Shown: positions 1 through 64,000 of the stretch, in pieces
How positions within the stretch are numbered: the first letter of the stretch is position 1
Layout: the number at the start of each line of letters is the position of its first letter
Source of the DNA: a virus
Taxonomy: Duplodnaviria > Caudoviricetes
Direction: 5' to 3' (one strand)
IMG/VR virus record: IMGVR_UViG_3300035182_001152
DNA length: 64,000 nucleotides
Notes under the pieces: generated by a model
Told to the model about the DNA's origin: nothing
Seen by the model: only the letters and a program-made list of their open reading frames with translations
Databases searched by the model: none
Position numbers and translations under genes: made by a program

Positions 1-86
1 ACGCTCCAACGGAGACAACTGATGATGGCGTTTCCGCCAAGCAGAAGCGAATGGCCAAGCACGCAGAAATGCAAGCAGCTGAATAA
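1..86 (+). CDS. 3' end of an upstream gene (partial)
   Basis: Frame 3 reads APTETTDDGVSAKQKRMAKHAEMQAAE to TAA at 84-86; identity not recognisable. Confidence 0.4.
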   Translation, partial: APTETTDDGVSAKQKRMAKHAEMQAAE

Positions 87-138
87 ACTGTTGTAAGGTC
101 AACCAAAACAGGTCATAGTGATATGACCTGTTTCCCTT

Positions 139-684
139 ATGCAAATCATCAAACGACAAACCGCTCAACAATCTGGCCTAAACAAGTACTTTACGGGTAA
201 GCCATGCAAGTCCGGACATATATCAGAACGATATGTTCACAGTGGTGTTTGTATTGCTTGCCTACGTAAGAATGTTGATCGGTACCGGGCGAGTCACCGC
301 GAAACTGTGAATCTGCGAACGAGGACTTGGCGAGACCATCACCCGGGATACTATACGGATCGCTATGCTTATGATTCATCTAAGTCCAAAGAATGGACTA
401 AACGATGGAAACAAGCCAACCCAGCTCGTGTGGCGCTAATGCAGGATCGCCGCGGCGCCTTGTTAGCTCGTGCTACTCCTACGTGGGCGGAGGCAGAATT
501 GATCAAGCAGGTATACCGCAAGCGTGATGAACTTAGCAAGGTGTGGAACATAGATCTGACGGTAGACCACATTATACCGATCCAAAGTGATACAGTGTGT
601 GGGTTACATTGCTGGGCAAACCTTCAACTCATAGAAAGAAGCGATAATGGACGAAAACACAACAAATACATTACCGACTGGTAA
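139..684 (+). CDS. HNH homing endonuclease
   Basis: N-terminal YFTGKPCKSGH..ER..SG.C..C Zn motif; C-terminal VDHIIPIQSDTVCGLHCWANLQLI HNH motif. Confidence 0.85.
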   Translation: MQIIKRQTAQQSGLNKYFTGKPCKSGHISERYVHSGVCIACLRKNVDRYRASHRETVNLRTRTWRDHHPGYYTDRYAYDSSKSKEWTKRWKQANPARVALMQDRRGALLARATPTWAEAELIKQVYRKRDELSKVWNIDLTVDHIIPIQSDTVCGLHCWANLQLIERSDNGRKHNKYITDW

Positions 685-1708
685 GCCTCGACCAGCTGAA
701 CAGCTAATCCGTGACAACTTGTTAGTTAAGCATTACGCGGGTAGCCGTGCCTATGGCACTAATTTGCCCACGTCAGATACAGATTTTCGTGGCATCTTTG
801 TCGCTGACCCAATCAATGTGCGGACACCGTTCTATCCAATCACTGAGAAGGTGGACACAAGTGAGGAGGACACAGTAATCTACGAGTTGGCGCAGTTTAT
901 GAAGCTGACGCTGGACTGCAACCCCAACGTGATTGAGACGCTTTGGGTTGATCGTCAAGACATCGTGACTACTTCTCCTGCTTATGAGGTTCTTCGTCAA
1001 AACGCAGGTGCCCTGCTATCAAGCAAAATTGCGTTTACTACGTCTGGATACGCCCTGTCACAACTGAAGCGGATCAAGGGCCACAACAAGTGGATCAACA
1101 ATCCGCAGCCGGAAAAACGTCCTCAGATGATTGACTTCATCTCACTCGTCCACAACTTCACAGGTGCAAAGACGTTCAAGATCGACCTGCGCAATTACCA
1201 AGACAATCACCGCCTGGTTCCATACAGTGGCGATACGTACGGTCTGTACCAAGTAAATGGCTATTCACCGTACAACGCAGAAACGGGTGCACTAAACGCA
1301 GACTATGAAGGTGACTCCAACGCGCTCGGTGTGCCGTTGTTCATCATCAAGTTCAACCGTCAGGTGTACTCTGACGCTGCAGAAACGTGGGAGAACTACT
1401 GGACGTGGAAAAAGAATCGCAATGTCGCGCGTAGTGCGCTCGAAGAGCCATTTGGTTATGACTGTTACACTGATGATACAGAATTTTTGACTAACACGGG
1501 ATGGAAACGGTTCGACGACGTCTCAGAGACAGATACTCTAGCCACGTTTAACCAATTATCGCATAAGATTGAATATCAAGCTCCGACAGAACGAATTGAT
1601 AGTAAGTTCACAGGCAATCTATACCATTTGACAGGGCATCACGTCGACACCCTCGTGACTTCAAATCACAATATGTACGTTCAGGACCTCGTATGGAAGA
1701 AAAACTAG
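647..1708 (+). CDS. Pol-beta-superfamily nucleotidyltransferase, N-part, fused to an N-terminal intein fragment
   Basis: GSRAYGTNLPTSDTDFRG NTase motif; sequence runs to LEEPFGYD and then switches to intein; the usual C-terminal helices are missing. Confidence 0.8.
   Translation: MDENTTNTLPTGKPRPAEQLIRDNLLVKHYAGSRAYGTNLPTSDTDFRGIFVADPINVRTPFYPITEKVDTSEEDTVIYELAQFMKLTLDCNPNVIETLWVDRQDIVTTSPAYEVLRQNAGALLSSKIAFTTSGYALSQLKRIKGHNKWINNPQPEKRPQMIDFISLVHNFTGAKTFKIDLRNYQDNHRLVPYSGDTYGLYQVNGYSPYNAETGALNADYEGDSNALGVPLFIIKFNRQVYSDAAETWENYWTWKKNRNVARSALEEPFGYDCYTDDTEFLTNTGWKRFDDVSETDTLATFNQLSHKIEYQAPTERIDSKFTGNLYHLTGHHVDTLVTSNHNMYVQDLVWKKN
1463..1705 (+). other. Intein N-fragment (81 aa), no C-terminal splicing block
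   Basis: Block A CYTDDTEFLTNTGWK and block B VTSNH, then a stop at 1708. Confidence 0.8.
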
Positions 1709-2220
1709 AGCACGTTCAGCGGCTGCTGAGCCTGTTTGATGACAGGGAGACTCACAAGACAGCGCACAATCGAGAGATTGCGGCTGCATTGAACGATGGA
1801 CTACTAACAGCGCTGTTTGAGCTGCTTGGACTCCCAACCGAGGACGTTGTTTGGGAGGATTTCTTCGTTCTCGACTCCGTGATCGTCGTTGCCGTCCAGA
1901 TAACATACGATACAGCGAAAGAACGCACGGAATTCCTGCGTTTAATTGCGCCTGTAAAGGCTGACAAAGACGTTACGCGAGTGACTCGCTCTGTCAAGTT
2001 TGGCATTCCTCTACTGAACGCGTTTGAGCCGTTGGATCAGATTAAACAACATTTGATCAACCTCGCTCGTGAAACGACCGCTGCTACAGAGGAACCTCCT
2101 GAACTTGTTGGACCACCTAAGCCACCACCCTCTACAAAATTCGACGCAGAGCCGCTGTCCGATGACCAACTAATAGCATTGATGGCCATGCGCCGTATCT
2201 CAAAGGCAACAAAACAATGA
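1693..2220 (+). CDS. hypothetical protein
   Basis: 175-aa ORF, AGGA RBS, coupled to uvsY by an ATGA overlap. Confidence 0.7.
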   Translation: MEEKLEHVQRLLSLFDDRETHKTAHNREIAAALNDGLLTALFELLGLPTEDVVWEDFFVLDSVIVVAVQITYDTAKERTEFLRLIAPVKADKDVTRVTRSVKFGIPLLNAFEPLDQIKQHLINLARETTAATEEPPELVGPPKPPPSTKFDAEPLSDDQLIALMAMRRISKATKQ

Positions 2221-2675
2221 GCAGAATTGCAGACTTGGGAGAAAAGAACATCAACTTACCAAAGCTGATTGGTGAGTATGAAGACGCTCTGTCAACAATC
2301 GACGACAACTTGAAGCTGTCGGGGAAGACCCACGATCAAGCACTCAAAGAGCAAGCAACGTGGCCAATTTACTACAGCCAACGGCGTGCTGAGCTAAAGA
2401 CGCTGATGAAGTACCTTGATGCACAGGTAGCTTCTGTACGCGGGTCGTTCTCACGCCGCTACAACGAAAACTACAGCACGAAGCTTGGTGAGCGCATGAT
2501 GGAGCGTTACATCGACAACGAGGAGGCATACGTCAAGATGTACGAACTGTACCTTGAAGTTGCCGAACTGCACGATAAGTTCGATGCTGCCGTTGACGCT
2601 TTTGACAAGCGGGGTTTCGCATTGCGAGACATCACCGCTGCACGTGTTGCACAGATCCAAAGCGCACTCTTATAA
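2217..2675 (+). CDS. uvsY: UvsY-like recombination mediator
   Basis: Helical 152-aa protein ending KRGFALRDITAAR, directly upstream of uvsW. Confidence 0.65.
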   Translation: MSRIADLGEKNINLPKLIGEYEDALSTIDDNLKLSGKTHDQALKEQATWPIYYSQRRAELKTLMKYLDAQVASVRGSFSRRYNENYSTKLGERMMERYIDNEEAYVKMYELYLEVAELHDKFDAAVDAFDKRGFALRDITAARVAQIQSALL

Positions 2676-2679
2676 CAAC

Positions 2680-4215
2680 ATGACAACAACAAGAAGCGAA
2701 TGCAAAATTCGCCTGCTAGATGAGGTTACAGCGTTTGTCGTCGGTCTGCGAGGAGAGCACCTGGAGGCTCTGTCGGACCGCTACGCCGTCAATGCAGCGA
2801 ACTATTTCTTCAACCCACGGTTCAAACTTGGACAGTGGGATGGTAAGATCCGTTACTTCCACAAGAACGGCAAGACGTACATTTACCTGTTAGATGACAT
2901 CCTGCCACGCCTGGTTAAACTAGGGTACAAAGTAACGATTGAAGACCTTCGCTCGCCAGCACCTCAACCAGAGTTGGCGACTGCTGATATGTTTAAGGAC
3001 GTGCTCCACCCGGATACAGGTGAGCCGATCATCCTGCGCGACTATCAGTACAACAATGTGAACAATCTAATTGAGCACGGTAACGGCTTAATTATTGCAT
3101 CAACTGGTGCGGGTAAGACGCTGTTGTCCGCATGTCTCGTTAACTCATACGGCAAGCTTGGCCTGAAGACGTTAACGATTGTTCCCAACCAGGATTTGAT
3201 CCGCAACACCAAGCAAGACTACATCAATTGCGGTCTCGATACGGGTGAGTATAGCGGCACATCAAAGACGCTCGAACATCAACACATCGTGTCAACGTGG
3301 CAAGCGTTGAAGAACAATCCAAAGATCATCGAACTGTTCCAAGTGATTCTTGTTGACGAGTGTCACGGTGCAAAAGGCAACGTGCTGCAAAAGATCCTAA
3401 CAGATCATGCAGCACGAATTCCGTACCGATTTGGTGTCACGGGCACGCTACCGAAGGATCCATCCGATGTGATGTCGATTAAGGTTGCTCTTGGGCCCGT
3501 TCGTGGAACCGTCACGGCAGCAGAATTGATGGATCGTGGTATTCTGGCACAGCTGCACATTGACGTCCTGCAGTTGGAAGAAGACTTACGCGACGAGTAC
3601 AACAAGTTCTGCGCTGAAGACGTTGTCAACGTTAAGCCACCTACATACACGGCGTTCAAGGACGCATACTTCGGTGATTTTGCAGCGGAAAAGTCGTACC
3701 TGCATCGCAAAAAGGATCGGATTGAGTGGATTGCAGACTTCTTGTGTGCTAAGCGTGACACGGGGAAGGGCAATGTATTGTGCCTCGTTGACAGTATTCC
3801 GTTTGGACGCCAGCTAGCAAACATCATCCCTAATGCAATCTTCGTCAATGGCCAGGATGTCAAGAAGTCTGAAGAGCGCCAGAAGATTTACGACTTGTTC
3901 AAGAACAACGACGATCTCGTTGTGATTGCAACTGTTCACATCGCAGGCACAGGCCTAAACATTCGACGAATCTTCAACCTCGTGATGGTTGACGTGGGCA
4001 AGTCTTTCATCCGTGTGATCCAGGCGATTGGTCGAGGATTACGCACAGCTGAGGACAAGAAGTCTGTGATTGTGACCGACATTTGTGGAGACCTCAAGTA
4101 CAGTAAAAAGCACTTGAAGGAACGGACAAACTACTACGAAGAAGCCCAGTACAAGTACAAAAAACACCAAATCGACTACGTTAAGCAGATGTCCGCTCTT
4201 GACGGGTTCGAATAA
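2680..4215 (+). CDS. uvsW: UvsW-like SF2 DNA helicase
   Basis: LRDYQ, STGAGKT (Walker A), DECH, GVTGT and QAIGRGLR motifs; start adjusted to ATG 2680. Confidence 0.9.
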   Translation: MTTTRSECKIRLLDEVTAFVVGLRGEHLEALSDRYAVNAANYFFNPRFKLGQWDGKIRYFHKNGKTYIYLLDDILPRLVKLGYKVTIEDLRSPAPQPELATADMFKDVLHPDTGEPIILRDYQYNNVNNLIEHGNGLIIASTGAGKTLLSACLVNSYGKLGLKTLTIVPNQDLIRNTKQDYINCGLDTGEYSGTSKTLEHQHIVSTWQALKNNPKIIELFQVILVDECHGAKGNVLQKILTDHAARIPYRFGVTGTLPKDPSDVMSIKVALGPVRGTVTAAELMDRGILAQLHIDVLQLEEDLRDEYNKFCAEDVVNVKPPTYTAFKDAYFGDFAAEKSYLHRKKDRIEWIADFLCAKRDTGKGNVLCLVDSIPFGRQLANIIPNAIFVNGQDVKKSEERQKIYDLFKNNDDLVVIATVHIAGTGLNIRRIFNLVMVDVGKSFIRVIQAIGRGLRTAEDKKSVIVTDICGDLKYSKKHLKERTNYYEEAQYKYKKHQIDYVKQMSALDGFE

Positions 4216-4233
4216 CCAAGGTATACTTACACC

Positions 4234-4722
4234 ATGTTAATCTTCGACGGCAATTCGCAACCAATCATTCTTGACAGCATTCACGGTCCGACAGTAACAG
4301 AGCATATGTGGGTGCTCGACCTTGCAATGCTCGATTTCACTCTAGCGCCCCTGTTGATGCTGGAGGAGGTCGTATGCCCATCCATTCGTGTTCTAGTTCG
4401 TGGGTTTGAGTTCATTCTCCCCGCCAACTGGTCTGTCTTGGTGTACGATCGAGAGTCCGCACAACTCGATGTTGTGGAGCTAGCAGAAACTGCGGGGCGT
4501 GAATTCACAGCGTTTACGTATGGTCCTCAAAAGTCAGCTCCATCACCAGCAATCATCACCGTAACCAACTACTACGTTGAGCACAAAAACGTAGGTCCGT
4601 CGCTGAATAAGCACCAAATGCTGTGTCACCCCATTGGGCCTGACGAGTGGATCTGTGTATCCCCCAGCGATACGTACAATAAGTACCTAAAAGACATCAT
4701 CGTTGGTGACTTAATTGGTTAA
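4234..4722 (+). CDS. hypothetical protein
   Basis: 162-aa ORF packed in the + strand operon. Confidence 0.7.
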   Translation: MLIFDGNSQPIILDSIHGPTVTEHMWVLDLAMLDFTLAPLLMLEEVVCPSIRVLVRGFEFILPANWSVLVYDRESAQLDVVELAETAGREFTAFTYGPQKSAPSPAIITVTNYYVEHKNVGPSLNKHQMLCHPIGPDEWICVSPSDTYNKYLKDIIVGDLIG

Positions 4723-4731
4723 GGAAAGAAC

Positions 4732-5106
4732 ATGGCATCAGATAAACACGTAAGTGTAGCAGAGTTGAAGACATTCATTGACGCAGTAGAGTTTGCGTCA
4801 GATGCAGACAACTGGATCCCAAGTCAGCGCCAATGGGAGCGAATTCGGTCGATGATTGACCGTCTCGAAGATGCTCCCGCACCACCTCCGCCTGCTCGAT
4901 ATGTGCCAGACAATCAACAGATGATGCAACTCCCTCAGCCATCAATGATGCAGGTTCCTCAAGGGGGGATGATGCCCAGTATGATGCAACCACCTCAGAT
5001 GCTGCCTCCAAACGCTCCATTTGCAGCAGGTAACCCAGCAATGCCTGTTCGCACGCCTGATATTGACACAATGGGGAAGCCGTACCAAAGTGCCTTCGCA
5101 GCTTAA
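4732..5106 (+). CDS. hypothetical protein, Pro/Met/Gln-rich C-terminus
   Basis: AAGGA RBS, 124 aa. Confidence 0.7.
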   Translation: MASDKHVSVAELKTFIDAVEFASDADNWIPSQRQWERIRSMIDRLEDAPAPPPPARYVPDNQQMMQLPQPSMMQVPQGGMMPSMMQPPQMLPPNAPFAAGNPAMPVRTPDIDTMGKPYQSAFAA

Positions 5107-5629
5107 CACACAACTGAAAGACCGCATTCTGTGGTTTGATGGCGACTCCTCGTATGAACCGAGGAGTTTGCTGTATGCAATGCGTCAAGCTGACGTCAAT
5201 TTCGTTACGGAATTGAATGAGATGGTTGCGGAATATAACCGCAATGTTGCCGCATCGCAAGAACTGCGGGTCAAAGAATCATGCGGTGAATTGTCGTTTG
5301 ATTGGACGATTCCTGACAAATACAAAACACTAGATGTGGTTGATTATCTGTTTCAAGCGCATCAAATGCTATTTGAGCACGTCAGTCCAACAGAGTTTGA
5401 TCAGCGTGAAAAGCGCCTTGCAGAGGAAGTTGTTCTGTATCAGAAGCTCGGTCTTTTTGACGTTTTGCGGGCCATTATTTGGATCATAAATACGTTGACC
5501 GCTACCAACACCGTCTGGGGTATTGGTAGAGGAAGTAGCGTGTCGTCATACGCGTTGTTTGTGGTAGGTGTTCACGATGTGGACAGTTACGCTTACGATC
5601 TGGACATAGACGACTTTTTGCACGAATAG
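5090..5629 (+). CDS. DnaE (Pol III alpha)-like fragment 1
   Basis: RLAEEVVLYQKLG..WGIGRGSSVSSYALFVVGVHDVD matches the DnaE GRGS region; probable GTG start at 5090. Confidence 0.75.
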   Translation: MPSQLNTQLKDRILWFDGDSSYEPRSLLYAMRQADVNFVTELNEMVAEYNRNVAASQELRVKESCGELSFDWTIPDKYKTLDVVDYLFQAHQMLFEHVSPTEFDQREKRLAEEVVLYQKLGLFDVLRAIIWIINTLTATNTVWGIGRGSSVSSYALFVVGVHDVDSYAYDLDIDDFLHE

Positions 5630-5639
5630 GACACCATCT

Positions 5640-5870
5640 ATGTCAAACGCAGTTAAGAGTGCTCGTGGTCAACTTGTTGATTTTGATCACTTGAAGATCA
5701 AGCAACAACTAGCCACAGCTCCAAAGCCAACCAATGTTAAGGCTCGTGAAGACTTCATCGACCAAAAATTCAAGCGTCGGTTGAAGAAGATCAGTCGTAC
5801 CATTGTTGACACCGCCGGTCCGGGTGACGACTTTGTCGACGAGGACGAAACACCAGAAGAAAGCCTATAA
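5640..5870 (+). CDS. hypothetical protein
   Basis: 76-aa ORF with AGGA RBS. Confidence 0.6.
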   Translation: MSNAVKSARGQLVDFDHLKIKQQLATAPKPTNVKAREDFIDQKFKRRLKKISRTIVDTAGPGDDFVDEDETPEESL

Positions 5871-5874
5871 CCAT

Positions 5875-6453
5875 ATGAACCTCACTGCAATCAATAACGT
5901 AATCATATTCAAATTCGTAGACGCTGTAAATGCCAAGGGCGAGTTCGAAAAAGCCGCCACTGAGTCAGGGATCATCCTGAAGGGTAGTGTAGACGACAGC
6001 GCAAAGTCCCCTCGTTGGGCAACTGTGACACACGTTGGTCCAGATTGCAAGGTTAATGTGGGGGATCAGATTCTGATCCCCAACCTTCGCTGGACAAATG
6101 GCTTCAAGGTCGACGGTGTGTATCACTGGAAGACGGACCAAACGCAAATCGCGGCTGTCCGCTCTGCGGAAACAGGTAAACTGAAGGCGGCAAATGACTA
6201 TGTGGTGTTCGTTAAGAACAAGCCATCATCTTCATTCACCAGCCAATCCGGCCTGTTGATCATGTCAGCCCCGACAACAGACACCCCGAGCGGTCGTGCT
6301 CTGTCAATCGGCCCTGATGCGGATCCGGAATTGGCTGATTCCACCATCTACTACAGCGACATCAACTTCACGAACGACTTTACTCACGGGTCTGTTTCCT
6401 TGGCTTTCGTCAAGGAAGAAGAAATCTTCGTGTACGTTCCTGCTGGAGAATAA
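5875..6453 (+). CDS. groES: co-chaperonin GroES-like protein with two tandem domains
   Basis: Domain 1 LTAINNVIIF..TESGIIL..VTHVGP..VGDQIL; domain 2 LKAANDYVVF..SQSGLLI..LSIGP. Confidence 0.7.
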   Translation: MNLTAINNVIIFKFVDAVNAKGEFEKAATESGIILKGSVDDSAKSPRWATVTHVGPDCKVNVGDQILIPNLRWTNGFKVDGVYHWKTDQTQIAAVRSAETGKLKAANDYVVFVKNKPSSSFTSQSGLLIMSAPTTDTPSGRALSIGPDADPELADSTIYYSDINFTNDFTHGSVSLAFVKEEEIFVYVPAGE

Positions 6454-6455
6454 TC

Positions 6456-7835
6456 ATGTTTTTCATCGGCTTGCTGATGCTGTCAACGACAGCAATCGCA
6501 TTCGCTGCTGCATACTTTAGCGTCTATGGCCTAGCAAACACCTTTGCCGGTGTTTTCTGGTCTGTAGTCGTCATGGGCGCATCTTTGGAGGCCGGCAAGC
6601 TGGTCGCCGCCTCATACCTGTACCGCTATTGGTCAACTACCAACGTTGTCCTGCGTACCTACCTGATGGCGGGGGTGGCGGCACTAATGATCTTGACGTC
6701 AACGGGTATCTTTGGTTATCTGTCGACTGGCTATCAACAGGATGTGTTGCCCCTGCAGCAGAAAACTGAACAGATCAAACTCCTCGAGGATGATCGTACC
6801 CGGTCTCTTGCTCGGAAGACTCAGATCGATACACTAATTGCCGGTGGACCTTCACTGACAAACCTAAACCGTGCCAACGGTACGATCGACCCAAACGCAG
6901 CCCGCACCCTCCGCGAAACAACGAAGGCTCGCGCATCGATGGTCGCTCAGTACAAGGATGAACAGGTGCAAGTAACGAAGCACATCGCTGATTTGGACAC
7001 TCAACTGCTGTCCCTTAAGCAGGATGTACTCAAGGTACAGGCACACGTTGGCCCAATCATCTACATTGCGCAAGCCTTTGGTCTACCTGCAGACGACGCA
7101 ACGAAGTACCTGATCTTCATCATTATCTTCGCATTCGACCCGATGGCCGTCGCAATGACCCTCGCAACGAACAATGCACTGCGTCTGCGCAAGGAAGAGA
7201 AGGACTCAAAGGAGGCTGGTGCGATCACACCGCCAGCTGCTGAGCCTGAGCTACCTACACCGATCCCCGAAGAGGTCCAACCTGAACCAGCGCCAGTAGT
7301 TGATGAAGTGCAGCCAGCGCCAGTAGCGGAAGAGGTGCAACCACTTGCAGACGCCATTGGTCCTAACCCAAATGAGGTGCTGTATGATTGGGTTCAAAAT
7401 CATGGTACAGCAGAGCCGTCCGCAGATGAGATTGTTGACGACTGGGTCCGAAATCACCCAAGGTACGATCCGGCCGTACACGAAAGTGCACAAGAACAGC
7501 CAGAAGTAACTGTTTCTGAGCCTGCTGTACATGAAATTGAGCAACCAGAGCCAGAAGTAACTGTTTCTGAGCCAGAGGCAAAAGCGGAAGAAGCTCATGA
7601 GCCTGAGCCGGCACCCGTGCAACCTGTGATCAGCCAGGGCCGTCGCTTCCGTCCTGCGCACGATCGCTGGTCGGACATGGATCACTCTGGTACGAAAATG
7701 CGAGAGCTGATCAATCACCACAAGTACCTGAAGGCTAAGCAAGATAACGGTGACACGCTGTCCGCTGAGGAAGCCTGGGAACTAAATGCAATCGAAGCTG
7801 TGCTTCGCAAGCACGGGGTTGACATGTATCTTTGA
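6456..7835 (+). CDS. membrane protein with coiled coil and acidic Pro-rich tail
   Basis: Three N-terminal hydrophobic segments (LEAGKLVAASYL, ILTSTGIFGYLS), a further TM (IIIFAFDPMAV); 23-nt direct repeat at 7500-7522 and 7551-7573. Confidence 0.75.
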   Translation: MFFIGLLMLSTTAIAFAAAYFSVYGLANTFAGVFWSVVVMGASLEAGKLVAASYLYRYWSTTNVVLRTYLMAGVAALMILTSTGIFGYLSTGYQQDVLPLQQKTEQIKLLEDDRTRSLARKTQIDTLIAGGPSLTNLNRANGTIDPNAARTLRETTKARASMVAQYKDEQVQVTKHIADLDTQLLSLKQDVLKVQAHVGPIIYIAQAFGLPADDATKYLIFIIIFAFDPMAVAMTLATNNALRLRKEEKDSKEAGAITPPAAEPELPTPIPEEVQPEPAPVVDEVQPAPVAEEVQPLADAIGPNPNEVLYDWVQNHGTAEPSADEIVDDWVRNHPRYDPAVHESAQEQPEVTVSEPAVHEIEQPEPEVTVSEPEAKAEEAHEPEPAPVQPVISQGRRFRPAHDRWSDMDHSGTKMRELINHHKYLKAKQDNGDTLSAEEAWELNAIEAVLRKHGVDMYL

Positions 7836-7896
7836 CCGTTGAAGTTCTCCTCGGTAATCTGTATAGTTTGAATACAAGCCGAGGAGAATAACGACA

Positions 7897-8832
7897 ATGG
7901 CAGCACAAAATAACCACTCGCTCTGGGTGGAAAAATACCGTCCTCAAACGGTTGATCAGTACGTTTTCCATGACCCACGCCAGAAGAGCGCTGTAGAGAA
8001 CATGATCAAGGAAAAGTCAATCCCTCAACTGCTGCTCTCGGGCGTACAGGGCAGCGGAAAGACGACGCTAGCGCAGATTCTCATCCGCGCAATGGGCCTT
8101 GATGACATGGACGTACTGACGATCAATGCCTCCGACGAGCGTGGCATTGATACATTCCGCAATACGATCAAGAACTTCGCCCTCTCAATGGCGATGGGTC
8201 GCTTCAAGATCATCCACCTTGAAGAAGCGGACAAGCTAACACCTGATGCACAGGCAGCTCTCAAGCGATTCATGGAAGAAACGAGCGAATTTGTTCGCTT
8301 CATTCTGACATGCAATAATGTCAGCAAGGTGATCGCTCCAATTCGGTCTCGGTGCCAGGAGTACTACTTCCGTGGCGGCGACGTCAATGACGTAACGGAA
8401 TATGCACTTCGCGTTCTGTGTGCTGAAAAGGTCAAGTTTGACCTCGATCTACTTGACAAGTATGTAGCGAATGGCTATCCTGATGTTCGCAAGATCATCA
8501 ACCTCCTCCAACAGAACACGATCAACGGTGAGTTGCAGCCTCCTGTATCCAGCGGTGAAACTGGCGACTACAAGTTCCAGCTACTCGACTCGCTGGAGGC
8601 AGACAAGTGGGTTGAAGCACGGAAGCTCGTGTGCGCAACGGTAACGTCGGATGAGTGGGAAGGTGTGTATCGATTCTTGTACGAGAACCTACATCGCGCA
8701 CCATCGTTCTCAAAGAAGGACAAGTGGGAAGAGGCGATCATCATCGTCGCTGAACACCTATACAAAAACACGATTGTTGCTGACCCTGAGATCAATGCAG
8801 CAGCGATGTTCATTCGCCTGGGTCAGATCTGA
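7897..8832 (+). CDS. clamp loader AAA+ subunit (RFC/gp44-like)
   Basis: WVEKYRP, GVQGSGKTT, INASDERGID, LEEADKLT, IRSRC. Confidence 0.92.
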   Translation: MAAQNNHSLWVEKYRPQTVDQYVFHDPRQKSAVENMIKEKSIPQLLLSGVQGSGKTTLAQILIRAMGLDDMDVLTINASDERGIDTFRNTIKNFALSMAMGRFKIIHLEEADKLTPDAQAALKRFMEETSEFVRFILTCNNVSKVIAPIRSRCQEYYFRGGDVNDVTEYALRVLCAEKVKFDLDLLDKYVANGYPDVRKIINLLQQNTINGELQPPVSSGETGDYKFQLLDSLEADKWVEARKLVCATVTSDEWEGVYRFLYENLHRAPSFSKKDKWEEAIIIVAEHLYKNTIVADPEINAAAMFIRLGQI

Positions 8833-8863
8833 CTCTGCGCCAACAGTTAAACAAGGAGACAAC

Positions 8864-9232
8864 ATGACCACAGATCTATCAAACTTTGGGATTTCAACGC
8901 AGGGCGCACTGTCAGCGTCCGACGCGATCGTGGGCGCCAAGCTTTACACAGTTGCCCCGTCACCGTTCGGCGTAGTTGCTACGCCGAATAGCTTCGACCC
9001 CGTGCATCTACTACAACGGATTGATGCATTGGAGACTCGACTCCGAGCAGTAGAGGGCAGGTATGACTCAGGTCAGGATGACCCCAGCTACTTCACAAAG
9101 TCATTCAACACAACCAAGCAAATCACAGAAGATTACACCTCTGGCTTTAGCTCCGGTCGCTCCTCTTTAGTCGAGCACCTACCAAACGATCATGTGTATG
9201 CATACGATCAAGCAATGAAGGTGGTGAAGTAA
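8864..9232 (+). CDS. hypothetical protein
   Basis: AAGGAG RBS, ATG 8864. Confidence 0.6.
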   Translation: MTTDLSNFGISTQGALSASDAIVGAKLYTVAPSPFGVVATPNSFDPVHLLQRIDALETRLRAVEGRYDSGQDDPSYFTKSFNTTKQITEDYTSGFSSGRSSLVEHLPNDHVYAYDQAMKVVK

Positions 9233-9234
9233 TA

Positions 9235-9786
9235 ATGAAAATGTGTCCCTCATGCACGAAGTTATTAGCAGTGGACCTGTTTGCTAGGGATAAAACCCGC
9301 GGTGATGGTCTTGCCCGTAGCTGCAAAGCGTGCACGAAGACATATCGTCAGAAGTGGCTTGCCACAAAGAATGAGACCCAACGAAGCCAAATGCGGTTGG
9401 ATATCAAGCGCTGGGGATTGGAAAACCCAGCCCAGAAGTTGTTGCTTGATCGCCAGTATAGAAAGACTCAGCGTTACAAAAGAACTCAGAGTGAGTACCT
9501 TAAACGTTGGAGACCAAGTAATAAGCACATAGTTAATGCTGCTCATGCACGACGCCGAGCTCAGCAACTACGGGCAATTCCCATCTGGTTTGAAGCAGAT
9601 CAGGTGAAAGAAGTTTACAACCAAGCTAATAGACTATCTAAGCTGTTCGGCAAACGCTTCCACGTAGATCATATAATTCCGTTGATGAATCCCACGGTAT
9701 GTGGACTTCATTGTTGGCATAATCTTCAAGTGCTAGATGCCCAACTTAATTTGAACAAAACCAATTCATACCAACACGATTGGTGA
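9235..9786 (+). CDS. HNH homing endonuclease
   Basis: N-terminal CPSC..DGL..CKAC; C-terminal FHVDHIIPLMNPTVCGLHCWHNLQVL. Confidence 0.85.
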   Translation: MKMCPSCTKLLAVDLFARDKTRGDGLARSCKACTKTYRQKWLATKNETQRSQMRLDIKRWGLENPAQKLLLDRQYRKTQRYKRTQSEYLKRWRPSNKHIVNAAHARRRAQQLRAIPIWFEADQVKEVYNQANRLSKLFGKRFHVDHIIPLMNPTVCGLHCWHNLQVLDAQLNLNKTNSYQHDW

Positions 9787-10142
9787 AGGAGAATATCATA
9801 GCTAGAAGAAAAAAGCCTGAGGGCGAAACTCCCGACGAAGCCGTCGTACGACACCGGCTTGAGCAGATTGCTGACAACGCAACGCGTAGTGAAAAGGTGT
9901 CCTGGGACCGCAAGATGGATAACATGGTTTCGCTGATCGCGAAACTGCGACCAATCGAAGATCAGACCCTCGATCTGATGGCACAGAAGGTTCCCATTCT
10001 CGATGAGATTGAGATCCTTCGACGTGAGATGGTTCGCGAATGCGTCCATCCATACACACACCTCGTCGATCACGAAGGTACGGTGAAGTGCAACTTCTGT
10101 TCCAAACGTTTTGGACTTGTAAATGGTGGAACGCAAACTTGA
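9780..10142 (+). CDS. hypothetical protein, possible Zn ribbon
   Basis: ECVHPYTH..KCNFC; overlaps both neighbours. Confidence 0.6.
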   Translation: MVKENIIARRKKPEGETPDEAVVRHRLEQIADNATRSEKVSWDRKMDNMVSLIAKLRPIEDQTLDLMAQKVPILDEIEILRREMVRECVHPYTHLVDHEGTVKCNFCSKRFGLVNGGTQT

Positions 10143-10665
10143 TATCTTCCGAGTCCTTGATGCAGCAGACGCCAAGGACGAGGAGTTCTTCAGGAAGCTG
10201 ACAGATGAGGAACGGAAGGGACTCCAACCGTTCCTCATCTCACGTTGGATGTCTGGTACTTCCAACGCTGCTCAGATCGTCCTAATCAACGAATTCCTCA
10301 ACCCGTACGCGTTTTCACTAACACGACACAAAGAGCTGCTTTGGCAATTGCTAACTGTTGTTAACAGCGGAAGACGGCAGCGTTATGTGTGGAATAAACT
10401 TCCTGCAAAACGTGAGTCGGGGAAGCCAAACGCCCTACGCGCTGTTCGTGAATACTACAAATACAGCACTCGAGATGCAGTTGATGCACTCGAGATTCTC
10501 TCACGCGACCAAGTTATCAACCTTGCAGAACAGCTAGGATGGCAGCCTGATGACATCGCAAAGATCAAACGTGAGTTGAAGGTTGGCAAGGAAACGGATG
10601 ATACTGAAAAGCCGGTGAAGAAAGGCAAGAAAGCCACGCCGGTAGACAACCTACTGGAATATTGA
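10123..10665 (+). CDS. clamp loader A-subunit (gp62-like)
   Basis: EERKGLQPFLISRWMS..N..HKELLWQLL pattern; near the gp44-like gene. Confidence 0.6.
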   Translation: MVERKLDIFRVLDAADAKDEEFFRKLTDEERKGLQPFLISRWMSGTSNAAQIVLINEFLNPYAFSLTRHKELLWQLLTVVNSGRRQRYVWNKLPAKRESGKPNALRAVREYYKYSTRDAVDALEILSRDQVINLAEQLGWQPDDIAKIKRELKVGKETDDTEKPVKKGKKATPVDNLLEY

Positions 10666-10926
10666 CGGAACACGTATACACCGCGAATGGTCTGCACCCA
10701 TCTCGTAACGTATTCAAGCGAAATGAAAATGGAAGCGTTGTACTAATGCTGACACGTCAGTGCTACGGGGAACCGCATTCAATTTGAAACTCTGCTGGCA
10801 TCTGATGTTGAATATCTGACAGAACACAGATGGAATGTCGACAAGTTGATCACTGAATTCTCCGTGTACGACATTAAGGTGTTGCACGATAGTTCATGGA
10901 TTGACGCTAAGTAAGGAACAACACAC

Positions 10927-11652
10927 GTGTTGAGAACAACGCTAGAGCACATGCAAAACACTCGCCGTCCCACAATCGAATCGCGGTTCACATGCCGCGC
11001 GTGCCACAAGGTGTTTGTCCTTGAGGATCGATTCCTGGCGCACGAGTGTAAGCAAATGAAACGTGAGGCAGAGCTGAAGTCTCCCGTCGGACAAATAGCT
11101 CTGCACTATTACCAGCTGTGGATGCGGGCTCAAAAACGTCTACCGCCACCAGCAGGTTCTTTCCTCGCTTCAAAGTACTTTCGCACATTCATTAACTTCG
11201 TCAAGTTCTGTCAACGTGTTGAACTGCCGCGGGTAGAGAAGTTCATTTGGCTAATGGTGACGAAGAACTATCCACCAACAATGTGGATGAACGATGATGT
11301 GTATGCGATTTACTTGGAATTCTGCGATCGAAAGACACCACCTTTGGATCAGGCGACACTATCAATCGATACGCTGATGAAGTATGCGGACACAAATGAA
11401 TTCGAGCTCCATGGGGTGTTTGATAAGATGCCAATCCAGACGATGATTCACCTGATTCAGGTGCGAAAGTTGTCCCCTTGGTTATTGCTATTCAGTAAAT
11501 CGTTCAAGAATGCATTCATCAACAGGACCAATCCTGAGCAGAAAGTGATTCTGGAACACATGATTCGGCCTGAGTATTGGCCGGACAAAATGGCGCAATA
11601 CCCTGCTGAGGTGGCTAAGATCAAGACGCTTGTCACCGCTATGGGGATCTGA
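10927..11652 (+). CDS. hypothetical protein with N-terminal C2H2-like Zn finger
   Basis: FTCRACHKVF....FLAHEC. Confidence 0.7.
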   Translation: MLRTTLEHMQNTRRPTIESRFTCRACHKVFVLEDRFLAHECKQMKREAELKSPVGQIALHYYQLWMRAQKRLPPPAGSFLASKYFRTFINFVKFCQRVELPRVEKFIWLMVTKNYPPTMWMNDDVYAIYLEFCDRKTPPLDQATLSIDTLMKYADTNEFELHGVFDKMPIQTMIHLIQVRKLSPWLLLFSKSFKNAFINRTNPEQKVILEHMIRPEYWPDKMAQYPAEVAKIKTLVTAMGI

Positions 11653-11707
11653 CGTACGGTGAGACTGCTGACATAAATAAGGTGAACACACTCTATCGAG
11701 GAACGCC

Positions 11708-13036
11708 ATGTCAGCATATCAAATCGACTTCTCAGATCCACTCAAGAATGGTTTTGCCATTTCTGATGGTAGCTTTAACGGCCCAGGTGGCTCCTCTGCA
11801 AATACATCGCTACGGTTGTATGGCCGTGGCGCACGTGAATGGGGTGAGGCAGTTGACGAGGATTTGGTCCGTCTGACTGAAAACTTCGCTGCTGCTTCAG
11901 CACCAAGCGTGCCGATTGCAGGCCAATTCTGGGTTGAATCATCTCTGTACTACCGCGACACATCGCTGGGAAGCGTTCTGCAAGGTTGGTACTTCTACGA
12001 CGTCAATTCTGTAGCAACGAACAAGTGGACACTTCTTGGAGGCACTGGCGTTGTCTCTGGTACAGCTCCTCTGTCGCCAGTTGAAGGACAGTACTACTAT
12101 GACGGTGGTGTTAACCAGCTGCAGGGCTATTTCTCACTTGGCCGCTATGAACCTCTGACATGGGTCACTCGTTCCAGCATGTCAGGTACAGGTGCTCCCG
12201 TATCGCCAGCCGTAGTCCCTCTCCAACAACTTCGTGTGTGGAACGCAGGCACAAGCGCATGGGTTTCCCCTTCTGTCACAGCTGTCACTGGTGGCACCCC
12301 ACCAGTTGGTGCTGTAGTGGGTTCGTTGTGGTTTAACACCACTACAGGTAACCTGCTTGTTTGGACGGGGGCGCAATGGCAACAACTGGTAGGTCCTGCC
12401 ATTTCTGGCGGGACATCAGCTGTCTCTGGTATTCTGAACATGAATACCTACAAGATCACCAACCTCGGCGCCCCGTCAGTTAGTACCGACGCCGCAACCA
12501 AGGGATACGTTGACAGTGTTGTTGGCGGCGTCGGTGGCTTCCTACCGCTAACAGGTGGTAGTCTGGCTGGTCCAGGCAATCTGAGTGTTGGTGGCACGTT
12601 GAACGTTGCAGGACTGGCTACTCTCGGCTCGGGCTACGTAAACTCAACGTTCTACGCTAACGTTGCTACGTTTGGTAGCACGGCAACTTTCAACTCAGGT
12701 CTGACATCTGTTGGTACAATTAACATCACCACTGGTAGCCTAAACGTCGCTGCTGGCGGCGGTAGCTTCAACGGCACGGTCAACGTGAACGGCTACAAGA
12801 TTGTCAATCTTGCAACTGGTACAAACGCCAACGACGCTGTTAACGTAGCACAAATGAATGCTGCCATTGCGGCTGGTGGTGTGGGTGCAACAACACCTGT
12901 AATCTACACCTCAGGCACTTATAAGGCTGGCGACATCTGCATTACCGGCGGTAAGATCTACATAGCAGTCGGTGGCGGTAGCGGTATCGCCCCGGGTGGT
13001 AACTGGAAACAAATCTGGCCTGCAACATACAGCTAA
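11708..13036 (+). CDS. virion structural protein (tail fibre/baseplate type)
   Basis: LYGRGAREWGEAVDEDLVRLTENFA domain, KITNL..DAATKGYVD fibre repeats, Gly/Thr-rich, CATAAATA late promoter upstream. Confidence 0.75.
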   Translation: MSAYQIDFSDPLKNGFAISDGSFNGPGGSSANTSLRLYGRGAREWGEAVDEDLVRLTENFAAASAPSVPIAGQFWVESSLYYRDTSLGSVLQGWYFYDVNSVATNKWTLLGGTGVVSGTAPLSPVEGQYYYDGGVNQLQGYFSLGRYEPLTWVTRSSMSGTGAPVSPAVVPLQQLRVWNAGTSAWVSPSVTAVTGGTPPVGAVVGSLWFNTTTGNLLVWTGAQWQQLVGPAISGGTSAVSGILNMNTYKITNLGAPSVSTDAATKGYVDSVVGGVGGFLPLTGGSLAGPGNLSVGGTLNVAGLATLGSGYVNSTFYANVATFGSTATFNSGLTSVGTINITTGSLNVAAGGGSFNGTVNVNGYKIVNLATGTNANDAVNVAQMNAAIAAGGVGATTPVIYTSGTYKAGDICITGGKIYIAVGGGSGIAPGGNWKQIWPATYS

Positions 13037-13045
13037 AGCATAAAC

Positions 13046-14455
13046 ATGCCTCAAATCTCTACAACAACATCCGTTCCATCTGGATATGTAATCAGCACGA
13101 TGCAATCAGTCATCACTGCACTGATTGCAGCAATGGCAAGCGGCCAGACGGTGTATGCGTCTGACATTCGCTCAATGAACTCGAGTGTCTATGATCTCTG
13201 GCGAACCCACGCTCACACGGTGACAGACCGCCAAGGTATCGACACTTACGGTAACTTGACCGTGTACGGTAGCGGAGGAACGTCTATCGTCAACACCGCT
13301 TCAAACCTTGCGCTTGGCGCCGTGACAACTCCCTCTGGCATCGCTGCAGATCAAGTGATTACAGCCGCAGACATCAACGTGATGATTAACATGGTCAATT
13401 CCATGCAGTCACACACCCATACGATCACTGATAGTATCGGTGCTATATACTCGTCTCCAAACATCAATTTCTATTTCAATGGTTCTCCTAATCTGATCTC
13501 GGGTACAGACAGTGATGGCACTACCGGTGGCGATTATGCGAACATAACGTTTAAGACAGACGGGACGCTATTTCCCGAGGCACGTGGCACGTATTACTAC
13601 GGTGCAGTACAAGCTAACAACTGGATGACAAACAGCCCTGTTGATGCATTAACAGCTACAGGTTACCAGATTAAGGCACACATGGTAAGCGCAGATCTGG
13701 GGTATTGTCACTGGGGTGCTGGAACGTTTGACGCATGGTTGAATCTTGGTGTTAGTAACCTTGTTTGGTCGTGGGTGCAAAACAACGCGGGCGACTACGG
13801 TCAAGCAGTTGTTCAATTCCAAATCCGCGACATTAACACGCTAACGATTCTTGTTGACACACATGTGACTTTTCAAACCGGCTTTATTGCACCACTATCA
13901 CACTGCTGCTTCCCTGCGGATTCTTTCGTCTTAATGGACGATGGTAAGTGGAAGAAGATTCAAGACGTGAAGGCGGGTGATGTTGCCATGGGTATGGGCA
14001 AGCCCGTGATGATCAACAGCGTAGAGAAGCCACGTCTAGGCGAGCGCAGGATGATGCAATTTGGCGACAAGTCGCTGGCGTGGTCAGAAGAACACGCAAT
14101 GTGGACCCGCGACAACGCAGGTTCACAGTGGTGGTGGTCTGCTAACGCTGATATGTGGCGTGCTGAAGTGAGTGTAGGCGTAATGGGCGGGTTGAAGGAC
14201 AACTCAACGATGCGCTCTGGTACCAATGTGTCTGACTGGGCTCACCTGGATGGCTGGAAGGCTAATACTGTGACTACGATCCCTGCAGACGCAACGACTC
14301 CATTGTATCTCCCACGCACGGGCGGTTCTCCTATTATCGTCAACGGCTACGTTGTTGGCGCTGGTGTTGATGAAACCGGCTTTGAGTACTCAAAGCTGGA
14401 CTGGGATGCTGTACGCGCAATGCTTCCTGTTGTTGACCCACTCCCAACAGCGTAA
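13046..14455 (+). CDS. tail-associated protein with HxH repeats and C-terminal Hint domain
   Basis: THAHTVTD and SHTHTITD motifs; CFPADSFVLMDDGKWKKIQDVKAGD..SEEH..IIVNGYVV Hint fold starting at 13907. Confidence 0.75.
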   Translation: MPQISTTTSVPSGYVISTMQSVITALIAAMASGQTVYASDIRSMNSSVYDLWRTHAHTVTDRQGIDTYGNLTVYGSGGTSIVNTASNLALGAVTTPSGIAADQVITAADINVMINMVNSMQSHTHTITDSIGAIYSSPNINFYFNGSPNLISGTDSDGTTGGDYANITFKTDGTLFPEARGTYYYGAVQANNWMTNSPVDALTATGYQIKAHMVSADLGYCHWGAGTFDAWLNLGVSNLVWSWVQNNAGDYGQAVVQFQIRDINTLTILVDTHVTFQTGFIAPLSHCCFPADSFVLMDDGKWKKIQDVKAGDVAMGMGKPVMINSVEKPRLGERRMMQFGDKSLAWSEEHAMWTRDNAGSQWWWSANADMWRAEVSVGVMGGLKDNSTMRSGTNVSDWAHLDGWKANTVTTIPADATTPLYLPRTGGSPIIVNGYVVGAGVDETGFEYSKLDWDAVRAMLPVVDPLPTA

Positions 14456-14476
14456 GGTAATAACGAGGGAACAGAT

Positions 14477-14680
14477 ATGTCAGAAAACCTAAGTACAAAA
14501 ACGACGACATCCCCTGCGGTTCCGAATGTGAACCCAGGAGACCCAATTACGTCTACCACGTTTGAAGCAATGCTGAACGTGTTGAACGAACTCGTGAACC
14601 ACACTCACATTTTCTACGACGACTACAGCACTGCGTGCAACTGTAACTGCAACTGCGCCTGTTCACGCGGCATCCTCTAA
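14477..14680 (+). CDS. Cys-rich RiPP-precursor-like peptide
   Basis: 67 aa, GAGGGA RBS, ends TACNCNCNCACSRGIL, upstream of the radical SAM genes. Confidence 0.75.
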   Translation: MSENLSTKTTTSPAVPNVNPGDPITSTTFEAMLNVLNELVNHTHIFYDDYSTACNCNCNCACSRGIL

Positions 14681-14698
14681 CAGAGGCGTTATAACCAT

Positions 14699-15595
14699 AT
14701 GAAATACATCCTTGTTCGCCAAGGAGGTAATCGTGCTTCTGCCTTCTCAGACATCGTTGAGCAGGTCAATTATCAAGACGTACCCCAGGTTGGCTTCTAC
14801 ACGCAAGTAGCACCGAGTATGCGGTTAATTCGTAACCGCACTACCGACAATCACGATTCCCCCTTTGCGATTGCCCGATTCCACGTCGACCCAGCACTGA
14901 AGGTCCAGCCTCCGTCACACTTTCGTCGAATTGACATGAGGGCTGTCGAACGGATGATGACAAACCACAAGTACGTGATATACGGTGTCGTCAATCCAAC
15001 TCACCACGTAATTGATCACACAGTCCTTGACGGTGCTGTGTACGTCGCGCGGGATGCTGACGGTAAGTTGATCAATGCCCAAACAGGAGATGTCCTTGGT
15101 GACTCCAAGGTAACGTTTATGACGGTGTTCTTTGCGTTTGTGCGCGTCAAGGGGTTGCCGATCTATCTGATGGTACTCAATCCAAATCTACTCAGTGCGA
15201 CGGATGGGTTTGATTGTTATCACGAAGAAACGGACACCAAGTGGATCATGTTGCCGGAACGTGACAACGCGCTGATCGAGCGAGTGTTTACGCCGCAAAT
15301 ATATGACGGCACGTTGATTGGTAATGTGATTGTGCGCGATGAGGGTGATGGACAGCCGATGATCCAACTGTTCAACGATCCATGCGGCATCCTGTACGAC
15401 GAAAAGCACCTTCGCTCTGATGTGTTCATTAACGGTGTCGCAACGATTGATACCAATCTAAGCGTGTTTACAATGGACGGCGCTGTCCGCATTAGCAGTC
15501 AAGGCCGTGGGTACGTTCGAATTGTATTTGACCTTGGTGACTACTTCAATCTGTCACGGACCGAACACCCTGCACTGGAGTACGTCGTACTATGA
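14699..15595 (+). CDS. hypothetical protein of the radical SAM operon
   Basis: 298 aa, ATGA-coupled to the first rSAM. Confidence 0.7.
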   Translation: MKYILVRQGGNRASAFSDIVEQVNYQDVPQVGFYTQVAPSMRLIRNRTTDNHDSPFAIARFHVDPALKVQPPSHFRRIDMRAVERMMTNHKYVIYGVVNPTHHVIDHTVLDGAVYVARDADGKLINAQTGDVLGDSKVTFMTVFFAFVRVKGLPIYLMVLNPNLLSATDGFDCYHEETDTKWIMLPERDNALIERVFTPQIYDGTLIGNVIVRDEGDGQPMIQLFNDPCGILYDEKHLRSDVFINGVATIDTNLSVFTMDGAVRISSQGRGYVRIVFDLGDYFNLSRTEHPALEYVVL

Positions 15596-17262
15596 GCACA
15601 GCTGTCATTAAGTTCTACCCAAAGCGAACACTAACGCAAGCCCAACAGCAACGGATTGTTGATCACCAACCTTCCGTGCGAATCAATGACGACGGCACAT
15701 TTGATACGTCTGTCCGCACAATCATCACCCCAAAAGGCGATGTCAAGGAGGTGTCGTATAAGACGATTCGTCCAGGTGTGCACGAGCGAATGATGAAGAC
15801 AGCTGACGTATATGACTTGTTTGAAGACCTTCAACACATGAACCTGATTGTCACAAACGCGTGTAACCTCAGTTGTTCCTACTGCTACGAGCAGCATAAC
15901 AAAGATTACGGTCGATTCACAAACGAAAGCCTAAAACAGCTATACAACTTCCTCGTCGCGTGCAACCCAAACAGCGGCAAGCTGTTTCAGTTCTTTGGTG
16001 GCGAACCCCTGATCCACAAGCAGTTGATTCTCGATTTTATCGCCAAATATCGTGACGAACTGCAGGCAAACAGTAAGACAACTGCCGTTAGCATTATCAC
16101 CAACGGTATTCTGTTAACGCCAGAATTCATCAACGAGTACTTTGCGAATGACTTCGTTTGTATGAGCGTTAGCCTCGATACGGATGATGCTGAGATTGAT
16201 CACCGTGAGATTGGCCAGGCTCGGATCGACAAAATCATCAACATGATTGGTCTAATCCCCTCGTACCACAAAGACAATCATATGGTTAGCGTCCGTTGCA
16301 CGATCGCAATGGAGAATGCTCCGCGGCTAGTTGAGTTCGCCAAACGCTTGTATGACAAGGGTCTTCGAGCAATGGTAATTCATCCGCTGACGATGAGTTC
16401 CGTTAACGGCCACATGATATGGAATACTGAAGATTGGAACAACCTCCACACTAGCGTTAGCCACATCATCAAGACGCTGCCTAACTTCGAGGTTCAATTC
16501 TCAGAGGGTGTCGGTGCCAAGGGCGGCAACAACTGCATGGTTGGTTCTGACATGATCGCTGTTGACGCGTCGGGTGATTACTCCGGTTGCCATTTCTTCA
16601 CAAACCAGAAGGAGGCGGCCGCTCATACGATCCTTGGTAACTTGCTGCTGGACCAAGTGTACGTTGACCGGTACATGAAGTTCCAAGAAACGTACGACCA
16701 GATGTTCACATCGGAGCCACAATGTCAAGCCTGCGATCTCAAGGGTTTCTGCTACCAATGCCCTGCAGGCAATTCTGATTCTGGTCGTGGCCAGCTGTTC
16801 CGGCCAGACGATATGTGCCAGAGCATTGTACGTCTGTTCCTCGAACTGCAGAATGACATCGTGCGCAAGACATTCAACGCTAAGCTACAGGAGCTGATTG
16901 GTTCTGTACAGCAGTACGGTGAACACTATGTGTTCAGTAAGGCAATTGTACACCTCCACCACTTCTACAAGAATGGTCAGCATGCCACTGACGTTCAAGT
17001 TGATCCCAACCTCCCATACGAATACCTCGCCGCCGGTTTTATGGCAACAATTACCGGTGGCGACGCTAGCGTTCCGGTTGACATCAAGAGTTTGTATGAG
17101 GCGTTGATGCGCAGTAAGGGCAAACCAGTTAACGCGAGTATGGCACAGGGTACAGCTGATGACATCAACAAGCGTATCTTCTACCTAGCCCTACTACACA
17201 TGGTTGTGCTGAACAAGAAGGGTGATGACTTGTCAAAACCGCACAAAATCATTAAGCTGTAA
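15592..17262 (+). CDS. radical SAM/SPASM enzyme 1
   Basis: CNLSCSYC, FFGGEPL, TNG; SPASM CMVG..SGCHFF..CQAC..FCYQCP..C. Confidence 0.92.
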   Translation: MSTAVIKFYPKRTLTQAQQQRIVDHQPSVRINDDGTFDTSVRTIITPKGDVKEVSYKTIRPGVHERMMKTADVYDLFEDLQHMNLIVTNACNLSCSYCYEQHNKDYGRFTNESLKQLYNFLVACNPNSGKLFQFFGGEPLIHKQLILDFIAKYRDELQANSKTTAVSIITNGILLTPEFINEYFANDFVCMSVSLDTDDAEIDHREIGQARIDKIINMIGLIPSYHKDNHMVSVRCTIAMENAPRLVEFAKRLYDKGLRAMVIHPLTMSSVNGHMIWNTEDWNNLHTSVSHIIKTLPNFEVQFSEGVGAKGGNNCMVGSDMIAVDASGDYSGCHFFTNQKEAAAHTILGNLLLDQVYVDRYMKFQETYDQMFTSEPQCQACDLKGFCYQCPAGNSDSGRGQLFRPDDMCQSIVRLFLELQNDIVRKTFNAKLQELIGSVQQYGEHYVFSKAIVHLHHFYKNGQHATDVQVDPNLPYEYLAAGFMATITGGDASVPVDIKSLYEALMRSKGKPVNASMAQGTADDINKRIFYLALLHMVVLNKKGDDLSKPHKIIKL

Positions 17263-18050
17263 TGATGAAAACAACACACATTGCATTTTACCAAGACGCT
17301 CTGTACGACTGTCCTCTTCTCCGTGGTCAGGTGCTAACCGATATCGACGACCTGCGACTGTTCATGGAATATCACGCATTCGCAGTGTGGGATTTCATGT
17401 CGCTGATCAAATCGCTCCAGAACCATATTGTACCGTCGGGCAATGTGTGGCTTCCGTCACCCGAATCGACAGCTGTTGGTCGATTGATCAACGAAATTGT
17501 CCTGTGCGAGGAAACAGACGACAACCTCGGCGGTGGTCATATTAGCCACTTCGATCTGTACATCACTGCGATGAATGAAGTTGGCGCCAACACAAAGCCG
17601 ATCCTGTCATTCATCAACAAACTGCGAACCAATCGCAAGCTCAGCTTAAACCAGTTGCTGCTAGAACTCCCTCTGCCAGCACGGAAGTTCTGTGAGAGTA
17701 CTTTTGCAGTAATTGCTACCGATCAACCCCATAAGATTGCCGGGGCGTTCGCCTTTGGTCGCGAACGGGTAATCCCGTCAATGTTCACGCAGATCCTCTC
17801 TCAGATGGAGGCCACTGGAATCCAAGCACCAAAGTTCAAGTACTACCTTGAGCGTCACATTGACGTTGACGGGAACGCACACGGCCCAGCTGCGCTTGAT
17901 ATGGTTGATTATCTGTGTGGGGATGACCCAGTCAAGCACCTGGAAGCGGAACGAGCTGCATTGGATGCAATCCACGCTCGGATCACGCTATGGAAGGACG
18001 TACAGCGAGTGATTGAAGACGTCAAGCGTGTCAAGTTTGGAGCAGCATGA
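17262..18050 (+). CDS. DUF3050 heme-oxygenase-like (HDO) diiron protein
   Basis: FMEYHAFAVWDFMSLIKSLQ, INEIVLCEETD, SHFDLY, FAFGRE, YLERHIDVD..HGP. Confidence 0.8.
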   Translation: MMKTTHIAFYQDALYDCPLLRGQVLTDIDDLRLFMEYHAFAVWDFMSLIKSLQNHIVPSGNVWLPSPESTAVGRLINEIVLCEETDDNLGGGHISHFDLYITAMNEVGANTKPILSFINKLRTNRKLSLNQLLLELPLPARKFCESTFAVIATDQPHKIAGAFAFGRERVIPSMFTQILSQMEATGIQAPKFKYYLERHIDVDGNAHGPAALDMVDYLCGDDPVKHLEAERAALDAIHARITLWKDVQRVIEDVKRVKFGAA

Positions 18051-19120
18051 CGACACCAACACTCTCCGGATGCAAGAATATCAGCATCTACCTCGGCAAT
18101 GTTTGCAACTTCAATTGCACATATTGTGACAGAGACTACATCAAGGAGTCGATCGGTGGTCAACATATGACCACCGAGGATATTCCAAAGATCGTTGAGT
18201 TCCTCCAAGCTTCTGGTATAGCTGACAACCCCCCGGAAATGTTTAGCTTCCATGGTGGTGAGCCGTTCACATACGTCAAGATCATGGACAAAATCATGGA
18301 CGCAGTAACGTCAGCTGTCCCTGGCGACTATCCGCTATACATTCAAACGAATGGTAGCCAGATGCTTCAGCATCGATGGTTCTTTGAGAAGTGGGGTAGT
18401 CGCCTTGAGATTAGCATCAGCTACGACTTCTTGTACCAAGACATTAACCGCACCCTGTTTGAGATCAACCCTACGCTGGAAATGTTGAACCAGAACGGTG
18501 TTCGTGGAATCCAGTTCCAATACGTGATGCCAATCTCTAATCCGAAGGTGTTTAGCCTATCAGCATTGAAGGCGATCACTAACTTGTGCCACAAGAACGG
18601 TGTCAAACGGGTTAACCTAATCCCACTGCGGCACATTCGGGGCAAAGACAAGTTCAAGGTGATCCTTGACGACCTTGATATTCCACAGTTCTTCGATGCG
18701 TTCATCAAGTTCATCCACATGCTGTATGTGATGAACATTGACGTTACAGTTGATGGTCACGGTGTTGGATTTGACAAGCACTATTTCTACAACCATAAGT
18801 TAATGGTGTTGTCACCAGATGGTAACATCTATCCCGAATACGACTTCCTCGAATACAAGCGCGAAGAGACGATCATCGGTCAGTGGCGAGAGCAGCAAGT
18901 TATCGAGCGTGTCCGTGATAATGAAGATGACATGCTGCAACCGAAGTGTGTTACGTGCCCATCCCGCCCACTGTGTGGGCTAAAGTACTTACATGGGATG
19001 TTTGGTACTGACCCAGCAACGGATAAGTGTGCGCAGTTCTATCAGATGCTGATGGTTACGATCCAGCACGCACAAAAACTAAAACAACAACCAAGCTTCT
19101 TGCATTGGGTCGGAATATGA
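18047..19120 (+). CDS. radical SAM/SPASM enzyme 2
   Basis: CNFNCTYC, FHGGEP, QTNG; C-terminal CVTCPSRPLCG..C. Confidence 0.9.
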   Translation: MTTPTLSGCKNISIYLGNVCNFNCTYCDRDYIKESIGGQHMTTEDIPKIVEFLQASGIADNPPEMFSFHGGEPFTYVKIMDKIMDAVTSAVPGDYPLYIQTNGSQMLQHRWFFEKWGSRLEISISYDFLYQDINRTLFEINPTLEMLNQNGVRGIQFQYVMPISNPKVFSLSALKAITNLCHKNGVKRVNLIPLRHIRGKDKFKVILDDLDIPQFFDAFIKFIHMLYVMNIDVTVDGHGVGFDKHYFYNHKLMVLSPDGNIYPEYDFLEYKREETIIGQWREQQVIERVRDNEDDMLQPKCVTCPSRPLCGLKYLHGMFGTDPATDKCAQFYQMLMVTIQHAQKLKQQPSFLHWVGI

Positions 19121-20301
19121 CAACAGAACAACGGCACTTCACACCCAGTGTACAGAACGTAACGAACTTCAAGGAATACTTCCTACAGTACGACGGGTTG
19201 AATCACGTCAGCCAAGAGCTTGGCTTTTCCCTGTTTAAGCGGTACACGTGTAAAGCAGGATGCAAGATGTGTTACTTGCAGAACGACTGGATCGCTGACG
19301 AAGACTTCGGTATCTTCATTCCAAAGGAAATTGACGATCACACTGAAGCTCGCCTTTTGTCATTCTTTGAAGCGTTTTCTGACGTCGGCACGTATGATGA
19401 TTTGGCATATTTGAAACGAGCGCACCCACACCTGTATGAGTTCTACAAGAAGCACAGCCACCGCCTCGTTAATACATCAATGTCAGACACCGCTTTCATT
19501 CAGCAGTACCCACTGCTGATGAATGAGCTCAACTTCAAGGGAATCTACGAGATTACGTTTAGTGATGTGTTCCTAAACAAAAAGAGTGGTGGCTTAGCGC
19601 ATGATATAGTCAATATGCTGAAGCCTCTCCACGCAAAGATGCCCCTGCTAAAGATCAAGGTTGTACGAATCACACAGGAAGGTGAGAAGTCTGATGCCGT
19701 CAAGAAGGTCGTCGACTATGCACACAGTATTGGCATAGCAGTTGGCCTGCAAGACGATATCGTCAAGGGCGACAACAACAAGTTGAGCCTTGATGTTGCT
19801 GACTACCAAGAGCTGAATTATTTCGCTCAAGGGTCTGAGCCGATGCAGGTCCTATCAGAGATTACCTACCTGCAATACACGTCGTCGTTTATGACCCTGA
19901 CCGACACAGTATCGCCAACAAGTGTTCCATTCTTTGATGTATTGTCAACGGACGACATCAGCGTATTCCTGTACAACTCCTTAGATGCTAAGTTAAAGAC
20001 GTACACCCGATACACCAAGGAAATGGATAACACATGCGGCAACAAGCTGTTCGACTACTTTGCGTACGTATCAACGTCGGTTGTGCTACATCCAAAGTTT
20101 AACTTCATCCCCCGGATGTCGCTGAAGCCGTGGACGGCAATGTACCATAAGCTGATAGCTCAGGGTTGGACGGAGACCAAGCTTGGTCTGTATCGACCGA
20201 ACGGTGAGCCAGTGACACCAATCTTTACGATCAGCACAAAGCCAAAGCAGAAAATCTATCACATCCCAATCAAGTGCACTCCTGTAGGAGCAACTGTATG
20301 A
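19117..20301 (+). CDS. divergent radical SAM-like protein 3
   Basis: CKAGCKMC cluster motif; no GGEP or SPASM cysteines; ATGA-coupled. Confidence 0.65.
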   Translation: MTTEQRHFTPSVQNVTNFKEYFLQYDGLNHVSQELGFSLFKRYTCKAGCKMCYLQNDWIADEDFGIFIPKEIDDHTEARLLSFFEAFSDVGTYDDLAYLKRAHPHLYEFYKKHSHRLVNTSMSDTAFIQQYPLLMNELNFKGIYEITFSDVFLNKKSGGLAHDIVNMLKPLHAKMPLLKIKVVRITQEGEKSDAVKKVVDYAHSIGIAVGLQDDIVKGDNNKLSLDVADYQELNYFAQGSEPMQVLSEITYLQYTSSFMTLTDTVSPTSVPFFDVLSTDDISVFLYNSLDAKLKTYTRYTKEMDNTCGNKLFDYFAYVSTSVVLHPKFNFIPRMSLKPWTAMYHKLIAQGWTETKLGLYRPNGEPVTPIFTISTKPKQKIYHIPIKCTPVGATV

Positions 20302-21584
20302 GTCTGACCAAATTTGAGATCGTTCGCACAGGCGAACATTTCTACTACAACAACGAGAACAACGGCTTGCTGGACGCCAACGGTAACAGCCTTAGCCGTG
20401 CTTTTGTACCCCCAGCTGATTGGAATCAGCTGGAAGACCGATTCGGTCGCACAGATGTTGTCAAGAACCCCGAAACAATCAAGATCACCCTGGGGCACGG
20501 TTGCAATTACAGTTGTGGCTACTGCATGCAAAAGGACATTGGCAATCCCGACGAGCGACCGGTCAATGGTCTAACACCAATGCTGATCAGCAAGATCCGC
20601 CGCCACCTGGATCTGTCTGAGACGACACGGATTGAACTGTGGGGCGGTGAAACGCTACTGTATTGGAAAGACATGATGCCGATCATGGAAGAATTTGATC
20701 GTGAGGGAGTTACTTGGTACATCCCAACCAATGGTACTCCCCTGATGCACAAGCACATTGACTTCTTCATGAGGTTGAAGGGCAGGGTTGCAATGGGGAT
20801 CTCTCATGATGGGCCTGCGCATGAGATTACGCGAGGCAAGGAGTTCCTGCACAAGAAGGTTGACGTGTTCAAGCGGATCGAAACGGAGTGTGGTGAGCAG
20901 GTACAGTACAGCTTCAACCCCGTTATCAGTCGTACAAATTACGATCTGTTCGAGATCAACGACTTCTTTGTTCGATTCTTTGACGAGCACAGCTTGAAGT
21001 ACAAACAGCTGAGTTTCGAACTCGGGCGCGTGTACGACGAGACGATGGCAAAGAACTCAACGCACCACGTGATCAATGGTGAGCATATCCCAGCGTATAG
21101 GGACGTTCTGACGCGATACATGGATGCTCATATTGAGCAATTCCAACGGCTTGGTGGGGTTACACAAGCTCCCCTACTGGCGAACAATCTGTTCCATACA
21201 GGCATGGGCGTTCTCCCGTATGTGCGTTCGCTGCAGGAGCAAAAGGTTCCCTTGTTGAAGACGAACTGCGGGGTGGACGACAGTCGGTTGATGAGCATGG
21301 ACACGATGGGCAACGTCCGCACCTGCCAAAACACCGACGAATCGTACAATGGCGGCAACTTGATGTACATCAAGGGCATTCGAATCCAACGTGTTGATCT
21401 CAATCGTGATGCACACTGTGGGTCATGTGAAGTCCGTCGTCTCTGCAAGAGCTCATGCCCACTTGACCTCGGATCGGCAACGTTCCAAACCAATTGTGCT
21501 GTTGAGAAGACGCACTACCGGGCGATCCAGTTGGCTGCATTCAAGTTGTTGTTTGACAGTGAGATTCGCATGATTGGCCAGTGA
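20298..21584 (+). CDS. radical SAM/SPASM enzyme 4
   Basis: CNYSCGYC, LWGGETL, PTNG; CGVDD..RTCQN..CGSCEVRRLCKSSCP..NC. Confidence 0.9.
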   Translation: MSLTKFEIVRTGEHFYYNNENNGLLDANGNSLSRAFVPPADWNQLEDRFGRTDVVKNPETIKITLGHGCNYSCGYCMQKDIGNPDERPVNGLTPMLISKIRRHLDLSETTRIELWGGETLLYWKDMMPIMEEFDREGVTWYIPTNGTPLMHKHIDFFMRLKGRVAMGISHDGPAHEITRGKEFLHKKVDVFKRIETECGEQVQYSFNPVISRTNYDLFEINDFFVRFFDEHSLKYKQLSFELGRVYDETMAKNSTHHVINGEHIPAYRDVLTRYMDAHIEQFQRLGGVTQAPLLANNLFHTGMGVLPYVRSLQEQKVPLLKTNCGVDDSRLMSMDTMGNVRTCQNTDESYNGGNLMYIKGIRIQRVDLNRDAHCGSCEVRRLCKSSCPLDLGSATFQTNCAVEKTHYRAIQLAAFKLLFDSEIRMIGQ

Positions 21585-21653
21585 TGTCTGACGGAGAGCG
21601 GATGTGCAAACCCATAAATACTCACACATCCATCTCACGGAGTTAGGCATACA

Positions 21654-23465
21654 ATGACCAATTACGTATTCAAGCACAGCGACCCTGCAGCAGGTTCGTT
21701 TCTAGTTCAAGCAGACCAGATCGACGGTACGTCGCGTCCTGGTAATGCGGCATTGTACATCAACCCCGTCTCAGGCCTCTCTGCAATCTCAGCCAATTCC
21801 TCTCTCGTCTTCGCTGGACAGGGAATTGTTGACTACGGCGAACTAGTGCAGAACAATCTGATCTACTTGATGGAGCACTTTGCCTATGCAACACGCCCTC
21901 TAAAGCCTGTACAGGGTCAGATTTGGTACAAAAACGCAGCAGGTGTAGACCCGTCCTTCCCGAGCGACCCATCTTCGGTCGGTCTTTATCTGTGGACAGG
22001 ATCACTCTGGACGCCGATCATTACTGGTGCAGGCGGCGTACTTGACATGGGCGGCGCTCGTGTAGCTAACGTTGGAGATGCAATATCCGCCGGTGACGCA
22101 GTTAGCCGTGGCTACGCAGATGCACGCTACTTGCAGCTGTCTGGCGGCACAATGACCGGTGCAGTTATGGTTGCATCAGGCAACTGGACATTTAATTCCG
22201 GCGTTTCTCTGTCAGTGACAAACGCTCCGACAACCAGTTTGCATGTTGCCAATAAGGCATACGTAGACGCTGCTTCTGCCACGTCTGCCGGCCTAGTTTC
22301 TACTGAAGCTACTACCCGCGCAGCAGCTGATAGCGCACTTTCGTCCAGCATCTCTACGATCAACTCACAACTGCCAAACTTTGTTCAAGTTACTGGCGAT
22401 ACGATGACAGGCACACTGTCGATCGACTCTGGCGGTGGTATCGTTGCCCTCAACGGTTCCGGCACTATTAGTTTTGGCTCTCGTCGCTTGCAGCTCGTCG
22501 GAGACCCTATTCTAAACACTGACGCGGCAAACCGAATCTACGTTGATACAGCGATCGCTACGGCAATTGCGGGCGTTGGCGCTGGATCTAGTGATGGTGT
22601 AGTTGTTAGTGGTGACTTGAATTCATCAACTGGCGTGTTGACTCTTCAGCGCAGCATGGGTCTCTCAGACGTGGTTGTAGTCGGCTCGTTCGCTCCATTC
22701 TCACACGCCCACCCTGCGACCGCGGTTACATACGATCTGTCGTACGTGTATCCACAAAGCTACTTGACGACGTCGGAAGTAGGTGACACAGGCTTCCCCA
22801 ATGTCCAACTGCAAGACATTATTCGCACAATTGACCAAAATTTGACGACATTGAACCGTTGCGTTGTTCGCAAATTGGCCGTCGGCGACGGCATAACTAC
22901 TACATATTCCGTAGGCGCTGTTGGTACCTACACTGTGGGAGATAATCGTCTGCAGGTGTTTGTTGATGGTGTCAAACAGTACGCTAGTGAGCACGGGATC
23001 AGCACTGTTGTATTCACAGATACGGGTATTGGATATCGATCAGTAATCCCAGGCGTCACGGGTGCGCCTCTCGTGTTCAACATCGCAGTGGACAGTGGTC
23101 CTCCAACAACTGTTTCAATTCCAACAGGGGCGGGATACACGTACTTGCAGTATTTCATTGACCTGCAGGCTGCTTTTAGTACACTGTCTATCCCTGCACA
23201 AGTTCGTGCGGACCAATTCTTTGACCGCATTGAGTTGTACTTTGTGTCCAACACTTCAGGTGCAGGATCTAGTGTATTAGTATCAAACACAGCAGGCCAA
23301 GCTTTTACTGTGATTACCACAGCGTCTGCGCCTGTTAACACGTCTGTGACAACGTCATACTCCTACAGCGAAGTCGGCAACCCTGGTGCAGATTCAACCT
23401 CCATCACATTCAACGTAGCACCTGATGCGGGTTCTGTTGTTGAATTTCTAACCTTCCCTGCTTAA
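21654..23465 (+). CDS. virion structural protein, paralogue of 11708..13036
   Basis: FAGQGIVDYGELVQNNLIYLMEHFA, repeated DA..K/RxYVD fibre motifs, CATAAATA promoter at 21613. Confidence 0.75.
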   Translation: MTNYVFKHSDPAAGSFLVQADQIDGTSRPGNAALYINPVSGLSAISANSSLVFAGQGIVDYGELVQNNLIYLMEHFAYATRPLKPVQGQIWYKNAAGVDPSFPSDPSSVGLYLWTGSLWTPIITGAGGVLDMGGARVANVGDAISAGDAVSRGYADARYLQLSGGTMTGAVMVASGNWTFNSGVSLSVTNAPTTSLHVANKAYVDAASATSAGLVSTEATTRAAADSALSSSISTINSQLPNFVQVTGDTMTGTLSIDSGGGIVALNGSGTISFGSRRLQLVGDPILNTDAANRIYVDTAIATAIAGVGAGSSDGVVVSGDLNSSTGVLTLQRSMGLSDVVVVGSFAPFSHAHPATAVTYDLSYVYPQSYLTTSEVGDTGFPNVQLQDIIRTIDQNLTTLNRCVVRKLAVGDGITTTYSVGAVGTYTVGDNRLQVFVDGVKQYASEHGISTVVFTDTGIGYRSVIPGVTGAPLVFNIAVDSGPPTTVSIPTGAGYTYLQYFIDLQAAFSTLSIPAQVRADQFFDRIELYFVSNTSGAGSSVLVSNTAGQAFTVITTASAPVNTSVTTSYSYSEVGNPGADSTSITFNVAPDAGSVVEFLTFPA

Positions 23466-23466
23466 T

Positions 23467-23850
23467 ATGCGACCACAACACCGTCAGATGCTAGACACCA
23501 TTAAGGCTCTCAGCAGTGAAATTATTCCTGATAACATGACGCGGCAAGAAGATCCAAAGGGCGTGATGGAATGCTCTCTGTATGCTGCCTTGTATCAGGG
23601 AATGTACAACGTTCCACTAGAGATGAACAAATTGATTGAATTCTACGACGAAACTGTCGAAGGATTCTACCATACGATCAATCCGTATATCCTGCTCGGC
23701 TGCGCCCTGGAAATCGTTGACAAGGATGTTGCACTGTCAGTACCTGAAGATATGTTCACATTCACTACACGTCTAATGGATATGTTTGGTCCTTCAATCA
23801 CTGTTGATCAGTTTCTCTATGAGGTTAACCACGATGTCAACTACGTATAA
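23467..23850 (+). CDS. hypothetical protein
   Basis: 127-aa ORF. Confidence 0.6.
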   Translation: MRPQHRQMLDTIKALSSEIIPDNMTRQEDPKGVMECSLYAALYQGMYNVPLEMNKLIEFYDETVEGFYHTINPYILLGCALEIVDKDVALSVPEDMFTFTTRLMDMFGPSITVDQFLYEVNHDVNYV

Positions 23851-24439
23851 GTGGGTTACTTTGCTGGATAAGCCAAATGCTGTCAAAGTTGGCCGCACAA
23901 TGGGCATTTGTATGGGAAACCCAGCAGATCAATCATACATCCACATGCACGCGGATAGGTTAGTTGCACATTGTCTTGAAGATTCAAACGGCGTTGCGAC
24001 TGCTGTATTCTTCCATCACCCTGAATGGGATGCTGTGTCAGCAATTGGTGGAATTCGTGCCGTACCTTTCAACAATGGTGAATTTGCTGTGGAGTTTTGT
24101 CAACGCTTCAACGAGCTTGGTGTAAAGCGAACGCTTAACTCCTCTGCTCGCAGGGCGGGTTACTGCCAAGTCAACGGTTCGTGGACGAATACTCACTTGT
24201 TTTCAGAGGGGATGGTTGTTGATCATCCCCTTAATTTGACCAACTTTACCCGACTTCACTCCCTACCCGACAACATGACCGTCAACGGTGATCTAATCCT
24301 GGCTCGCACGAGTCTGGTATATCTTCCCAAGAATCTGACCGTCAAAGGAACGCTCGATATTCGGTTCAGTCCAATCTGGACGCGTCCCGAGGGTCTCAAC
24401 GTTGAAAAAATTCGTACACACGCCGGAAAAGTGCTGTAA
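23834..24439 (+). CDS. hypothetical protein with short LRR-like C-terminal repeats
   Basis: LPDNMTVNGDLIL, LPKNLTVKGTLDI. Confidence 0.6.
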   Translation: MSTTYKWVTLLDKPNAVKVGRTMGICMGNPADQSYIHMHADRLVAHCLEDSNGVATAVFFHHPEWDAVSAIGGIRAVPFNNGEFAVEFCQRFNELGVKRTLNSSARRAGYCQVNGSWTNTHLFSEGMVVDHPLNLTNFTRLHSLPDNMTVNGDLILARTSLVYLPKNLTVKGTLDIRFSPIWTRPEGLNVEKIRTHAGKVL

Positions 24440-24448
24440 AGGAACACC

Positions 24449-24847
24449 ATGTCACAACCAAAAATTCACGCAAGTGCACTATCTCTGACGGAGGCTTTTC
24501 AAGTGGTAGCCAGTGACGAAACCACAGCTCTAACAACGGGCGCTGCAAAGGTAACGTTTCGGATGCCTTATGCATTTACGTTGACATATGTGCGCGGTTC
24601 TCTGACGACAGCGCAGGCCTCTGGCACCCCGGTTCAGTTTGATGTAAAGATGAACGGCACATCGATTTTTTCAACGCTCCCAACGTTTGACAATACGGAA
24701 AAGACAACGACAACTGCAGCTACACCAGGTGTATTGTCAAACACCACATTGACGGACGATTCAGAAATCACTGTTAGCGTCACTGCTGTAGACGGAGCCA
24801 CTGCTGCAGCTGGATTGAAGGTTTCCTTGATTGGTGCTCGTGCATGA
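24449..24847 (+). CDS. virion structural beta-domain protein
   Basis: Thr/Ala-rich, VTFRMPYAFTLT..DVKMNGTSIFST. Confidence 0.65.
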   Translation: MSQPKIHASALSLTEAFQVVASDETTALTTGAAKVTFRMPYAFTLTYVRGSLTTAQASGTPVQFDVKMNGTSIFSTLPTFDNTEKTTTTAATPGVLSNTTLTDDSEITVSVTAVDGATAAAGLKVSLIGARA

Positions 24848-25556
24848 TTTCATTCTGAAAGCGACCATTACGTCGCCTCCGCTTGTCAATCCAACATTTT
24901 CAAACGTAGTGCTGTTGATGCACATGGATGGGACAAACGGTAGTACCACATTTACAGACAGCAGTACAACTACCAAGACTGCTGTAGCAGGCGGCGCCGC
25001 ATCAATCAGCACTGCCTCGCTGAAGTTCGGTACGGGCGCGGCGTCTATCTACAACTCCAGTACAGGCAAGGTTACTGTCAACTATCACACCGACTTTGAG
25101 TTTGGTTCTGGCGACTTTACCATTGAATTCTGGGTGTATTTTACCGACCTGTCATCGTATCCAATGATTATCATCAAGAGTACGGGTACGGGTTACTCCC
25201 CGTGGACTGTTTTCGTCAATGGTGGATACTTCTGCGCCCGCGTGTTTGATGACGGCACTACACCAACTAAGCAAGTAGACATTACAGGAACAACAGCAGT
25301 GACTACGGGCACGTGGTATTTTGTTCAGCTACGTCGCCGCAGCAACGTCTTCGCTCTAGCCGTTAACGGTGTGCAAGAGGCTACCACATCTGCTTTGACG
25401 TCCTTCAATGTATTCTCTTCAACAGCTGACATTACGCTTGGTAACTATCCGTCAGGCACGGACTCCCCACTGTACGGATATATCGACGATCTGCGGTTGA
25501 TTAAGGGCCAATCTATGGACTTTAACCTGCCAACAGCTGCGTTCCCGAACAGCTAA
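24831..25556 (+). CDS. LamG/concanavalin-A-like tail domain protein
   Basis: NVVLLMHMDGTNGSTTFTD, SGDFTIEFWVY, GYIDDLRLIKG; start uncertain. Confidence 0.8.
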   Translation: MVLVHDFILKATITSPPLVNPTFSNVVLLMHMDGTNGSTTFTDSSTTTKTAVAGGAASISTASLKFGTGAASIYNSSTGKVTVNYHTDFEFGSGDFTIEFWVYFTDLSSYPMIIIKSTGTGYSPWTVFVNGGYFCARVFDDGTTPTKQVDITGTTAVTTGTWYFVQLRRRSNVFALAVNGVQEATTSALTSFNVFSSTADITLGNYPSGTDSPLYGYIDDLRLIKGQSMDFNLPTAAFPNS

Positions 25557-25577
25557 AGCAAATAGTATGATGTCAAG

Positions 25578-26156
25578 ATGGATATTGACATCGACTTCAA
25601 GACAACGTTTGACCCGTGCCGCATTATGAGGCAGGCCATTCCTGCTTCTATGGTCAAAAATGGTGCACTCGTAAAGCACAACTGTGGGCACTACTTTCAG
25701 CAAATTCCAATTGACAAAGTCACGGGATTTGCTGCGATTCCGTATGAAGAGGCGGAAGCTCTTGGGTATTTTAAGATCGACTTCCTACACTTGTCCGTGT
25801 TGGATTCGTTCGACAGCAAGGCTGAAATGCGCGAGATGCTTCAGCGAGAGCCTGATTGGTCAATATTGCTCGATGAATCGCAAGTGCCAAAGTTGTTCCA
25901 CGTTGGTAAGTATGCTGATTTGCTCACACGAATCAAACCAAACTCCGTGCAACAGTTGGCGGATTGTCTTGCCTTGATTCGCCCTGCGAAGAGATACTTG
26001 CTGAGCAAGTATATGAAAGATAAGGACAGCCTGGCCACCCGACGTGAACTATATCAAAAGGTTGAAGGCGCCTACTACTTCAAGAAGTCACACGCTATCT
26101 CTTACGCGTTAACCATTACACTGCAACTGCACCTAATCTCTCAAGGTCGCCTATAA
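25578..26156 (+). CDS. DnaE (Pol III alpha)-like fragment 2, catalytic palm
   Basis: MDIDIDF, KHNCG, YFKIDFL, CLALIRP, FKKSHAISYA. Confidence 0.8.
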   Translation: MDIDIDFKTTFDPCRIMRQAIPASMVKNGALVKHNCGHYFQQIPIDKVTGFAAIPYEEAEALGYFKIDFLHLSVLDSFDSKAEMREMLQREPDWSILLDESQVPKLFHVGKYADLLTRIKPNSVQQLADCLALIRPAKRYLLSKYMKDKDSLATRRELYQKVEGAYYFKKSHAISYALTITLQLHLISQGRL

Positions 26157-26180
26157 ATACCCCCAACAACGGAGATTCAC

Positions 26181-26624
26181 ATGCGACTTTTGACAGCAAT
26201 GCACCCAACAGATAACCAGAAGCGAGTTCTTGCTAAGATCGCCGCCGCTCCTACGCCTACAGTGGCAGCTTCAGAGATTTCAGCTGATGCAAATCTGGTT
26301 GCTGCACGTAATCTGCTGATGAAGCTCGGCATGATCACGTACACTGATGGCAACGCAGAAATGACCGACCAAGGTCGCAAGGTCGCGACCGACGAAAACA
26401 TCATCGACCAGGGTGGCGAATTGACGCAGGCTGGTCAGCAGCTTGCCTACTCTGACTCTCAGGGTCAACAGACACCAGACAATGGTGCATCGCCACCCGC
26501 TGGGGCTGATGCTGGTCTTGACAGCATGGCGGGGCCGGATGATATGGGAGGCGCTCCGGGAGGAGACCCATTCAGCATGGAAAGCTACCAGCCAATGTCA
26601 CTCCTCAAAGAACTGCTCGGCTGA
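26181..26624 (+). CDS. late hypothetical protein
   Basis: TATAAATA at 26152 and GGAG RBS. Confidence 0.7.
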   Translation: MRLLTAMHPTDNQKRVLAKIAAAPTPTVAASEISADANLVAARNLLMKLGMITYTDGNAEMTDQGRKVATDENIIDQGGELTQAGQQLAYSDSQGQQTPDNGASPPAGADAGLDSMAGPDDMGGAPGGDPFSMESYQPMSLLKELLG

Positions 26625-27113
26625 GGAGCGCGTGCTCATTTCCACGCTTGGTGGAATTGGCTTGCGGCGGCGGCGCTTAATGCTTTTGACTGTTCCCATT
26701 GGATACTTGGGAACCGGACCAATGATTCGAGATACAAACTCGATATTGAGTGCACGGTACACTCGCGACGTCATGGGTGTCATTCCACGACGAGAGAACT
26801 CAATTGAGATTGGATAGTTACCACGATTTGTGGTGTACCATTCTGTCGCTGCTTGAATTACCACTTCTTCGTTGACGTGCTCAGGGCCGCACAAATCCAG
26901 CACATAAGCGCGGATCACTTCATCGTCTGCGTTATCGACAATCACCAGCATCGGCGCCTTTCGATACTGAATCAGGGTGATGAACGGGAACCCCGCGTAG
27001 TCCTTAGGATGTGGTTCTACGATCAGAGGAACTGAGGACTTCTTCCCTTCTCCTGCGGGAACACGTCCCTTTGTAGCAGGCTTTGGTGTAGTAGTCGCTT
27101 TCTTTATGGCCAT
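26598..27113 (-). CDS. hypothetical protein
   Basis: ATG 27113 with GGAG RBS, 171 aa. Confidence 0.7.
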   Translation of the reverse strand: MAIKKATTTPKPATKGRVPAGEGKKSSVPLIVEPHPKDYAGFPFITLIQYRKAPMLVIVDNADDEVIRAYVLDLCGPEHVNEEVVIQAATEWYTTNRGNYPISIEFSRRGMTPMTSRVYRALNIEFVSRIIGPVPKYPMGTVKSIKRRRRKPIPPSVEMSTRSSAEQFFEE

Positions 27114-27225
27114 ATGATTCTCCGAGTTGCGGCTATTTATGGCACGGTTACACAGGGGGCAATACAGTATCAGGGTATTGGTGCCAGGTGAAAAAGTGCA
27201 GGTAAATATCCGAACAGGAGATTTT

Positions 27226-27846
27226 ATGGCCTTCACACTACCAAAACTTGAATACGCCCAGGACGCACTCGAGCCTCACATTTCGAAGGAAGTGGTCCAC
27301 TTCCACTACGACAAGCACACAAAAAAGTACTTCGAAAAGGCCAACGAATTGGCAAAGGGCACTGTGTTTGCATCGAAATCGCTCGATGATGTGATTTCGA
27401 AGACGTCAGTTCTCAAAATGGATACGGCGCTATTTAACAACGTCAGTCAGGCGTTTAATCATGCCTTTTACTGGAAATGCCTAGCTCCTACCGATAAGGT
27501 TGGGAAGCCATCAGAGGCGCTTGCCGAAGCGATTAAGGAGCAGTTTGAAACTGTGGCCAAATTTAAGGCAGAATTTATCGAGCAAGCTACGAAAGCATTT
27601 GGTTCTGCATGGGTCTGGGCTGTGTTGAAGGACGGCAAGGTCCAAATTAAGACCACCCCAAATGCCAACTCTCCGCTAACTGAGCAGAACTCAATTCCGT
27701 TATTCGTGTGCGATGTGTGGGAGCATGCATGGCTGTATGATGAGAAATTTTGGGCTAATAAGCCAGCTTACCTCCAGGCCTTCTGGCATGTGTTAAACTG
27801 GAACTTTGTTAACGAGAACTTCGAGAATGCCACGACCACCAAATAA
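27226..27846 (+). CDS. sodB: Fe/Mn superoxide dismutase (Fe-type signature)
   Basis: LPKLEYAQDALEPHIS, SQAFNHAFYW, FGSAWVW, DVWEHAW. Confidence 0.9.
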   Translation: MAFTLPKLEYAQDALEPHISKEVVHFHYDKHTKKYFEKANELAKGTVFASKSLDDVISKTSVLKMDTALFNNVSQAFNHAFYWKCLAPTDKVGKPSEALAEAIKEQFETVAKFKAEFIEQATKAFGSAWVWAVLKDGKVQIKTTPNANSPLTEQNSIPLFVCDVWEHAWLYDEKFWANKPAYLQAFWHVLNWNFVNENFENATTTK

Positions 27847-28413
27847 ATTCCGAGAAGCTGCAAGGTTGATGCACAGTGTTCGGTTTTTGATCCAACCCCG
27901 TGCCCAAAGGGCCACGTTGCAGAACGCCTAACCTCTAGTGGAATCTGCGTTGTTTGCAATAACGAAAAGACAAAGCGCCTGTATCACAGTAACGCAAAAA
28001 TTCGCGCACGAGCTTGCGAAACTAGTCGAGCCCACCATGAAAATGTTGGCACCAAATGGTATCACGACAATAAAGTTCGTGCCTCCCAATTAAACAAGGC
28101 GTGGAGGGAAGAACACCGAGATGAGTTCAGCAAATATACGGTTCAGTGGCGCCGAGCTAACCTCGACAAGTTAACAAAAAATGCAAGCGCTTATCGTGCA
28201 TCAAAGCTGCTGGCTACCCCTTCTTGGGCCGATCACGATAAGATTCAGCAATTCTACACTGAAGCTCAGCGGCTGACTAAAGAAACTGGAATCAAGTACA
28301 CAGTGGATCACCAGATTCCATTGAACAGTGATCTCGTTTGTGGATTGCACGTAGAGCACAACCTACAGCTGCTAACGCTGTCGGAGAATAGTGCCAAAGG
28401 TAACAGATTATGA
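27847..28413 (+). CDS. HNH homing endonuclease lacking a canonical start (not in the ORF track)
   Basis: Open frame directly after the SOD TAA: FDPTPCPKGHVAER..SGICVVC...TVDHQIPLNSDLVCGLHVEHNLQLL. Confidence 0.7.
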   Translation: MPRSCKVDAQCSVFDPTPCPKGHVAERLTSSGICVVCNNEKTKRLYHSNAKIRARACETSRAHHENVGTKWYHDNKVRASQLNKAWREEHRDEFSKYTVQWRRANLDKLTKNASAYRASKLLATPSWADHDKIQQFYTEAQRLTKETGIKYTVDHQIPLNSDLVCGLHVEHNLQLLTLSENSAKGNRL

Positions 28414-29222
28414 TTGACGAAGAACAACTGACAGAAGAGCAGATTGACGCTCGTATTGCCGAGAAGAAGGCGGAATCAAAGCCGCGAGGCCGTCCCAAGA
28501 ACGCAAGTTACCTTCCGTGGGAAGAAGCTCGCGAATTCGTTCGTGGAGAAATGTTGCCGTCGCGCGGCAAGTACTTTGAATGGTGGGACCGCAATAAGCC
28601 AAAGACAATCCCCCGCTTCCCATACCGCGTATACACTGGTGAGAACGAATGGGTTTCGTGGAACGATTTTCTCGGCACGAACAACAAGTTCAACGACAAG
28701 GTTGGGACGAAGTGGCGACCATTCTTGGAAGCAACTGGATGGGCTCTCAAACTCAACCTGAAGTCTCAAGGCGAGTGGATGGAATACTGTAGGATTGAGG
28801 ACCAGCTACCAAAGGACATTCCTGCCCGCCCCGACCTCGTCTATGACGAATGGCGTAGCTGGGGACATTGGCTTGGTAACCGCCCCGTTGAAGCAATTCA
28901 AGCTAAGCAGGAAGTTGCACAAAAAGTTCAAGTGTTCTACATTATCCACGATCCGGAACATGCAGCACAAAACATTCTACGCTTTGGTGTTGATCCGGCA
29001 GGCCTGACGTCTATGAAGGCTCGCTGGGAAGACCAACAGTTTACAATCGTTAAACTGTTCTGGTATGATCCTGCGAAGAGTGCGATTATCAATCAGATCG
29101 TCGAAACCTTCTCACGACCATACCAGGGAAATACCAGCGAGCGCATCGTTCCCAATGTGTGGGAAATTGTGTACCATCTTCAGATGCATCTGGACCAGAT
29201 TACATCCAAAGACGTACAGTGA
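28410..29222 (+). CDS. integrase-repeat-unit (Trp-rich repeat) protein
   Basis: Two repeats: WEEAREFV..IP..PY.VY..WVSWNDFLG and FLEATGWA..IP..PD.VY.EW.SWGHWLG. Confidence 0.6.
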   Translation: MIDEEQLTEEQIDARIAEKKAESKPRGRPKNASYLPWEEAREFVRGEMLPSRGKYFEWWDRNKPKTIPRFPYRVYTGENEWVSWNDFLGTNNKFNDKVGTKWRPFLEATGWALKLNLKSQGEWMEYCRIEDQLPKDIPARPDLVYDEWRSWGHWLGNRPVEAIQAKQEVAQKVQVFYIIHDPEHAAQNILRFGVDPAGLTSMKARWEDQQFTIVKLFWYDPAKSAIINQIVETFSRPYQGNTSERIVPNVWEIVYHLQMHLDQITSKDVQ

Positions 29223-29657
29223 TTACACGGGTAGGATTAGGTCAGCAACTTCACTGATGCTGAACTGAAGTTGCTCACCAAAGTATACGATCCCGTCAGC
29301 GTCGCCCAACTGAGCTAGCGCTGATTGGACCATATCGAGAGCGCGAAACATCATCATGTCATCCGTTGTTGATGACACGTTAATGCAAACATCGATATCA
29401 TCGCCCTTAATCTCAACAAACTCGCGGACGAACGTTTTCTGAGAAGAGATTAGGCTGAGGGCTGCTGCTTTGATTGCCTCCTCCGACAATTCAATTCCTA
29501 CCTCCGTTAGGTAGTTTGCAGCAACTTCATATGCGTGGGCAACAAACTCGCTTCGTGCTGTAATGACGCGCACATCTTCAAATGGATCATTTGTTGATGC
29601 TGCAGCAAATACAACTTCCGGCCAACTGATCGGGGCGTCAGACAATAACCGCGTCAT
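29223..29657 (-). CDS. hypothetical protein
   Basis: Start adjusted to MTRLLSD. Confidence 0.6.
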   Translation of the reverse strand: MTRLLSDAPISWPEVVFAAASTNDPFEDVRVITARSEFVAHAYEVAANYLTEVGIELSEEAIKAAALSLISSQKTFVREFVEIKGDDIDVCINVSSTTDDMMMFRALDMVQSALAQLGDADGIVYFGEQLQFSISEVADLILPV

Positions 29658-29985
29658 CAACTGCACCTTGAATCGTGGGGACTGAGTACTTTGTTGGAGC
29701 ACTGAAGGATGTGTCGACTGTCACTTCCTCTGCCGGCATTTGAAGGGCGCGCTTTTGCGCCTCGAGGCTCTGCATCGTGCCAACCAACTGAAGGACTTCC
29801 TTGCTGACGTCCTTGAACTTCTTACTGAAGTACTTCTTCTTGGTTTGCGTCTTTGAGCCGTCAATGGCCTTGCGATATTGAGAGGCTAGACCTACTAGGA
29901 TCTGGAGTCTCTGTTCAACAACGCCGTGCCAATGATCGAGGCGATCGTCACGTGCAGCGTTGCTGATTTCTGAATTGCGGTTCAT
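29638..29985 (-). CDS. hypothetical protein
   Basis: AGGAG RBS before ATG 29985. Confidence 0.65.
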   Translation of the reverse strand: MNRNSEISNAARDDRLDHWHGVVEQRLQILVGLASQYRKAIDGSKTQTKKKYFSKKFKDVSKEVLQLVGTMQSLEAQKRALQMPAEEVTVDTSFSAPTKYSVPTIQGAVDDAVIV

Positions 29986-30058
29986 AACGTCTCCTGTTGT
30001 TATTGGAGACAATATACAGGAAGACCCACTAAACTTCAACAATCTAGTGGGTCTTGGA

Positions 30059-30691
30059 TCAGTTTGGAAGGCCGCGAATCAAGATCATCTCAGCGTTGCC
30101 AGCTGACCAGATTTCGTATGTTTGAGATCCGTCTGGTGACGCTGTCTTGTTGGGCGGAATGTCAGTCCCTGCAAGGATTGCCTTTTTGACGTTCAGCTCA
30201 TCACGGAGCGTTGAAACGTTGTACACCCACAGCTCCTCAAATGTGCCGTCTTCGGTGTTGCGTTTGTACACCAAGTGTGCGTCTTTGACAGTGCGGATTA
30301 GACCCTGACGATCGGGATCTTCAGTAGCATCACCCGCTAATCCGTCTAGCTCCGGGTGCTCATCCTCACCTTCTGCTTGGTCGTTAGCCTCAGGCTCTCC
30401 CAGGTCATATTCTTCATCAGATGGGCCGTCGCTAGGTGTCCCGACAACACCTCCACCAGAGCCTCCTGCGGGAGGTGTGAACGGGGCACCTTCATCGGGA
30501 GGGCCCATCTCACCAGCAGGCAGCTCATCGTCCTCCGGCTCGCCCAGAGTGGTGTCGTATTCGAAGTCGTCCGAAGGTTCGCTGTCTGTCGGTTCTTCTG
30601 AGCTGAGATCCAGCTCGTCATCGCCCGTAGGTTGATCCTCAGGCTCGACGAGCCTACGAACACCCTTCAGCACTTCTCGCAAAAATTCCAT
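30059..30691 (-). CDS. acidic late protein
   Basis: CATAAATA promoter; acidic N-half, globular C-half RQGLIRTVKDAHLVYKR. Confidence 0.7.
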   Translation of the reverse strand: MEFLREVLKGVRRLVEPEDQPTGDDELDLSSEEPTDSEPSDDFEYDTTLGEPEDDELPAGEMGPPDEGAPFTPPAGGSGGGVVGTPSDGPSDEEYDLGEPEANDQAEGEDEHPELDGLAGDATEDPDRQGLIRTVKDAHLVYKRNTEDGTFEELWVYNVSTLRDELNVKKAILAGTDIPPNKTASPDGSQTYEIWSAGNAEMILIRGLPN

Positions 30692-30726
30692 AACAACCCC
30701 TCATGATTAGTGAGGGGTATTTATGT

Positions 30727-31794
30727 TTAGCAGAAATGATGACGGCCAAACATCTTGACCCAGATGTGCTTTGACTTCTCGACGTATGCCTTCAGAGAGA
30801 GTTCATTCATGAACACATTCCAGCGCTTGAAGCGCCATGCCCACAGCATTGCTTTAGCGATGTCCTCTGAGCCAGTTGGATCACAAATGCCAGCCTTTGC
30901 CCACGGAACTTCACGCGACATTACCATTGGGACGCCGCACATAATCATGTCAGCAGCGACAATGTTGAACGTTTCAGAGAAGCTGACTTGCATGCCAAGG
31001 TCCATGTCCTTGATGATCTCAATGAACTTGTCATGTGGCGTCCATTGGTGACATACCAACTCGTGGCCTTCATCGGCGAGACCGGCAAATAGGCCCTGCA
31101 GATTGTGCAGAATTGGATCACCCTTACCCTCAATGCGGCCGATGTTGATGTGGAATCGCAGCTTTTTGCCAATTTCCTCTGCAAACTTCAGGGCAGCGAT
31201 TGCCTGCACAAGGTGATTCTTTAGAGGACGGATGGCACCAAAGCACGAAACGTCAACATACTCACCGTGATCGTGCTTACGGGGAGCGTGGCACCTATCA
31301 ACAGGGTAGTAGTTTGGCATGTAGCGAATGCGATCTTCAATCTCATCTTCGCTGTAACCAGCAGCGGACATCACGTCTTCCAGCTCGCGCATAAAGCGTG
31401 GAGCATTGACGCCAAACTTAACGGTTGGATACTTCAGATAACCAAAGAACCAACGCATTGCAATTCCTTCCATTGCAATGAAAGGGGCTTCACTGTGGAA
31501 ACGAACGATCCACTGCACTTTTGGGTGCAACTTGGACAGCACTTCAAACTTCTCCGGAACAACCCAGAGAGCTTCGATAATCACGTGTGTTGGCTTGTAT
31601 GCAGTAACTTCGCGGTCGATGCAATTATTGTCAACAACCACTACAACTTTCGCTTCAATGCCAGCGTCAACTAGCATGTCACAAACGAAAGTGGCTGAAT
31701 TTAGCAAGCCGGTCGAAATTCCGTGCTCACTGTATGATGGATCCTGGCAGTAATCTTCCCGACGCTTGAGGATAAAAAGGACGCGCGTTGTCAT
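30727..31794 (-). CDS. GT-B glycosyltransferase
   Basis: FGAIRPLKNHLVQ, SFSETFNIVAAD. Confidence 0.75.
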   Translation of the reverse strand: MTTRVLFILKRREDYCQDPSYSEHGISTGLLNSATFVCDMLVDAGIEAKVVVVVDNNCIDREVTAYKPTHVIIEALWVVPEKFEVLSKLHPKVQWIVRFHSEAPFIAMEGIAMRWFFGYLKYPTVKFGVNAPRFMRELEDVMSAAGYSEDEIEDRIRYMPNYYPVDRCHAPRKHDHGEYVDVSCFGAIRPLKNHLVQAIAALKFAEEIGKKLRFHINIGRIEGKGDPILHNLQGLFAGLADEGHELVCHQWTPHDKFIEIIKDMDLGMQVSFSETFNIVAADMIMCGVPMVMSREVPWAKAGICDPTGSEDIAKAMLWAWRFKRWNVFMNELSLKAYVEKSKHIWVKMFGRHHFC

Positions 31795-31847
31795 ATAAAT
31801 CTCCGTGTGATGAGGCCCATACGTATTTACAATTGAGACAATGCACA

Positions 31848-31883
31848 CACGAGAAGAGCGGCAACGTTGCCGCTCTTCTCGTG
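31848..31883. repeat. perfect 36-bp palindrome
   Basis: CACGAGAAGAGCGGCAAC/GTTGCCGCTCTTCTCGTG. Confidence 0.95.
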
Positions 31884-32149
31884 GTTTTGTTCGCTGTGAA
31901 CTTCAATTTTCGTCGTCAGACACCCCACCAACCCTTGAAGGTTGGTAGACGTGGACGTATTGATCGTGACTTGTGCCCGGTTCAACGAACCGTGGTTGGT
32001 GTTCGGTCGTGGTGTTGAAATGCTGATCCGCTTCGGACCATGATTGAAAATCGTCACCTTTGTAGTCATTCTTTTCTCTTCTAGATAGCGTACCAATGAT
32101 GAAGACATTCGTCAATTAACTATAAATAGAACGAAGAGGAATTTCACTA

Positions 32150-32884
32150 ATGACACAGTACTACACCTATGTTCTAACCAATTCTCTAGATGGTCAACCG
32201 TTTTATGTGGGTGAGGGCTCCGGAAGTCGGATGTACCAGCACTTACGTGAAGCTGAACGGCAAGACACAACCAAACGTAGCGTCCACTACAAAATTCTCA
32301 GCCTTAAAGAGAAGGGCGGCCACGTCATCTACGCGAAGGTGGAGTGGGAAACAGAGCAGCAAGCATTTGACGAGGAGAAGCGCCTAATTGCATTGCATGG
32401 TCGTAAGGATCTCGGAACCGGACCACTGTGCAACCTAACTGACGGCGGTGAAGGCGCTCAACGTAGTCGGGAAAGTGTTGAGCGAACAGCCGCTGCACAT
32501 CGCGGCATGAAACGATCAACAGAAACAAAATTGCGGATGAAGGAAGCGCAACTCCAGGTAGCTGCAAAGTGCCGTGAACAGTGGGGGATCGGAAAAAGTC
32601 CAGAGTCTGAGCAGAAGCGCGTGGCTAAACGCAAAGATGTTCCGTGGAGCGAGAATGCAAGGAATGTAAAGCGAGAAAAGCCTACGGCCATCCCGGTACA
32701 GGCATTCAAAAAGGATACAGGCGAATTAGTCGGTGAATGGGAATCTATGGCTCTGTGCGCCAAGGAGTTGAATTGCGACCTAGCTGCCATATGGAAGATT
32801 TTGTCAGGATTTATGTCGAAAGCACCCGACGGTACGATGCGTCCGTATAAATCCCACAAAGGCTACACCTTTAGGTACAAATAA
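32150..32884 (+). CDS. GIY-YIG (Seg-like) homing endonuclease
   Basis: YYTYVL..PFYVGEG..RMYQH, E..LI..GR..LCNLTDGGEG; NUMOD-type C-terminus; own TATAAATA at 32121. Confidence 0.85.
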   Translation: MTQYYTYVLTNSLDGQPFYVGEGSGSRMYQHLREAERQDTTKRSVHYKILSLKEKGGHVIYAKVEWETEQQAFDEEKRLIALHGRKDLGTGPLCNLTDGGEGAQRSRESVERTAAAHRGMKRSTETKLRMKEAQLQVAAKCREQWGIGKSPESEQKRVAKRKDVPWSENARNVKREKPTAIPVQAFKKDTGELVGEWESMALCAKELNCDLAAIWKILSGFMSKAPDGTMRPYKSHKGYTFRYK

Positions 32885-32912
32885 AAAGAGGACCGTTAGG
32901 TCCTCTTTTTAT
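32881..32912. terminator. bidirectional intrinsic terminator
   Basis: ATAAAAAGAGGACC-GTTA-GGTCCTCTTTTTAT between convergent genes. Confidence 0.9.
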
Positions 32913-33979
32913 TAGCGTAGTCCGCCTGGTATTCCTTTGGATACTACCGCGGTCGCACTCCAGGGATGGAGGCTCTCGAGGTGCTCCGTCACGATCGAGA
33001 AGTCGCTGATCTTACCCTCGTCGTATATTGCGTCAAGGCCTTGGTACATTAGACGCGATGCATCTTCTGTGAACAGAAGATTGGAACCATTCAGTTCAGC
33101 GAACGCCTGCTCATCACGACGCTTGCAAATGATCACAACTTCCGTGGGGATTTGCTTGCGAGCCATCTCAATGATGTCTTCAATGTACACAATGTGCTTT
33201 TCTGGATTGAACTGCACGGTGATCTTTGCAATCGAACGTTGACTGTGGCCATTCGCCGCTTGACCACGCTTGAGTGTTGCGTCTTGTGCAAGCTCAAACG
33301 AGCACGGGCATGTTGATGAGTACACGTAGTTGACTGTCAGGAAGAACGTATACACGCCGCTGTGAGATTGCGCTTCCAAAACGCAGTCATAGAAGATGTG
33401 ACCGATTGCCTTTTTGTGACTGAGATACACGCCTTCTACTTCCTTGAAGAAGTCAGGGCTTGCCTTCAGAGCTTCAACGCTACCGAAGTCTTCCACCTTC
33501 AGGTCTTGGCGGGTACGGAGAGCCTCCTGTGTCCACGGATACTTGAACCGCAGCTTACAGTAGGTGCTGTTGCTGCCCTGCTTAGCCTGCAGCTTGTTCA
33601 GCACGCCCTTGAGGCCATCAATCGATAGGTGGCCGGCAATTTCCTCGTGCATGACAATTGGGAATCGCGACAGGTTCAGACCCTTTGCGTTCGGGTTGTC
33701 AAGTGAACCATACAGTGATGCCTCGGCTTGCAGCTCTTGAACTGTGCCATCGCGGCGCAGGAACTTGATCGGGAGATGTACGCCATTCACACCAACCTTG
33801 TCCAATTGAACGCGGAGGCCCGGAATGAACGGATCGATCTGTGGATCGGGTAGGTCAGCATCCTCAGGATAGTAGTCCGCATCGTACTGAAACTTCAGAT
33901 GCGGCATGTGCTGTGTGTAGTCGTTGAAGCGGAACCGACGACCACGCACGACGTTCCCTAGATATTGTTCTTGTGACAT
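32912..33979 (-). CDS. folE2: GTP cyclohydrolase IB
   Basis: DLPDPQ, LDKVGV, KGLNLSRF, SSTCPCS, HSQRS, KRRDEQAF, LFTEDASR, ESLHPW. Confidence 0.9.
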   Translation of the reverse strand: MSQEQYLGNVVRGRRFRFNDYTQHMPHLKFQYDADYYPEDADLPDPQIDPFIPGLRVQLDKVGVNGVHLPIKFLRRDGTVQELQAEASLYGSLDNPNAKGLNLSRFPIVMHEEIAGHLSIDGLKGVLNKLQAKQGSNSTYCKLRFKYPWTQEALRTRQDLKVEDFGSVEALKASPDFFKEVEGVYLSHKKAIGHIFYDCVLEAQSHSGVYTFFLTVNYVYSSTCPCSFELAQDATLKRGQAANGHSQRSIAKITVQFNPEKHIVYIEDIIEMARKQIPTEVVIICKRRDEQAFAELNGSNLLFTEDASRLMYQGLDAIYDEGKISDFSIVTEHLESLHPWSATAVVSKGIPGGLR

Positions 33980-33990
33980 TAGTTCTCCTG

Positions 33991-34551
33991 TTATTGGTTA
34001 TTGACGGTGTACGTCACAGCGCTGACACGCACTTGGAGGTCAGCCCCGTCAATTACGACCCACTTGTCGTTTGTGGTCATTACTGTTGTGTATTGACGCA
34101 TGCATGCGTCAACCATCCAGCTGTAGTGTTTGTTAATTGCCCGGACGCCATCATCAACCGGCTGAAAGTGGCCAGCTGTCAGATAGAACACGTGATCATA
34201 CGTCCGTTGTGCCTCTGCACAACGGTGATAGTACTCATCCAGCCAGTTACTGTATTCGTTATCCTTGCCAATTGCAACGAGAGCGTATACAAACAGGTCT
34301 GCGTAAGTGCGTTCCGTGACGTACACTTCTGAGCTGTTAACAGCGTCCCGTTCGTCTTCAATCTTGCGCTTCAGCACTTCTTCTTGAAAGCGGATTGTCA
34401 GCGGCCGATCGTTGTTCACTTGTGAGAGTGTCACCCCCCAATCTGACAGAATTGATCGCGACGTTTTGCGCGTGATTGACTTGTACGGGAGTGCGTTGAT
34501 CAGGGTCGACTTCCCAGTGCCCTGACTACCACTTACAGCGATTAGAGACAT
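33991..34551 (-). CDS. P-loop nucleotide kinase/AAA_28-like ATPase
   Basis: GSQGTGKSTL, ERTYAD, DDGVR. Confidence 0.75.
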   Translation of the reverse strand: MSLIAVSGSQGTGKSTLINALPYKSITRKTSRSILSDWGVTLSQVNNDRPLTIRFQEEVLKRKIEDERDAVNSSEVYVTERTYADLFVYALVAIGKDNEYSNWLDEYYHRCAEAQRTYDHVFYLTAGHFQPVDDGVRAINKHYSWMVDACMRQYTTVMTTNDKWVVIDGADLQVRVSAVTYTVNNQ

Positions 34552-34584
34552 GTAGTGCGTCTTTCTTATTGTAGATGTTTATAT

Positions 34585-34614
34585 ATGGTAGCACCGGTTT
34601 CGATGACCTGTCAA
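34585..34614 (-). promoter_or_regulatory. sigma70-like promoter
   Basis: TTGACA-18 nt-TACCAT upstream of the kinase gene. Confidence 0.6.
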
Positions 34615-34622
34615 CGGAAACG

Positions 34623-34650
34623 AAAAAGGACCCTCCAGGGTCCTTTTTTT
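34623..34650. terminator. intrinsic terminator
   Basis: AAAAAGGACCC-TCCA-GGGTCCTTTTTTT. Confidence 0.85.
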
Positions 34651-34869
34651 GAGAGGTGGGAGGTGATAGTCAACAGGGATGATTGGTGTACAACGTACAA
34701 CCTTCAATCCAACAAGTAGAGGTCTTTGGCTGTTGACGTATCCAACAATTGTGACAAACATCTAATACTAACGTCAACACACAATTTGACCGATGTCCGT
34801 TGCTTAGCGTTTGTGGCACTAAACGAGTAGTCAATCATGTATTGTCCAGAGCACCTCACCACACAATTC

Positions 34870-35466
34870 TTATGCAACGATCCCTTCGTTGCGGAGGATC
34901 TCAACAACATCATCACTCAGGCGGATCATGTTGTTGAGATCGGAGTTTGCGGCAGTCAGCTGTTCCTCGATCGACTCGATGTTCAGCTGGGCTTCTTTGA
35001 TCGCCTTCTCGGTGGTGGCTACCGTTTCTGCGTCGAGCAGTTTGACGGTGACCGTGCCAGACAGGTAACCAATTTGGCCGGATGAACGGCTGGCGCGAGC
35101 CTGTGCAACGATTGCAGCGGGGCTGAGGTCGTTGTGACTGCGACCTGCCGCTGCCGACGCGATTGCGCGCAACTGGGCTGCGATGTCAAGAGCCAACTTT
35201 CGCTGGGCGACGAGCTCATCAACGGTTTCGCGGTTGGCGACGCTGATCTGCTCACGGATCTCGTAGCGAACAGTAGCCAACAGACCTCGACGTTGGATTT
35301 GCTGGCTGAGCTTGTTCCGTAGAACATCCAACAGTGCAGCAACTTCTTGTTCAGTCTCAGGGACTTCCCACACGCTGAGGGCGGCGGTTGCATCAACTGA
35401 CACATCACTGAGGGCTGCGTTTAGCTTTTCAACAATCTTGTGTGCTTGGCGGAGTGTGAATTGCAT
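34870..35466 (-). CDS. coiled-coil hypothetical protein
   Basis: 198 aa, helical. Confidence 0.7.
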   Translation of the reverse strand: MQFTLRQAHKIVEKLNAALSDVSVDATAALSVWEVPETEQEVAALLDVLRNKLSQQIQRRGLLATVRYEIREQISVANRETVDELVAQRKLALDIAAQLRAIASAAAGRSHNDLSPAAIVAQARASRSSGQIGYLSGTVTVKLLDAETVATTEKAIKEAQLNIESIEEQLTAANSDLNNMIRLSDDVVEILRNEGIVA

Positions 35467-35532
35467 GGTGATTCCTTCAATTTGATGAACGAATCATCCC
35501 TAAACAGGTCAATCAAGTCAACAGTCTCAGGG

Positions 35533-35889
35533 TCAATCGTCTGTGCCAGCAAACCCAACCCCACCAACAACCCCGCCAACGGTCATTTCCGGCTCTTGAA
35601 CTTCCCACTTGATTGCAACTAGAGCTTTGTTGAGGGCTTCATCAACGTCACCGGCAGTGATCGTCATCTCCACGTCATCTAAATCGTCCGCGTCAACAAG
35701 CAGGAAAGAGTTGCCGGCGCCACTGATGGTGCGTGGGATTACTTTGTAGCCGATTTTGTCCAGCGCCTCGATTTTAGCAGCTCGTTCTGACTCCGCAATA
35801 ACGCGGAAGCGGTCGTTGCGATCTGAAGTGCTGATGATGTCGTAGGCTGCGTACGTTTCGGTGACACGTCGAGGAGGGGCTGAGCTCAT
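35533..35889 (-). CDS. hypothetical protein
   Basis: 118 aa, ATGA-coupled. Confidence 0.6.
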   Translation of the reverse strand: MSSAPPRRVTETYAAYDIISTSDRNDRFRVIAESERAAKIEALDKIGYKVIPRTISGAGNSFLLVDADDLDDVEMTITAGDVDEALNKALVAIKWEVQEPEMTVGGVVGGVGFAGTDD

Positions 35890-36371
35890 TTGTTCTTTTC
35901 ACAGGGGAAGGTTTCGTGCAAGGACGCAATCATTACAGCCATTGCAGCGGATTGGTCGGTGACGAATCCCTTCGTCACAACGTTGTAGCGTTCTGTGTGG
36001 GCCAGGGTCCATGTCAGTACAGCATCCAACAGTTGCTGGTCAGTTACACGCTCGTCGACGCACCACAAGGAAATGTTTCCCTTGTTGTTCGGATCTGCAG
36101 AGGCGAGCTGAACGGTCAACGAATGCCCGTCGGACATACCACGAATCTTGCCCATGCAATTTGCAACGGCAATGGGGCCAGACATCTCGTCCAATTTGAG
36201 CACACCAGAGCACTTCTGGAGGAAGTCATTCTGATTACCAACGTACTGCGTGTGGATTGCAGGGACGGGCTTGGACGAATGCGGCCACCACGAGTACAAC
36301 ACCGTAAACGCCAGTGCGGCACAGGCAAACCCTGCGGCAACAGTTGTGGCAATTTGTCGTGCGTTGGACAT
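35886..36371 (-). CDS. exported Rap1a-immunity-like protein
   Basis: N-terminal TM/signal; C..C.G.I.G..D..WC....T..QL...V..W...H.E......A....SL...FPC pattern. Confidence 0.55.
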   Translation of the reverse strand: MSNARQIATTVAAGFACAALAFTVLYSWWPHSSKPVPAIHTQYVGNQNDFLQKCSGVLKLDEMSGPIAVANCMGKIRGMSDGHSLTVQLASADPNNKGNISLWCVDERVTDQQLLDAVLTWTLAHTERYNVVTKGFVTDQSAAMAVMIASLHETFPCEKNK

Positions 36372-36387
36372 GATGGCTCCAGAAAGA

Positions 36388-36464
36388 TGGTCGGGGTGAG
36401 AGGATTCGAACCTTGGACCCTCTGCTCCCAAAGCAGATGCGCTACCAGGCTGCGCTACACCCCG
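36388..36464 (-). tRNA. tRNA-Pro(UGG)
   Basis: 77-nt cloverleaf CGGGGTG..., anticodon arm TCTGC-TTTGGGA-GCAGA, GGTTCGAATCC, encoded CCA. Confidence 0.95.
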
Positions 36465-36500
36465 AATATGTGATCTACTATACTGGATCTTACCGTAAAG

Positions 36501-36908
36501 TCAACAGGCAGTTTTCGTGACTTCAGGCATTTGACCTGGCCTCATGATCATCGTATGGCGCTCACGCGTAGTCTCATTGTTAGAGTCATCGACGAACACC
36601 ACAGTATGGTCGAATCGGAACGCCAAGCCGACGTCAGCTTCGCAGATCGTGTAGATTACGACCTTATCGCCGGGCGAGAAATGGTGGGCGGGAGGACCAT
36701 TCAGCACAATATCACCCGGCTCACCAGGAATCGCATATGTTTCCCAGTGTTTGCCATTGGCCACATTGTTTACGTGGACGAATTCGTACGGCAGGATTCC
36801 TGCTGACGCCATCAGGTTTGGATCAATCGAGATACTGCCGACGTAGTTCAGGTCAGCATCTGTCACCGTAGCTCGGTGAATCTTTGATCGAACAAATGTG
36901 CGCTTCAT
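36501..36908 (-). CDS. panD: aspartate 1-decarboxylase
   Basis: SKIHRATVTDADLNYVGSISID with the G24-S25 self-cleavage site, TYAI, LNGP, GDKVVI. Confidence 0.92.
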   Translation of the reverse strand: MKRTFVRSKIHRATVTDADLNYVGSISIDPNLMASAGILPYEFVHVNNVANGKHWETYAIPGEPGDIVLNGPPAHHFSPGDKVVIYTICEADVGLAFRFDHTVVFVDDSNNETTRERHTMIMRPGQMPEVTKTAC

Positions 36909-37081
36909 TTCGGCCCCGTGCTATTTGTATCTGCCGCCTTTTGTTGAAAGCGCAGCTGGCCAATTTCTGTTGTCAGACTTTTGACGGCATCCTGCAGAAT
37001 CTTCATTTGACCGAGGAGTTGCTCCTGGGTCTTAGTGTTCAGTTCGATGGCGGCCTTCAAGCCGGAGATGTCAGGGAACAT
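36905..37081 (-). CDS. small coiled-coil protein (58 aa)
   Basis: MFPDISGLKAAIELNTKTQEQLLGQMKILQDAVKSL..., overlaps both neighbours. Confidence 0.55.
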   Translation of the reverse strand: MFPDISGLKAAIELNTKTQEQLLGQMKILQDAVKSLTTEIGQLRFQQKAADTNSTGPK

Positions 37082-37344
37082 CATTGTGGGGCGGGATCCG
37101 TGAGACCGTACAGTTCGCGCCGATCAGCATCGGCTGGCCAGTTGGCCACTACATAGTCGCGATATTCGTACCAAAATGGAACGCGGTCGCGAAATGCGTA
37201 TGATGCACGTAGTGTTGGAATTGAAACCTTGATTTCCAGGCGGGCTGGATCATCAATGTAGTACTCCAATGTGAGCGTTCCACACAGACACGCTTCATAT
37301 ACATCGCGTACGGTGCAAAAGATTTCTGTGTGGTTGTCGTTCAT
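37081..37344 (-). CDS. hypothetical protein
   Basis: 87 aa. Confidence 0.55.
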   Translation of the reverse strand: MNDNHTEIFCTVRDVYEACLCGTLTLEYYIDDPARLEIKVSIPTLRASYAFRDRVPFWYEYRDYVVANWPADADRRELYGLTDPAPQ

Positions 37345-37357
37345 TTGGGTGTGTATT

Positions 37358-37740
37358 TGGTATGCTACGGGATTGCACCGTAACCATCGACTTAACGACT
37401 TTCGCTAGTGGTTCATCCGCTTCAGTTACGTGCATTCGCGGAGCTCTATTCGAGTTCTGTAAGAGTTGACGCACAGAGCACGTACTAACTGGCCAACTCT
37501 AAACATTGTGCGCACGGGGACTATCGAAATCGCCTTTCACCGCTTTGCAAGCGGCACCATCACCCTTCTGGCTCGCACGCATTAAAAGCTTGCTGGTATA
37601 CCAGCAACTTGGTTAGCCCGCATCTCGTTTGAGTCGTATCACTTCTTAGCTGTCGAAGGCTTAACGGCGCTGCTATTTGGGTTACCAAGCACGTGACACG
37701 AGATCGCACCATCACGTACGCACACTAAAGTGCGTTAGCT
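37358..37740 (-). ncRNA. candidate structured RNA downstream of tRNA-Ala
   Basis: No ORF; several helices, a possible pseudoknot, and a T-arm-like 3' end. Confidence 0.5.
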
Positions 37741-37745
37741 TTTTG

Positions 37746-37818
37746 TGGAGGATAACGGGATCGAACCGTTGACCTCATGCTTGCAAAGCATGTGCTCTCC
37801 CAGCTGAGCTAATCCCCC
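37746..37818 (-). tRNA. tRNA-Ala(UGC)
   Basis: GGGGGATTAGCTCAGCTGGGAGAGC..CATGC-TTTGCAA-GCATG..GGTTCGATCC; G3-U70 pair; CCA not encoded. Confidence 0.95.
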
Positions 37819-37821
37819 AGG

Positions 37822-38085
37822 GGACGGTGGAGGATGGGGCCGCCCATCCTCTATGCTTCGTCGGCTCCGAAGCACACCGTGAGTCTCTCATTCTAATACA
37901 ACGCTTACTGTGGAAGGTTGCCCTTACGCCCGAATGAGTTAGGCCCAAGTCATTATCAGTTCCGTACGTCAGACTTGGAATTGAGTACGAGAACATCGGC
38001 TTTGGTGTCATCTACCGACGGGGTGGTCAGCTTGCGCTGCTTAACACGAGACTTTCATCTCCACCAGTTCGTTAACTATAACGGT
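37822..38085 (-). ncRNA. candidate structured RNA/leader upstream of tRNA-Ala
   Basis: GAAA and GCAA tetraloop hairpins just after a TAAATA late promoter; two further strong hairpins. Confidence 0.45.
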
Positions 38086-38088
38086 TAC

Positions 38089-38589
38089 CTATTTATCCGT
38101 CAACGGGTACAAGTCGCAAATAAACACATTGACGTTGTACTGCTGCTGAAGGGTGTCGATCATTGGACCAACGTTTTCCCACTTCAAGCCGCCAAGCCCG
38201 CACCCAACACGAGGCATATACAGGTCCAAATTTGTGCCACGACAAAACGACAGTGTTGCTTCCGCCGCTTTTTGAATAGCGAGTTGACTTGCATACGCAC
38301 GGCCGTCCCTACCACAATCTTCTTGCGTGAACATATTGGCAACAAAGATTGAGTTTGGCTCATCAATGTCTGGATGCCCCACATTGACAATTTGGCTAAG
38401 ACCAAGTAGTTCACGCGTCGGACGCTTCCACGCTTTAACCATTGAGTGGTATCGCTCGTAAGCAATCGCCCATTTGTTTTTGATCGCAAGAGCCACGCCC
38501 GAACCCATCACCCCGCGACTATTGACGCCTTGCCCAACCACACCTCTTACGACCGTAGTAACGTCTTTTTGAATGTAGGTTAAGGCCAT
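38089..38589 (-). CDS. macrodomain (ADP-ribose hydrolase-like) protein
   Basis: IQKDVT..GVNSRGVMGSGVALAIKNKW, MPRVGCGLGGLKW. Confidence 0.85.
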   Translation of the reverse strand: MALTYIQKDVTTVVRGVVGQGVNSRGVMGSGVALAIKNKWAIAYERYHSMVKAWKRPTRELLGLSQIVNVGHPDIDEPNSIFVANMFTQEDCGRDGRAYASQLAIQKAAEATLSFCRGTNLDLYMPRVGCGLGGLKWENVGPMIDTLQQQYNVNVFICDLYPLTDK

Positions 38590-38590
38590 G

Positions 38591-38959
38591 TTATGTCCGA
38601 TTGAAGTACATCCGGGCGCCGTTTTCGCTGTCTTCAGACACTTCGATCACCAGCTCACGACCGGGATACGTCTTTGCGATGTAGTCTGCCAAGTCTTCTG
38701 CGATCATTTCGCACGACTTGTGGTTCAGCTGGAGAGTGCCAGATGAGTACAGCGATTCCAGCTCACGCTTCAGCAGGATGAACTCGACATCACGATTGGT
38801 GTGCTTGACTTCCAGCTCGACGCGGAAGTGGAACATATGACGGTGTGGATATCCAAGGAAGCTGACGTCAGCGAGCAACGGATTGGTAGCAGCGTCGGGA
38901 TAAAGGTGAACGCCTTCCTTAGCAAACTGTACGAAAATAAATTGTTTATCAGCCTTCAT
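38591..38959 (-). CDS. QueD/6-pyruvoyl-tetrahydropterin-synthase-like protein
   Basis: EGVHLYP..LGYPHRHMFHF..RDVEFI..SCEMIA..VSEDSENGA. Confidence 0.7.
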   Translation of the reverse strand: MKADKQFIFVQFAKEGVHLYPDAATNPLLADVSFLGYPHRHMFHFRVELEVKHTNRDVEFILLKRELESLYSSGTLQLNHKSCEMIAEDLADYIAKTYPGRELVIEVSEDSENGARMYFNRT

Positions 38960-39437
38960 TGTTTTGTCCTTTGGTTCTTTCGTATGTTAATCGTCTAGCC
39001 TCCGACCAAGGCTTACCTGTTTTCTTCTCGGAAATCAGTTTCTTAGTTTCGTCAGAGAGCTTAGTTCCCTTCGGGCGTCCCTTCAACAACCCCTGCTCGC
39101 TTAATGTGCGGCCGGCGTTCCAACTCTCTTGCTTTGCGCTCGTCTGACCATTTTTTTGTTTGGATTTGGACCCGAAAGATTATGGCGGTGTTGTTCAGAC
39201 TTCGCTCTACCAAGTTGTGACGGTGGCCGCTGATCATCAATAATGTTAGTCAGTGTCCCAGTACAGGCAGCTTGCCTTTTGACAGAATGCTCTGCATCTT
39301 GCAAAATTTCCATCGATTTGATGTTGTCTGGAGCGTTTCGTTGAGGTGATCCAAGTGGCGTTGGTTTTCCACTTGCCCTTTCCAATGTAGAAAGGTAGCA
39401 GCGTATCAGGATCTTTATAGCAGTAAACGTAGTACAT
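38949..39437 (-). pseudogene. frameshifted GIY-YIG/NUMOD3 homing endonuclease
   Basis: YYVYCY..FYIGKG, then RHLDH, GRAKSEQHRHNLS and GTKLSDETKKLISE in successive frames. Confidence 0.8.
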
Positions 39438-39466
39438 AAATTTCTCCTACGTTTACTTATTGAAAG

Positions 39467-39517
39467 TCACTGCTCCTTTTGGAACGTAACGAAGATGAAT
39501 TGCTTATTTGCTTGCAT
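39467..39517 (-). pseudogene. orphan duplicate of the QueD-like N-terminus
   Basis: GAGGAG RBS + MQANKQFIFVTFQKEQ* versus MKADKQFIFVQFAKEG. Confidence 0.75.
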
Positions 39518-39570
39518 GGTTTCTCCTCAGAATGAGTAAATAGTATACAACTTTCAATGGGTTAACAACT

Positions 39571-40191
39571 ATGAAACTTTATGAGCTCCAGCAACTGGAC
39601 GAGGGACTAATGCAACGCGTCTTAGCTGCAGCAACGCTTGCAGCTGGCATGCTAATTACCCCTACGGCAAATACTCCTGAACTGCCTGCTGATATGGTAC
39701 AAGCTATTGGTCAGCGCACGGGAATGGACAAGCAAGCGATGATCGCTAAGATGGCGGCGATTGCGTCAGACAAGTATCACGCTGACCCAGCAATGGTCAA
39801 GCAGGTTGTCCAACTAGCTGTTAAATACTCATATCCAGACTTCCCCACAGCAAAAGACCTACTCGCTGTTGTCGGTGTAGAGAGCTCGTTCAATCCAAAC
39901 GCCGTCTCGAAGCTCAAGCATGATCCGGCTCGCGGCCTTCTACAGGTCCGCCCAGGTGTTTGGGGGATGAAGCCTCAACAACTATCAACAATCGAGGATC
40001 AAATTAAGATGGGTGCGAAAGTGTTGCGCAGCTACTACAAGCGGTTTGGATCTCGAGAAGCTGCACTGCACGCTTTCAACGTTGGGCCCAAGAATCATAT
40101 CAAGAGTGCGAAGCAGCCCAACAAGGGTAACCCACGGTACGTGCCCAAGGTTGATGCTGAAGAACGATTGTACGCAGAGTTGGAGCGATAA
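39571..40191 (+). CDS. SLT-domain lytic transglycosylase
   Basis: AVVGVESSFNPNAVS, ARGLLQV, ALHAFNVGP..YV.KV; TAAATA upstream. Confidence 0.85.
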   Translation: MKLYELQQLDEGLMQRVLAAATLAAGMLITPTANTPELPADMVQAIGQRTGMDKQAMIAKMAAIASDKYHADPAMVKQVVQLAVKYSYPDFPTAKDLLAVVGVESSFNPNAVSKLKHDPARGLLQVRPGVWGMKPQQLSTIEDQIKMGAKVLRSYYKRFGSREAALHAFNVGPKNHIKSAKQPNKGNPRYVPKVDAEERLYAELER

Positions 40192-40255
40192 TCGGAAACT
40201 CTACGTTGACAACGAAATGACGAACGTATTGGGTATCGCCTCGCTCGGATGTGAA

Positions 40256-40588
40256 TTAGGTCGTCGAGAATGAGCTGCCACAACCACATGTTGATGTAGC
40301 GTTCGGATTGGCGATCTTGAATTGCGCACCCGTCAAGTCTTCCGTGAAGTCGACCGTTGCCTCAAACAGATAAAGCATACTGGATGGGTCAACTAGAACG
40401 CTAACCCCGTCATGCTCACTAACGTAGTCATCCTCATTGACGACATCATCCAGCGTAAACCCGTACTGAAAACCCGCACATCCACCACCCTGGACGAATA
40501 CGCGGAGTTTCAAACTTGGGTTGTTCTCTTCTGCAATGATCTCTTTGACCTTCGCTGCAGCGGCGGGCGTAAAAGTAATGTTGCTCAT
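40256..40588 (-). CDS. erpA: A-type Fe-S carrier (ErpA/IscA/HesB)
   Basis: [31 protein letters not shown]. Confidence 0.9.
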
Positions 40589-40592
40589 CACC

Positions 40593-41039
40593 TTATTTAG
40601 CCAGCCCAAACTGGTTGAGAAACAGAGCCAATTCGATCTCCACGGCCGTCAACGACTCAACAGCAGCCTTCGTCGCTTCTTGTTCCACTGCCCGATCGCT
40701 GCGAAGCAGCAGGGCAGCTTCGTAGATCGCTTGAGGCACGACGATTCCTGTGCAGGTCATCAGACCGCCAAGCGATTGCTCGTCTTCGTGGAAGTTAGCG
40801 TACGGCAGTTGCAAGGCGTCACCAAAACGAGCAACCTCAGCAGCAACGGCAATTACACCGTGGTAGTGGCCACCATTCAGGCAGATCATCGTCTTGTGGT
40901 TCGTAGCCCAGTCGTACAAAGTCGCCTTTTGTGGCGACTCGTCGATGTACTTGATGAACATTTCACCCATGCAATGGCCCGGCTGAATGCCTTGTTGCAC
41001 AGAATTGAGTATCCAGTTAGTGAAGGTGTAAAAACGCAT
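40593..41039 (-). CDS. peptidyl-tRNA-hydrolase (PTH2)-like phage protein
   Basis: QQGIQPGH..W...[19 protein letters not shown] pattern. Confidence 0.45.
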
Positions 41040-41095
41040 TTGATGCTCCCGTATCAAGATGCGTCATTGTCCATCTAGGATGAGTGGAGATCAAC

Positions 41096-41293
41096 TTACT
41101 CGTCACCCTTGCGGATCTTGTTCTTTTCCTTCGCACGGTTGTAGTCGTTGCGGGCGTCATAATGCGCTCCACTTTTGCGCGCACGCAACACATCATTCAG
41201 ATGCTTGTTGCGTGGCTTCAAGGGGTCAAGCGTGATCTTGTCCTTCTTCTTGCCTTCGTTCATGATTTCGAAAAGTTCACGGAGCAGTTCCAT
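41096..41293 (-). CDS. small basic late protein
   Basis: CATAAATA promoter, GAGGGA RBS. Confidence 0.65.
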   Translation of the reverse strand: MELLRELFEIMNEGKKKDKITLDPLKPRNKHLNDVLRARKSGAHYDARNDYNRAKEKNKIRKGDE

Positions 41294-41396
41294 AACTTAT
41301 TCCCTCAAAAGTGTGATGGATATTTATGGGTTAATGCGCGTTGCTAGGGAACAATTCGTTGATAGCTTGCTGAACCAACCTGCTGATTGATGTTTG

Positions 41397-41849
41397 TCAT
41401 TGCTTGATTCGCTGAATCAGTAGTTCACGAACAGTAGCGGGGTCGCTCTTGTATCGCTTCATTACGCCGCCTACCAACGAATTAAGAGCCTTCTCCACGC
41501 CCGATTTGAATTGGTCGACCGCCTTCTGTTGCTCAGCTATAACAGCCTCAATTGCTGCCGTCAGCTCCGGAGGTACGTTAGCCAGCATCTGCAACCGTCG
41601 CTTCTCTGCCTGCTTGCGCCGAGCGGTGCCGGGCGGCGTAACTTTTCGCTTTCCAGCAATGAACCGACTTGCGCACAGACGAATTTGATCAGCGGTTGTA
41701 GCAAAGCCCGCACGAGCGCACTTGTCTACATACCACTCTATCTGATACAGCTCATCCCAATGGGGTGTACGTTCCAGCAGGGGGATCAGTGCTTCAATAT
41801 AACGGAATCGTTCCGCAGGAAACATGGGTACATTAGCGTTCGGCACCAT
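41397..41849 (-). CDS. protein with GatB/YqeY-like C-terminal domain
   Basis: IEAVIAEQQKAVDQFKSG..KALNSLVGGVMK...DPATVRELL. Confidence 0.6.
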   Translation of the reverse strand: MVPNANVPMFPAERFRYIEALIPLLERTPHWDELYQIEWYVDKCARAGFATTADQIRLCASRFIAGKRKVTPPGTARRKQAEKRRLQMLANVPPELTAAIEAVIAEQQKAVDQFKSGVEKALNSLVGGVMKRYKSDPATVRELLIQRIKQ

Positions 41850-42432
41850 TGATCACTTCAAGTAGTTCGAGCTGTGACGTCATCACGTGTTTGATGTTCT
41901 CGTACGCAGCTTCTTGTTTCGGAAAAAGACGACGGGCAGTCTTCAACATCGGAAGAAACAAAGTCCTCGCCTCTTCCATATACTTGATTCGCTTCTCCAG
42001 CGTAAACACACCAACCATCGTTTGCATGTTGTGACAGCGATCACCACCCTTTGCAAGAGATGCGATTGGATGCAGACCAATGTCTTCCATCATCTTTGCT
42101 TGCTGCTTGCCGTTCTTGTCCATCAGGAACACTGCTTGTCCAACGCGAGGGCCGAACCGGTTCGCAATCTCCGAGTGTGGGACACCGTAGTCTTCCGGGA
42201 CATCATGCAAGAGGACGGCGGCCAGCGTGTCCTCTGGAAACATCATCGATGGCAGTAGCGTGCGCAGGTAGTGCGCAATCTCAATTTGATGTTGGAACTC
42301 AGGCGTGACACCATCCTTGCGTGTCCCTACATGGTACTGGGATGCGAATTGCAACGCGTCAGCGGCCATGTAGAATTCCCGGCCAAGCAGGAAATATCGC
42401 AGCGAGATGTACAGTTTCTTATAGTCTTCCAT
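41833..42432 (-). CDS. HD-domain hydrolase (small alarmone hydrolase/Mesh1-like)
   Basis: H.G.RKDG.TP...H, AAVLLHDVPED, KGGDRCHN. Confidence 0.8.
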   Translation of the reverse strand: MEDYKKLYISLRYFLLGREFYMAADALQFASQYHVGTRKDGVTPEFQHQIEIAHYLRTLLPSMMFPEDTLAAVLLHDVPEDYGVPHSEIANRFGPRVGQAVFLMDKNGKQQAKMMEDIGLHPIASLAKGGDRCHNMQTMVGVFTLEKRIKYMEEARTLFLPMLKTARRLFPKQEAAYENIKHVMTSQLELLEVINGAER

Positions 42433-42481
42433 GTTAAATCTCCTATAACTAGAGATTCAACCGAAACGACAGTTAACCCAA

Positions 42482-42811
42482 CTATTCAGCTGCGTTGGCC
42501 GTTTTGACGTAGTCTTTCGGCCGCATCTTCCCAGCGCGACCTGCTTTGGACCATTCGTAGTCGTGACCGTCCGGTGTCTTACCGTCAATGATCGATGCAA
42601 CGCCAAGCTGACCGACGTTGTTCATGTCCTCCGACGCCATGGTGATCATTGAGATACGGGCACCTCCACGACGACGTGTGCGCAATTCCTCAGAGAACTT
42701 CAGCGCTTGGGCCAGTTCAGACGGGGGGAACTCACGCGACTGAGGTTCACGCACCAACGCTGGTGCTAGTGAGTCTGTGTAGGACTCTTCAGTCCAGTAT
42801 ACTGTGTACAT
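42482..42811 (-). CDS. hypothetical protein
   Basis: AAGGA RBS, 109 aa. Confidence 0.6.
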   Translation of the reverse strand: MYTVYWTEESYTDSLAPALVREPQSREFPPSELAQALKFSEELRTRRRGGARISMITMASEDMNNVGQLGVASIIDGKTPDGHDYEWSKAGRAGKMRPKDYVKTANAAE

Positions 42812-43108
42812 TTTGTTCCTTGTGCAATTGCGGCATGATCATCGCAATTGGCACAAAGATCAACAGCAATAAACCGACATGAGGGGCCTTGAGGTTTCTT
42901 TTGGCGTTCCCTCTACACACTACATTCGCCCGCGCGCTGGGTTACTAGCACCAAGTGCAGCTAGTTCTCACGATACTAGCCTGTCTAAATTTGGATGTCG
43001 AGCACGGAGGCTTCGTCTCGACGCGCCTGTTAACACTCTCAAGCTCGAGAGGGGCTCGAACGGTTTCGAGCGGCTCCACCAACTGAGTTGCTTGCACATT
43101 TCAGTGAG

Positions 43109-43954
43109 TTAACTATCAGTCTCACCCAATTTTTTCGTCAACGGCGTCATCTTAAACACAGACTTGGGTTTGGAGCCGGGTACGTCTCGCCACCCCTCAT
43201 CGATTAGGCGATCGTACAGCCCTTCGTTCAGGATGCTCTCAACGTACGTGCACCGGAATGGGTTGATCTGATGCATATGGTTGATTACCCGCATGCCAAG
43301 ACCTCGGCCTCTGAATTGCTCAGAGACTGTAATTGTACCAATGTCAAAGGATTGGATCAATGCGCCTGAGATCGCATGATGAGCCTTACGGGTATACACA
43401 CTGATGATGTCGTCTCCATATACCCAATGGTTAGGATATGGTCCATCAAGGAATCCCTGGATCTCCTGCTTGAACGAAGTAAACGCCTGGTTACAGACGT
43501 CTACGCAATTTCGCTCAAATAAGGCCAGGTCTGACATGTCACACCAGGCGGCTACGATTGCATTCACGTAGTGAAGATTGCTCTCCGCCACGAGGCCATT
43601 GCTGTTGCTGTTGGAGCGAGCAGCATCAACGATGTTCTTCGCTTCTTTCAGGCCAAGCTTGGTGTTCTCACGGACCATCTTGATCGCCGAGATGAGCCCA
43701 CCACTGCGGAGCAGGCTGGCGACATCGCCAGCCCACCTTGGGTCAGCGGGTGCGGTCTTCGTCACGACGCCGGCGTCGTGCAGTTGGACGAAGATTGCCG
43801 GATGCTTTTTGGCAAGAGCCAAGGCAATCGCATGAGAGTCGTAGTTGCCTGATGCAATGATGTCGACGATGCGCTCATGAACCTCGTTGGAGGTTGACGT
43901 GGGCGTCGGCTGCAGAGAGATGCGACGTTGAGATTGCTGTTGTTGCTTGGACAT
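43109..43954 (-). CDS. bL12-CTD-like domain fused to GNAT-like domain
   Basis: ISAIKMVRENTKLGLKEAKNIVD; ITVSEQFRGRGLG acetyl-CoA-binding motif. Confidence 0.6.
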   Translation of the reverse strand: MSKQQQQSQRRISLQPTPTSTSNEVHERIVDIIASGNYDSHAIALALAKKHPAIFVQLHDAGVVTKTAPADPRWAGDVASLLRSGGLISAIKMVRENTKLGLKEAKNIVDAARSNSNSNGLVAESNLHYVNAIVAAWCDMSDLALFERNCVDVCNQAFTSFKQEIQGFLDGPYPNHWVYGDDIISVYTRKAHHAISGALIQSFDIGTITVSEQFRGRGLGMRVINHMHQINPFRCTYVESILNEGLYDRLIDEGWRDVPGSKPKSVFKMTPLTKKLGETDS

Positions 43955-44174
43955 GATTGAGTCCTAGTTAAAGTAACTCAATCATCCTGTTAGCAGCTTT
44001 GACCCTCAACAATTACTTCTTGCACTGCCAACCAGCGACGACCTTACCCACTTCACCAGCATGTTCTGGTGAAGTGTTGCTGATTTTGATCTTACGGTTG
44101 ATTAGGCCCGTTTCTTCGAGCTTCATACGAATATCCGGTAACGTTGGAAGCTCGACGAGAATGGGCTTGTCAAC

Positions 44175-44507
44175 TTACACTTCAACCGTCTCCGGCTTGG
44201 TGTTGTAGATTTCCTCACCAGTCTCTGTGTCCTTGGACAGCAGATCGGGAGGGATCGGCTTCAGCCACGTGTCTGGACTGTATGCCCGGGAGGTTGGACC
44301 GTACGGGGTTTCGAAGCCCCGCGGAGACGTGGCATCAATCCACCAGTAGTTATCCGTGATCATTGCCTTGCACATGATCCCGTTGACTTCAAACACGTCA
44401 CCTTCGTTCATGTAGCCAATATATTCGGCCACATCGACGATGTGGCCTACGTAGTTACCTGTGACTGTCCGCAATACGAACGCCAGGTCGCCCTTCTTAC
44501 AACGCAT
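44175..44507 (-). CDS. hypothetical protein
   Basis: MRCKKGDLAFV, GGAG RBS. Confidence 0.6.
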   Translation of the reverse strand: MRCKKGDLAFVLRTVTGNYVGHIVDVAEYIGYMNEGDVFEVNGIMCKAMITDNYWWIDATSPRGFETPYGPTSRAYSPDTWLKPIPPDLLSKDTETGEEIYNTKPETVEV

Positions 44508-44600
44508 TTTGATGTACTCCAATGATGTAGCGATAGCACAGCAGGGTGAGCATCGCGACAATGATGAACCGCACTTCAGGTGGTAGGTTGTTCCAGACTT

Positions 44601-45056
44601 TCACTCGGCGTCATCCACAGAAATGGTGCCGCAAAACCGGTTGTGTAGCGATTCGTAGGCGATTTGAGCAAAGCTTGGCTTCGATGGTGCGGTCACAGGC
44701 TGGCACGGCCGCGTTTCCTTCCATTGCTTATATCGCCGGTGAGTGTAGATCATCGCCACGATCACACTGGCGATGCCGGAGGCGATCATCGTAATCACGG
44801 AACCAGGCTCTGGATCGATCCACTGACCCAGGTGAGCCATTGCTGATACCCACGCAGCGATATCACCAATCGTCAGGCCGATCACTAGACCACCAATTGC
44901 CGTGCCGATCAGCGCGACAAACATTCCCAGCAGCACCGCACGAATATACGAACACAGATCGTAATACCCCTGCACAATGGCAAAGTGTGATGCTGGCCCG
45001 TACAGAGTTGCAAATCGGAAGTGGAGCGAGTTTGAGGATAGGTTGAACGATTTCAT
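44601..45056 (-). CDS. membrane protein
   Basis: Two hydrophobic segments. Confidence 0.6.
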   Translation of the reverse strand: MKSFNLSSNSLHFRFATLYGPASHFAIVQGYYDLCSYIRAVLLGMFVALIGTAIGGLVIGLTIGDIAAWVSAMAHLGQWIDPEPGSVITMIASGIASVIVAMIYTHRRYKQWKETRPCQPVTAPSKPSFAQIAYESLHNRFCGTISVDDAE

Positions 45057-45059
45057 GAC

Positions 45060-45197
45060 TTAGTGCTTGGTTGGGACCGGAAGGACAGGTGGGTCGAACT
45101 CGTCAGGGTCGTCGTCATCCTCGTCATCGAACGGATAGAACGGCGGCGGTGGCGGATTGCGGTGGGGCGGAGTTGGGAGTGGTTGAGGGAATGGCAT
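45060..45197 (-). CDS. Pro/Asp-rich 45-aa peptide
   Basis: MPFPQPLPTPPHRNPPPPPFYPFDDEDDDDPDEFDPPVLPVPTKH with AAGG RBS. Confidence 0.5.
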   Translation of the reverse strand: MPFPQPLPTPPHRNPPPPPFYPFDDEDDDDPDEFDPPVLPVPTKH

Positions 45198-45255
45198 AGT
45201 AGTACCTTTTCAATATGGACTACTGTACTTGCTCATCCTACCGCATTCAACAATT

Positions 45256-45534
45256 TCAGGAAGGGTCTCTGGGGAATAGTTTATACCAAACAATCACCAG
45301 CAACAACGCGAGATTGACACCGTAGTTACACTGCAGAGGTAGCATATGTCCCTTCAGCGATACGTACAGTAGCATGGTTGAACAACCAACCAGCCAGGAA
45401 AGAAGGAACGGCCATGCGAGGCCGTTACTATGCTTTTGCCTCCAGCACACCCATGCTTGAGGCAACGCTGATAGCGAAAACACCGCAGCGCCGAACCACC
45501 CAAGCGGTTCTACTAATTGTTGAATCCAGTTCAT
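45256..45534 (-). CDS. PQ-loop/SemiSWEET-like membrane protein
   Basis: LGWFGAAVFSLSALPQAW..K.S.GL, three TM helices. Confidence 0.75.
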   Translation of the reverse strand: MNWIQQLVEPLGWFGAAVFSLSALPQAWVCWRQKHSNGLAWPFLLSWLVGCSTMLLYVSLKGHMLPLQCNYGVNLALLLVIVWYKLFPRDPS

Positions 45535-45890
45535 GTATACACGATGTTGTTCGCATCGTCTAGTTTGACCCAGAAGCGTGACTTGCACTTCTTGAGGTCG
45601 GGGTGGGACCGAATGCGGAACGTCACACTGTCGTATTCGGCCATCCCGTTGCGGATAAAGATCCGATCAACAGACAGTACTGTGCCAGCAGGTAGGGTGA
45701 CGTCGTATACCTCATCGCGCGATTTCCGCCACGCTTGCCACTGTTCTTCCGTGGCAGCGGCAGAGTACGGTATTTCCAACCCAAGCAGCTGGCGGAAATC
45801 GCTGTTCCTGTGCTCAGCGTGTAGTTTGAATGTCCACGGCTGCGACAGCGTTAGTTCTGTGCGCAGGTGGGGAATCATCAGTTGTGGCAT
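45531..45890 (-). CDS. hypothetical protein
   Basis: AGGAG RBS, 119 aa. Confidence 0.6.
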   Translation of the reverse strand: MPQLMIPHLRTELTLSQPWTFKLHAEHRNSDFRQLLGLEIPYSAAATEEQWQAWRKSRDEVYDVTLPAGTVLSVDRIFIRNGMAEYDSVTFRIRSHPDLKKCKSRFWVKLDDANNIVYT

Positions 45891-46175
45891 TCGAACTCCT
45901 TGACGGGAATGATCCGGTACCACTTTTTCATCACGTACAGCCAGATGCCGCCGTGCTTGAAGAACTTCGGTGACCGCCAGACCAATTTCATCATTTCACC
46001 CGCAACACAGTGACCGCCAGGTCGGCGAAGTGGACCACATCGACAACTACGACTAGGTGGTCACGCACGCGAACCTTTTCACCGATTCGTGGCAGCACCT
46101 CGAGGTGGCGCCGCAGTCCATCAAAGGGAGTGGCGTTGGTAGATCTAACCAACGATTGGAATTCTGTCAACACGC

Positions 46176-46409
46176 TCATGCTCGCTCTCCGCTGCTGCTG
46201 GATGTGTGCCATACTGTTTGGATGCACTGCTCGCGCAACACTCGCAGCTCTTCTTCCAGCTCCTGGATTCGACGTGCTGCAGCGCGCATGTCTGCACCTG
46301 CAAGGTACACAGTACCTGACTTCTTGTCTTCATACGTCAGTAACATTGGATACATGGTCAGACGGGCAACTAGCTGCTCACTGGTCAGCGGCGGGTTGGA
46401 GCGTGCCAT
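46176..46409 (-). CDS. hypothetical protein
   Basis: 77 aa, AARRIQELEEEL coiled coil. Confidence 0.5.
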   Translation of the reverse strand: MARSNPPLTSEQLVARLTMYPMLLTYEDKKSGTVYLAGADMRAAARRIQELEEELRVLREQCIQTVWHTSSSSGERA

Positions 46410-46467
46410 TTGTGTACTTTCAGAGCTGTTAAACGATGACCGACTATAGAGGAAGGCGACTCCGTAG

Positions 46468-47001
46468 TCAATTTTGGGTCAAATCGATTGTTGGCATCGG
46501 AAAGCCGTACTTGACCATGAAGGGATCGGGTTTCATTCGATCCAAATCAGCAACTTTTTCTTCCCGGGGGGCGGGATGATTCTTGATCTGCGCGGACGAG
46601 AACAACACGCCCATTGCATCGCGCGCTGTTGCAGCACGTCGTGCCTTAAAGATTTCGTTGTATTTGCGTATCCGTTCCGGATACTTGTCGCTTGCTGCCT
46701 TATACGTATCGGGAGGCAGCGGAGATGGATCGCCAAACGAATTGGGATTTGTAGCGCGATTCTCGTCTCTGACAGTACGTGCCTCTTCCCGGGTCTCACA
46801 CTCTGCAATCTTCGTGTATTTGACGGAGGACATGTCTCCGTTATACAGAGCGCGGAACCGTACGTCAAACCGTGTCACTTCCGAGGCAGTAGTTCGAGCG
46901 CTGCTGAATTCGAGCCATTCTTTGGCCTTGTCCAGGCCACCTTCAACGTATCCAATGTAAACTGGGTCTTGCGACCCTTTCGCTGCGTATACTGTAAACA
47001 C
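46468..47001 (-). CDS. hypothetical protein, possibly degenerate GIY-YIG
   Basis: FTVYAAK..PVYIGYV N-terminus. Confidence 0.5.
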   Translation of the reverse strand: MFTVYAAKGSQDPVYIGYVEGGLDKAKEWLEFSSARTTASEVTRFDVRFRALYNGDMSSVKYTKIAECETREEARTVRDENRATNPNSFGDPSPLPPDTYKAASDKYPERIRKYNEIFKARRAATARDAMGVLFSSAQIKNHPAPREEKVADLDRMKPDPFMVKYGFPMPTIDLTQN

Positions 47002-47274
47002 ACTAGTCTCCGGAAGTTGTGATAATCAACCTTCCGAGAAATCGGTTATCCAGTAAACAACCAATAAAAGGGGAACGCCTGTGGCTCGTGGCCACAGGCG
47101 TTCCATGTTGGGGAGGTTACCTGACCTTGATCAGGCTGAAGCAGCCACCCACGCTGCCGGCGGTAGACACAAGGGCCCACGGCCAAAACGCAGACTCCGT
47201 GACGCTCCAGTCGGAGATCCAGCCGCCGAGCAGAAACACGGCAATGGAAACCAAAGTTGAGCAAATTATGAATT

Positions 47275-47697
47275 TCATGCGGACACCAGTTGCGTCAGAT
47301 TGACGCCCTCGCGATGAGCGAACGAGAGGTTCTCGTACGAAATCGTCACCAGGCCTGCGCGCCGGAGTTCTTCCAGGGGCAGGAGGATGGCGGTCAGGTA
47401 TTCCATCGCCTCGTTCACGTAGTCGTTGGTCAGATCCTCAACGTCCTCACCCTCGGCGGCGAGCAGCATCATCGTCAGGACGATCATGTCGCGGCCCGCT
47501 TGATCCTCAGCAGCAGCTTCAGTGACGTGATGTTGGACTTGCGCAGCGACCTTGTTGAGATCGTGCACATCGAACAGCGACAGGCCAGACAGCCAATCGC
47601 CGAGCGTGAGGTAGTTGCCGACGTTCTCACGCAGTCGGAGCTGCAGACGTGCGACAGCCTTGGCTGCCACGTCCGACAGATTGTTTTCTTGTTCCAT
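47275..47697 (-). CDS. hypothetical protein
   Basis: GAGGA RBS before ATG 47697. Confidence 0.6.
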   Translation of the reverse strand: MEQENNLSDVAAKAVARLQLRLRENVGNYLTLGDWLSGLSLFDVHDLNKVAAQVQHHVTEAAAEDQAGRDMIVLTMMLLAAEGEDVEDLTNDYVNEAMEYLTAILLPLEELRRAGLVTISYENLSFAHREGVNLTQLVSA

Positions 47698-47848
47698 TAC
47701 GCACGCCTTCCTCTTTGCAGTTGCTCTTATGAAAGCTGAATGTGCATCAACTCTCATATCGTACCCGTGAGGGTAAACACCCATTGCCACATCGAAAGTA
47801 GAAGCTCCGTTGGACGTTCCCCCGTCCAACGGACTCCGCGGCGATCGA

Positions 47849-48058
47849 TCAGCGCTTGCGAGTGGTAGGCGCGAACAGCGGCTTGGCGTTGTTGGTCGAC
47901 GTCGACGTCTTGGACAGGCCGGTGCCGACACCGGGGCCGTTGTCATGGACCACGACCTGCGGCTGCTGGTAGATCACCTGCGGTTGCGGTGAGGGGCCAC
48001 AGCCGATCAGGGGTATTGCCATCACGGCAACGGCGAGCATGGTAAGGCGGAATTTCAC
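47849..48058 (-). CDS. small lipoprotein
   Basis: Signal peptide with lipobox LIGC. Confidence 0.55.
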   Translation of the reverse strand: MKFRLTMLAVAVMAIPLIGCGPSPQPQVIYQQPQVVVHDNGPGVGTGLSKTSTSTNNAKPLFAPTTRKR

Positions 48059-48172
48059 AAGCGATCTCCTCTTGGATATGTGACAGAAGCGAGTCTACCG
48101 ATTCCCACGCTTAGTAGCAAATCGGTAGATTTAGGGTAAACCCAGCGGCCTCGCTATTAGGTGTTGGGAGTA

Positions 48173-48733
48173 TCAAATAGTCGGGTCAAACGCGTTTGAC
48201 AGATTCTCACGCTGCTGTTCCGGCGTTTGCTTAATGCCATAGCATTTGTCGATCGCTTGAAGAACAACAGCAGTAATGTGGTTGAACACCGCATCCGTCC
48301 CGCCAAGTTCGCCGCTACTCTCGATGATGTCTCGTAGACATTGATTCAAGTGCCCCTCGATGCACATCGCGTTCTTGATGTCCTGCGCTGACGGTGCGGG
48401 AGTGTTTTCAACGAGGATCGATTCCCACTTGGTCGTCTTTGAGTCGAGGTAGTCTTCCAGCATCTCTGCCAGCTCCGCTCCCGTCTTGTTGGGATAGACG
48501 AGGGCTGCGAGGGCGATTGCGTTCTGGATCACGTCCGCTACTTCACCAATCACCGGCTCCTTGAGCGTCTTGTGTGGCAGATTGCCGAGGCTGTGATTTA
48601 CGGCCTCAGATAGCTCCCCCACTTCTTCCATTAGCTTAAAGCCAACGCCTTCAATGCCCTTGAAGTCTCGGCGCGACATGCCGACGATTCGGTCGACCGT
48701 CTGATACAGTGATGGGTGCTTAATGACTTCCAT
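48173..48733 (-). CDS. MazG-like nucleotide pyrophosphohydrolase
   Basis: KLMEEVGELSEAV..EVADV. Confidence 0.75.
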   Translation of the reverse strand: MEVIKHPSLYQTVDRIVGMSRRDFKGIEGVGFKLMEEVGELSEAVNHSLGNLPHKTLKEPVIGEVADVIQNAIALAALVYPNKTGAELAEMLEDYLDSKTTKWESILVENTPAPSAQDIKNAMCIEGHLNQCLRDIIESSGELGGTDAVFNHITAVVLQAIDKCYGIKQTPEQQRENLSNAFDPTI

Positions 48734-49190
48734 CGTCTGCCCCACAGTCACACGAGTGGCCGCAAGCGTCTTGGCCAGCAAAGTAGTGCTCGGCCCACTG
48801 TGCATGCAGAGGGAAGCAGATCGGGGTGTTGGCATCGATCGCAACCAGCTCTTGAACTTCGTCGTTCTTGACGAACAATTCCAGCGCTTCCAAGGGGAGC
48901 GCGTATTCGGCCGCCAGCATGATCAGCAGACGATTGGTCGGCGTCACTTCCGTGCCAGCAACGATCCAATGTTCCGCAGGGATGTGCAGGCCGGTTTCCT
49001 CTTCGAGTTCCCGCGCCATTGCGGCCTCTGCGGTTTCACCCGCATTAAGGTAGCCTCCGGGGAAGGCGATCCCGCCAATTTGCGGCTCGATGTTGCGGCG
49101 AACACCGAGCAGAAAGGTATCACCAGTCTTTTCGTTGACGAGTTCGATGATGCCGACGGCGACGGGGACGGGGTTGTTGTATTGTTCCAC
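48720..49190 (-). CDS. Nudix hydrolase
   Basis: PGGYLNAGETAEAAMARELEEETGL Nudix box. Confidence 0.9.
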   Translation of the reverse strand: MEQYNNPVPVAVGIIELVNEKTGDTFLLGVRRNIEPQIGGIAFPGGYLNAGETAEAAMARELEEETGLHIPAEHWIVAGTEVTPTNRLLIMLAAEYALPLEALELFVKNDEVQELVAIDANTPICFPLHAQWAEHYFAGQDACGHSCDCGADDGSH

Positions 49191-49604
49191 GGTGATCCTT
49201 TATTTCATGAGAAGTTGCGTTGTTGCCGAAACAAGCACGACAACGACGGGGGGAGTGCGACAGTCCACGATGGGCGCATGGGTGGCGACATGCAGAGGAT
49301 TGAATTGAACCGTTGGTATGCAAATACGCCGTACCCGACTAGCATTGCACCAACGTACCACCCAAGGCCGAACACTAGGGCGTGTTTGATGATTTCCGAC
49401 ATCAGTTCATCCTGCAGGTAGAGACGAACATCGCCGTCCCGTTTGTGCCGCGGGTGACTTGGCTCGTCATCGTCGTGCTGTAGCAACTGTCTGAGTACTT
49501 CTTGTACTGTTGCGTCACCTCATGACGGTAGCCGTAAAAGTACGAACCCAAGAAGGCAGCAGCCAACAGCACGAGAATCGCAGCAACGGATGCGTATAGC
49601 TTGA

Positions 49605-50036
49605 TCATTTGATTTCCTTGATAGAGCCGTAGTCGTATTCGTATTTGACGTTTGGCTTGATTCCGTCAACGCCCACGGTGAACACAATTACCGTTTCGTT
49701 GAACCCCATTGGATACCACAGCTCGAATGTTGCACCATCGCCACCCGATACTGTTCCGTAGTCATGCAACACGGCAGTTCCACCAGCGCCGGTTACAACT
49801 TCACCACCGGCACCTGCTTCTGATCGCCCAAAGTTTCCTGATTGGGCAACCCCGTACAATCCTGCCTTTGCCGCGCCGTGATCGCCGACGATCGATGTGC
49901 CGTAGCGACCTGAGATTGCTGTTCCACAGTTTCCAGCAACGGCGCGAGCAAGGTTGCCGTCGCCTGTGTGAGCTAGCTCGTTGTCACCAACGATGACAAC
50001 TTGATTGTCCATTCCCTTGCGCGACATCAGGTCCAC
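49605..50036 (-). CDS. Gly/Ala-rich short-repeat protein
   Basis: Repeating octamer-like xGxxGxA units; VGVDGIKPNVKY end. Confidence 0.6.
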   Translation of the reverse strand: MDLMSRKGMDNQVVIVGDNELAHTGDGNLARAVAGNCGTAISGRYGTSIVGDHGAAKAGLYGVAQSGNFGRSEAGAGGEVVTGAGGTAVLHDYGTVSGGDGATFELWYPMGFNETVIVFTVGVDGIKPNVKYEYDYGSIKEIK

Positions 50037-50192
50037 CCCAGGGCTACAGCGGCGAGCACGGATACAGCAATTACACTAAGAACGATCCACATTCCGGTGT
50101 TGCTTTCCGCGGCGGTGCCGCTATCATATTCAATCATCACAGGCTCCCTCGTTCGTTAGATGAGTCTACTGTACCGAAACCCAAAAATAGAT

Positions 50193-50486
50193 TCAACCAA
50201 AAATTGGGCCGGCGTACTGAACTCCAGTTGCTGGTTTTGGTAGGTGTTGTTCGTCGGAAGGGTGCATTTCACCGGCAGCACGGCCAAGGGTGCCGTAATA
50301 CTCATCATCTTCCACTGCAATGACGGCAATCTGCTTCATCGTCTGTTGGTAAGTCGGCGAAGGGTTTTGGTTTTTGATCACCATACAGTGTGTGCTCTCA
50401 CCAGCAGCCTCACGGTCGAGCTTAGACAGTAGGGCTAGCAAATTCCGACGGCTAAGATATACTTTTGGCGTTGAATTCGTGATCAT
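50193..50486 (-). CDS. hypothetical protein
   Basis: 97 aa. Confidence 0.55.
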   Translation of the reverse strand: MITNSTPKVYLSRRNLLALLSKLDREAAGESTHCMVIKNQNPSPTYQQTMKQIAVIAVEDDEYYGTLGRAAGEMHPSDEQHLPKPATGVQYAGPIFG

Positions 50487-50688
50487 TTGATTTATCCTGA
50501 TTCCCCATCATCACTATCTCTCCACAGGGGGACAACTTCCGATAAGTGTTACATCCCAATCCCCAGAGCTCCAATGACACAACAGGTTGACTTGTCAACC
50601 GGCGTACACTTGGTAGGTGACACCATGCTCCCAAAGAGATACGTTGACGATGCTGTTGTAACTGAAAGGCGTCTCCCAGCGCCTTTGA

Positions 50689-51858
50689 TTATGACAGATG
50701 GATCCGAGCGAAATTTCGCTTACCTACTTGCATCACGTAGGTGCCTGGTTCGATCACGCGCCTTTTGTCTTGCTCGACCACACCGTCGATGCGGATCCCA
50801 CGCTGTTCGATCTTTCGCCCGGCTTCAGACATCGAGGGGCACAGGCCAGATTCCTTTAGCAAGGATGTGACAGGACGAGCGCCGCCTGATGCATAGAAGT
50901 CGCGCACTTCTGCCGGAATTCCACCGTTAGAACGGTTGACAAAGTCGTCATGCGCACGATCTGCCAGTTCTGCGGAATGGAACCGCGTAACCAGTTCTTT
51001 TGCAAAGGTGACCTTGATGTCTCGGCAGTTGACATCAGAACGACGAACAAGGGCTTGCGCGACCAGCTGTCCGTTACCGCTGAGCAGCGGAATCCAATCC
51101 CACATCAGCTTGTCGCTGATTGCCATCACCTGCGAGAACATCTGTTCGGGTGGCGTAGCAACACCGATGTAGTTGTTCTTCGACTTCGACATCTTGTGCG
51201 TGCCGTCCGTCCCGACCAGCAGCGGCATCGTCAGAATGCACTGCGGAGATAGCCCGTAGGCTTCTTGCAGCTGACGACCAACCATCAGGTTGAACGTCTG
51301 ATCTGTGCCACCGATCTCCAAGTCCGCATTGAGTGCGACGGAATCGTAGCCTTGTAGCAGGGGGTACAGGAACTCGTGGATGCTAATTGGAGTTTGAGCC
51401 TGCAGCCGCTTGGCGAAATCGTCCCGCTCAAGCATTCGAGCGACAGTGTGCTTGGCAGCGAGTTCGACCAGCCCACGTGCACCAAGCGCGTTGCACCACT
51501 CGCTGTTCCAGCGGACCTCCGTCTTCGATTGGTCGAGCACCTTCCACGCTTGATCGCAGTACGTCTCCGCGTTCAGTTGAATCTGATGGTGAGACAGTAC
51601 CGGTCGGGTGGAGTTGCGGCCAGACGGATCGCCAATCGCGGCTGTGAAGTCACCGATTAGCAGAATTACCGTATGCCCAAGATCCTGCAGTTGCCGTAGC
51701 TTCTGCAGGACGACGACGTGCCCGAAGTGAATGTCGGGAGCGGTTGGGTCGAACCCGAGCTTGATCCGAAGCGGCACGCCGGTCTGTTGGGACTTCAGCA
51801 GCTTCTTTTCCCACTCGTCGCGCGGCGTCAGAGAGACGCTACCCGCGATAGTGGTCAT
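50689..51858 (-). CDS. tyrS: tyrosyl-tRNA synthetase
   Basis: GFDPTAPDIHFGH (HIGH-like), LQGYDSV, GGTDQ.FN, KMSKS, C-terminal S4 domain VGKR. Confidence 0.95.
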   Translation of the reverse strand: MTTIAGSVSLTPRDEWEKKLLKSQQTGVPLRIKLGFDPTAPDIHFGHVVVLQKLRQLQDLGHTVILLIGDFTAAIGDPSGRNSTRPVLSHHQIQLNAETYCDQAWKVLDQSKTEVRWNSEWCNALGARGLVELAAKHTVARMLERDDFAKRLQAQTPISIHEFLYPLLQGYDSVALNADLEIGGTDQTFNLMVGRQLQEAYGLSPQCILTMPLLVGTDGTHKMSKSKNNYIGVATPPEQMFSQVMAISDKLMWDWIPLLSGNGQLVAQALVRRSDVNCRDIKVTFAKELVTRFHSAELADRAHDDFVNRSNGGIPAEVRDFYASGGARPVTSLLKESGLCPSMSEAGRKIEQRGIRIDGVVEQDKRRVIEPGTYVMQVGKRNFARIHLS

Positions 51859-52346
51859 GAACGGTTGTTCAACAGCCGGGATGATCACACGCCGTCCCTG
51901 AACAGCTTGACGAGTCCGACGATCACGGTTATGCCAAACAGCATGTAGAAGCCGAACACCACTCCTGCGCCAATCAGTGCGCCCGTCAGGAACGCGCTGC
52001 AGCTCAGACCACCAATAAAGGCGCCGATTGCAGCGCCTGCACACATCCATTTCAACATTGTTTTTCTCCTGTGAAAATCCGTATACGTGAGCAGGTTGGT
52101 GAATCGATGTGTTACACTTACACCAGCAGTCAGCATGTCCCTTATCCGGAAAGGTCCACGTTTATCTAACGCCCTGCTCGTTACGCAGGATAACCGAAGC
52201 TCAAATCCAACTCTGCTCGCGTATACAGACGAGGATGGGGCTGTGATTCTGGCCGCCCCACCTTTTTGACGTTTCCAGGCAAACAGTGCAGCAATACGTA
52301 GCACCACACGTATTGCTGCTGGATTATGAGACCAGCAGCAAATCGC

Positions 52347-52586
52347 TTACTTGCGACGGGCCGGGAAGCCGTTGTCGTGACCGCCGGAGCGGCTGTTGTA
52401 CGAGTGCGTGCGTTCGTTCGCACGTTCGCCGAACTTCGGATGATCCGGGCCCTTCGACACGGTGAACTTGTAGTGCTCCGGCTTGTCGTCCTTTGCGGGG
52501 ACCTTCGCACCGCGAGCGACCTTCGCCGCCTCCTTGGTTTCGAAGTATTGGACCGGGGTGGTGTTCAGTTGATAGATGCGCTTCAT
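52347..52586 (-). CDS. small basic hypothetical protein
   Basis: GGAG RBS, MKRIYQLN. Confidence 0.55.
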   Translation of the reverse strand: MKRIYQLNTTPVQYFETKEAAKVARGAKVPAKDDKPEHYKFTVSKGPDHPKFGERANERTHSYNSRSGGHDNGFPARRK

Positions 52587-52649
52587 GGCCTTTGCTCCAC
52601 GCTGTTGATGAAAATTGTTCGGACATTGCCCATTAGGCAATCTGCGAAC

Positions 52650-53160
52650 AACTTAGAAGCAACGGTGAGGATTCGGCTCACCGCCACCTATTTTCAAAAC
52701 CCCTACCACCGATCTGGCGCACCTTTGTGGCGTGCTGGGCGTTTCCCGACGACCGTACCGTCGTTGATAAATCTCTGCGTCATTGCTAGGGCGTACGTGC
52801 TTTAGCAATCAGAGGATGTCCGAGTATGTGTTCTCCTAAGGCGTAAACTACTCGCAGTGTCAGTAATATGTGTGGGTGGAGTCCCAGGCCCTCTCACGCT
52901 ACGGAATCGACCGTATGCCCTGACATATTACCAAGACAGCAAGGCGGGATATGCACCCGCTCCCATACTCTCAGAGTCTCCACCAGTCCCAGATACGACA
53001 TCTTCTCTGGGGTTAGACCAACGACGTAGTGGCCACTACAATCTGTCAGTCGGCGACCGATCACCTTCAAGGGCCCGATCGGCTAGGACCTATCTTCCAA
53101 AGAGCAACCCCAACCACGAGGATCTGCTTCACTCAACCTCGCAGTTTTACGTGCAACGTT
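52650..53160 (-). ncRNA. candidate large structured RNA
   Basis: About 500 nt with no credible ORF, many hairpins and two T-arm-like motifs. Confidence 0.4.
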
Positions 53161-53429
53161 TCGTTCAACCGATGAATCTATTCTATGGAGAAACCCTAAT
53201 TAACGCAACCGACTAACGGGTGTAAACGTAAACCAGCGGAGATGGCCGATCACCACGTTGTTCTGCTTGATCGTCAGGCGAGCCCCAACCGCCCATGCAA
53301 CAGCAAGAGCAGACAGTAGCAACCCGATCAGGATCACAGCCAGCACGACCATCGCTGGGACGAGTACGCAAGCTAGTGCGATCTTTGCAACTGCACCAAA
53401 GAATTGACCGAGCACGATCAGTAGTTGTT

Positions 53430-53612
53430 TCATTTGCACACCTTTTGCACCACGTATGCTGCCGCAAATCCGACAGCAAGATACGGAGCGAGGTGAATGA
53501 TCAGGGCGCCGATTGTGGCGAGAATTCCAACGCCAAATACGAACGCAGGGAGAAGGCACACCACTGCGAGAGTGGTCAGCACAGCAACAAGGGCAATCTT
53601 CAGAGGAGTCAT
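53430..53612 (-). CDS. small membrane protein
   Basis: 60 aa hydrophobic. Confidence 0.5.
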   Translation of the reverse strand: MTPLKIALVAVLTTLAVVCLLPAFVFGVGILATIGALIIHLAPYLAVGFAAAYVVQKVCK

Positions 53613-53663
53613 TTTACGTCACCAGTTACACAAAGTACTGATATCGTATAGGTCACCCTGTTA

Positions 53664-53930
53664 TTACGCAACAGCTGCCGGTACAGTTGGCACAGCGGAG
53701 GACGACCTGATCATCTTCCACTCTTCGAACTTCTTGCCTTCCGGCTCGACAGTGAACGACAGCACAACATTCTTGTTGTCAAGTGGTCGCCACTGCTTGA
53801 TCCCTGTCAGTTTGTGGCACTTGCCATCAATCTCAACCAGAATGTCTAGATCGGGATGACAGATCCCAAATTGGTGTTGCAGTGTGCCGATTGTTGCGCC
53901 GTCCGGCCAGTCGACTAATTGAATTGTCAT
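53664..53930 (-). CDS. hypothetical protein
   Basis: GGAGG RBS. Confidence 0.6.
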   Translation of the reverse strand: MTIQLVDWPDGATIGTLQHQFGICHPDLDILVEIDGKCHKLTGIKQWRPLDNKNVVLSFTVEPEGKKFEEWKMIRSSSAVPTVPAAVA

Positions 53931-54267
53931 GGAGCCTCCTGAAAGACTCCACCTTCAACTAACCGGATTGTTATGTCAACCGATCACGTATGTGTGGTTG
54001 ATCAGACGCTCACACATCTCACTGCGCCGCATTACAGCAACTCCGTATTTGTCGCCATCCATCCTGCGAACGTGGACGCAGTAGTCGCTGTAGTTGTTGT
54101 CGGCCCGCAGGAAGAACTCGCTCGGGATGGGCTGAGCGTCGACGTTCGTCAGATATACATTGTCGAACCCAGCAGTTGCGACAATCATCTCACGACCATC
54201 GACGAGCACGTGCACACCAGCTCGCACCATCATGATTTGTTCCGGGGTCTCGTTCAGGTTGATCACG

Positions 54268-54648
54268 TCAGTTTCCTTCAACCATCGACATCGCGTTGTC
54301 ACGCAGATTGAACGACGCCATCTTTCTGGCGATCGGAACGAGCACATCCGGGTCGAGGTGCGGGTTATATATCGAAGCACCACGGTAGCGGAAGAATTCC
54401 CGCATCTCGTGCAGCTCTGCCCGCTCGATCAAGTGGAACACTTCACTGACGACCTCCTGGCGGCACATATGCGGAGACAGGTATGCTTTCGCACCTCGCC
54501 ACGGAACTATCTCCTGGGTAACGCTATCCAGCGTTGTCGCCCCGATCTGCAGGTACGGACGGTGGCCATCCGTTGACAGTGTGATCGTCCAACCCGGCTT
54601 GTACGTGATCTCGCCCACGATCTGCTGCATCTGCTCGAACGTCAACAT
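54268..54648 (-). CDS. hypothetical protein
   Basis: GGAG RBS, 126 aa. Confidence 0.6.
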   Translation of the reverse strand: MLTFEQMQQIVGEITYKPGWTITLSTDGHRPYLQIGATTLDSVTQEIVPWRGAKAYLSPHMCRQEVVSEVFHLIERAELHEMREFFRYRGASIYNPHLDPDVLVPIARKMASFNLRDNAMSMVEGN

Positions 54649-54935
54649 CGCTGATCTCCATCTATCGTGTGATCAGTCGATCGTAACCCTTACAGCTGCG
54701 AACGACAATAGGGTTAGACGGTTCTCGCCGGCAGGCTGATTTCAGCCAAGATGTTCGGCTCAACAACAGCGATCAGCCAGCAGCTGTTATCCTTCAGTTG
54801 AGCAGACAGCAGGCCCCTCGTCCCGTTGTAGTTTGTCGACTTCATCCAACCGACGAATTGGTCGTCATGGATTCGTTCCCACCCAGCAACCCACTCCAGT
54901 TCCAGCAACTGGTCGTACTTTGTCTTCTTGAGGGA

Positions 54936-55208
54936 TCATTGGGTGTACTGTTGGTGGAACATATCGTCCGGCATCACCCCAACATCATCACCGGTGAACA
55001 CCACCCACTCGCCGACGCACACCTTGACCAGATGGTCTCCGAACTTCACAGCTCGGCACGTCGGCCCGAACGCCTCCAGGCCCTTCGGGATCTCGCGCAG
55101 CGTGTCGCCGCGCTCGGTGCACTTGACGATGTCGAGGCCGCGGATGTTCGTCTCGTGACCGGTATACCGGACCGCGTCAACAGTCGGATGCTTTGCATGG
55201 TACAGCAT
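54936..55208 (-). CDS. hypothetical protein
   Basis: AAGGAG RBS; VGEWVV..PDDMFHQQY. Confidence 0.6.
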   Translation of the reverse strand: MLYHAKHPTVDAVRYTGHETNIRGLDIVKCTERGDTLREIPKGLEAFGPTCRAVKFGDHLVKVCVGEWVVFTGDDVGVMPDDMFHQQYTQ

Positions 55209-55220
55209 GTGTACTCCTTG

Positions 55221-55523
55221 TTAGTTGGTCAATGCGTCAGACAGCGCCCGACTAGCAAGCGCATCCTCCAGGAAGGTGGCCTCGATGTCACGCATCAGGG
55301 CGTCGTGGTAGTACTTCTCCATTCTTTCCCGGTCGGAGTGATTGATCGACACCATGCACGGGATCCCGGATGAGTTGTCCTCCAGGTACTTCCCGTGCAA
55401 CTTCATCAGCGCCCATGCATGGGCGGAGCGCTTGACACGGTCCCAGGCGCCACCCTGCAGCTTGACTGCCTGCGTCAGTTGCTTGACCACTTCCTGCAGC
55501 TGGTCTTGGTCGAGTACCATCAA
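55221..55523 (-). CDS. hypothetical protein
   Basis: 100 aa. Confidence 0.55.
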   Translation of the reverse strand: MMVLDQDQLQEVVKQLTQAVKLQGGAWDRVKRSAHAWALMKLHGKYLEDNSSGIPCMVSINHSDRERMEKYYHDALMRDIEATFLEDALASRALSDALTN

Positions 55524-55538
55524 CTATACACCTTCGGT

Positions 55539-55574
55539 GAGAGATCGGCGACTACGCGTAGTCGCCGATCTCTC
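55539..55574. repeat. perfect 36-bp palindrome
   Basis: GAGAGATCGGCGACTACG/CGTAGTCGCCGATCTCTC. Confidence 0.95.
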
Positions 55575-55656
55575 GTTGCTTTGGAAGAGGAGGGGGTCGA
55601 CGAGTCGCTTGTCGAGTTCGTTTAAGACCAGTATACTGATTGTCCGTACGATCGCG

Positions 55657-56022
55657 TTAGGGGGACAACACCGGGTCGGGAACAGGGAACAGGGAACAGG
55701 GAACAGGGAACAGGGAACAGGGAACAGGGAACAGGGAACAGGGAACAGGGAACAGGGAACAGGGAACAGGGAACAGCAAGTACGGTTGGGTCGCGACCTT
55801 GTTCGCCCGATGATCAGCCCACCCGTCGTCCGTCTGTTCACCGTTAATGAACACCTTGCGGCTGATCATCTTCAGGGACACCCAGCCGGAAGAAGAGAAC
55901 TTGATCGTGCGACCAATCACAACAGACGCCCGGCTACCTTCCGTTGAGGTGTACCCGTACGTCGCACCGAGAACAACTTCGTTCCCGAGTGCATCTTTGG
56001 TTGGTAGTTGCTTGCGGCTCAT
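55657..56022 (-). CDS. hypothetical protein ending in a heptamer-encoded repeat
   Basis: MSRKQLPTKDALGNEV...PYLLFPV(PCSLFPV)4PDPVLSP. Confidence 0.55.
   Translation of the reverse strand: MSRKQLPTKDALGNEVVLGATYGYTSTEGSRASVVIGRTIKFSSSGWVSLKMISRKVFINGEQTDDGWADHRANKVATQPYLLFPVPCSLFPVPCSLFPVPCSLFPVPCSLFPVPDPVLSP
55678..55775. repeat. tandem heptamer (GGGAACA)x14
   Basis: 14 perfect units counted. Confidence 0.95.
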
Positions 56023-56307
56023 CATCGGTGGTTGTAGTAGTAGCCCAATCCGAGCGTGGCTTGAATGAACACAGCGAAAGTTGACAGTAGGACCCACCAG
56101 TTCCCCGGGACGATCCTCAGGTTCGTTTCCAAGAACGTAGTCATCCCCAGGATCACCACTGTTCCGCCACAGAACACGAGGATCAGCATCCCCAGGATCA
56201 CGACCAGCAAATTTGGCTTGCGGCATTTCATGTTCGGTCCTTTACAGATTCAACAGGCTACCGCGGTAGCCTGGAGGCAGACCGAGATAGCTGGTTATTT
56301 GGTTGCA

Positions 56308-56333
56308 GGAGCCAGGTTCGGGAGCCAGGTTCG
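56308..56333. repeat. tandem 13-mer x2
   Basis: GGAGCCAGGTTCG twice in a GC-rich intergenic region. Confidence 0.8.
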
Positions 56334-56471
56334 GGAGGGATCGGCACAGGGACGACCGGCCCGGTTCCACTACACAGGCAGATCGATGAGCCCAGCGCCC
56401 ACCCTGCCGGCCCGGTTGGGCCGTTCGGCTTTTTCACCGGCCACAGTAGTAGCCGAGAGGCGGCACAGCAC

Positions 56472-56840
56472 TCATTGCTTGTACTCCCCGTAGTCAGCAA
56501 GCCGTTGCGATTCGGTCGCAACGATCTTGAACGTCACAATCTGGCCTGGGACATCGGAACACGGCGAGCTCCTGCCACCACCGACATCCTTGATGTACAG
56601 CGTGTGCAGGCAGTACCACATCTCAGTGAAGTCCGGATCTTTGACCGCCCAGTTCAGCGCGAGCACTGGGTCGGTCGTGTACGGACCATCTTCGCCGCCG
56701 CTGAACAGCGAATTGCTCGTCAGGTACTTCTTGACGCCGTCATGGACGACCTCGATGCAGACGCGGTCACCTCGCTCGGCCGCTTGGTTCAGGCGAGCGA
56801 GGATGTTCGGAGGAGGCAGCTGGCGCACGATCACACTCAT
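56472..56840 (-). CDS. hypothetical protein
   Basis: 122 aa. Confidence 0.55.
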   Translation of the reverse strand: MSVIVRQLPPPNILARLNQAAERGDRVCIEVVHDGVKKYLTSNSLFSGGEDGPYTTDPVLALNWAVKDPDFTEMWYCLHTLYIKDVGGGRSSPCSDVPGQIVTFKIVATESQRLADYGEYKQ

Positions 56841-56843
56841 CGA

Positions 56844-57068
56844 CTAACGGTTGCTCACAGCATGCGACAGGACCGTCACCTCCGGGTTGTTGTGCCAGTG
56901 GCGATCGATCGTGTTCGTCTTCTCGAACGCGACTTCGATGTCGTCGGTGTTGACCGACGCAACTGCCTTGTACGATGACACTGGGATCGTTGCCTTGATG
57001 AACTCCGCCGAGCGGTAACCAAGCATCCGGTCGCCATCTTCGTTGAGGTAGTATACGGTGATCGACAT
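56844..57068 (-). CDS. hypothetical protein
   Basis: AAGGAG RBS after a repeated promoter. Confidence 0.6.
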   Translation of the reverse strand: MSITVYYLNEDGDRMLGYRSAEFIKATIPVSSYKAVASVNTDDIEVAFEKTNTIDRHWHNNPEVTVLSHAVSNR

Positions 57069-57132
57069 CTGTGTTGCTCCTTGATGGGATTGGAGTATCG
57101 TAACCCCTTCACCCCATTAAGGCAACAGCCAC

Positions 57133-57549
57133 TTAACGACGAACAGGCTCGTCGTATTGGAGACCAAACAGCTCGGCGATCTCAGCCATCTGTTGCTCGT
57201 ACACAGCAGCACCGTGCTCCTGCTTGACGTGCTCACCATTAACATTCAGTCGGGTCAGCTTCAGGGCAGTGTCGTGAGCATTCTGCAGACGGATCAGCAG
57301 CTCGGTGTCAACACCCTCCAGCTCCTTGAGCACCGCATCATTCGCAGGGCAGTGGTGCTCAAGGATGTGCGAGATTGGACCGAACGTGTTGCGGGCAGTG
57401 TCTGTCGTCAGCAGGTGGCCAACACCGCAACGGACCGCAGGAGTGTCCGGGACAATGTATGTACACCGGCCATCCTTGTCAACCGCCCGGCGGTATTGTT
57501 GGCCTCGGATCCCCTTCAGGGAGCGGGTGAATGCTTGCTGGTTGTCCAT
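57133..57549 (-). CDS. hypothetical protein
   Basis: GRCTY..RCGVGHL motif, GAGG RBS. Confidence 0.6.
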   Translation of the reverse strand: MDNQQAFTRSLKGIRGQQYRRAVDKDGRCTYIVPDTPAVRCGVGHLLTTDTARNTFGPISHILEHHCPANDAVLKELEGVDTELLIRLQNAHDTALKLTRLNVNGEHVKQEHGAAVYEQQMAEIAELFGLQYDEPVRR

Positions 57550-57622
57550 CTATACCTCATACGTAGTGATAAGGTATACTGTCTATGTGACCCATTTAAT
57601 GATCAACCGACTCGCTATTAGG

Positions 57623-57979
57623 TTAACGCCCCCCGAGGCGTCCATACGCGTCGTTCAGAGCCCGCTTGATCCCGTCGCACTCAATCTGCTGGCGCGCTGC
57701 CGGGCTCAGCCTCAGCAGGTAGTACTGGTCCCGGGTCATCACCTTCGACCACCCGACGCTTGCACTGAACGACCGGCTGCCATTGAGCGACGTCCCCCGC
57801 TCGTCGGCGAACTGGTACGTCGTTGGACCGTTCACAGCCAGATCAAACCGCCACAGCGTCAGTGCAGCAACAGGCCACCCACCAAGCTGCTGATCAACAA
57901 GAGCGGCGAGCTGCCGGTCCGGTGACGCAACACCGTTGATGTACTCCGGCACATCCTTGGTTGTCATCCTGTATGGCAT
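57623..57979 (-). CDS. hypothetical protein
   Basis: 118 aa. Confidence 0.55.
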   Translation of the reverse strand: MPYRMTTKDVPEYINGVASPDRQLAALVDQQLGGWPVAALTLWRFDLAVNGPTTYQFADERGTSLNGSRSFSASVGWSKVMTRDQYYLLRLSPAARQQIECDGIKRALNDAYGRLGGR

Positions 57980-57982
57980 CTG

Positions 57983-58282
57983 CTATCCCCGTGCGAGCTG
58001 CACCATCACATCGGTGATCTTCCGCTGGGCGTTCTTGATGTGCGTGTCCGTCCGACCAGTCCACGAATAGTCGTTCTCCCGCAGCGCTTCGTTCAGGCTG
58101 TCGATCGCGCCGTGCAGCTGGTTGATCACGTGCTGGTTCGTTGCGAACGGGCGGACGTTGCGGGTGACCTTGAACCGGTGCTTGTTGTTCCATTCCGCAG
58201 TCATCGCGATGTCGAACGGGTGCGTCTCCAGCGTGTAGCCGGCGTCCGCGATCGCACCGAGGTATGCAGACAGTGCTTGCAT
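57983..58282 (-). CDS. hypothetical protein
   Basis: AAGGAG RBS. Confidence 0.6.
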   Translation of the reverse strand: MQALSAYLGAIADAGYTLETHPFDIAMTAEWNNKHRFKVTRNVRPFATNQHVINQLHGAIDSLNEALRENDYSWTGRTDTHIKNAQRKITDVMVQLARG

Positions 58283-58307
58283 CTTGTTGCTCCTTCCCTG
58301 TGACCCG

Positions 58308-58721
58308 TCAAGCGTACAGCCCGTGCGGGTGGCCGTCCTCGAACGCCTCCAGCGTCAGGTCGCGCGACTGGTACAGCACCTTGATCGCCTCGCTTGGGCG
58401 CATCAGCGTCCAGCTGCACGGGCCATCCGCCCACTCGTACGTCTCGTCGATGTGGCGGATCACCGAAGCAGGATCCGCTGCGACCATCCGCATGCTGCCG
58501 CTGTACTGGACGCCATCGCAGTCACGGCCGGACCACATCACTGCGATCGATCCTTCCTCTTGCAGCTCGGCGATCTGCCGGTGCATGCGGATCCGCGCTT
58601 GCGTCTGGTTGTGCAGCTCCTCGATCCGGTCGCCGAGCACCTTGTTCAGGATGAACAGGCGCCGGCTCGGCGTGACGTCGGCAGTGCGGATTGCGCTCAG
58701 CAGGTTGGTGGTCGACAGCAT
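58308..58721 (-). CDS. hypothetical protein
   Basis: GGAG RBS; WSGRDCDGVQY..EWADGP. Confidence 0.6.
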   Translation of the reverse strand: MLSTTNLLSAIRTADVTPSRRLFILNKVLGDRIEELHNQTQARIRMHRQIAELQEEGSIAVMWSGRDCDGVQYSGSMRMVAADPASVIRHIDETYEWADGPCSWTLMRPSEAIKVLYQSRDLTLEAFEDGHPHGLYA

Positions 58722-59133
58722 GTTGGTCTCCGGTTGCGATGGGAGTACTATCCCAGCACTCCGGGTTAGGGTCAACCGTTTACTTTAGCGCGCTGGCAGG
58801 TGGGAGCTGAACACGTGCTTCGCCTCGATCGCAAACGTGCCACACCATGTCGGAGCACGAGCCGTTGAGCGTCTGCTGGCCCTGCAGGTACCAATACACA
58901 ACGGTGTGCGTCCGGTTGACGAACTCGGAGAACTGCTTGGCTTGCTAGTTCAACTCGACGCACTTGCTGAGGACCCACGAGAACGTGTGCTTGAGGAAGT
59001 CGTCGTGGTCCATAATTGTGTTCAGTGGCCGGCGACAAAGATCACGACGTCGAGCAGCAGCTCACGGACACGCCGCACGATCGGACGGATCCGGTTGCCG
59101 AAATTGGTTCGTTGGTATGTAGTCATCATCACC

Positions 59134-59448
59134 TCAGTCGTTGATCAGGTGCAGCTCGTAACCATCCAGCTGCGGGTTGCTCCGCACCGTCTCGTGAGTC
59201 GGGCGGAAGATCATCACCTCAACCTCATCGTCCGCGTTGATCACGTCGTGCGACCAGTGCCACACGGTCGTGACACCAGTCTCGTCGCTGCGGATCGCCA
59301 GGCCGACATCAGCAGCGTCGTCGTACAGCTGGCTGAGCGGCGAGTTGCCGGGGCGGACCCCAAGGTCGCTCAGCTCAGCAACCAACAGGCCGCGCTTTCG
59401 GTTGCACGAGAACAGCTTGGACGAGAACGGGGTCAGTCGCAGTTGCAT
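59134..59448 (-). CDS. hypothetical protein
   Basis: GGAG RBS after a repeated promoter. Confidence 0.65.
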   Translation of the reverse strand: MQLRLTPFSSKLFSCNRKRGLLVAELSDLGVRPGNSPLSQLYDDAADVGLAIRSDETGVTTVWHWSHDVINADDEVEVMIFRPTHETVRSNPQLDGYELHLIND

Positions 59449-59454
59449 GTTGGT

Positions 59455-59508
59455 CTCCAGTTGATGTGGCTACTATACATCAGCATCCACATCGGATCAA
59501 CGGGTCAG
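59455..59508 (-). promoter_or_regulatory. repeated early promoter with inverted repeat
   Basis: TTGATC-17 nt-TATAGT; GATGTGG/CCACATC arms. Confidence 0.8.
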
Positions 59509-59987
59509 TCCTCGTCGTAGTCCTCGTCGTAGTCCTCATCATCATGCCCTTGGTAGTCCGGCTCCGAGTGGTTGTACATGTCATCGATGTTGACGATCGG
59601 CTCCGGATTGTTGATGATCGCTTGGACGACGATCTCCATGATGTCGGTCACGGTGTTGGCCGCTTCCCGGTCAGCCAGGCCGAACGTCTGCTCGCCATGT
59701 GAGTAGTTGTTAGCAAACCGCAGTGCCCCGTTCAAGCGGATCAACTCTCCAACAGAGATCCTGTTCGGCAGCAGGTTGATGCTGTCGCGGAGGAACACAA
59801 CGGCGCCGGACCAGTTGTTGCAGCCCCAGCCGTTGTTGTACCAGTCGTAGCTGATCTTGTTCGCGGCGTGCAGCAGCTCACCTTGCAGCGTCTCCGCTGC
59901 CCCGTTCACCGGCACCAGCTTGTCGAACAGCTCGCGCTGCGTCGTTGTCAACGGGTGGGCACCAGTCCAGAAGTTCGGTCGCGTCAT
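59505..59987 (-). CDS. hypothetical protein with acidic tail
   Basis: GELL.AANKISYDWYNNG motif. Confidence 0.65.
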   Translation of the reverse strand: MTRPNFWTGAHPLTTTQRELFDKLVPVNGAAETLQGELLHAANKISYDWYNNGWGCNNWSGAVVFLRDSINLLPNRISVGELIRLNGALRFANNYSHGEQTFGLADREAANTVTDIMEIVVQAIINNPEPIVNIDDMYNHSEPDYQGHDDEDYDEDYDED

Positions 59988-60124
59988 TGAGGTCTCCAGT
60001 TGATGTGGTTACTATAGCACAGCCTCACGCTGAGGGCAACAGGATCCGGCTGCAGATCATGTACAGCTGGGCGGCCGTCCCTGCCAAGCTCGACCGGCCA
60101 GCCAAATTGGCGATCCAGTCCGAT

Positions 60125-60228
60125 CATGGCAGATCAGCTCAGCTCAGCTCAGCTCAGCTCAGCTCAGCTCATGGCAGATCAGCTCAGCGCAGCTCGGCTC
60201 GGCTCAGCGCAGCTCGGCTCGGCTCAGC
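60125..60228. repeat. pentamer microsatellite (CAGCT/CGGCT/CAGCG) with a duplicated 19-mer
   Basis: CATGGCAGATCAGCTCAGC at 60125 and 60170; intergenic. Confidence 0.9.
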
Positions 60229-60388
60229 CACTTGGCGATCGCGAGCGGCCGTCCCCGTCGGTACAGATCACGAAGAGTGGTCACATCACGGGATCCTGCG
60301 CCAGGTGATCCAGCTGACGACGCCCGCGGTCCGAGCGGTGAACAGCCCACCACACCGGCCGCAGGTGTATTGCGCAGTCGAGGCCACC

Positions 60389-60616
60389 TCAGCCCTCCAG
60401 CGGTTGGTCAGGGAAGATCGTCTGGCGATCGGCGAAGTACCGGCCGTTCCACTGTGCGACGTGGACCGCATAGCCGATGCTGTGCCAGAACGCCGCCTCG
60501 CTCGCGGACTCCGCTTGGCCGATCTCCATCTCACGGCTGTCCCCTTCAGCGTTGACGGGAGAGGAGACGCTAAGCCGAGGCTGGTCGGTGCGATAGTGGA
60601 TGCTGGTCTGGTTCAT
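60389..60616 (-). CDS. hypothetical protein
   Basis: GGAG RBS after a repeated promoter. Confidence 0.6.
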   Translation of the reverse strand: MNQTSIHYRTDQPRLSVSSPVNAEGDSREMEIGQAESASEAAFWHSIGYAVHVAQWNGRYFADRQTIFPDQPLEG

Positions 60617-60620
60617 GCTT

Positions 60621-60676
60621 GGTCTCCAGTTGGTGCGTCTAGTATCAGACCAAACGCACCAACGATCAACGGGTCA
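60621..60676 (-). promoter_or_regulatory. repeated early promoter with inverted repeat
   Basis: TTGATC-17 nt-GATACT; GTTGGTGCGT/ACGCACCAAC arms. Confidence 0.75.
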
Positions 60677-60913
60677 GTACGTCAGCGAGCCGGAATACTC
60701 GTTGTAGAAGCTCATCCACTGGACCGCGAACTCTTCGCCGCTGTTGTTGACCAGCAGGCCGAATCGCTTGGCGTACTGGTACGGCCCCTCACGATCGAAC
60801 ACCTCACGGATGTCGCTGATCACCGAGTCGGTCGTCTGGCCGACGTTCGCCGCCTGGATGTCGGTGATCAGCGCCTCGACCTTCGGAAAGCGGCTCAGCA
60901 GATCGGTGTGCAT
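60674..60913 (-). CDS. hypothetical protein
   Basis: GAGGAG RBS. Confidence 0.6.
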   Translation of the reverse strand: MHTDLLSRFPKVEALITDIQAANVGQTTDSVISDIREVFDREGPYQYAKRFGLLVNNSGEEFAVQWMSFYNEYSGSLTY

Positions 60914-60919
60914 GTGGAC

Positions 60920-60977
60920 TCCTCAGTAGTTGATGTGGCTACTGTACTACCAATCAGTAGCCACATCAACAGGTCAG
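60920..60977 (-). promoter_or_regulatory. repeated early promoter with 16-bp inverted repeat
   Basis: TTGATG-17 nt-TACAGT; arms 60929-60944 and 60955-60970. Confidence 0.8.
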
Positions 60978-61330
60978 CTGCCGGTGATCAGGTCGATCAT
61001 GTGCTCGTTGACGAGCCTGAAGTCTTCGATAAAGATGTGGTGGCGGTCGCCGCTTTGCTTGATTGCTTGAGCGGCCGCTTTGTTGAGATCCATCCACGTC
61101 GGATTGTCGGGCAGGTCGATCAGCTGGTGTTTGCCCCATTGAAGCGTGTACGACAGCCTCAGACCCGTACCACGGTGAGCGATCGTGTCAGCGTCCTTCG
61201 TGCCGATCCCCGTCACCGACCAGCACGTGCCGTCGATCGTGAAGTCACCACCCTCGTCAATGCTTGCATCCCATTGTTCGCTGGTCCATGCGTCCGTGTC
61301 GACGTTGGGGGAAAGGCTCGTCGGTTTCAC
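60974..61330 (-). CDS. hypothetical protein
   Basis: PTWMDL..AA.QAI..SGD.HHIFIEDF. Confidence 0.6.
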   Translation of the reverse strand: MKPTSLSPNVDTDAWTSEQWDASIDEGGDFTIDGTCWSVTGIGTKDADTIAHRGTGLRLSYTLQWGKHQLIDLPDNPTWMDLNKAAAQAIKQSGDRHHIFIEDFRLVNEHMIDLITGS

Positions 61331-61430
61331 GCTTGGCTTTCTGATGCGGTAGACGTAGTATCCAGCCCCTTCCGTATAACCACAACAGTGCCCATACGGA
61401 AGGGAAGGCCTTTCGGCCTCCCTGTTGACT

Positions 61431-61952
61431 TCAGAATTCGTGGCGGCCGCCGTTGACGTTCATCGCCAGGATGTTTTCCAGCTTGACCGTGCGGATGATC
61501 ACCTTGTCTTCGAGGCCACCTTGTTCGGCTTCTTCGCGGGCAGGCGGAAGGCCCTCGATGAACGCAGGATCGATCTGCTTGCCGTTGTGCTCGTAATGCA
61601 CCTTGCCAGGCTTGACGTAGAACACTTCGAGGTACAGCTCACCCTTGTTCTCGATGAACGGCGTGCCATCAACGCGCTTGCCCCACTTGCGCTCCTGCAG
61701 TTCGAACGCGTCCGGATCCTTGCCTTCAGCGGCAAGGCGGCGGCGCACCATGTTGTCGTACACGCTGCCCTTCTTCATGCCCGCAACCATCACGTTCGCG
61801 CCCACTTGGATCTTGCGAACGTGGCCCTTCATCGGGTTCTTCTTGCCGCCGAGCAGCGTCGGTTCGGTGCTGATGTCGATCGACAGGAGCTTGGTGCCCT
61901 TGACGTCTTGCAGCAGTTCAGCGATCACTTCGTTTGCGAAGTCGACATGCAT
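61431..61952 (-). CDS. hypothetical phage protein
   Basis: GGAGAG RBS; KKNP..YDNMVRRRL..ERKWG.RVDGTPFIE.KG..YL. Confidence 0.65.
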   Translation of the reverse strand: MHVDFANEVIAELLQDVKGTKLLSIDISTEPTLLGGKKNPMKGHVRKIQVGANVMVAGMKKGSVYDNMVRRRLAAEGKDPDAFELQERKWGKRVDGTPFIENKGELYLEVFYVKPGKVHYEHNGKQIDPAFIEGLPPAREEAEQGGLEDKVIIRTVKLENILAMNVNGGRHEF

Positions 61953-61996
61953 TTGAATCTCTCCGTGCGTTGTTGAATCAGTGAAGCCAGTATCCC

Positions 61997-62242
61997 TCAG
62001 ACCACGCTGTTGGACAACAGGGCCACCTTGCCGCGGAGACGATGCCTCAACTCGATGATGCTGGTGACGAACGCACGGCGGAACGTGTGCTCGTGGTAGA
62101 AGTGTCTCGCCCGTTGACTTGCAGACGGAGACGAGTGACGATACCGGGCGCACTGTCGCATGATCTCGAGGTAGCGCGCCATGTCCTCACGACTCGTGTT
62201 CTCATACCGCCGCCCCTCGTTGTTCGGCAGCTCGTACGTCAT
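61997..62242 (-). CDS. hypothetical protein
   Basis: ATGA-coupled small ORF. Confidence 0.5.
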   Translation of the reverse strand: MTYELPNNEGRRYENTSREDMARYLEIMRQCARYRHSSPSASQRARHFYHEHTFRRAFVTSIIELRHRLRGKVALLSNSVV

Positions 62243-62484
62243 ACGCGGCGCCCCTTCGCACGCGAAGGCAGCATCTTCACCAGCTCCGCCATCGACTTCA
62301 GGATCTCGCGGCGGCGCCGTTCCTGCTCACGCTGCTGTGGCACCGTCATATTGACCGGGCGGCTCTTGCAGTGGTCCCAGTGCCGCGACAACCCCAACGA
62401 CGTGAACAGCTCGTTGCAGTGTGTGCAACGCTTGAACCACGGTTGCCCGACGCGGTGCATCGGGTTCTTGACGCTAGTTGCCAT
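62239..62484 (-). CDS. small Zn-finger-like protein
   Basis: CTHCNELF..LSRHWDHC. Confidence 0.55.
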   Translation of the reverse strand: MATSVKNPMHRVGQPWFKRCTHCNELFTSLGLSRHWDHCKSRPVNMTVPQQREQERRRREILKSMAELVKMLPSRAKGRRV

Positions 62485-62767
62485 TCTTGTTGCGCTCCTC
62501 GTAACGCTTCATGATTGCTGCATGATCCATCGTCTTCTGCCGGCTGGCAACGAGTTCCACGATGCCGTCCACCAACACCGCTCGAACGGTTTCTTCCGTG
62601 GTACCGTACGTCGAGAAGTCGCCAGGCTCGTCGACAGCCAGGTGCGTGTCAACGAAGTTTTCAGCGTTGCTACGGATCACCAGTTCTGCTGCAGCACCCT
62701 CGAACAGCTCGTACAACGACTCGTCGGACAGTTCAGCCATTCGGGTTAGCAATTCACGGTGCGGCAT
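62474..62767 (-). CDS. hypothetical protein
   Basis: GGAG RBS after a repeated promoter. Confidence 0.6.
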   Translation of the reverse strand: MPHRELLTRMAELSDESLYELFEGAAAELVIRSNAENFVDTHLAVDEPGDFSTYGTTEETVRAVLVDGIVELVASRQKTMDHAAIMKRYEERNKNGN

Positions 62768-62772
62768 AGTAG

Positions 62773-62830
62773 ACTCCAAGTTGTGGTGCGCCTAGCGTAC
62801 AGCCAAACGCACCACAGATCAACTGGTCAG
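62773..62830 (-). promoter_or_regulatory. repeated early promoter with inverted repeat
   Basis: TTGATC-17 nt-TACGCT; TGTGGTGCG/CGCACCACA arms. Confidence 0.75.
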
Positions 62831-63189
62831 CCGTCGACGTCGTCGATCTCTTCCTCTTCAACCTCTTCCCACTTGAGGTTCGGGAAGTACAGCACGACGT
62901 CGTAACCCATGTTGTCCCACGAGAACTTGGTCAGCTGGTCGATCAGCGTTGCCACTTGATCGCGCTTGTTGTACGCTTCACGGTCGCTGTCGTCGGTATC
63001 GATCGACGACGTGAACAGGTCTTCCATCGCGGCAGTCAGGGCGCCAGCGACCACCGCTTGGCAGTCCGACAGCGTGCCGGTGATCCCGACGCAGTTGCGT
63101 CCGAACATCCCGCGCCCCGAGTACGAGCGGACGGCCGCGCCGTTGTCGAGGTCCTTCGCGGCGTCGAGCAGCAGTTGTTGGGCGTTCAT
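62827..63189 (-). CDS. hypothetical protein
   Basis: RSYSGRGMFGRNCVGI..DNMG...V.YFP. Confidence 0.65.
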   Translation of the reverse strand: MNAQQLLLDAAKDLDNGAAVRSYSGRGMFGRNCVGITGTLSDCQAVVAGALTAAMEDLFTSSIDTDDSDREAYNKRDQVATLIDQLTKFSWDNMGYDVVLYFPNLKWEEVEEEEIDDVDG

Positions 63190-63196
63190 TGCAGAG

Positions 63197-63255
63197 CTCC
63201 TTCAGTTGTTGATGTGGCTACTATACATCCAACTAGCAGCCACATCAACGGGTCA
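63197..63255 (-). promoter_or_regulatory. repeated early promoter with 12-bp inverted repeat
   Basis: TTGATG-17 nt-TATAGT; arms 63208-63219 and 63238-63249. Confidence 0.8.
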
Positions 63256-63558
63256 CTTCGTCCGCTTGTCCTCGATCGGCAGGGCGGCCTTCATCGTGTT
63301 GACCCACGTTTGCAGGTCAGCTTCCGCCTGCCTGCGGCCGTCGTCGGTGTTCTTGTACGGCTTCTTGGTGATCTCGGTCGCCATCTTCAGCATCTTGCTG
63401 ATCGTCACGCCGCGAGTCGGGATCATGCCGCACTTGATGTACAGGCCGATGAAGCCCTTCAGTTGCGCGGCCTTGTAGAACAGCATCGCATCCGGACCGA
63501 CGATCGTCGTGCCGCCGTCGGTGTGGGTGATCTGGCTGACGGTATCGGGAGTGCTCAT
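63253..63558 (-). CDS. hypothetical protein
   Basis: AGGAG RBS. Confidence 0.6.
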   Translation of the reverse strand: MSTPDTVSQITHTDGGTTIVGPDAMLFYKAAQLKGFIGLYIKCGMIPTRGVTISKMLKMATEITKKPYKNTDDGRRQAEADLQTWVNTMKAALPIEDKRTK

Positions 63559-63630
63559 CGCAGTTTGCTCCTGTTGGTTGCTGATGTGGTCCAGTATCTC
63601 CTAGACCACCTCTTCAGACAACGGTTGACC

Positions 63631-63966
63631 TTAGGCCGCGTAGCCGGCATAATTGCCCGACTCGTAGCTCAGCCAGAATACCGCCCGCCTCTCGCAGCCG
63701 TCTTCCATACTGCGATAGGTATACTCGATCCGCAGCTGGGCAGCGCCACTAATCAGGTCAACACCTTCGATGCCAACCAACTTTTTCGTGCTGGTAAACC
63801 TGCATTGCGCAAGCGTCGCCTTCAGTGTCTCGAGCGGCTGTGGGCCGTTGATCAGTTGGTCAGCGTAACGCGCCAGGTGAGTGACGGCCTCGAGGGTGGC
63901 TGGCGACATCAAGTTGATCTTGCTCACGGCTGGCTCCTTGGTCGGATGCACGAATCCTACCCCCAA
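63631..63966 (-). CDS. hypothetical protein
   Basis: 111 aa; the true start is probably later, after AAGGAG. Confidence 0.5.
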   Translation of the reverse strand: MGVGFVHPTKEPAVSKINLMSPATLEAVTHLARYADQLINGPQPLETLKATLAQCRFTSTKKLVGIEGVDLISGAAQLRIEYTYRSMEDGCERRAVFWLSYESGNYAGYAA

Positions 63967-64000
63967 TCACTGCTGTCCGACAACGAGGCAACGCCGTTGT

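Follow-up and report, generated by a model that had tools for sequence, protein, structure and literature searches.

ORF 647-1708 of the window, the whole stretch of 64,000 nucleotides of phage DNA that was analyzed, very probably encodes an RlaP-type nucleotidyltransferase (NTase) scarred by a deletion that removed most of an intein and nearly the whole of the C-extein. The ancestor of this T4-like phage would have possessed an RlaP-type NTase harboring a contiguous intein of about 350 residues, of the homing endonuclease type, at the site GYD/TKHAMH. One deletion, in frame and about 1.09 kb long, probably occurred at the short microhomology AC GTT C and would have eliminated the intein from residue 74 to about residue 352 together with the first 83 or so residues of the C-extein. 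What remains is an ORF consisting of the N-extein (272 residues), 73 residues of the intein, and the last eight residues of the NTase, which has retained its native stop codon and still overlaps the downstream gene.

Composition of the open reading frame

ORF 647-1708, located on the + strand, encodes 353 residues. Residues 28-143 match the Pfam family RlaP (PF10127), described in Pfam as 'RNA repair pathway DNA polymerase beta family', with a score of 44.1 bits (cut-off of 23), and the G-S and D-x-D motifs of the Pol-beta NTase domain are present in the N-terminal part. The N-extein shares 45-76% identity with 60 related phage NTases. It is immediately followed by the first residue of an intein, Cys1, encoded by nucleotides 1463-1465 directly after the GYD motif, which ends at nucleotide 1462. 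Block A (CYTDDTEFLT..GWK) aligns with the corresponding block of 20 contiguous inteins, and block B (T66-S-N-H69) aligns with the T[SA]NH motif of the relatives and is followed by NMYV. A profile built from the 20 contiguous inteins, which originate from NTases of the same family, matched the ORF with an E value of 1.3e-40, over profile positions 1-76 only. This match is far beyond chance. Blocks F and G, the terminal Asn, and the Cys, Ser, or Thr at position +1 were absent from the ORF, as assessed with the intein and IntC profiles.

A first-pass annotation of the window, made from the nucleotide sequence alone, had proposed that NTase homology ends at ..LEEPFGYD and is followed by Cys1 at position 1463 and by blocks A and B. 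The profile and the relatives confirm this organization. The same annotation described an intein N-fragment of 81 residues; its assignment to an intein holds, but only 73 residues (1463-1681) belong to the intein, the last eight (1682-1705) being the native C-terminus of the NTase (Table 1).

Table 1. Features of ORF 647-1708 and of the gene located downstream.
Feature	Position	Strand	Basis
N-extein, RlaP-type Pol-beta NTase, residues 1-272, ending ..EEPFGYD	647..1462	+	PF10127 match, relatives
Intein remnant, residues 1-73 of an intein of about 350 aa, LAGLIDADG type	1463..1681	+	84% identity to P0127, profile match
Deletion junction (AC GTT C); break anywhere within these bases	1677..1682	+	Flanks of relatives
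Last 8 codons of the NTase C-extein (QDLVWKKN) and native stop (1706-1708)	1682..1708	+	C-termini of relatives
Next gene, 175 aa	1693..2220	+	RBS AGGA 1683-1686 and ATG inside NTase tail, as in relatives

The tblastn alignments obtained with phages Hena1 and KLEP7 extend to query residue 350 approximately, as would be expected if the stub were merely a divergent C-terminal domain. This interpretation was rejected, the alignment over the stub being spurious: Hena1 and KLEP7 encode intact NTases whose length is similar, and the stub matches inteins with E values of 1e-12 to 1e-40.

Intact NTases and contiguous inteins in related phages

Megablast of positions 1-6000 of the window against phage records did not reveal any match. 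Related loci (n = 63) were obtained by tblastn of phage records and by a scan of viral contigs. The NTase is uninterrupted in about 50 of these 63 loci, GYD being directly followed by TKHAMHLVRLLRMG.., the beginning (TKHAMH) of a C-terminal part of about 90 residues. A contiguous intein is present at the same site in the NTases of Pectobacterium phage DU_PP_I (ATS93585.1, 700 aa) and of locus L005 (695 aa), and in 19 further proteins (678-758 aa). These inteins comprise 341-368 residues with the layout GYD/C..[GA]N/[TSC]KH, in which the first residue is Cys, the last two are [GA]N (GN in most inteins), and the following residue is T, S, or C. Their middle part displays a weak match to LAGLIDADG_3, below the Pfam cut-off.

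Over intein residues 1-73, the stub is up to 84% identical to the inteins of metagenomic alleles, a value reached with P0127. Its identity to the intein of DU_PP_I is 35%. For proteins P0127 to P0145, the N-terminal part of the intein is up to 84% identical to the window, whereas the N-extein is only 47-70% identical. The intein N-parts are therefore more alike than the N-exteins that carry them, as expected of a homing element moving horizontally between divergent alleles.

Anatomy of the scar

In 19 of 19 close inteins, R.[YFH]SR..W.F.RAAEL comes after the motif ..TSNHNM[YF][VI] and precedes the endonuclease domain. In the window, the sequence after ..TSNHNMYV, which ends with intein residue 73 (nucleotides 1679-1681), reads QDLVWKKN and then a stop codon. 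Both intact and intein-bearing relatives end with ..[VI]QD[LMSA][VIM]W and one to four additional residues, as exemplified by the C-termini of P0127 (..LNVQDMMWTKN), P0141 (..VQDLVWNK), and the phage Hena1 protein (..IQDLVWHNR), each followed by the stop codon. The tail of the ORF is therefore the native C-terminus of the extein, which fixes both ends of the deletion. Since intein homology stops at residue 73 and is followed by the native NTase tail, stop codon, and gene overlap, the locus was modified by one in-frame deletion. The locus thus lacks, in frame, the intein beyond residue 73 (up to about residue 352) and the C-extein up to about residue 83. With P0127 as the reference, the deletion amounts to about 362 codons (about 1.09 kb); this size and the microhomology described below are derived from relatives that are 70-84% identical rather than from the direct parent allele.

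The DNA sequence of the junction reads TAC GTT CAG in the window. In the closest relative, L193, the left flank reads TAT GTC/CGT and the right flank AAC GTA/CAG. The similarity of these flanks makes it plausible that the deletion took place at a microhomology a few bases long, and AC GTT C was probably shared by both parental flanks, as judged from relatives rather than from the direct parent.

The position of the downstream gene is also conserved. Its AGGA (1683-1686) and ATG (1693) lie inside the last codons of the ORF, as had been read in the first-pass annotation. The out-of-frame overlap between the NTase tail and the next gene, together with a homologous start, is also found in L006 and L008, and a homologue of the downstream gene follows the NTase in L005, L008, L068, and L193. 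The first-pass annotation had offered a deletion scar, or truncated allele, as one of two explanations for the ORF. The contiguous inteins of the relatives and the native C-terminal tail support this explanation.

Authenticity of the junction

Metagenome assembly might have generated the junction artificially, if an allele with the full-length intein or an intact NTase had been collapsed or chimerically joined. Contigs containing the locus were compared between assemblies. An identical protein of 353 residues was encoded by 3-4 contigs originating from the JGI assembly and from Logan assemblies, the longest of which comprised 206,473 nucleotides. The comparison was performed at the contig level; the Logan contigs came from four runs, each belonging to a different study, and two of these runs may represent the source samples. 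In two runs, the segment between position 1387 and position 2400, containing both the GYD/C junction and the deletion junction, lay on a single contig (of 16.9 kb and 30.5 kb) that did not differ from the window. In a third run, from another study, a contig of 161 nucleotides bridged positions 1650-1810. The segment 1670-1700, singled out in the first-pass annotation for a check of reads, is as written in the window in these contigs and is bridged by independently assembled contigs of two to four runs. No RNA sequencing run was present among the listed runs containing the stretch.

The assembly graph contained a single branch, at positions 1382-1424, located at a conserved NTase word and seen in three runs. 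The 30-mer of the loose end was found in L006, L007, and L008. Phages of this type encode an intein-free NTase that is 76% identical to that of the window. The branch is therefore accounted for by a co-occurring related phage with an intact NTase, indicating that intact and scarred alleles share the same habitat. The presence of such a phage in the same samples is what an assembly artefact would require, but the branch is located upstream of the intein, single contigs of two runs span both junctions, and the JGI and Logan assemblies agree on the protein. An artefact is accordingly exceedingly improbable.

Search for a partner and assessment of a split intein

The other explanation proposed in the first-pass annotation was a new host gene for a natural split intein. 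In such a system, the ORF would provide the N-extein and IntN, and a separate gene encoding IntC and the C-extein would restore the NTase by trans-splicing. Cys1 and both blocks, A and B (the latter reading TSNH), are indeed intact, and the N-extein has retained all 69 conserved positions (see below). To search for a partner, about 130 kb of contiguous genome, out of a total of about 206 kb, was joined by exact-protein look-ups, comprising 57 kb upstream from the window, the window itself, and 9.6 kb downstream. Six-frame scans of these 130 kb with profiles of IntC (60 aa), of the C-extein, and of the whole intein detected nothing better than E = 0.14. Positive controls (L005, L063, L068, L070, and L072) were detected with E values of 1e-20 to 1e-171. 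The absence of an ORF combining IntC and C-extein from the window, which had already been noticed, was thereby confirmed for the entire 64 kb.

A database search with IntC and the C-extein was restricted to proteins of 74-238 residues, and 120 of 145 proteins were listed. Among these 120 proteins, none had a longest contig of 206,473 nucleotides, the value recorded for P0001, the protein of the window. Four listed candidates were located on contigs exceeding 206,473 nucleotides. Three of them (P0045, P0093, and P0097) were NTase C-halves devoid of an intein C-part, and the fourth, P0121, was a bacterial NTase encoded by a contig of 4.6 Mb.

The stub itself provides an independent argument against the existence of a partner. 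It stops four residues past the His of block B, and about 25 residues (..SR..W.F.RAAEL) that are conserved in all 19 relatives are absent. As judged from this alignment, the N-lobe is incomplete, unlike that of the N-fragment of a natural split intein. Natural IntN pieces, such as those of Npu DnaE (102 aa) and gp41-1 (88 aa), extend 16-30 residues past block B. In addition, the last eight residues of the extein have been left behind in the ORF, so that a relocated C-extein would lack them.

These observations do not support a split-intein gene with a distant partner, considering the incomplete N-lobe, the extein's own C-terminus at the end of the ORF, and the failure to find IntC or C-extein in the 130 kb of the 206-kb genome that were scanned or to find, among the 120 listed candidate proteins, one tied to the 206-kb contig. 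Moreover, the relatives contain contiguous inteins at exactly the same site, an observation that the first-pass annotation had itself regarded as incompatible with a split intein. We consider trans-splicing with a separate partner to be extremely unlikely.

Predicted consequences of the deletion for the protein

An alignment of 46 intact relatives contained 48 invariant columns, including 15 in the C-extein (K260, H261, H264, R267, L268, E274, R285, P286, D287, A288, L291, I294, R295, G297, and L325). The ORF of the window lacks 14 of these 15 columns, corresponding to loss of the K-H..H..R-L, R-P-D-A, and I-R.G motifs of the C-terminal helical domain. In contrast to the C-terminal part, all 33 invariant and all 36 nearly invariant columns of the N-terminal part (69 in total) have been kept.

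In the AlphaFold model of an intact relative (pLDDT of 91.9), the C-extein forms four helices comprising residues 259-278, 288-295, 301-322, and 331-346. Of these, the ORF of the window has kept only the end of the fourth helix. Searching the PDB with the sequence of an intact relative NTase gave no match, and Foldseek comparison of the model of an intact relative with the PDB gave only weak matches to Pol-beta NTases (kanamycin NTase, HalB, and MNT). An RlaP entry was not among these matches, the copy of the PDB used for this comparison containing none. In the crystal structure of PfRlaP, one wall of the substrate cleft is made up of the C-terminal helical domain and the last helix, which also clamp the two domains to each other (Carruthers, Fatma & Huang, PMC12776372). 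Because this wall of the cleft is missing, the NTase activity has likely been lost, as predicted from the missing residues and helices. The product cannot splice either, since it has lost blocks F and G, part of the N-lobe, the terminal Asn, and the nucleophile at position +1.

The conserved columns of the N-terminal part being all intact, the deletion is probably recent. The same intactness would fit equally well with continued selection on the N-terminal part. According to another explanation, the deletion generated a useful allele, in which the truncated NTase and its stub would retain some activity or have acquired a new one, or in which the in-frame tail would be kept only for translational coupling with the downstream gene. 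The absence of any change in the 69 conserved N-terminal columns is in agreement with this explanation, as is the fact that the deletion is in frame and left the downstream ribosome binding site and ATG and the native stop codon untouched. However, an in-frame outcome is expected by chance in one case out of three, and 14 of the 15 invariant residues of the C-terminal part are gone, including those of the K-H..H..R-L and R-P-D-A motifs. Selection cannot be measured because a single sequence variant is known (single-member cluster). Maintenance of a useful deletion allele is therefore very unlikely.

Together, these data indicate that the ORF is most likely a young and inactive gene remnant rather than one half of a trans-splicing pair. 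There is only a slight chance that the ORF is not dead, owing either to a partner located in the genome outside the 130 kb that were scanned, in which case the 73-residue stub would be an unusually short natural IntN, or to a truncated NTase domain functional on its own.

Neighboring genes and other interrupted alleles

The phage is T4-like, with the gene order gp32, UvsX, NTase, and UvsW, and with T4-type portal, capsid, sheath, and baseplate genes. A 181-residue ORF (139-684, + strand) is located between the UvsX and NTase genes and overlaps the start of the latter. It displays a weak HNH match (E = 3.9e-4), just under the Pfam cut-off. There is no gene at this place in the relatives L008, L068, and L070, and ORF 139-684 therefore looks like a free-standing homing endonuclease gene inserted beside the scarred gene. 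In L070, the UvsW-type helicase (7444-10023) comprises 859 residues versus about 510 in the window and in L008. This helicase is probably intein-bearing because it is larger and displays faint Hom_end and LAGLIDADG hits.

The NTase gene of several relatives is also decayed or invaded. The syntenic phage L070 harbors the reciprocal deletion: its NTase ORF (6001-6603; P0007, 200 aa) consists of about 47 residues of the N-extein, about 50 C-terminal residues of the intein (..HGN), and the whole C-extein. In L072 (483-2728), an intein-bearing NTase is broken within the endonuclease domain, resulting in adjacent ORFs of 571 and 142 residues. The intein of P0146 (427 aa) is also broken within the endonuclease domain, the protein ending after 155 intein residues. 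The breaks in L072 and P0146 may be due to sequencing errors, decay, or adjacent split inteins.

Other alleles are interrupted by genes. In L068 (1771-3759), and also in L069, a gene encoding a TnsA-like or endonuclease-I-like protein of 251 residues interrupts the NTase, leaving ORFs of 269 and 136 residues. This nuclease gene is inserted about 18 residues before GYD, and both halves contain replacement sequence at the point of interruption. Such NTase C-halves account for many database clusters of about 135 residues (e.g. P0015, P0021, P0027, P0033, and P0044). The NTase of L063 (10001-11800) is interrupted near residue 140 by a homing endonuclease gene of the GIY-YIG type, and NTase C-halves of 222-238 residues are common in the database. 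One allele, P0147 (599 aa), combines a C-half resulting from an upstream split with a contiguous intein.

Discussion

RlaP enzymes add one or two nucleotides to the 3' ends of RNAs and have been linked to RNA repair; NrdC.11 of phage T4 is a member of this family (PMC12776372). The window ORF resembles the archetypal enzymes (PfRlaP, PaRlaP, and T4 NrdC.11) by its Pol-beta NTase domain but is devoid of the conserved C-terminal helices of the cleft. NTases of this type (IPR018775) have been reported to be intein hosts in actinobacteriophages, including a case of adjacent ORFs, referred to as 'split', in phage Zeenon (bioRxiv 10.1101/2025.01.02.630785). Thus, the host gene (PF10127/IPR018775) is not new, contrary to the initial suggestion.

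The ORF belongs to a known intein lineage, of which it represents a decayed member; this is ordinary biology. It shares with the contiguous inteins of phage PF10127 NTases the host family, the insertion site GYD/[TSC]KHAMH, and the intein lineage. It differs from these inteins since it has kept only 73 of about 350 residues, the endonuclease domain, blocks F and G, the terminal Asn, and about 83 residues of the C-extein having been deleted.

The gp41-1, NrdJ-1, and IMPDH-1 natural split inteins are said to have been described by Dassa and colleagues in 2009. As in natural split inteins, including those of cyanobacterial DnaE, gp41-1, NrdJ-1, IMPDH-1, and Zeenon, the ORF ends in the N-terminal part of an intein with Cys1 and block B. 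Unlike them, it possesses an incomplete N-lobe and the tail of its own extein, and no partner was found in the regions and proteins searched. L072 and the Zeenon type comprise two adjacent ORFs with a stop within the endonuclease domain, whereas sequence is missing in the window.

According to the homing cycle, as summarized in bioRxiv 10.1101/2025.01.02.630785 (citing Goddard & Burt 1999; Gogarten & Hilario 2006), a selfish element that has become fixed is subsequently degraded and enters a phase of loss. The ORF fits this loss phase, with the difference that the loss was not precise and most of the C-extein disappeared as well, so that the host gene was lost rather than restored. P0007 in L070 is the reciprocal case of imprecise intein loss, in which most of the N-extein was lost.

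The analysis of ORF 647-1708 provides a correction, since an apparent orphan N-intein that could be mistaken for a new natural split intein, a sought-after tool for protein engineering, is in all likelihood the remnant of a deletion. It also provides a small and clean example of imprecise intein loss destroying the host gene. Together with the mobile-element insertions detected in the relatives, the scar points to an RNA-repair-type NTase that is much invaded, and dispensable, in T4-like environmental phages.

Follow-up and report, generated by a model that had tools for sequence, protein, structure and literature searches.

What brings four radical SAM (rSAM) enzymes and an iron oxidase between the tail-fibre genes of a giant phage from microbial mats? 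The window, a stretch of 64,000 nucleotides, carries at positions 13046–21584 a single, tightly coupled run of plus-strand genes placed between two fibre genes on the same strand, and all the genes that the first-pass annotation listed there exist. Upstream lies fibA (11708..13036, 442 aa), a tail-fibre-like protein with matches to tail-fibre PHROGs (E 1e-12 to phrog_2710, tail fiber) and, weakly, to YadA_stalk; downstream lies fibB (21654..23465, 603 aa), a fibre-like virion protein matching phrog_14394 (virion structural) and phrog_2647. These two had been taken for paralogues; the relationship holds mainly within the N-terminal ~95 residues, which are 32% identical (E 3e-11). The motif CATAAATA, found in 6 copies in the window against 0.68 expected, is placed 29–34 nt before both fibre genes: the copy at 11672..11679 (plus strand, 29 nt before fibA) is a candidate phage promoter for the entire run, and the next one appears only at 21613..21620 (plus strand, 34 nt before fibB), marking where the presumed transcription unit ends. 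The ATGA coupling described earlier is present at 15592, 18047, 19117 and 20298, whereas the overlap at 17262 reads TAATG. We consider it probable that this gene set serves to mature, by enzymes, a structural protein associated with the fibres, and not to make a free antibiotic-like peptide. Most likely, the four rSAMs and the iron oxidase chemically modify a small three-chain fibre-like protein with alternating cysteines at its C-terminus.

The presumed substrate is a Cys-ladder protein of 67 aa (14477..14680, plus strand), preceded by a GAGG Shine-Dalgarno sequence 8 nt upstream. It is built from a coiled-coil/HxH module, the stretch HTHIFYDDY, the ladder CNCNCNCAC, encoded by TGC and TGT codons mixed, and a short tail; the ladder, initially read as the end of the peptide, is followed by five further residues (SRGIL), which form a conserved xRGx[LIV] tail. 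A search of 1.84 billion proteins defined a family of 89 clusters, and in a 38-sequence alignment the residues Met32, His42, His44, Asp48, Cys54, Cys56, Cys58, Arg64 and Gly65 are invariant. The number of cysteines per ladder ranges from 3 to 6 across loci, with the first of them spaced 10 residues from the HxH motif in 96 of 100 family members. Asn, Gln, Glu or Asp occupies the first inter-Cys position in 99 of these 100 and the second in 97. Later inter-Cys positions are often Ala, so acceptor side chains would be dispensable at some rungs, a point against the maturation reading.

The part of this protein that resembles a leader is related to the modules of the neighbouring gene product (13046..14455, plus strand, 469 aa), which has two helix-HxHxΦxD modules at its N-terminus, then a middle domain and, from Cys288 on, a Hint autoprocessing domain at its C-terminus. 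Residues 5–129 match phrog_31780, and hhalign aligns residues 94–131 with the profile of the peptide (81%, E 1.2e-5). The Pfam Hint match at the C-terminus is weak; the earlier identification of this domain is borne out by 42% identity over 171 aa (E 8e-38) to the Hint domain in gp028 of Achromobacter phage JWF. The same leader-like part is homologous to Cys-less two-module proteins (~128 aa) in 40 loci, and family members of 100–390 aa contain two or three modules, or fibre-like stretches rich in Gly and in Pro. This homology points to a structural module common to Cys-less paralogues and longer fibre-like proteins. Such a module does not sit well with the possibility that the leader is removed and lysis frees the modified Cys-rich core to act as a signal, as an antimicrobial or in manipulating the host, the link to fibres being merely positional. 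The leader-core layout, the adjoining SPASM rSAMs and the variable tailoring genes of related loci do look like biosynthetic clusters. Neither a leader protease nor an exporter was seen, however, among the annotated conserved neighbour families of 48 loci, a trimer is predicted for the protein, and in sister systems the ladder is the C-terminus of 200–690-aa tail-fibre proteins (see below). We regard release of a free product as unlikely, more so than the metal-holding alternative considered next.

The homotrimer model of the 67-aa protein passed its controls, scoring 0.64 against 0.00 for the best of them. Of 30 proteins solved as one-chain pairs, 20 attain this score mark, as does 1 of 23 single-chain structures, counts that are only a rough guide because a custom alignment was used and Fe was included. 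The model runs share at least 83% of contacts, with a partner pLDDT of at least 68. Like residues face each other at positions 32, 36, 39 and 44, Cys54, Cys56 and Cys58 are placed at the interface, and the invariant residues of the protein fall there too. The protein is thus predicted, with modest confidence, to form a homotrimer. HxH metal sites are known in trimeric phage fibres, namely the T4 gp37 tip and R-type pyocin fibres, and those of iron are established, as at the gp37 tip. The window shares with them an invariant HxH, which the model of its fibre-like trimer puts on the three-fold axis; its HxH differs in following a short coiled coil and preceding a Cys ladder.

The trimer could instead be a needle in which the HxH and the ladder hold a column of metal ions or iron-sulfur clusters, the rSAMs building or inserting a cofactor (following a NifB/HydG-like logic) or carrying Fe-S, without thioethers, and the product would still be a virion part. 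The known fibre iron sites support this, as do the invariance of His42, His44 and the three cysteines and their location at the interface or on the axis of the model, the i, i+2 spacing that puts every thiol on one face of the strand, the tolerance of Ala between later rungs, and NifB among the weaker structural matches of rSAM1. On the other hand, the ladder always comes with one to five rSAMs, whereas binding of metal as such would call for no enzymes of its own; known thioether acceptors nearly always fill the first two inter-Cys positions; the closest enzymes by sequence and structure are SPASM enzymes that cross-link peptides or oxidise cysteine; and the O2-dependent oxidases found beside the ladder (DUF3050 here, a 2OG oxygenase in simple systems) fit covalent tailoring better. 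The needle is, in our estimate, unlikely, if the foremost of the alternatives.

The arrangement of the peptide beside the enzymes recurs well beyond this phage. The peptide gene adjoins rSAM1 in 46 of 48 related viral contigs, and the arrangement is not due to chance; the peptide is also present in Ralstonia phages RP12 and RP31, where it is unannotated, and in all four cassettes (4 contigs) found among 185,579 species genomes, so that the outcome named beforehand as one against maturation, a peptide absent from homologous loci, is not what these loci show. The constant core comprises the HxH paralogue, the 298-aa protein, the peptide, rSAM1, rSAM2, the bare rSAM and rSAM3. Related loci also encode tail fibre, virion structural, LtfC-like and Peptidase_S74 genes.

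rSAM1 (15592..17262, plus strand) has a CX3CX2C motif plus the 7 cysteines of a full SPASM domain, an ~80-aa N-terminal extension and a helical C-terminal extension. Its best NCBIfam match is the PapB ranthipeptide maturase, followed by QhpD (82 bits, cut-off 453) and the SCIFF maturase, with all rSAM scores far under the curated family cut-offs (PapB 126.7 vs 340). The nearest solved structures to its model are CteB (5why, E 5e-12), SkfB, ChlB, anSME and SuiB, all of them peptide- or protein-modifying SPASM enzymes. Three SPASM rSAMs had been proposed; the assignment stands for rSAM1 and rSAM3 (20298..21584, plus strand, likely start revised to ATG 20298), each with the full 7-Cys set, which in rSAM3 includes a conserved CX2CX5CX3C. 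It does not stand for rSAM2 (18047..19120, plus strand), which has 4 auxiliary cysteines only, in a single cluster set (CX2CX5C...C), lacks an N-terminal extension and is a paralogue of rSAM3 (hhalign probability 99.1%). The divergent rSAM (19117..20301, plus strand, 394 aa from a revised likely start at ATG 19117) is a bare radical-SAM core with CX3CX2C only; its motif reads CKAGCKMC, the 3 cysteines of which alone are conserved in 36 homologues. It matches phrog_36229, and its assignment is upheld by the alignment of its profile with the rSAM1 core, motifs in register (hhalign probability 83%, E 9e-6). The rSAM N-termini and the 298-aa protein, where a search for an RRE domain had been suggested initially, show no recognisable one; this, together with the low scores, counts against modification.

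Might these enzymes act on something other than protein, such as a lipid, a sugar, a nucleotide or a base in DNA, with the Cys peptide an unrelated small structural or regulatory operon-mate? Phages do use rSAM enzymes in DNA hypermodification (PMC8989533), Viperin and MoaA models weakly match all three rSAMs, and some loci have ketosynthase and desaturase genes. We hold this to be very improbable, given that every species-genome cassette and 46 of 48 loci have peptide and enzymes together, that the rSAM3-type enzyme follows the ladder across unrelated phage types, and that the best sequence and structure matches are peptide- or protein-modifying enzymes. The rSAMs do not cluster with nucleotide- or DNA-modifying families, which had been named beforehand as the other outcome against maturation.

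Two further products complete the run. The 298-aa core protein (14699..15595, plus strand), the gene of which always adjoins that of the peptide, has a C-terminal Ig-like sandwich (AF2 model, pLDDT 85) and a sole structural relative, RP12 ORF075 (TM 0.76); its positional counterparts at other loci are all homologous (phmmer 1e-8 to 1e-22). An enzyme or RRE fold was looked for in it and not found, and it is probably a structural partner or chaperone. The DUF3050 (HamA/MgoB) oxidase, correctly placed inside the run by the first-pass annotation (17262..18050, plus strand; PF11251, 273.5 bits, E 2e-81), is heme-oxygenase-like and putatively diiron, with five invariant His, and is found in 29 related loci at variable positions. 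rSAM enzymes are O2-sensitive and DUF3050 is O2-requiring, and their pairing in one infected cell counts against maturation.

The link to fibres comes from the kinship of rSAM3, which is sister to the rSAM of phage JWF and its relatives (joint clade support 100/96), a single-rSAM family present in at least 542 viral contigs; the rSAM3 family HMM matches JWF gp030 (E 8e-55) and RSP15 ORF045 (1e-51). In 62 of 69 testable loci of this type the upstream protein bears the ladder as its extreme C-terminus or directly ahead of a fused, autocleaving Hint domain, and 9 of 10 representative ladder proteins match tail-fibre PHROGs (E down to 1e-104). The ladder of JWF gp028 ends on a Cys that is also Cys1 of a Hint domain scoring above the Pfam threshold. 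An rSAM3-type enzyme thus tracks the ladder in the siphovirus JWF, Ackermannviridae RSP15 and jumbo phages, which are unrelated. The suggestion that the phage modifies its own virion parts is supported by this comparative genomics, since proteins upstream of the sister enzymes carry the same ladder on tail fibres. No published description of such a modification on a virus particle was found in the literature, nor of the simple phage module, which consists of a tail fibre with the Cys ladder at its C-terminus, together with a single SPASM rSAM and a 2OG-Fe(II) oxygenase (JWF gp028–gp030, RSP15 ORF045–048). Module and window share the (N)-C-x-C ladder, orthologous rSAM and Hint, and an iron oxygenase partner; the window has three extra rSAM-type proteins and DUF3050 replaces the 2OG oxygenase. 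Homology between the accessory proteins of the two was not detectable. In the window it is not a tail fibre that carries the ladder but a 67-aa protein with a gene of its own, built on the HxH module and closed by a five-residue xRGxL tail, an observation that runs against maturation.

Ranthipeptide and sactipeptide systems (PapB/freyrasin, CteB/SCIFF, NxxcB, SkfB) likewise have a SPASM rSAM gene adjoining a Cys-rich substrate with acceptor-type Asp, Glu and Asn near the cysteines. They are one-enzyme systems, whereas the window has four rSAM-type proteins and a heme-oxygenase-like oxidase, scores far under their family cut-offs, shows no RRE, leader protease or exporter, spaces its cysteines at i, i+2, and has a trimerising module for a leader in a phage tail-fibre context. 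QhpD makes Cys-to-Asp/Glu thioethers in a small subunit (QhpC, the quinohemoprotein amine dehydrogenase gamma subunit) that is kept in a complex, as proposed here; the window lacks a dehydrogenase partner and the Trp-quinone logic. A precedent for maturation is CrpC, which puts ranthionine links on the whole Cys-rich protein CrpA of Methanococcus voltae (PMC13692751). It is again a SPASM rSAM acting on a protein, not on some short peptide made for secretion, with the substrate identified by gene adjacency; CrpA is an archaeal cellular protein without fibre context.

In the maturation that we favour, the 67-aa product would trimerise through its coiled-coil/HxH module, aligning three C-terminal ladders around the three-fold axis. 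The best candidate to act on them is rSAM3, being the enzyme that ordinary phages also have in their simple systems with one rSAM. As to the chemistry, we infer that thioether stapling is likeliest, with cysteines linked within or between chains to carbons of the interleaved Asn, Gln, Glu or Asp. rSAM1 (PapB/CteB-like), rSAM2 and the bare-core rSAM may add further radical modifications, and DUF3050 an O2-dependent oxidation, with the Ig-like 298-aa protein as a non-enzymatic scaffold, chaperone or attachment site. Once matured, the trimer would become part of the tail-fibre apparatus encoded by the flanking genes or attach to it, forming a tip or joint that is stapled covalently and may bear metal.

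Of the 32 proteins that gel-band mass spectrometry identified in RP31 virions, none comes from ORF68–76; the peptide ORF, being unannotated, was undetectable in that analysis. Tailoring genes that vary among related loci include a B12-rSAM C-methyltransferase-like gene, a rubrerythrin-like gene, a ketosynthase plus desaturase, and an aminotransferase, which resembles the daptide-type RiPP aminotransferase below threshold (128.7 bits, cut-off 450) and scores higher with BioA-type transaminases.

The + strand of the window carries a single gene run from 11708 to 23465 without interruption, in which eight genes sit between two fibre genes, fibA (11708-13036) and fibB (21654-23465). Both fibre genes match tail-fibre and virion-structural PHROGs and have their first ~95 residues in common (32% identity, E 3e-11). 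The genes between them, all on the + strand, encode a 469-aa protein with two HxH modules at its N-terminus and a Hint-like C-terminus (13046-14455), a 67-aa peptide bearing a ladder of alternating Cys residues (14477-14680), a 298-aa protein to which family searches assign no function (14699-15595), the radical SAM enzyme rSAM1 with a full SPASM domain (15592-17262), a DUF3050 protein (17262-18050), a second radical SAM enzyme with four auxiliary Cys, rSAM2 (18047-19120), a 394-aa bare rSAM with CX3CX2C alone (ATG at 19117) and a further full-SPASM radical SAM enzyme, rSAM3 (ATG at 20298). Genes are joined by ATGA overlaps at 15592, 18047, 19117 and 20298 and by TAATG at 17262. The motif CATAAATA, a candidate phage promoter core that resembles the T4 late TATAAATA, has six copies in the window where 0.68 would be expected (5485, 11672 and 21613 on the + strand; 27134, 30718 and 41321 on the - strand), most of them a short distance before a gene start. 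One copy lies 29 nt before fibA and another 34 nt before fibB with none between, which fits one transcription unit from fibA to rSAM3. A scan for sigma-70 promoters gave no enrichment (12 found, 16 expected). Taken as a whole, the run probably serves the enzymatic maturation of a fibre-associated ladder protein.

The first-pass annotation had read this region as a RiPP-like maturation operon embedded in tail genes, and the peptide on which that reading hinges does recur at homologous loci, being the neighbour of rSAM1 in 46 of 48 viral contigs (themselves fetched with rSAM1). From its N-terminus the peptide is made up of a polar stretch, an amphipathic helix and the residues HTH, IFYDDY, STA, CNCNCNCAC and SRGIL. 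Residues M32, H42, H44, D48, C54, C56, C58, R64 and G65 are invariant in 38 distinct peptide sequences, and a profile search of 1.84 billion representatives places the family in 89 clusters. In the 100 ladder-bearing members the ladder comprises three to six Cys, the first and second inter-Cys positions are occupied by Asn, Gln, Glu or Asp (99 and 97 members, respectively) and later ones take Ala too; the second His precedes the first Cys by exactly 10 residues in 96 of them, and most end in xRGx[LIV]. The ladder codons are a mixture of TGC and TGT. An unannotated 65-aa homologue ending CNCNCNCAC-TRGSL was located in Ralstonia phage RP12 between ORF074 and ORF075 (L001:6889-7086, corresponding to NC_041911.1 82,888-83,085, + strand), and its equivalent in RP31 starts at 79,633.

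The helix-HxHxΦxD unit of the peptide is found twice at the N-terminus of the 469-aa protein (hhalign against the peptide profile 81%, E 1.2e-5) and twice in ~128-aa Cys-less proteins of 40 related loci, among them RP12 ORF074. Long members of the peptide family (256, 390 and 230 aa for P0043, P0076 and P0029, respectively) bear two or three modules before the ladder, three in one case; one of the long members continues after the ladder with a Pro-rich linker and a domain of 190 aa, and in one HxH modules stand on both sides of a Gly-rich fibre-like region. These architectures indicate that module and ladder serve as parts of larger fibre-like proteins. The "leader" of the peptide is a structural module. 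A three-copy model of the peptide passed its controls (score 0.64, best control 0.00). The mark applied was attained by 20 of 30 proteins whose solved structure is a homodimer and by 1 of 23 with a monomeric structure; these counts are only rough, because a custom alignment was used and Fe was included. Runs agree in at least 83% of contacts, with pLDDT of at least 68. The model shows like-with-like contacts at residues 32, 36, 39 and 44, with Cys54, Cys56 and Cys58 at the interface; thus, the invariant residues are those modelled on or near the three-fold axis. In T4 gp37-like fibre modules a metal ion is held by six His on the three-fold axis of the trimer, and the peptide is similar to these in its invariant HxH and in the modelled His44-His44 contacts. 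A comparison of the peptide profile with PDB sequences returned chance matches only. The modelled His and Cys positions would also suit a metal or Fe-S needle devoid of thioethers, which next to enzymatic maturation of the ladder we consider improbable.

A simpler arrangement, a ladder fibre with one radical SAM enzyme, was revealed by tblastn searches with rSAM3, which recovered single rSAM genes in the Achromobacter siphophages JWF and 2-1 and in Ralstonia phage RSP15 (Ackermannviridae). The rSAM3 family HMM matches JWF gp030 (E 8e-55) and the RSP15 enzyme (1e-51), each over its full length and far above the rSAM1 and rSAM2 HMMs. A maximum-likelihood tree built from 79 sequences unites rSAM3 with the JWF-type enzymes (support 100/96) and sets rSAM1 and rSAM2 outside this clade. 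In JWF the genes follow the order central tail fibre J, gp027, gp028, gp029 and the rSAM gp030. The gp028 product (L066:2658-4109) is a fibre protein of 483 aa with FPAGTMV immediately after CNCDCNCNCSC, so the final ladder Cys doubles as Cys1 of its Hint domain; self-cleavage by Hint would, to judge from this arrangement, leave the ladder as a C-terminus or as a thioester. In RSP15 the "side tail fiber" ORF048 ends in NCQCGN. JWF-type rSAMs occur in at least 542 viral contigs (alignment-based scan). Among the 69 JWF-type loci kept with at least 2 kb upstream, 62 have an upstream ladder protein, with the ladder 0-6 residues from the stop in 52 and fused to Hint in 10, and nine of ten representatives of these proteins match tail-fibre PHROGs (E down to 1e-104). 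A ladder accompanied by an rSAM3-type enzyme is therefore a widespread tail-fibre feature.

The genes of the simple modules usually run from the ladder fibre through an unknown protein of ~285 aa and an oxygenase-like one of ~205 aa to the rSAM. The ~205-aa gene directly precedes the rSAM gene (L070:4309-4944, L087:4315-4998 and 51 similar genes); of three representatives compared with the 2OG-Fe(II) oxygenase family PF13759, one lies above the threshold, one just below it and one gave no match, and the protein may be an O2-dependent partner like the DUF3050 protein of the window. The simple modules and the window share a JWF gp030-type rSAM beside a ladder protein. They differ in that the ladder of the former is at the extreme C-terminus or Hint-fused, whereas the window ladder belongs to the 67-aa peptide and is separated from the stop by five residues. 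The window carries an elaborate jumbo-phage version, with the ladder on a separate small trimer-forming protein. No relation was detected by hhalign between the oxygenase and other accessory proteins of the simple modules and the 298-aa, bare-rSAM and DUF3050 families, and the HMMs of the window families miss JWF gp029 and RSP15 ORF046 and ORF047. The rSAM clusters of the jumbo phages RSL2, RSF1, FLC6 and S13 (with cupin and 2OG oxygenases), considered as possible instances of this system, were not recovered by tblastn with rSAM1 and rSAM3.

Conserved Cys were counted over 30-40 homologues per enzyme family. SPASM maturases in general combine CX3CX2C with a set of seven Cys for two auxiliary 4Fe-4S clusters, and both elements are present in rSAM1 (C91/95/98 and the 7-Cys set) and in rSAM3 (C77/81/84 and seven SPASM Cys including CX2CX5CX3C). 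rSAM2 has CX3CX2C and four auxiliary Cys, short of the full SPASM set, and the 19117 protein keeps CX3CX2C with no auxiliary Cys; its profile can be aligned to the core of rSAM1 with matching motif positions (hhalign 83%, E 9e-6). A paralogous pair is formed by rSAM2 and rSAM3 (hhalign 99.1%). In NCBIfam, rSAM1 matches PapB best (126.7 bits), followed by QhpD, nif11 and SCIFF maturases, with all scores well under the curated cut-offs. For the PapB family NF047865 (cut-off 340 bits) rSAM1 scores 126.7 bits (E 1.2e-36), rSAM2 33.8 and rSAM3 33.5; for the CXXX-repeat system TIGR04115 (cut-off 350 bits) rSAM1 scores 65.6 bits, and the substrate of that system has Cys at every fourth residue whereas the window ladder has Cys at every second; for QhpD TIGR03906 (cut-off 453 bits) it scores 82.4 bits, and QhpD systems are paired with a QhpC-like gamma subunit and dehydrogenase genes, unlike the window cassette, near which no dehydrogenase genes are found.

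The AlphaFold model of rSAM1 (pLDDT 77) is nearest to CteB (E 5e-12), SkfB, ChlB, anSMEcpe, TigE and SuiB, with viperin and NifB lower in the list. CteB, SkfB, ChlB, anSMEcpe, TigE and SuiB all act on peptides or proteins, and since these are the nearest structures, the enzyme does not fall among nucleotide- or DNA-modifying families, the grouping that the first-pass annotation had named as contrary to its reading. A non-protein substrate of the radical SAM enzymes appears highly improbable. Pfam searches for PqqD/RRE, run up to E 10, gave no match in the N-terminal parts of rSAM1 and rSAM3, in the C-terminal extension of rSAM1 or in the N-terminal half of the 298-aa protein; in the rSAM1 model, residues 1-80 fold, at low confidence, into two helices separated by a hairpin.

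The DUF3050 protein belongs to PF11251 (273.5 bits, gathering threshold 22.2), and its residues H38, H96, H157, H199 and H207 are invariant in 24 homologues. This is the heme-oxygenase-like HamA/MgoB family, for which a diiron oxidase model with kinship to CADD has been put forward (PMC4520260). That one cassette combines O2-sensitive with O2-requiring enzymes is counted as a weak point of the maturation reading, as are the sub-threshold family HMM scores, the lack of an RRE among the matches and the fact that the ladder protein of the window is not itself a fibre.

The 298-aa protein gave a confident model (pLDDT 85) without a winged helix. Its C-terminal third is a generic Ig-like sandwich and its one structural relative is the RP12 orthologue (TM 0.76); fold searches of PDB (Foldseek), VIA wide, AFDB clusters, the atlas and BFVD returned the Ig-like C-terminus and this orthologue only, and a search for homologous proteins returned the query alone. 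From its model the protein looks structural rather than enzymatic. The C-terminal domain of the 13046 protein scores 17.9 and 17.0 bits against PF01079 and PF05203 (thresholds 29.7 and 32.1, respectively) and is 42% identical over 171 aa to the Hint domain of JWF gp028 (E 8e-38), which passes Pfam (47.5 against 32.1). In Hint domains a nucleophilic Cys stands at the N-terminus and leads into a block of CFPxxT/S type; in the 13046 protein the CFPAD block is at Cys288 and the junction reads just HCC.

Gene clustering of the 48 loci revealed a constant core formed by the Cys-less HxH protein, a ~300-340-aa protein, all subgroups of which are homologous (phmmer 1e-8 to 1e-22), the peptide, rSAM1, rSAM2, the bare rSAM and rSAM3. 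Of the 48 loci, 29 have DUF3050 and 17 an LtfC-like protein of fibre-assembly type. Ladder length is independent of enzyme number, the full set being kept in loci with three to six Cys. The loci are flanked by tail-fibre phrog_19602, virion-structural phrog_473 and a large phrog_358 protein, and their variable extras include fibre genes with a Peptidase_S74 chaperone. Other extras are a B12-binding rSAM resembling KedN5 and RiPP C-methyltransferases (12 loci; L028:6137-8188), a class-III aminotransferase with sub-threshold likeness to the daptide RiPP aminotransferase (10 loci; L006:7569-8843, - strand), a rubrerythrin-like diiron protein (5 loci; L007:8054-8842) and a FabF-like beta-ketoacyl synthase with a fatty-acid desaturase (4-5 loci; L012:5215-7237, L019, L024, L047). 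Together with small unknown ORFs, these last genes immediately precede those for the 298-aa homologue and the peptide, which hints at acylation of the product. Likeness to RiPP enzymes would suit a free RiPP product; however, no leader protease or exporter was seen among the annotated conserved neighbour families of the 48 loci, and we regard this alternative as quite improbable.

Among 185,579 species genomes four cassettes were found, every one with the peptide and three on MAG contigs. The fourth is in Ewingella americana E4, where a 253-kb scaffold (L051, NZ_RCZD01000008.1) contains the cassette in full; its ladder protein has ~120 aa and ends in CNCNCNCNCNC-TRGII. This scaffold is of jumbo-phage size and so may represent a phage assembled along with the bacterium or a pseudolysogen; its host would then be one that can be cultured.

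In the proposed maturation the peptide would trimerise via its coiled-coil/HxH module; the steps from the action of the enzymes on the ladder onward are those that we infer. The aligned ladders would be modified by rSAM3, with contributions from rSAM1, rSAM2 and the bare rSAM, DUF3050 would add an oxidation, the 298-aa protein would hold or receive the product and the matured trimer would join the fibre apparatus. The likeliest chemistry would be a thioether of ranthionine/sactionine type from the Cys sulfur to carbons of the interleaved Asn, Gln, Glu or Asp, within or between chains, an assignment that is tentative and falls somewhat short of probable. PapB and QhpD link Cys to Asp or Glu, and NxxcB links Cys to Asn. 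Such links are made on a whole protein by CrpC (PMC13692751). In an extended version, which we hold to be doubtful, a multi-enzyme radical pathway with up to five rSAMs and iron oxygenases would turn the (Cys-Asn/Gln)n tails of the trimer into an inter-chain-stapled, possibly metal-loaded needle, some lineages adding B12-dependent methylation, transamination or acylation, and Hint would expose the ladder end or activate it as a thioester; the outcome would be a new class of enzyme-installed virion modification with new cross-links, setting the mechanical or chemical resistance of the host-recognition tip or its receptor specificity. Mass spectrometry of RP31 virions (32 gel-band proteins, a shallow set) lists no cassette protein, and its database lacks the peptide ORF.

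Full-text literature searches returned just "radical SAM" gene annotations in RP12, RP31 and other phages, and no description of the Cys-ladder peptide or of rSAM-modified fibres. Maturation of Cys-rich substrates by rSAM/SPASM enzymes is already known; the novelty lies in the proposed substrate, a trimeric virion fibre module, in the combination of several enzymes and in the biological context. To our knowledge, enzyme-installed covalent modifications of virus particles are rare, and we are aware of no case in which radical SAM enzymes make them. If the reading is correct, RiPP-type chemistry shapes the host-touching fibres of many phages, from 80-kb siphoviruses to jumbo phages, and the loci, at least 590, offer a large, as yet unexploited supply of rSAM enzymes and substrates. 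DUF3050/HamA and a bare-core rSAM family would gain a concrete candidate substrate. It would also bear on fibre stability, on host-range engineering and on the anaerobic or microaerobic needs of phage assembly. The systems are carried by culturable phages (RP12/RP31, JWF and RSP15), which makes the hypothesis directly testable.

Among cultured phages the window is closest to RP12 and RP31, jumbo phages of Ralstonia related to phiKZ (~43-49% amino-acid identity). Its relatives are found at the protein level only, megablast of the region against 50,697 phage records having given zero matches. The sequencing runs that contain the window are microbial mat and sediment metagenomes, with no RNA run among those listed. 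Its gene content is phage-like, with clamp loader, helicase and baseplate-wedge-like genes, and includes a tyrosyl-tRNA synthetase-like gene at 50689-52050 on the - strand (phrog_9270, E 9e-85). Between 44000 and 64000 the G+C content climbs from ~0.49 to ~0.60 and the AT skew turns negative.

Follow-up and report, generated by a model that had tools for sequence, protein, structure and literature searches.

Metal ions held by six histidines are known from phage fibres and spikes: in the receptor-binding protein of phi11, a triple-helix bundle ends in a site where six His bind Fe3+, the spikes of P2, phi92 and T4 contain HxH sites, and every solved phage HxH/His6 site falls on the true threefold axis of a homotrimer (PMC4901313). 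At the T4 gp37 tip, in P2 gpV, in phi92 gp138 and in phi11, paired histidines are contributed by three equivalent units, together with a second-shell acidic residue, and the three chains are identical.

Other described systems that invite comparison concern peptides cross-linked by radical SAM (rSAM) enzymes and the leaders of precursor peptides. In the QhpC/QhpD system an rSAM/SPASM enzyme cross-links a small polypeptide containing Cys, which remains in place as a permanent complex subunit, and PapB and QhpD are both thioether-forming families. In the NHLP and Nif11 cases the precursor leader is homologous to a stand-alone protein domain; these leaders are recognition handles and are not known to assemble with the parent protein. 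NxxcB forms Asn-Cys beta-thioethers at NxxC motifs (PMC9389541).

The locus considered here lies in a 64,000-nucleotide stretch of DNA (the window) from a virus of the Caudoviricetes (IMG/VR record IMGVR_UViG_3300035182_001152), in which a Cys-rich peptide is encoded between a larger protein and a set of rSAM genes. An earlier note, made from the sequence alone, had described the front half of this peptide as a leader that shares an HxH module with the protein upstream. Judged by sequence comparison, this front half is a true copy of a His module present twice in the upstream protein, and the evidence below suggests that the two gene products dock together and that the front half is not a throw-away leader. 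A literature search did not find a published description of the peptide/two-module/rSAM system.

Results

Three copies of one module

The features compared are the following.

13046..14455, plus strand: 469-aa protein, with a two-module domain (aa 1-135), a middle domain (aa 136-287) and a Hint-like domain (aa 288-469)
13130..13234, plus strand: HxH module 1, aa 29-63 of the 469-aa protein (alignments A2, A3 and A4); His55 at nt 13208, His57 at nt 13214, Asp61 at nt 13226
13334..13438, plus strand: HxH module 2, aa 97-131 of the 469-aa protein; His123 at nt 13412, His125 at nt 13418, Asp129 at nt 13430
14477..14680, plus strand: gene of the 67-aa peptide, with a GAGGGA ribosome-binding site upstream
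14522..14626, plus strand: third HxH module (the so-called leader), aa 16-50 of the 67-aa peptide; His42 at nt 14600, His44 at nt 14606, Asp48 at nt 14618
14627..14677, plus strand: Cys-rich tail STACNCNCNCACSRGIL, aa 51-67; Cys54, 56, 58, 60 and 62 at nt 14636-14662

The module comprises about 33 residues, with G-x-x-[IV]-x-A followed by a helix and then by HxHxxxD. The three segments quoted in the earlier note are indeed found here, at aa 33-61 (nt 13142-13228) and aa 102-129 (nt 13349-13432) of the larger protein and at aa 21-48 (nt 14537-14620) of the peptide, and the HxH..D end that they were said to share extends well beyond this phage, both histidines and the aspartate being invariant in 37 of 37 aligned modules. 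The central Met fared less well: a hydrophobic residue (L/M/F/I/V) is conserved at that position, but Met itself is invariant only within the peptide family. His55, His57, His123 and His125 are invariant in the two-module family (90 sequences), as are His42, His44 and Asp48 in the peptide family (31 sequences); at 90% identity the latter family forms 67 clusters, each with one module, and 64 of these 67 peptides contain exactly two histidines.

By BLASTP the peptide matches the 469-aa protein at E 2e-5, the match falling on module 2, and for the orthologous pair of Ralstonia phage RP12 both modules are matched (E 6e-7 and 2e-6). Comparison of the peptide family (31 sequences) with the two-module family (12 sequences) by hhalign gives a probability of 95.2% and an E value of 2.7e-8. 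The earlier note had staked the likeness of the three segments on a profile comparison, which, run with split profiles, returns probabilities of 92-97% at E values of 8e-7 to 2e-11: 97.3% and 2e-11 for module 1 against module 2, 91.6% and 8e-7 for the leader against module 1, and 96.1% and 3.6e-9 for the leader against module 2, with the Cys core matching neither module. The same note had proposed a module HMM; built only from the modules of other phages and applied to all 1274 six-frame segments of the window, such an HMM places module 2 (41.0 bits), module 1 (36.1 bits) and the peptide (16.1 bits, E 7e-4) first, second and third, the next segment scoring 6.3 bits. The peptide has no Pfam or NCBIfam match, the NHLP and Nif11 leader models included.

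Residues 5-129 of the 469-aa protein match phrog_31780 end to end (E 1.8e-13; a 125-position profile with two HxHxxxD motifs), whose function is not annotated and where the link to the unannotated peptide gene is unrecorded. One of its members, the 125-aa RP12 ORF074, is 34% identical to the 469-aa protein (E 2e-20). A word-based search with the 135-aa N-terminal piece gave no matches, whereas an exhaustive profile search gave 274 representative clusters of the two-module family, which is phage-only and consists mostly of stand-alone proteins of 120-157 aa, 105 of 126 such stand-alone proteins being devoid of any Cys. P0094, P0099 and P0135 show that the family tolerates foreign domains inserted between the two modules. 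P0161 (1049 aa, 17 stretches) was rejected as a family member, being an unrelated repeat protein without HxH.

The C-terminal part of the 469-aa protein is a lineage-specific addition that stands outside the conserved pair.

13907..14455, plus strand: Hint-like, putative autoprocessing domain, starting at Cys288 (SHC before the junction, CFPADS from Cys288 onwards)

Its match to Pfam Hint (E 0.0024) scores 17.9 bits, below the cut-off of 29.7. Its identity is 40-45% to a protein region of Achromobacter phage JWF among the annotated features of which is a Hom_end-associated Hint family protein. Cys288, the Cys1 of this domain, is conserved in four Hint-bearing relatives, and orthologues without Hint terminate near the Hint junction. 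With P0107 as query, a search for related loci returned only Hint-domain proteins without modules.

Gene pairing and natural variants

In 18 of 18 lineages with readable context (the window, RP12, L002, L004, L006, L008, L009, L010, L013, L015, L017, L018, L019, L021, L022, L023, L025 and L031), the gene of a one-module peptide adjoins the two-module gene or lies within 1 kb of it, and the pairing occurs in either gene order, as L022 illustrates. One lineage, L021, has two two-module genes and one peptide gene, and the stoichiometry is therefore not invariably a simple 2+1. The annotations of RP12 and RP31 omit the peptide gene.

Nature has also joined the partners: the single chain of P0182 carries modules 1 and 2 plus one of leader type, a three-module fusion seen once among 150 representatives. 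Scored with class HMMs, its first two modules reach 30.8 bits (module 1) and 27.1 bits (module 2), and its third reaches 24.2 bits with the leader class as against 6.6-6.7 bits with the other two classes; MAFFT, for its part, placed the peptides on module 2, not module 3, of this protein.

Conversely, the peptide can occur without its Cys-rich end. Lineage L025 is collinear with positions 2217-26156 of the window at 25-68% amino-acid identity (37-68% for the genes flanking the pair) and has the order fibre, two-module gene, 52-aa peptide ending DDYS-stop, fibre; its peptide lacks the Cys tail, and rSAM genes are absent within 10 kb. The tail is likewise missing from the 55-aa, Cys-free, one-module peptide that lies beside the two-module gene of L023, on a contig that stops before the region where rSAM genes could show. 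Used as a query for related loci, the L025 peptide gave low-complexity partial matches only, and megablast of the cluster against phage genomes found no near relatives.

Radical SAM cassette and flanking fibre-like genes

The pair is surrounded by the following genes.

11708..13036, plus strand: fibre-like protein, 442 aa (phrog_2710, tail fiber, E 1e-12; YadA_stalk, E 9e-6)
14699..15595, plus strand: 298-aa protein, first gene of the cassette that accompanies the Cys tail
15592..17262, plus strand: radical SAM/SPASM enzyme, 556 aa (Pfam Radical_SAM, E 8e-16)
17262..18050, plus strand: DUF3050 (MgoB-like) protein (PF11251, E 2e-81), a variable cassette member
18047..19120, plus strand: radical SAM enzyme, 357 aa (Pfam Radical_SAM, E 4e-10; phrog_1802, E 7e-35), conserved across loci
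19117..20301, plus strand: phrog_36229 protein with CKAGCKMC (phrog_36229, E 1.8e-47; no Pfam match), conserved across loci
20274..21584, plus strand: radical SAM/SPASM enzyme, 436 aa (Pfam Radical_SAM, E 3e-8; SPASM TIGR04085, E 2.5e-4), conserved across loci
21654..23465, plus strand: fibre-like protein, 603 aa (phrog_14394, virion structural protein, E 1.8e-7), downstream of the cassette

The 469-aa protein had been taken for a fibre, which the matches found do not show; the fibre-like genes of this region are the flanking ones at 11708-13036 and 21654-23465, whose products are paralogues. Orthologues of the 442-aa protein flank the pair in L002, L004, L013, L017 and L025, and in the last of these an orthologue of the 603-aa protein (37% identity over residues 2-602) directly follows the one-module peptide.

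In the window and 16 further lineages, the peptide gene precedes three rSAM genes and an rSAM-like one. The 556-aa enzyme is kept in all Cys-tail loci; the 298-aa protein, for which no match was found in Pfam, PHROG or NCBIfam and for which an Atlas search gave no usable lead, follows the peptide in most rSAM-bearing loci and is absent in L025; the DUF3050 protein occurs in the window, L004, RP12, L018 and L019 but in none of the other loci; and the phrog_36229 protein is possibly a divergent rSAM. The best NCBIfam match of the 556-aa enzyme is to the PapB ranthipeptide maturase (E 1.2e-36, 126.7 bits, below the cut-off of 340) and the second to QhpD (E 2.7e-23, 82.4 bits, below the cut-off of 453), while a SCIFF match scores 70.3 bits, below the cut-off of 425. 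As all rSAM matches fall far below the family cut-offs, the tail chemistry discussed below is only putative. Searches of the cluster with Pfam, PHROG and NCBIfam did not find a peptidase or an exporter/transporter family.

The tail itself holds three overlapping NxxC motifs (N55-C58, N57-C60 and N59-C62). Within the peptide family C56, C58, C60, C62, N55, N57, R64 and G65 of the tail are invariant, and the core of the Cys-tailed peptides is almost invariant as a whole. A cleavage motif was not found at the supposed leader-core junction (HTHIFYDDYSTACNC), across which conservation is continuous.

Predicted structures

The AF2 monomer model of the two-module protein (pLDDT 86.2, pTM 0.71) places helices at residues 38-53 and 107-121, each preceding an HxH motif, and a strand at 58-64 after the HxH of module 1, with modules 1 and 2 packed against each other within one chain. 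The modules of the model are helix-HxH-strand units within one chain, unlike beta-needle repeats of a homotrimer. Fibre homologues of the two-module protein were sought with a PDB-sequence profile search, which gave nothing below E 0.97; fold searches with the model stayed above E 4 (Foldseek against PDB) and at Z 4.7 or less (VIA-align), the matches in Foldseek PDB, wide VIA-align and AlphaFold DB clusters being generic helical ones only, and BFVD returned only the RP12 orthologue.

Prediction of a complex gives the heterodimer of the two-module protein and the peptide a score of 0.64 against 0.01 for the best control. A mark of 0.64 is reached by 58 of 80 solved complexes and by 2 of 110 mismatched pairs, a calibration set without custom alignments or a riding metal, and the controls are unrelated proteins. 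The runs agree in at least 82% of contacts, with a partner pLDDT of at least 68, and the modelled interface on the peptide side is confined to residues 5-50. In this model His44 of the peptide touches His57 and His125, and the three HxH motifs meet; the likeness of the peptide to its paralogous modules may have guided its placement.

Discussion

We favour, with a probability of roughly 0.6, a reading in which the two-module protein and the peptide form a 2+1 pseudo-trimer that binds a metal through six His, the peptide being docked as a subunit and its tail cross-linked by rSAM enzymes. The two proteins would assemble 1:1, with the three module helices packed as a pseudo-threefold bundle. There the three HxH motifs, i.e. 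six invariant histidines, would come together, probably around a single, octahedrally coordinated metal ion, and the invariant Asp four residues past each HxH would act as a second shell. The two-module protein would serve as a scaffold displaying variable domains, either inserted between the modules or C-terminal, that differ by phage. In rSAM-bearing lineages the third module would carry a Cys-Asn tail projecting from the complex; the CNCNCNCAC tail would be an added extension, in which three or four rSAM/SPASM enzymes probably form cross-links. Cys-to-Asn thioethers at the three overlapping NxxC motifs are the most plausible kind, and the modified peptide would remain attached as a subunit, with neither cleavage nor release. 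We infer the metal, the modification chemistry and a virion position close to the fibres from these comparisons and from the model.

Such an arrangement would correspond, in heteromeric form, to the His6-metal sites that phage fibres and spikes carry on their threefold axes. The likeness resides in the paired histidines, whose meeting here is modelled, in the second-shell acidic residue, here putative, and in the position of the site, which in the model caps a helical bundle as it does in phi11. The differences are that the solved sites are built from three identical chains whereas the modules here are distributed 2+1 over two genes, or three in the P0182 chain, and that the two-module protein gave no sequence or fold match to solved fibres or spikes, T4 gp37 included, in our searches, the metal here being putative. 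Among the peptide systems, QhpC/QhpD resembles this locus in the permanence proposed for the cross-linked polypeptide; it differs in having a dehydrogenase partner, for which there is no counterpart here, and the peptide is a different one, in a phage context and accompanied by several rSAM enzymes. The likeness to PapB and NxxcB lies in a precursor gene beside SPASM maturases and in a Cys/Asn spacing that gives three NxxC motifs; here, however, the searches turned up neither protease nor exporter, the core hardly varies, whereas theirs is variable, and the leader is a conserved fold unit also found where core and enzymes are lacking. Unlike the NHLP and Nif11 leaders, the present module invariably has its parent protein encoded beside it, and it is also known in fused form.

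Unlikely, in our view, is the classical RiPP interpretation: the module would be a leader recognised by the rSAM enzymes or by the 298-aa protein and removed after modification, and through the same motif the two-module protein would also engage these enzymes, be it as a second substrate, a decoy, a regulator or a chaperone. The order of the genes, a short precursor and then rSAM/SPASM maturases whose nearest families are peptide maturases, is what this interpretation expects, as is the presence of some 70-85 residues ahead of CxxxCxxC in the 556-aa and 436-aa enzymes, a frequent site of recognition domains, and the NHLP and Nif11 leaders provide examples of homology to whole proteins. It accords poorly with the retention of a one-module peptide at the same place in the collinear L025, without Cys tail or rSAM genes, and with the fusion of a leader-type module to two others in P0182; nor does it account for a cluster in which the Pfam, PHROG and NCBIfam searches found no peptidase or exporter family, for a supposed junction that is conserved throughout and bears no cleavage motif, or for the 105 of 126 stand-alone two-module proteins that are Cys-free. 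The earlier note had left two possibilities side by side, namely that the peptide is a mini structural subunit co-assembling with its neighbour, or that the motif is an enzyme-recognition sequence and the large protein also a substrate. The P0182 fusion, the Cys-free peptides of L025 and L023, and the complex model favour the former, to which the strict gene adjacency adds support, and the latter is weakened by the persistence of the module without the enzymes and by the absence of Cys from most stand-alone two-module proteins. Both views could be reconciled in part, since the complex itself may be the substrate of the enzymes, so that this interpretation is compatible with docking.

Improbable, too, is the formation of separate homotrimers, with two His6 sites in a trimer of the two-module protein and one in a trimer of the peptide, the module being a general trimerisation/metal unit and not a docking surface. 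The solved phage HxH/His6 sites, all of which lie on homotrimer threefold axes (PMC4901313), point in this direction, as do the fibre-like genes next door and the two two-module genes per peptide in L021. On the other side, the AF2 monomer packs modules 1 and 2 intramolecularly (pTM 0.71), the three-module chain of P0182 fits a 2+1 count, the heterodimer model passes its controls, and independent trimers need no strict one-to-one gene adjacency. Far less credible still is shared ancestry without present function, i.e. a peptide gene that is the duplicated second half of the upstream gene: the whole peptide, its Thr-rich N-terminus included, does align best to linker plus module 2, consistent with a tandem partial duplication, but His, His and Asp are invariant in the three classes across lineages of only 25-40% identity, and 18 lineages retain the pairing, with the genes in one order or the other, all of which neutral relics would lose.

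Beyond the docked pseudo-trimer, we tentatively entertain, as something possible rather than probable, that the split pseudo-trimer is a receptor-side or fibre-associated adaptor of large phages in which RiPP-type chemistry finishes a permanent virus subunit and the leader is a docking domain that is never removed. It counts against the favoured reading that virion mass spectrometry of RP31, which found only 32 proteins, does not list ORF68-70 (PMC5468394 Table S3), the orthologues of the fibres and of the two-module protein; a small cross-linked peptide would likely escape a study of this kind.

These findings define a phage-only family of 274 clusters together with a peptide gene that annotation missed in RP12 and RP31, cultured phages that are open to genetics and proteomics, and they offer a testable case of a RiPP-like leader as a folded docking module common to a neighbouring protein, a role that would alter the reading of such precursors in genome mining. 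They also suggest that unequal chains could form the threefold His6 metal lock known from phage fibres, and that radical SAM cross-linking is a possible route by which phages finish a structural component.

Results

The earlier note had taken the N-terminal leader of the 67-aa peptide for the same HxH module that occurs twice in the adjoining 469-aa protein. The three segments it quoted lie where claimed, and the likeness of the peptide to both modules is upheld by BLASTP, profile-profile comparison and an HMM scan of the window. Peptide residues 2-48 align to residues 85-129 of the 469-aa protein (BLASTP, E 2e-5), and in the Ralstonia jumbo phage RP12 the peptide matches both modules of its two-module protein (E 6e-7 and 2e-6). 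The peptide family compares with the two-module family at 95.2% probability (E 2.7e-8), and split profiles give 97.3% for module 1 against module 2, 91.6% for the leader against module 1 and 96.1% against module 2, the Cys core finding no match in this comparison. A module HMM, as the earlier note had suggested, built from modules of other phages only and scanned over the 1274 six-frame segments of the whole window, placed the two modules on top (41.0 and 36.1 bits), followed by the peptide at 16.1 bits (E 7e-4), so that all three outscore the noise, which begins at 6.3 bits. Both His and the Asp of the proposed HxHxxxD end are invariant across all 37 rows of a sparsely gapped alignment.

Genes around the peptide gene in the window
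11708-13036, plus strand, fibre-like protein, 442 aa
13046-14455, plus strand, 469-aa protein
14477-14680, plus strand, 67-aa peptide, C-terminal end HTHIFYDDYSTACNCNCNCACSRGIL
14699-15595, plus strand, 298-aa protein, family unknown
15592-17262, plus strand, rSAM/SPASM enzyme
17262-18050, plus strand, DUF3050 (MgoB-like) protein
18047-19120, plus strand, rSAM enzyme
19117-20301, plus strand, phrog_36229 protein, CxxxCxxC motif present
20274-21584, plus strand, rSAM/SPASM enzyme, 436 aa
21654-23465, plus strand, second fibre-like protein, 603 aa

The window comes from a large phage genome, and its genes include those for a clamp loader, a UvsW-like helicase and, on the minus strand at 50689-52050, a tyrosyl-tRNA synthetase. 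Over its last 18 kb (46000-64000) the G+C content increases from roughly 0.48-0.52 to 0.55-0.60. The DUF3050 gene is a variable cassette member, found in 5 of about 17 lineages; in locus L018 it lies on the opposite strand. The upstream fibre-like proteins of the window and of locus L025 (8787-9980) share the C-terminal motif W-K/R-Q-I-W-P-A-T-Y-S, which the C-terminus of RP12 ORF073 (WRQFWPPVWQ) resembles.

The peptide family comprises 67 clusters at 90% identity, many from contigs of 200-360 kb, and is conserved without a break between Met32 and RG, a stretch that takes in HTH, FYDDY and the Cys-Asn run. A search of 185,579 species genomes found the peptide on one contig only, in a cluster of the same phage type. 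The two-module family (274 representative clusters at 50% identity) consists almost entirely of stand-alone proteins of 120-157 aa, with exactly two modules in 138 of the 150 representatives listed; foreign domains separate the modules in P0094, P0099 and P0135, stand at the N-terminal end in P0166 and in other members lie C-terminally, as do the middle and Hint domains of the window's protein. The insert of P0094 (L020, 41-1210) is a repeat domain of about 250 aa, for which a faint Lactonase match suggests a beta-propeller; since it separates modules 1 and 2, both modules must meet in space. Neither the peptide nor the two-module protein has a Pfam or NCBIfam model, and literature searches found no description of peptide or module. 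The RP12 cluster is syntenic with that of the window: ORF074 is a 125-aa protein of two modules alone, and between it and ORF075 lies a 65-aa peptide gene (AP017924.1, 82888-83085; L001, 10001-10198). GenBank carries no annotation of this gene for either of the cultured Ralstonia phages, RP12 or RP31; the RP12/RP31 paper does not annotate it either, and it gives the rSAM genes solely as isolated homologues.

The Hint-like domain closing the 469-aa protein (13907-14455) starts at Cys288 (SHC|CFPADS). Its Cys1 is kept in the four Hint-bearing relatives and Hint-less orthologues (L004/P0070, 294 aa) stop near this junction, which is compatible with self-cleavage freeing the part with the two modules and middle domain. 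Other phage contigs encode Hint-domain proteins of about 320 aa that lack HxH modules, and in L029 (8530-10910) one is directly followed by an rSAM gene akin to the 436-aa enzyme (E 1.7e-29).

AlphaFold2 gave a confident model of residues 1-135 of the 469-aa protein (pLDDT 86.2, pTM 0.71; 90 sequences), in which each module runs helix, HxH, strand, while the helices of both modules and an N-terminal helix pack together within one chain. This fold has no clear match in PDB or AlphaFold DB, and in BFVD the RP12 orthologue is the sole match. A modelled complex of two-module domain, peptide and one iron reached a score of 0.64, compared with 0.01 for the best control. In the calibration, 58 of 80 solved complexes attained this mark, as did 2 of 110 mismatched pairs, our own alignments and the riding metal lying outside its range. 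Three runs share at least 82% of contacts, with partner pLDDT at least 68; the interface involves peptide residues 5-50 only, the peptide helix packs on all three partner helices, and peptide His44 contacts His57 and His125. The model may have placed the peptide by analogy between paralogous modules.

Discussion

The earlier note left two hypotheses for the leader, a structural subunit or an enzyme-recognition sequence, and natural variants tell them apart. A one-module peptide gene adjoins the two-module gene in all lineages with readable context (the window, RP12 and 12 distinct viral contigs; also L021, L022, L023, L025 and L031), the order being reversed in L022. P0182 (332 aa), with a fibre gene directly after it, is a natural fusion of three modules in a single chain, which class-specific HMMs assign to the module 1 type (30.8 bits), the module 2 type (27.1 bits) and, for the third, the leader type (24.2 bits versus 6.6-6.7 for the other classes). 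L025 is collinear gene by gene with window 2217-26156 (25-68% amino-acid identity; 37-68% for genes flanking the pair), and between its two fibre-like orthologues it holds a two-module protein and a 52-aa peptide ending DDYS-stop and nothing else: none of the frames contains a Cys run, and window 14699-21584 has no counterpart there. L023 has a window-like two-module and Hint protein followed by a 55-aa Cys-free peptide ending DDYTLTS-stop. The peptide module is thus an autonomous unit that accompanies the two-module protein, and the Cys tail goes with the rSAM cassette. In L021 (113-2936), three fatty-acid-desaturase-family genes and one Asp/Arg hydroxylase-family gene precede a cluster in which two two-module genes, for 257 and 131 aa, stand in tandem.

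The five-Cys tail contains three overlapping NxxC motifs (N55-C58, N57-C60, N59-C62), its core C-N-C-N-C-N-C-A-C being encoded at 14636-14662; in variant cores of other loci Glu, Gln, Asp, Ala or Thr takes the place of Asn (for example CECQCNC in L021 and CECEC in L022). We would expect thioether cross-links, because the nearest enzyme families, PapB and QhpD, are both thioether-forming and NxxcB forms Asn-Cys beta-thioethers at NxxC motifs (PMC9389541). That the large protein is also a substrate, as the earlier note had entertained, is unlikely for the Cys-type role, given that Cys is absent from 105 of the 126 stand-alone two-module proteins. The cross-linked peptide would stay in the complex as a subunit, comparable to QhpC in its dehydrogenase.

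In the assembly we propose, two modules in cis would combine with one in trans into a pseudo-threefold bundle, whose six invariant His would make a metal site akin to the threefold-axis sites known from phage fibres and spikes; the tail (residues 51-67) would protrude from the complex. Structurally, the phi11 receptor-binding protein comes nearest as a precedent, its six His holding Fe3+ at the end of a triple-helix bundle (PMC4901313); no homology to T4 gp37, the parallel first drawn, was found, and the evidence does not identify the 469-aa protein as a fibre. Orthologues are absent from the RP31 virion proteome, a list of 32 proteins only (PMC5468394). The proposed system would join a six-His fibre site and an rSAM-modified peptide, both of known kinds, in an unusual combination.

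What the first reader, a model, noticed from the sequence alone, without database searches (positions are those of the whole stretch)
13904..14455. C-terminal Hint domain on a tail protein: autoprocessing, possibly ligation, next to the RiPP genes
Seen: ..APLSHC-CFPADSFVLMDDGKWKKIQDV (block A at 13907), SEEH (block B-like) and IIVNGYVV with no terminal His-Asn, followed by about 35 more residues. Established: Hedgehog/BIL-type Hint domains make an N-terminal thioester that is cleaved or transferred to a nucleophile rather than spliced. Inference: the fibre is released ending at ..SHC and might be joined to a small molecule or to the modified peptide encoded next door.
Basis: partly seen in the sequence, partly recalled or inferred. 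Interest (0 to 1): 0.68.

Follow-up and report, generated by a model that had tools for sequence, protein, structure and literature searches.

The report
Self-cleaving Hint cap on phage fibre
A tail-fibre-type protein of an uncultured large phage ends in a genuine intein-like (Hint) domain that most likely cuts itself off the finished fibre; the domain belongs to a large, phage-specific family I found in no paper, and its tie to the neighbouring radical-SAM genes is real but indirect, not a ligation.

Summary
ORF 13046-14455 (469 aa) carries a C-terminal Hint domain that starts exactly at Cys288. It has block A (CFPADSFVLMDDG) and block B (S347-E-E-H350). Gly438-Ala439 sit where relatives have His-Asn, and a 30-residue tail follows. 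The AlphaFold model (pLDDT 92.5) matches BIL2/BUBL, Prp8 intein, Hedgehog HhC and C. thermocellum BIL.

In 150 family representatives Cys1 is invariant, and block B Ser/Thr and His are each kept in 149. The domain sits at or near the C-terminal end, behind unrelated fibre-like N-termini. The most likely mechanism is an N-S acyl shift at Cys287|Cys288 followed by N-terminal cleavage, which releases a fibre of about 287 residues. No cleavage has been shown.

The ligation idea is disfavoured. The same peptide/radical-SAM cassette occurs in related phages whose orthologue lacks Hint, and one such orthologue stops about 8 residues past the predicted cut.

The link to the "RiPP" genes is real. In relatives a (Cys-x)n ladder lies directly before Hint Cys1, or on the separate 67-aa peptide as here, and it co-occurs with a radical SAM gene (17/17 against 2/26 loci).

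This scan has noted Hint-capped phage fibres before on other DNA. I rate it a new variant of a known kind.

The parts
13046..14455 (+). Whole gene: fibre-type protein with C-terminal Hint cap (469 aa, P0001)
   Evidence: start supported by homologues that begin MPQ(R/I/V)..
13046..13906 (+). Predicted mature part, residues 1-287: two helix+HxH modules (about 13151-13228 and 13355-13429) and a beta-domain (residues about 160-280)
   Evidence: phrog_31780 on residues 5-129; AF2 full-length model has helices 38-53 and 107-120 before HAH/HTH and a beta-sandwich at 207-278; the Hint-less orthologue L151 ends about 8 residues past the position aligned to the cut site
13904..13909 (+). Predicted scissile junction Cys287|Cys288
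   Evidence: family conservation begins exactly at Cys288; Cys1 is invariant in 150/150; the -1 residue is Thr 62, Ser 59, Cys 19
13907..14365 (+). Hint fold proper, residues 288-440: block A 13907-13990, block B S347-H350 at 14084-14095, 'IIVNGYVVGAG' at 14333-14365 with G438-A439 in place of His-Asn
14366..14452 (+). Family-specific C-terminal tail (VDETGFEYSKLDW.. and a short helix), part of the domain and not an extein
   Evidence: D/E447, Y448 and W453 are conserved in over 80% of 150 representatives; modelled at pLDDT 73-93
14477..14680 (+). 67-aa protein: HxH module plus C-terminal Cys ladder ACNCNCNCAC-S-RGIL
   Evidence: 67 clusters of homologues with a near-invariant C-terminal half; it is the split counterpart of the ladders fused before Hint in relatives
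15592..21584 (+). Radical SAM block: rSAM/SPASM 15592-17262, DUF3050 17262-18050, rSAM 18047-19120, CxxxCxxC protein 19027-20301, rSAM 20274-21584
   Evidence: 20274-21584 is homologous over its full length to the single rSAM beside the ladder-Hint fibre of phage JWF (E 2e-29)
11708..13036 (+). Upstream fibre protein (442 aa), its stop 10 nt before the Hint gene's start
   Evidence: tail-fibre PHROGs, YadA-stalk and T7-tail-fibre motifs

Best explanation
P0001 is a distal tail-fibre-type structural protein made as a precursor with a removable C-terminal Hint cap. Cys288 attacks the Cys287 carbonyl, assisted by block B Ser347 and His350, and converts the peptide bond into a thioester. There is no C-terminal Asn and no downstream extein, so nothing can splice. 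The thioester is resolved by water or a thiol, which releases a fibre subunit of about 31 kDa ending ..PLSHC and a free Hint fragment of about 20 kDa. The cap is a mobile, phage-specific module found on many unrelated fibre and receptor-binding proteins. It probably plays the role that self-cleaving C-terminal intramolecular chaperone domains play on other fibres: it helps or times assembly, then exposes the true C-terminal tip. Shown: the fold, the catalytic residues, the module boundary, the distribution and the optional presence. Inferred: that cleavage occurs, and the assembly role.
For: Fold and motifs. Catalytic residues under strict selection: Cys1 150/150, Ser/Thr 149/150, His 149/150. 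His-Asn is replaced by Gly-Ala. Conservation starts exactly at Cys288, behind N-termini that are unrelated to one another. These include gp38-adhesin and Collar domains, collagen repeats and T4 gp36-like fibre repeats, and range from a few to 2400 aa. In phage JWF the gene sits right after the tail-tip genes, and in the podovirus PSTNGR1 directly after two large unannotated genes and four genes before the terminase gene. Orthologues in the same cassette lack the cap, and one ends about 8 residues beyond the predicted cut, so the N-terminal 287 residues form a complete functional unit. Only 2 full-length members turned up in one genome from each of 185,579 prokaryote species, one of them also listed as a viral contig, against 137 cluster representatives at E<1e-30 in metagenomes.
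Against: No experiment or virion proteomics exists for any member. This protein alone is below Pfam thresholds. A chaperone or trimerisation role is argued only by analogy; I folded the monomer only. The nearest solved fold, BIL2 of BUBL, does not simply hydrolyse but passes its cargo to lysines (PMC8616854). I did not identify any residue that would activate water or another nucleophile; I did not look for one.
Confidence: 0.62

Rival explanations
1. Thioester transfer rather than hydrolysis. The Hint cap hands the fibre's C-terminus to a nucleophile. Candidates are a lysine of another virion protein (as BIL2/BUBL does), a small molecule (as Hedgehog does with cholesterol), or a group on the host surface.
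For: The best structural matches are BIL2 of BUBL, reported to form Lys isopeptides with other proteins (PMC8616854), and Hedgehog HhC. The conserved Trp-rich insert (QWWWSAN..) and the C-terminal tail are additions to the minimal Hint fold and have no assigned role.
Against: No acceptor is identifiable. The cap is optional among orthologues in the same cassette. Fold similarity at 12-13% identity says nothing about the fate of the thioester.
Confidence: 0.17
2. Ligation to the neighbouring 67-aa Cys-ladder peptide. This would recreate, after translation, the fibre-ladder fusion that relatives encode directly.
For: In relatives the ladder is covalently continuous with a fibre and ends right at Hint Cys1. 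Here the ladder is on a separate peptide encoded 21 nt downstream.
Against: The peptide and its four rSAM genes occur with Hint-less orthologues in three other lineages. The peptide's N-terminal 30 residues are variable, with no conserved Cys or Lys. In the fused relatives the ladder lies N-terminal of the cut and is not an acceptor. The shared reading frame of the two ORFs here is not kept in L004 (coordinates).
Confidence: 0.05
3. Self-removing presentation domain for the radical SAM enzyme. Where a Cys ladder precedes it, the Hint cap holds or presents the ladder to the rSAM/SPASM enzyme as a follower peptide would, then excises itself.
For: The ladder ends in register with Hint Cys1 (..CNCNC[S/T]|C) in many lineages. 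The minimal cassette is ladder-Hint fibre plus one rSAM gene starting 9-150 nt downstream. Ladder or peptide with rSAM: 17/17, against 2/26 without (Fisher p = 4e-10).
Against: It does not apply to this window's protein, which has no ladder (only Cys287). The cap is equally conserved in about 24 loci without any rSAM. The separate peptide is presumably modified without a Hint.
Confidence: 0.1
4. Non-cleaving Hint-fold domain kept on the fibre as a structural or binding tip, or a decaying intein remnant.
For: Cleavage is unproven. One divergent member (L106) has Tyr at the block B His position.
Against: Near-absolute conservation of Cys1, Ser/Thr and His across 150 representatives clustered at 50% identity is not expected for a remnant or a pure binding domain. 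The domain is not inserted in a conserved host site and has no extein.
Confidence: 0.06

Closest known systems
Bacterial intein-like (BIL) domains: C. thermocellum BIL (PDB 2lwy) and BIL2 of the Tetrahymena BUBL1 locus (6tmm, 6y75)
   Same: Hint fold (best Foldseek hits). Cys1 and block B His. Found in variable surface or secreted proteins rather than at conserved enzyme sites. Autoprocessing without a homing endonuclease.
   Different: 12-14% identity. The solved BIL2 entries are labelled C1A-N143A, so that domain has a C-terminal Asn; here Gly-Ala replaces His-Asn. This family carries a Trp-rich insert and a conserved 30-aa tail, lies at or near the C-terminal end, and is essentially phage-restricted. 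BIL2 conjugates cargo to lysines (PMC8616854); nothing of that kind is shown here.
Hedgehog C-terminal autoprocessing domain (HhC, PDB 1at0)
   Same: A C-terminal Hint that does only the N-terminal reaction at an X-Cys-Phe junction. No Asn and no splicing. The Hint core is followed by an extra C-terminal segment.
   Different: 11% identity. There is no evidence of a sterol-recognition region or a lipid acceptor. The -1 residue is Thr/Ser/Cys, whereas Hedgehog has Gly (from my memory, not checked here). The cargo is a prokaryotic virus fibre.
C-terminal intramolecular chaperone domains of phage fibres and spikes (Peptidase_S74: K1F endosialidase, T5 pb1)
   Same: Position and presumed logic: a self-cleaving C-terminal module on trimeric fibres that is absent from the mature particle. 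This is established knowledge, not tested here.
   Different: No sequence or fold relation (no Pfam hit). A different chemistry is expected here (Cys thioester).
Pretoxin HINT of polymorphic toxins (Zhang et al. 2012, PMC3482391)
   Same: A Hint peptidase on filamentous stalks that can include phage tail-fibre repeats.
   Different: There the Hint precedes and releases a C-terminal toxin. Here nothing follows the domain except its own tail, and PF07591 gave no hit.
CrpC/CrpA of Methanococcus voltae (PMC13692751) and PapB-type ranthipeptide maturases
   Same: A SPASM radical SAM enzyme acting on a Cys-rich protein. This is precedent for the neighbouring cassette; rSAM 15592-17262 best matches the PapB family (E 1e-36, below cut-off).
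   Different: It concerns the neighbouring genes and not the Hint domain. No chemistry has been shown for the phage ladder.

Membership tests
Hint superfamily (Hedgehog/intein fold) | Hint beta-fold | tested here: met
   AF2 pLDDT 92.5. Foldseek PDB: the first 15 ranked hits, and nearly all listed, are Hint domains, E down to 3e-6.
Hint superfamily (Hedgehog/intein fold) | Nucleophile (Cys/Ser) as first residue; block B Thr/Ser-x-x-His | tested here: met
   Cys1 150/150; Ser 141 plus Thr 8, and His 149, of 150. The HMMER alignment to 8w20 and PI-SceI starts at Cys1.
Inteins | C-terminal Asn/Gln (block G His-Asn) followed by a +1 Cys/Ser/Thr of a C-extein; insertion in a conserved host protein | tested here: not met
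   Gly438-Ala439 align to the His-Asn of tandem-Hint relatives. No position near the C-terminus reached the 80% conservation threshold as Asn. The ORF stops 30 residues later. The N-terminal partners are unrelated to each other.
Type A BIL domains | C-terminal His-Asn (or equivalent) without a +1 nucleophile | tested here: not met
   Same as above. Tandem relatives such as P0044 and P0119 do keep His-Asn.
Hedgehog/Hog proteins | Sterol-recognition region and cholesterol transfer | not testable with these tools
   A conserved 30-aa tail exists, but nothing links it to sterols. The hosts are bacteria.
Pretoxin HINT (PF07591) | Match to the model, with a toxin domain downstream | tested here: not met
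   No PF07591 hit for this protein or for 19 relatives. No downstream domain.
Peptidase_S74 intramolecular chaperone | Sequence match to the family | tested here: not met
   No Pfam hit. Functional analogy only.
Phage tail fibre / receptor-binding protein | Fibre-type domains or position in the tail module | tested here: inconclusive
   The protein's own N-terminus hits only phrog_31780 of unknown function. Neighbours 11708 and 21654 are fibre-like. Family members carry gp38, Collar, collagen and gp36-like parts, and in JWF the gene sits in the tail-tip module. No virion data.

The most novel reading that the evidence does not exclude
The Hint cap is not a mere disposable protease. It would be a thioester generator that phages use for covalent chemistry at the fibre tip. 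It could fix the fibre's new C-terminus to another virion protein or to a host-surface nucleophile, as BIL2 does with lysines. In ladder-bearing relatives it could work together with the radical SAM enzyme to build a chemically modified Cys-Asn tip. That would be a previously undescribed post-translational maturation pathway for phage receptor-binding proteins.
Probability: 0.15. Interest if true: 0.82.

Novelty: new variant of a known kind. Interest (0 to 1): 0.55.

Why it matters
Fibre tips decide phage host range, and how they mature matters for engineering them. C-terminal self-cleaving chaperone domains of the S74 type are textbook material. A second, unrelated solution based on Hint thioester chemistry appears to be widespread: 137 cluster representatives (50% identity) at E<1e-30, on putative siphovirus (by tail-gene layout), podovirus and T4-like replication-gene backgrounds. 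Five of my seven literature searches were aimed at Hint domains on phage fibres, and none found a description. The family also gives a clean handle on the Cys-ladder/radical-SAM system. In relatives the cut would leave the ladder as the very end of the fibre. Cultured phages (Achromobacter JWF and 2-1, Providencia PSTNGR1) carry members, so cleavage and any modification can be tested directly by virion mass spectrometry. A compact, N-cleaving, Asn-less Hint domain could also be useful as a protein-engineering tool.

Tried and rejected
(2) No whole genome is held for the window, so I could not count Hint caps elsewhere in this phage.
(3) Literature: seven searches ran and one was rejected for syntax. 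Hint domains in phages turned up only as terminase or RNR inteins, or as toxin-releasing HINT. The JWF-related papers do not mention the domain.
(4) Intein or read-through reading: the 67-aa ORF is in the same frame as P0001 behind a single TAA, but the frames differ in the L004 relative (coordinates). With no His-Asn and no +1 nucleophile, I rejected this.
(5) The 298-aa protein (14699-15595) as a possible leader peptidase: no Pfam, PHROG or NCBIfam hit and no usable Atlas lead. It is unrelated to the 240-aa protein at the same place in JWF.
(6) The full-length AF2 model is poor outside the Hint and beta-domains (pLDDT 68.6), as expected for a monomer of a trimeric fibre. I ran no fold search on it.

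Full report
WHAT IS THERE. ORF 13046-14455 (+) encodes 469 residues. Its stop-to-start distance from the upstream fibre-like gene (11708-13036; tail-fibre PHROGs, YadA-stalk and T7-fibre motifs) is 10 nt. The window belongs to a large uncultured phage with T4-type replication genes: UvsW-like helicase, clamp loader and DNA polymerase. The same protein was seen on a contig of 206 kb.

IS IT A HINT DOMAIN. On its own the protein gives only sub-threshold Pfam hits (E 0.002-0.06). Homologues settle the matter. Forty proteins share residues 280-469 at 49-64% identity, yet their N-termini are unrelated to each other. In the alignment, conservation switches on exactly at Cys288. A profile of 19 domain sequences from viral contigs (A2) hits PDB intein and Hint chains from position 1: 8w20 at 2e-7, PI-SceI at 6e-7, and more weakly gp41-1, Prp8, Hedgehog and 2lwy. 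All 19 members hit PF05203 and 17 hit PF01079. The AF2 model of residues 288-469 is confident (pLDDT 92.5, pTM 0.90). Its best PDB matches are BIL2 of Tetrahymena BUBL1, Prp8 inteins, Hedgehog HhC and the C. thermocellum BIL domain. In BFVD the best matches are uncharacterised phage proteins auto-named 'Hint domain containing protein', plus the PSTNGR1 protein.

CATALYTIC ANATOMY. An exhaustive profile search found 2507 representatives at E<1e-3 and 137 at E<1e-30. In 150 full-length domain matches, Cys1 is invariant, the block B Ser/Thr is present in 149 and the His in 149. The residue before the cut is Thr (62), Ser (59) or Cys (19). No Asn is conserved near the end. Tandem-Hint relatives (P0044, P0119) end each unit with ..DGYLVHNKG, which aligns to ..NGYVVGAGV here, so Gly438-Ala439 occupy the His-Asn positions. 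The domain can therefore make the N-terminal thioester, but it cannot carry out Asn cyclisation or splicing. It has two family-specific additions: a Trp-rich helix insert (QWWWSAN..) and a conserved C-terminal tail (..GFDYxxLDW).

WHERE THE FAMILY LIVES. In almost all listed representatives the domain lies within about 10-50 residues of the C-terminus, behind N-terminal parts ranging from a few to 2400 residues. Partners include the gp38 adhesin and Collar domains, collagen-like repeats (L007) and T4 gp36-like fibre repeats in Achromobacter phage JWF. In JWF the gene follows the tail-tip genes. In the podovirus Providencia PSTNGR1 it follows two large unannotated genes and lies four genes before the terminase gene. 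A scan of one genome from each of 185,579 prokaryote species found only two full-length members, a Caballeronia contig that is also listed among the viral contigs and a Chloroflexi MAG fragment. The family is thus a mobile, phage-specific fibre cap.

LINK TO THE RADICAL SAM GENES. The protein in JWF reads ..NCNCDCNCNCS|CFPAG.., a Cys-x ladder that runs in register into Hint Cys1. The same layout recurs in many independent loci and in about 34 of 151 representatives. I scored loci that had enough downstream sequence. All 17 loci with a ladder, or with the separate ladder peptide, had a radical SAM gene within about 3 kb. Only 2 of 26 loci without a ladder had one (Fisher p = 4e-10). Some loci are close relatives, so the independent count is smaller. 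Five ladder loci with under 2 kb of downstream sequence were left out, and one of the two exceptions, L023, has a Cys/Asn-rich stretch further upstream. JWF's single rSAM is homologous over its full length to the window's fourth rSAM, 20274-21584 (E 2e-29). The window's first rSAM best matches PapB-type ranthipeptide maturases, below cut-off. A SPASM enzyme that installs ranthionine on a Cys-rich protein has been published (PMC13692751, abstract only). In the window the ladder is not on the Hint protein. It is on the 67-aa ORF at 14477-14680, a family of 67 clusters with a near-invariant ..HTHIFYDDYSTACNCNCNCAC[S/T]RGIL end.

DOES THE CAP LIGATE THE FIBRE TO THAT PEPTIDE. Probably not. Contigs fetched with the peptide show the same cassette: peptide, the 298-aa protein in most (no hit in L153; L154 ends too early), and four rSAM genes where the sequence reaches that far. 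They differ in the upstream protein. L149 and L069 have the Hint cap. In L151/L152 the orthologue is 294 aa with both HxH modules and the beta-domain, and it stops about 8 residues past the position aligned to ..APLSH|C. L153/L154 and L155 keep only the HxH modules. So the cap is optional for the cassette. The Hint-less orthologue also shows that the first 287 or so residues form a complete unit, which is what a cut at Cys287|Cys288 would release. The peptide offers no conserved Cys or Lys at its variable N-terminus. Transfer of the thioester to some other nucleophile cannot be excluded, because the closest solved fold, BIL2, forms lysine isopeptides (PMC8616854).

VERDICT. The best reading, at about 0.6, is a self-removing C-terminal Hint cap on a phage fibre subunit that carries out an N-terminal cleavage only. 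It is functionally analogous to the S74 intramolecular chaperone domains but unrelated to them. It is a new variant of the BIL/Hedgehog kind of Hint domain. This scan has met Hint-capped phage fibres before on other DNA, including the JWF-type ladder-Hint-rSAM layout. No cleavage has been demonstrated for any member.

Noticed in passing
P0044, P0063, P0112, P0117, P0119, P0136, P0160, P0168 (library proteins): Long proteins with 4-7 tandem Hint units; in the two examined (P0044, P0119) the units keep the C-terminal His-Asn (..VHNKG..). In P0119 a CGGGCSCGCGC stretch precedes the next unit's Cys1, so Cys ladders before Hint are not confined to the Asn-less family.
   Followed up: partly
window 19027-20301 (+): A 424-aa protein with a CKAGCKMC (CxxxCxxC) motif but no Pfam or NCBIfam hit. 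It hits only phrog_36229 of unknown function. It is probably a fourth, divergent radical SAM enzyme of the cassette.
   Followed up: partly
window 14453-14479: The 67-aa ORF is in the same reading frame as the Hint gene, separated by one TAA and seven codons. The frames differ in the L004 relative, so I take this as coincidence.
   Followed up: yes
L093:608-1729; L090:5554-6510: Fibre-like proteins in which proline runs separate several (Cys-Asp/Ala/Asn)n arrays (..ACDCACACDCACAPPPPPP..) before the Hint cap, each with an rSAM gene starting 33-54 nt downstream.
   Followed up: partly
L106:63-929: A divergent family member with SPEEY in place of SEEH (block B His replaced by Tyr). It still has an rSAM gene 383 nt downstream and may be an inactivated cap.
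   Followed up: no
window 13151-13228, 13355-13429 and 14555-14630: The helix-plus-HxH module occurs twice in the Hint protein and once in the 67-aa peptide (..MINMVNSMQSHTHTITD and ..MLNVLNELVNHTHIFYDD). It is reminiscent of the metal-binding HxH motifs of T4 fibres, which I recall from memory and did not test.
   Followed up: partly
window 46000-64000; 50689-52050 (-): G+C rises from about 0.50 to 0.60 in the last 18 kb. The region includes a phage-type tyrosyl-tRNA synthetase and a MazG-like pyrophosphatase. Of the ten sampled ORFs between 28 and 64 kb, the other eight have no PHROG hit.
   Followed up: no
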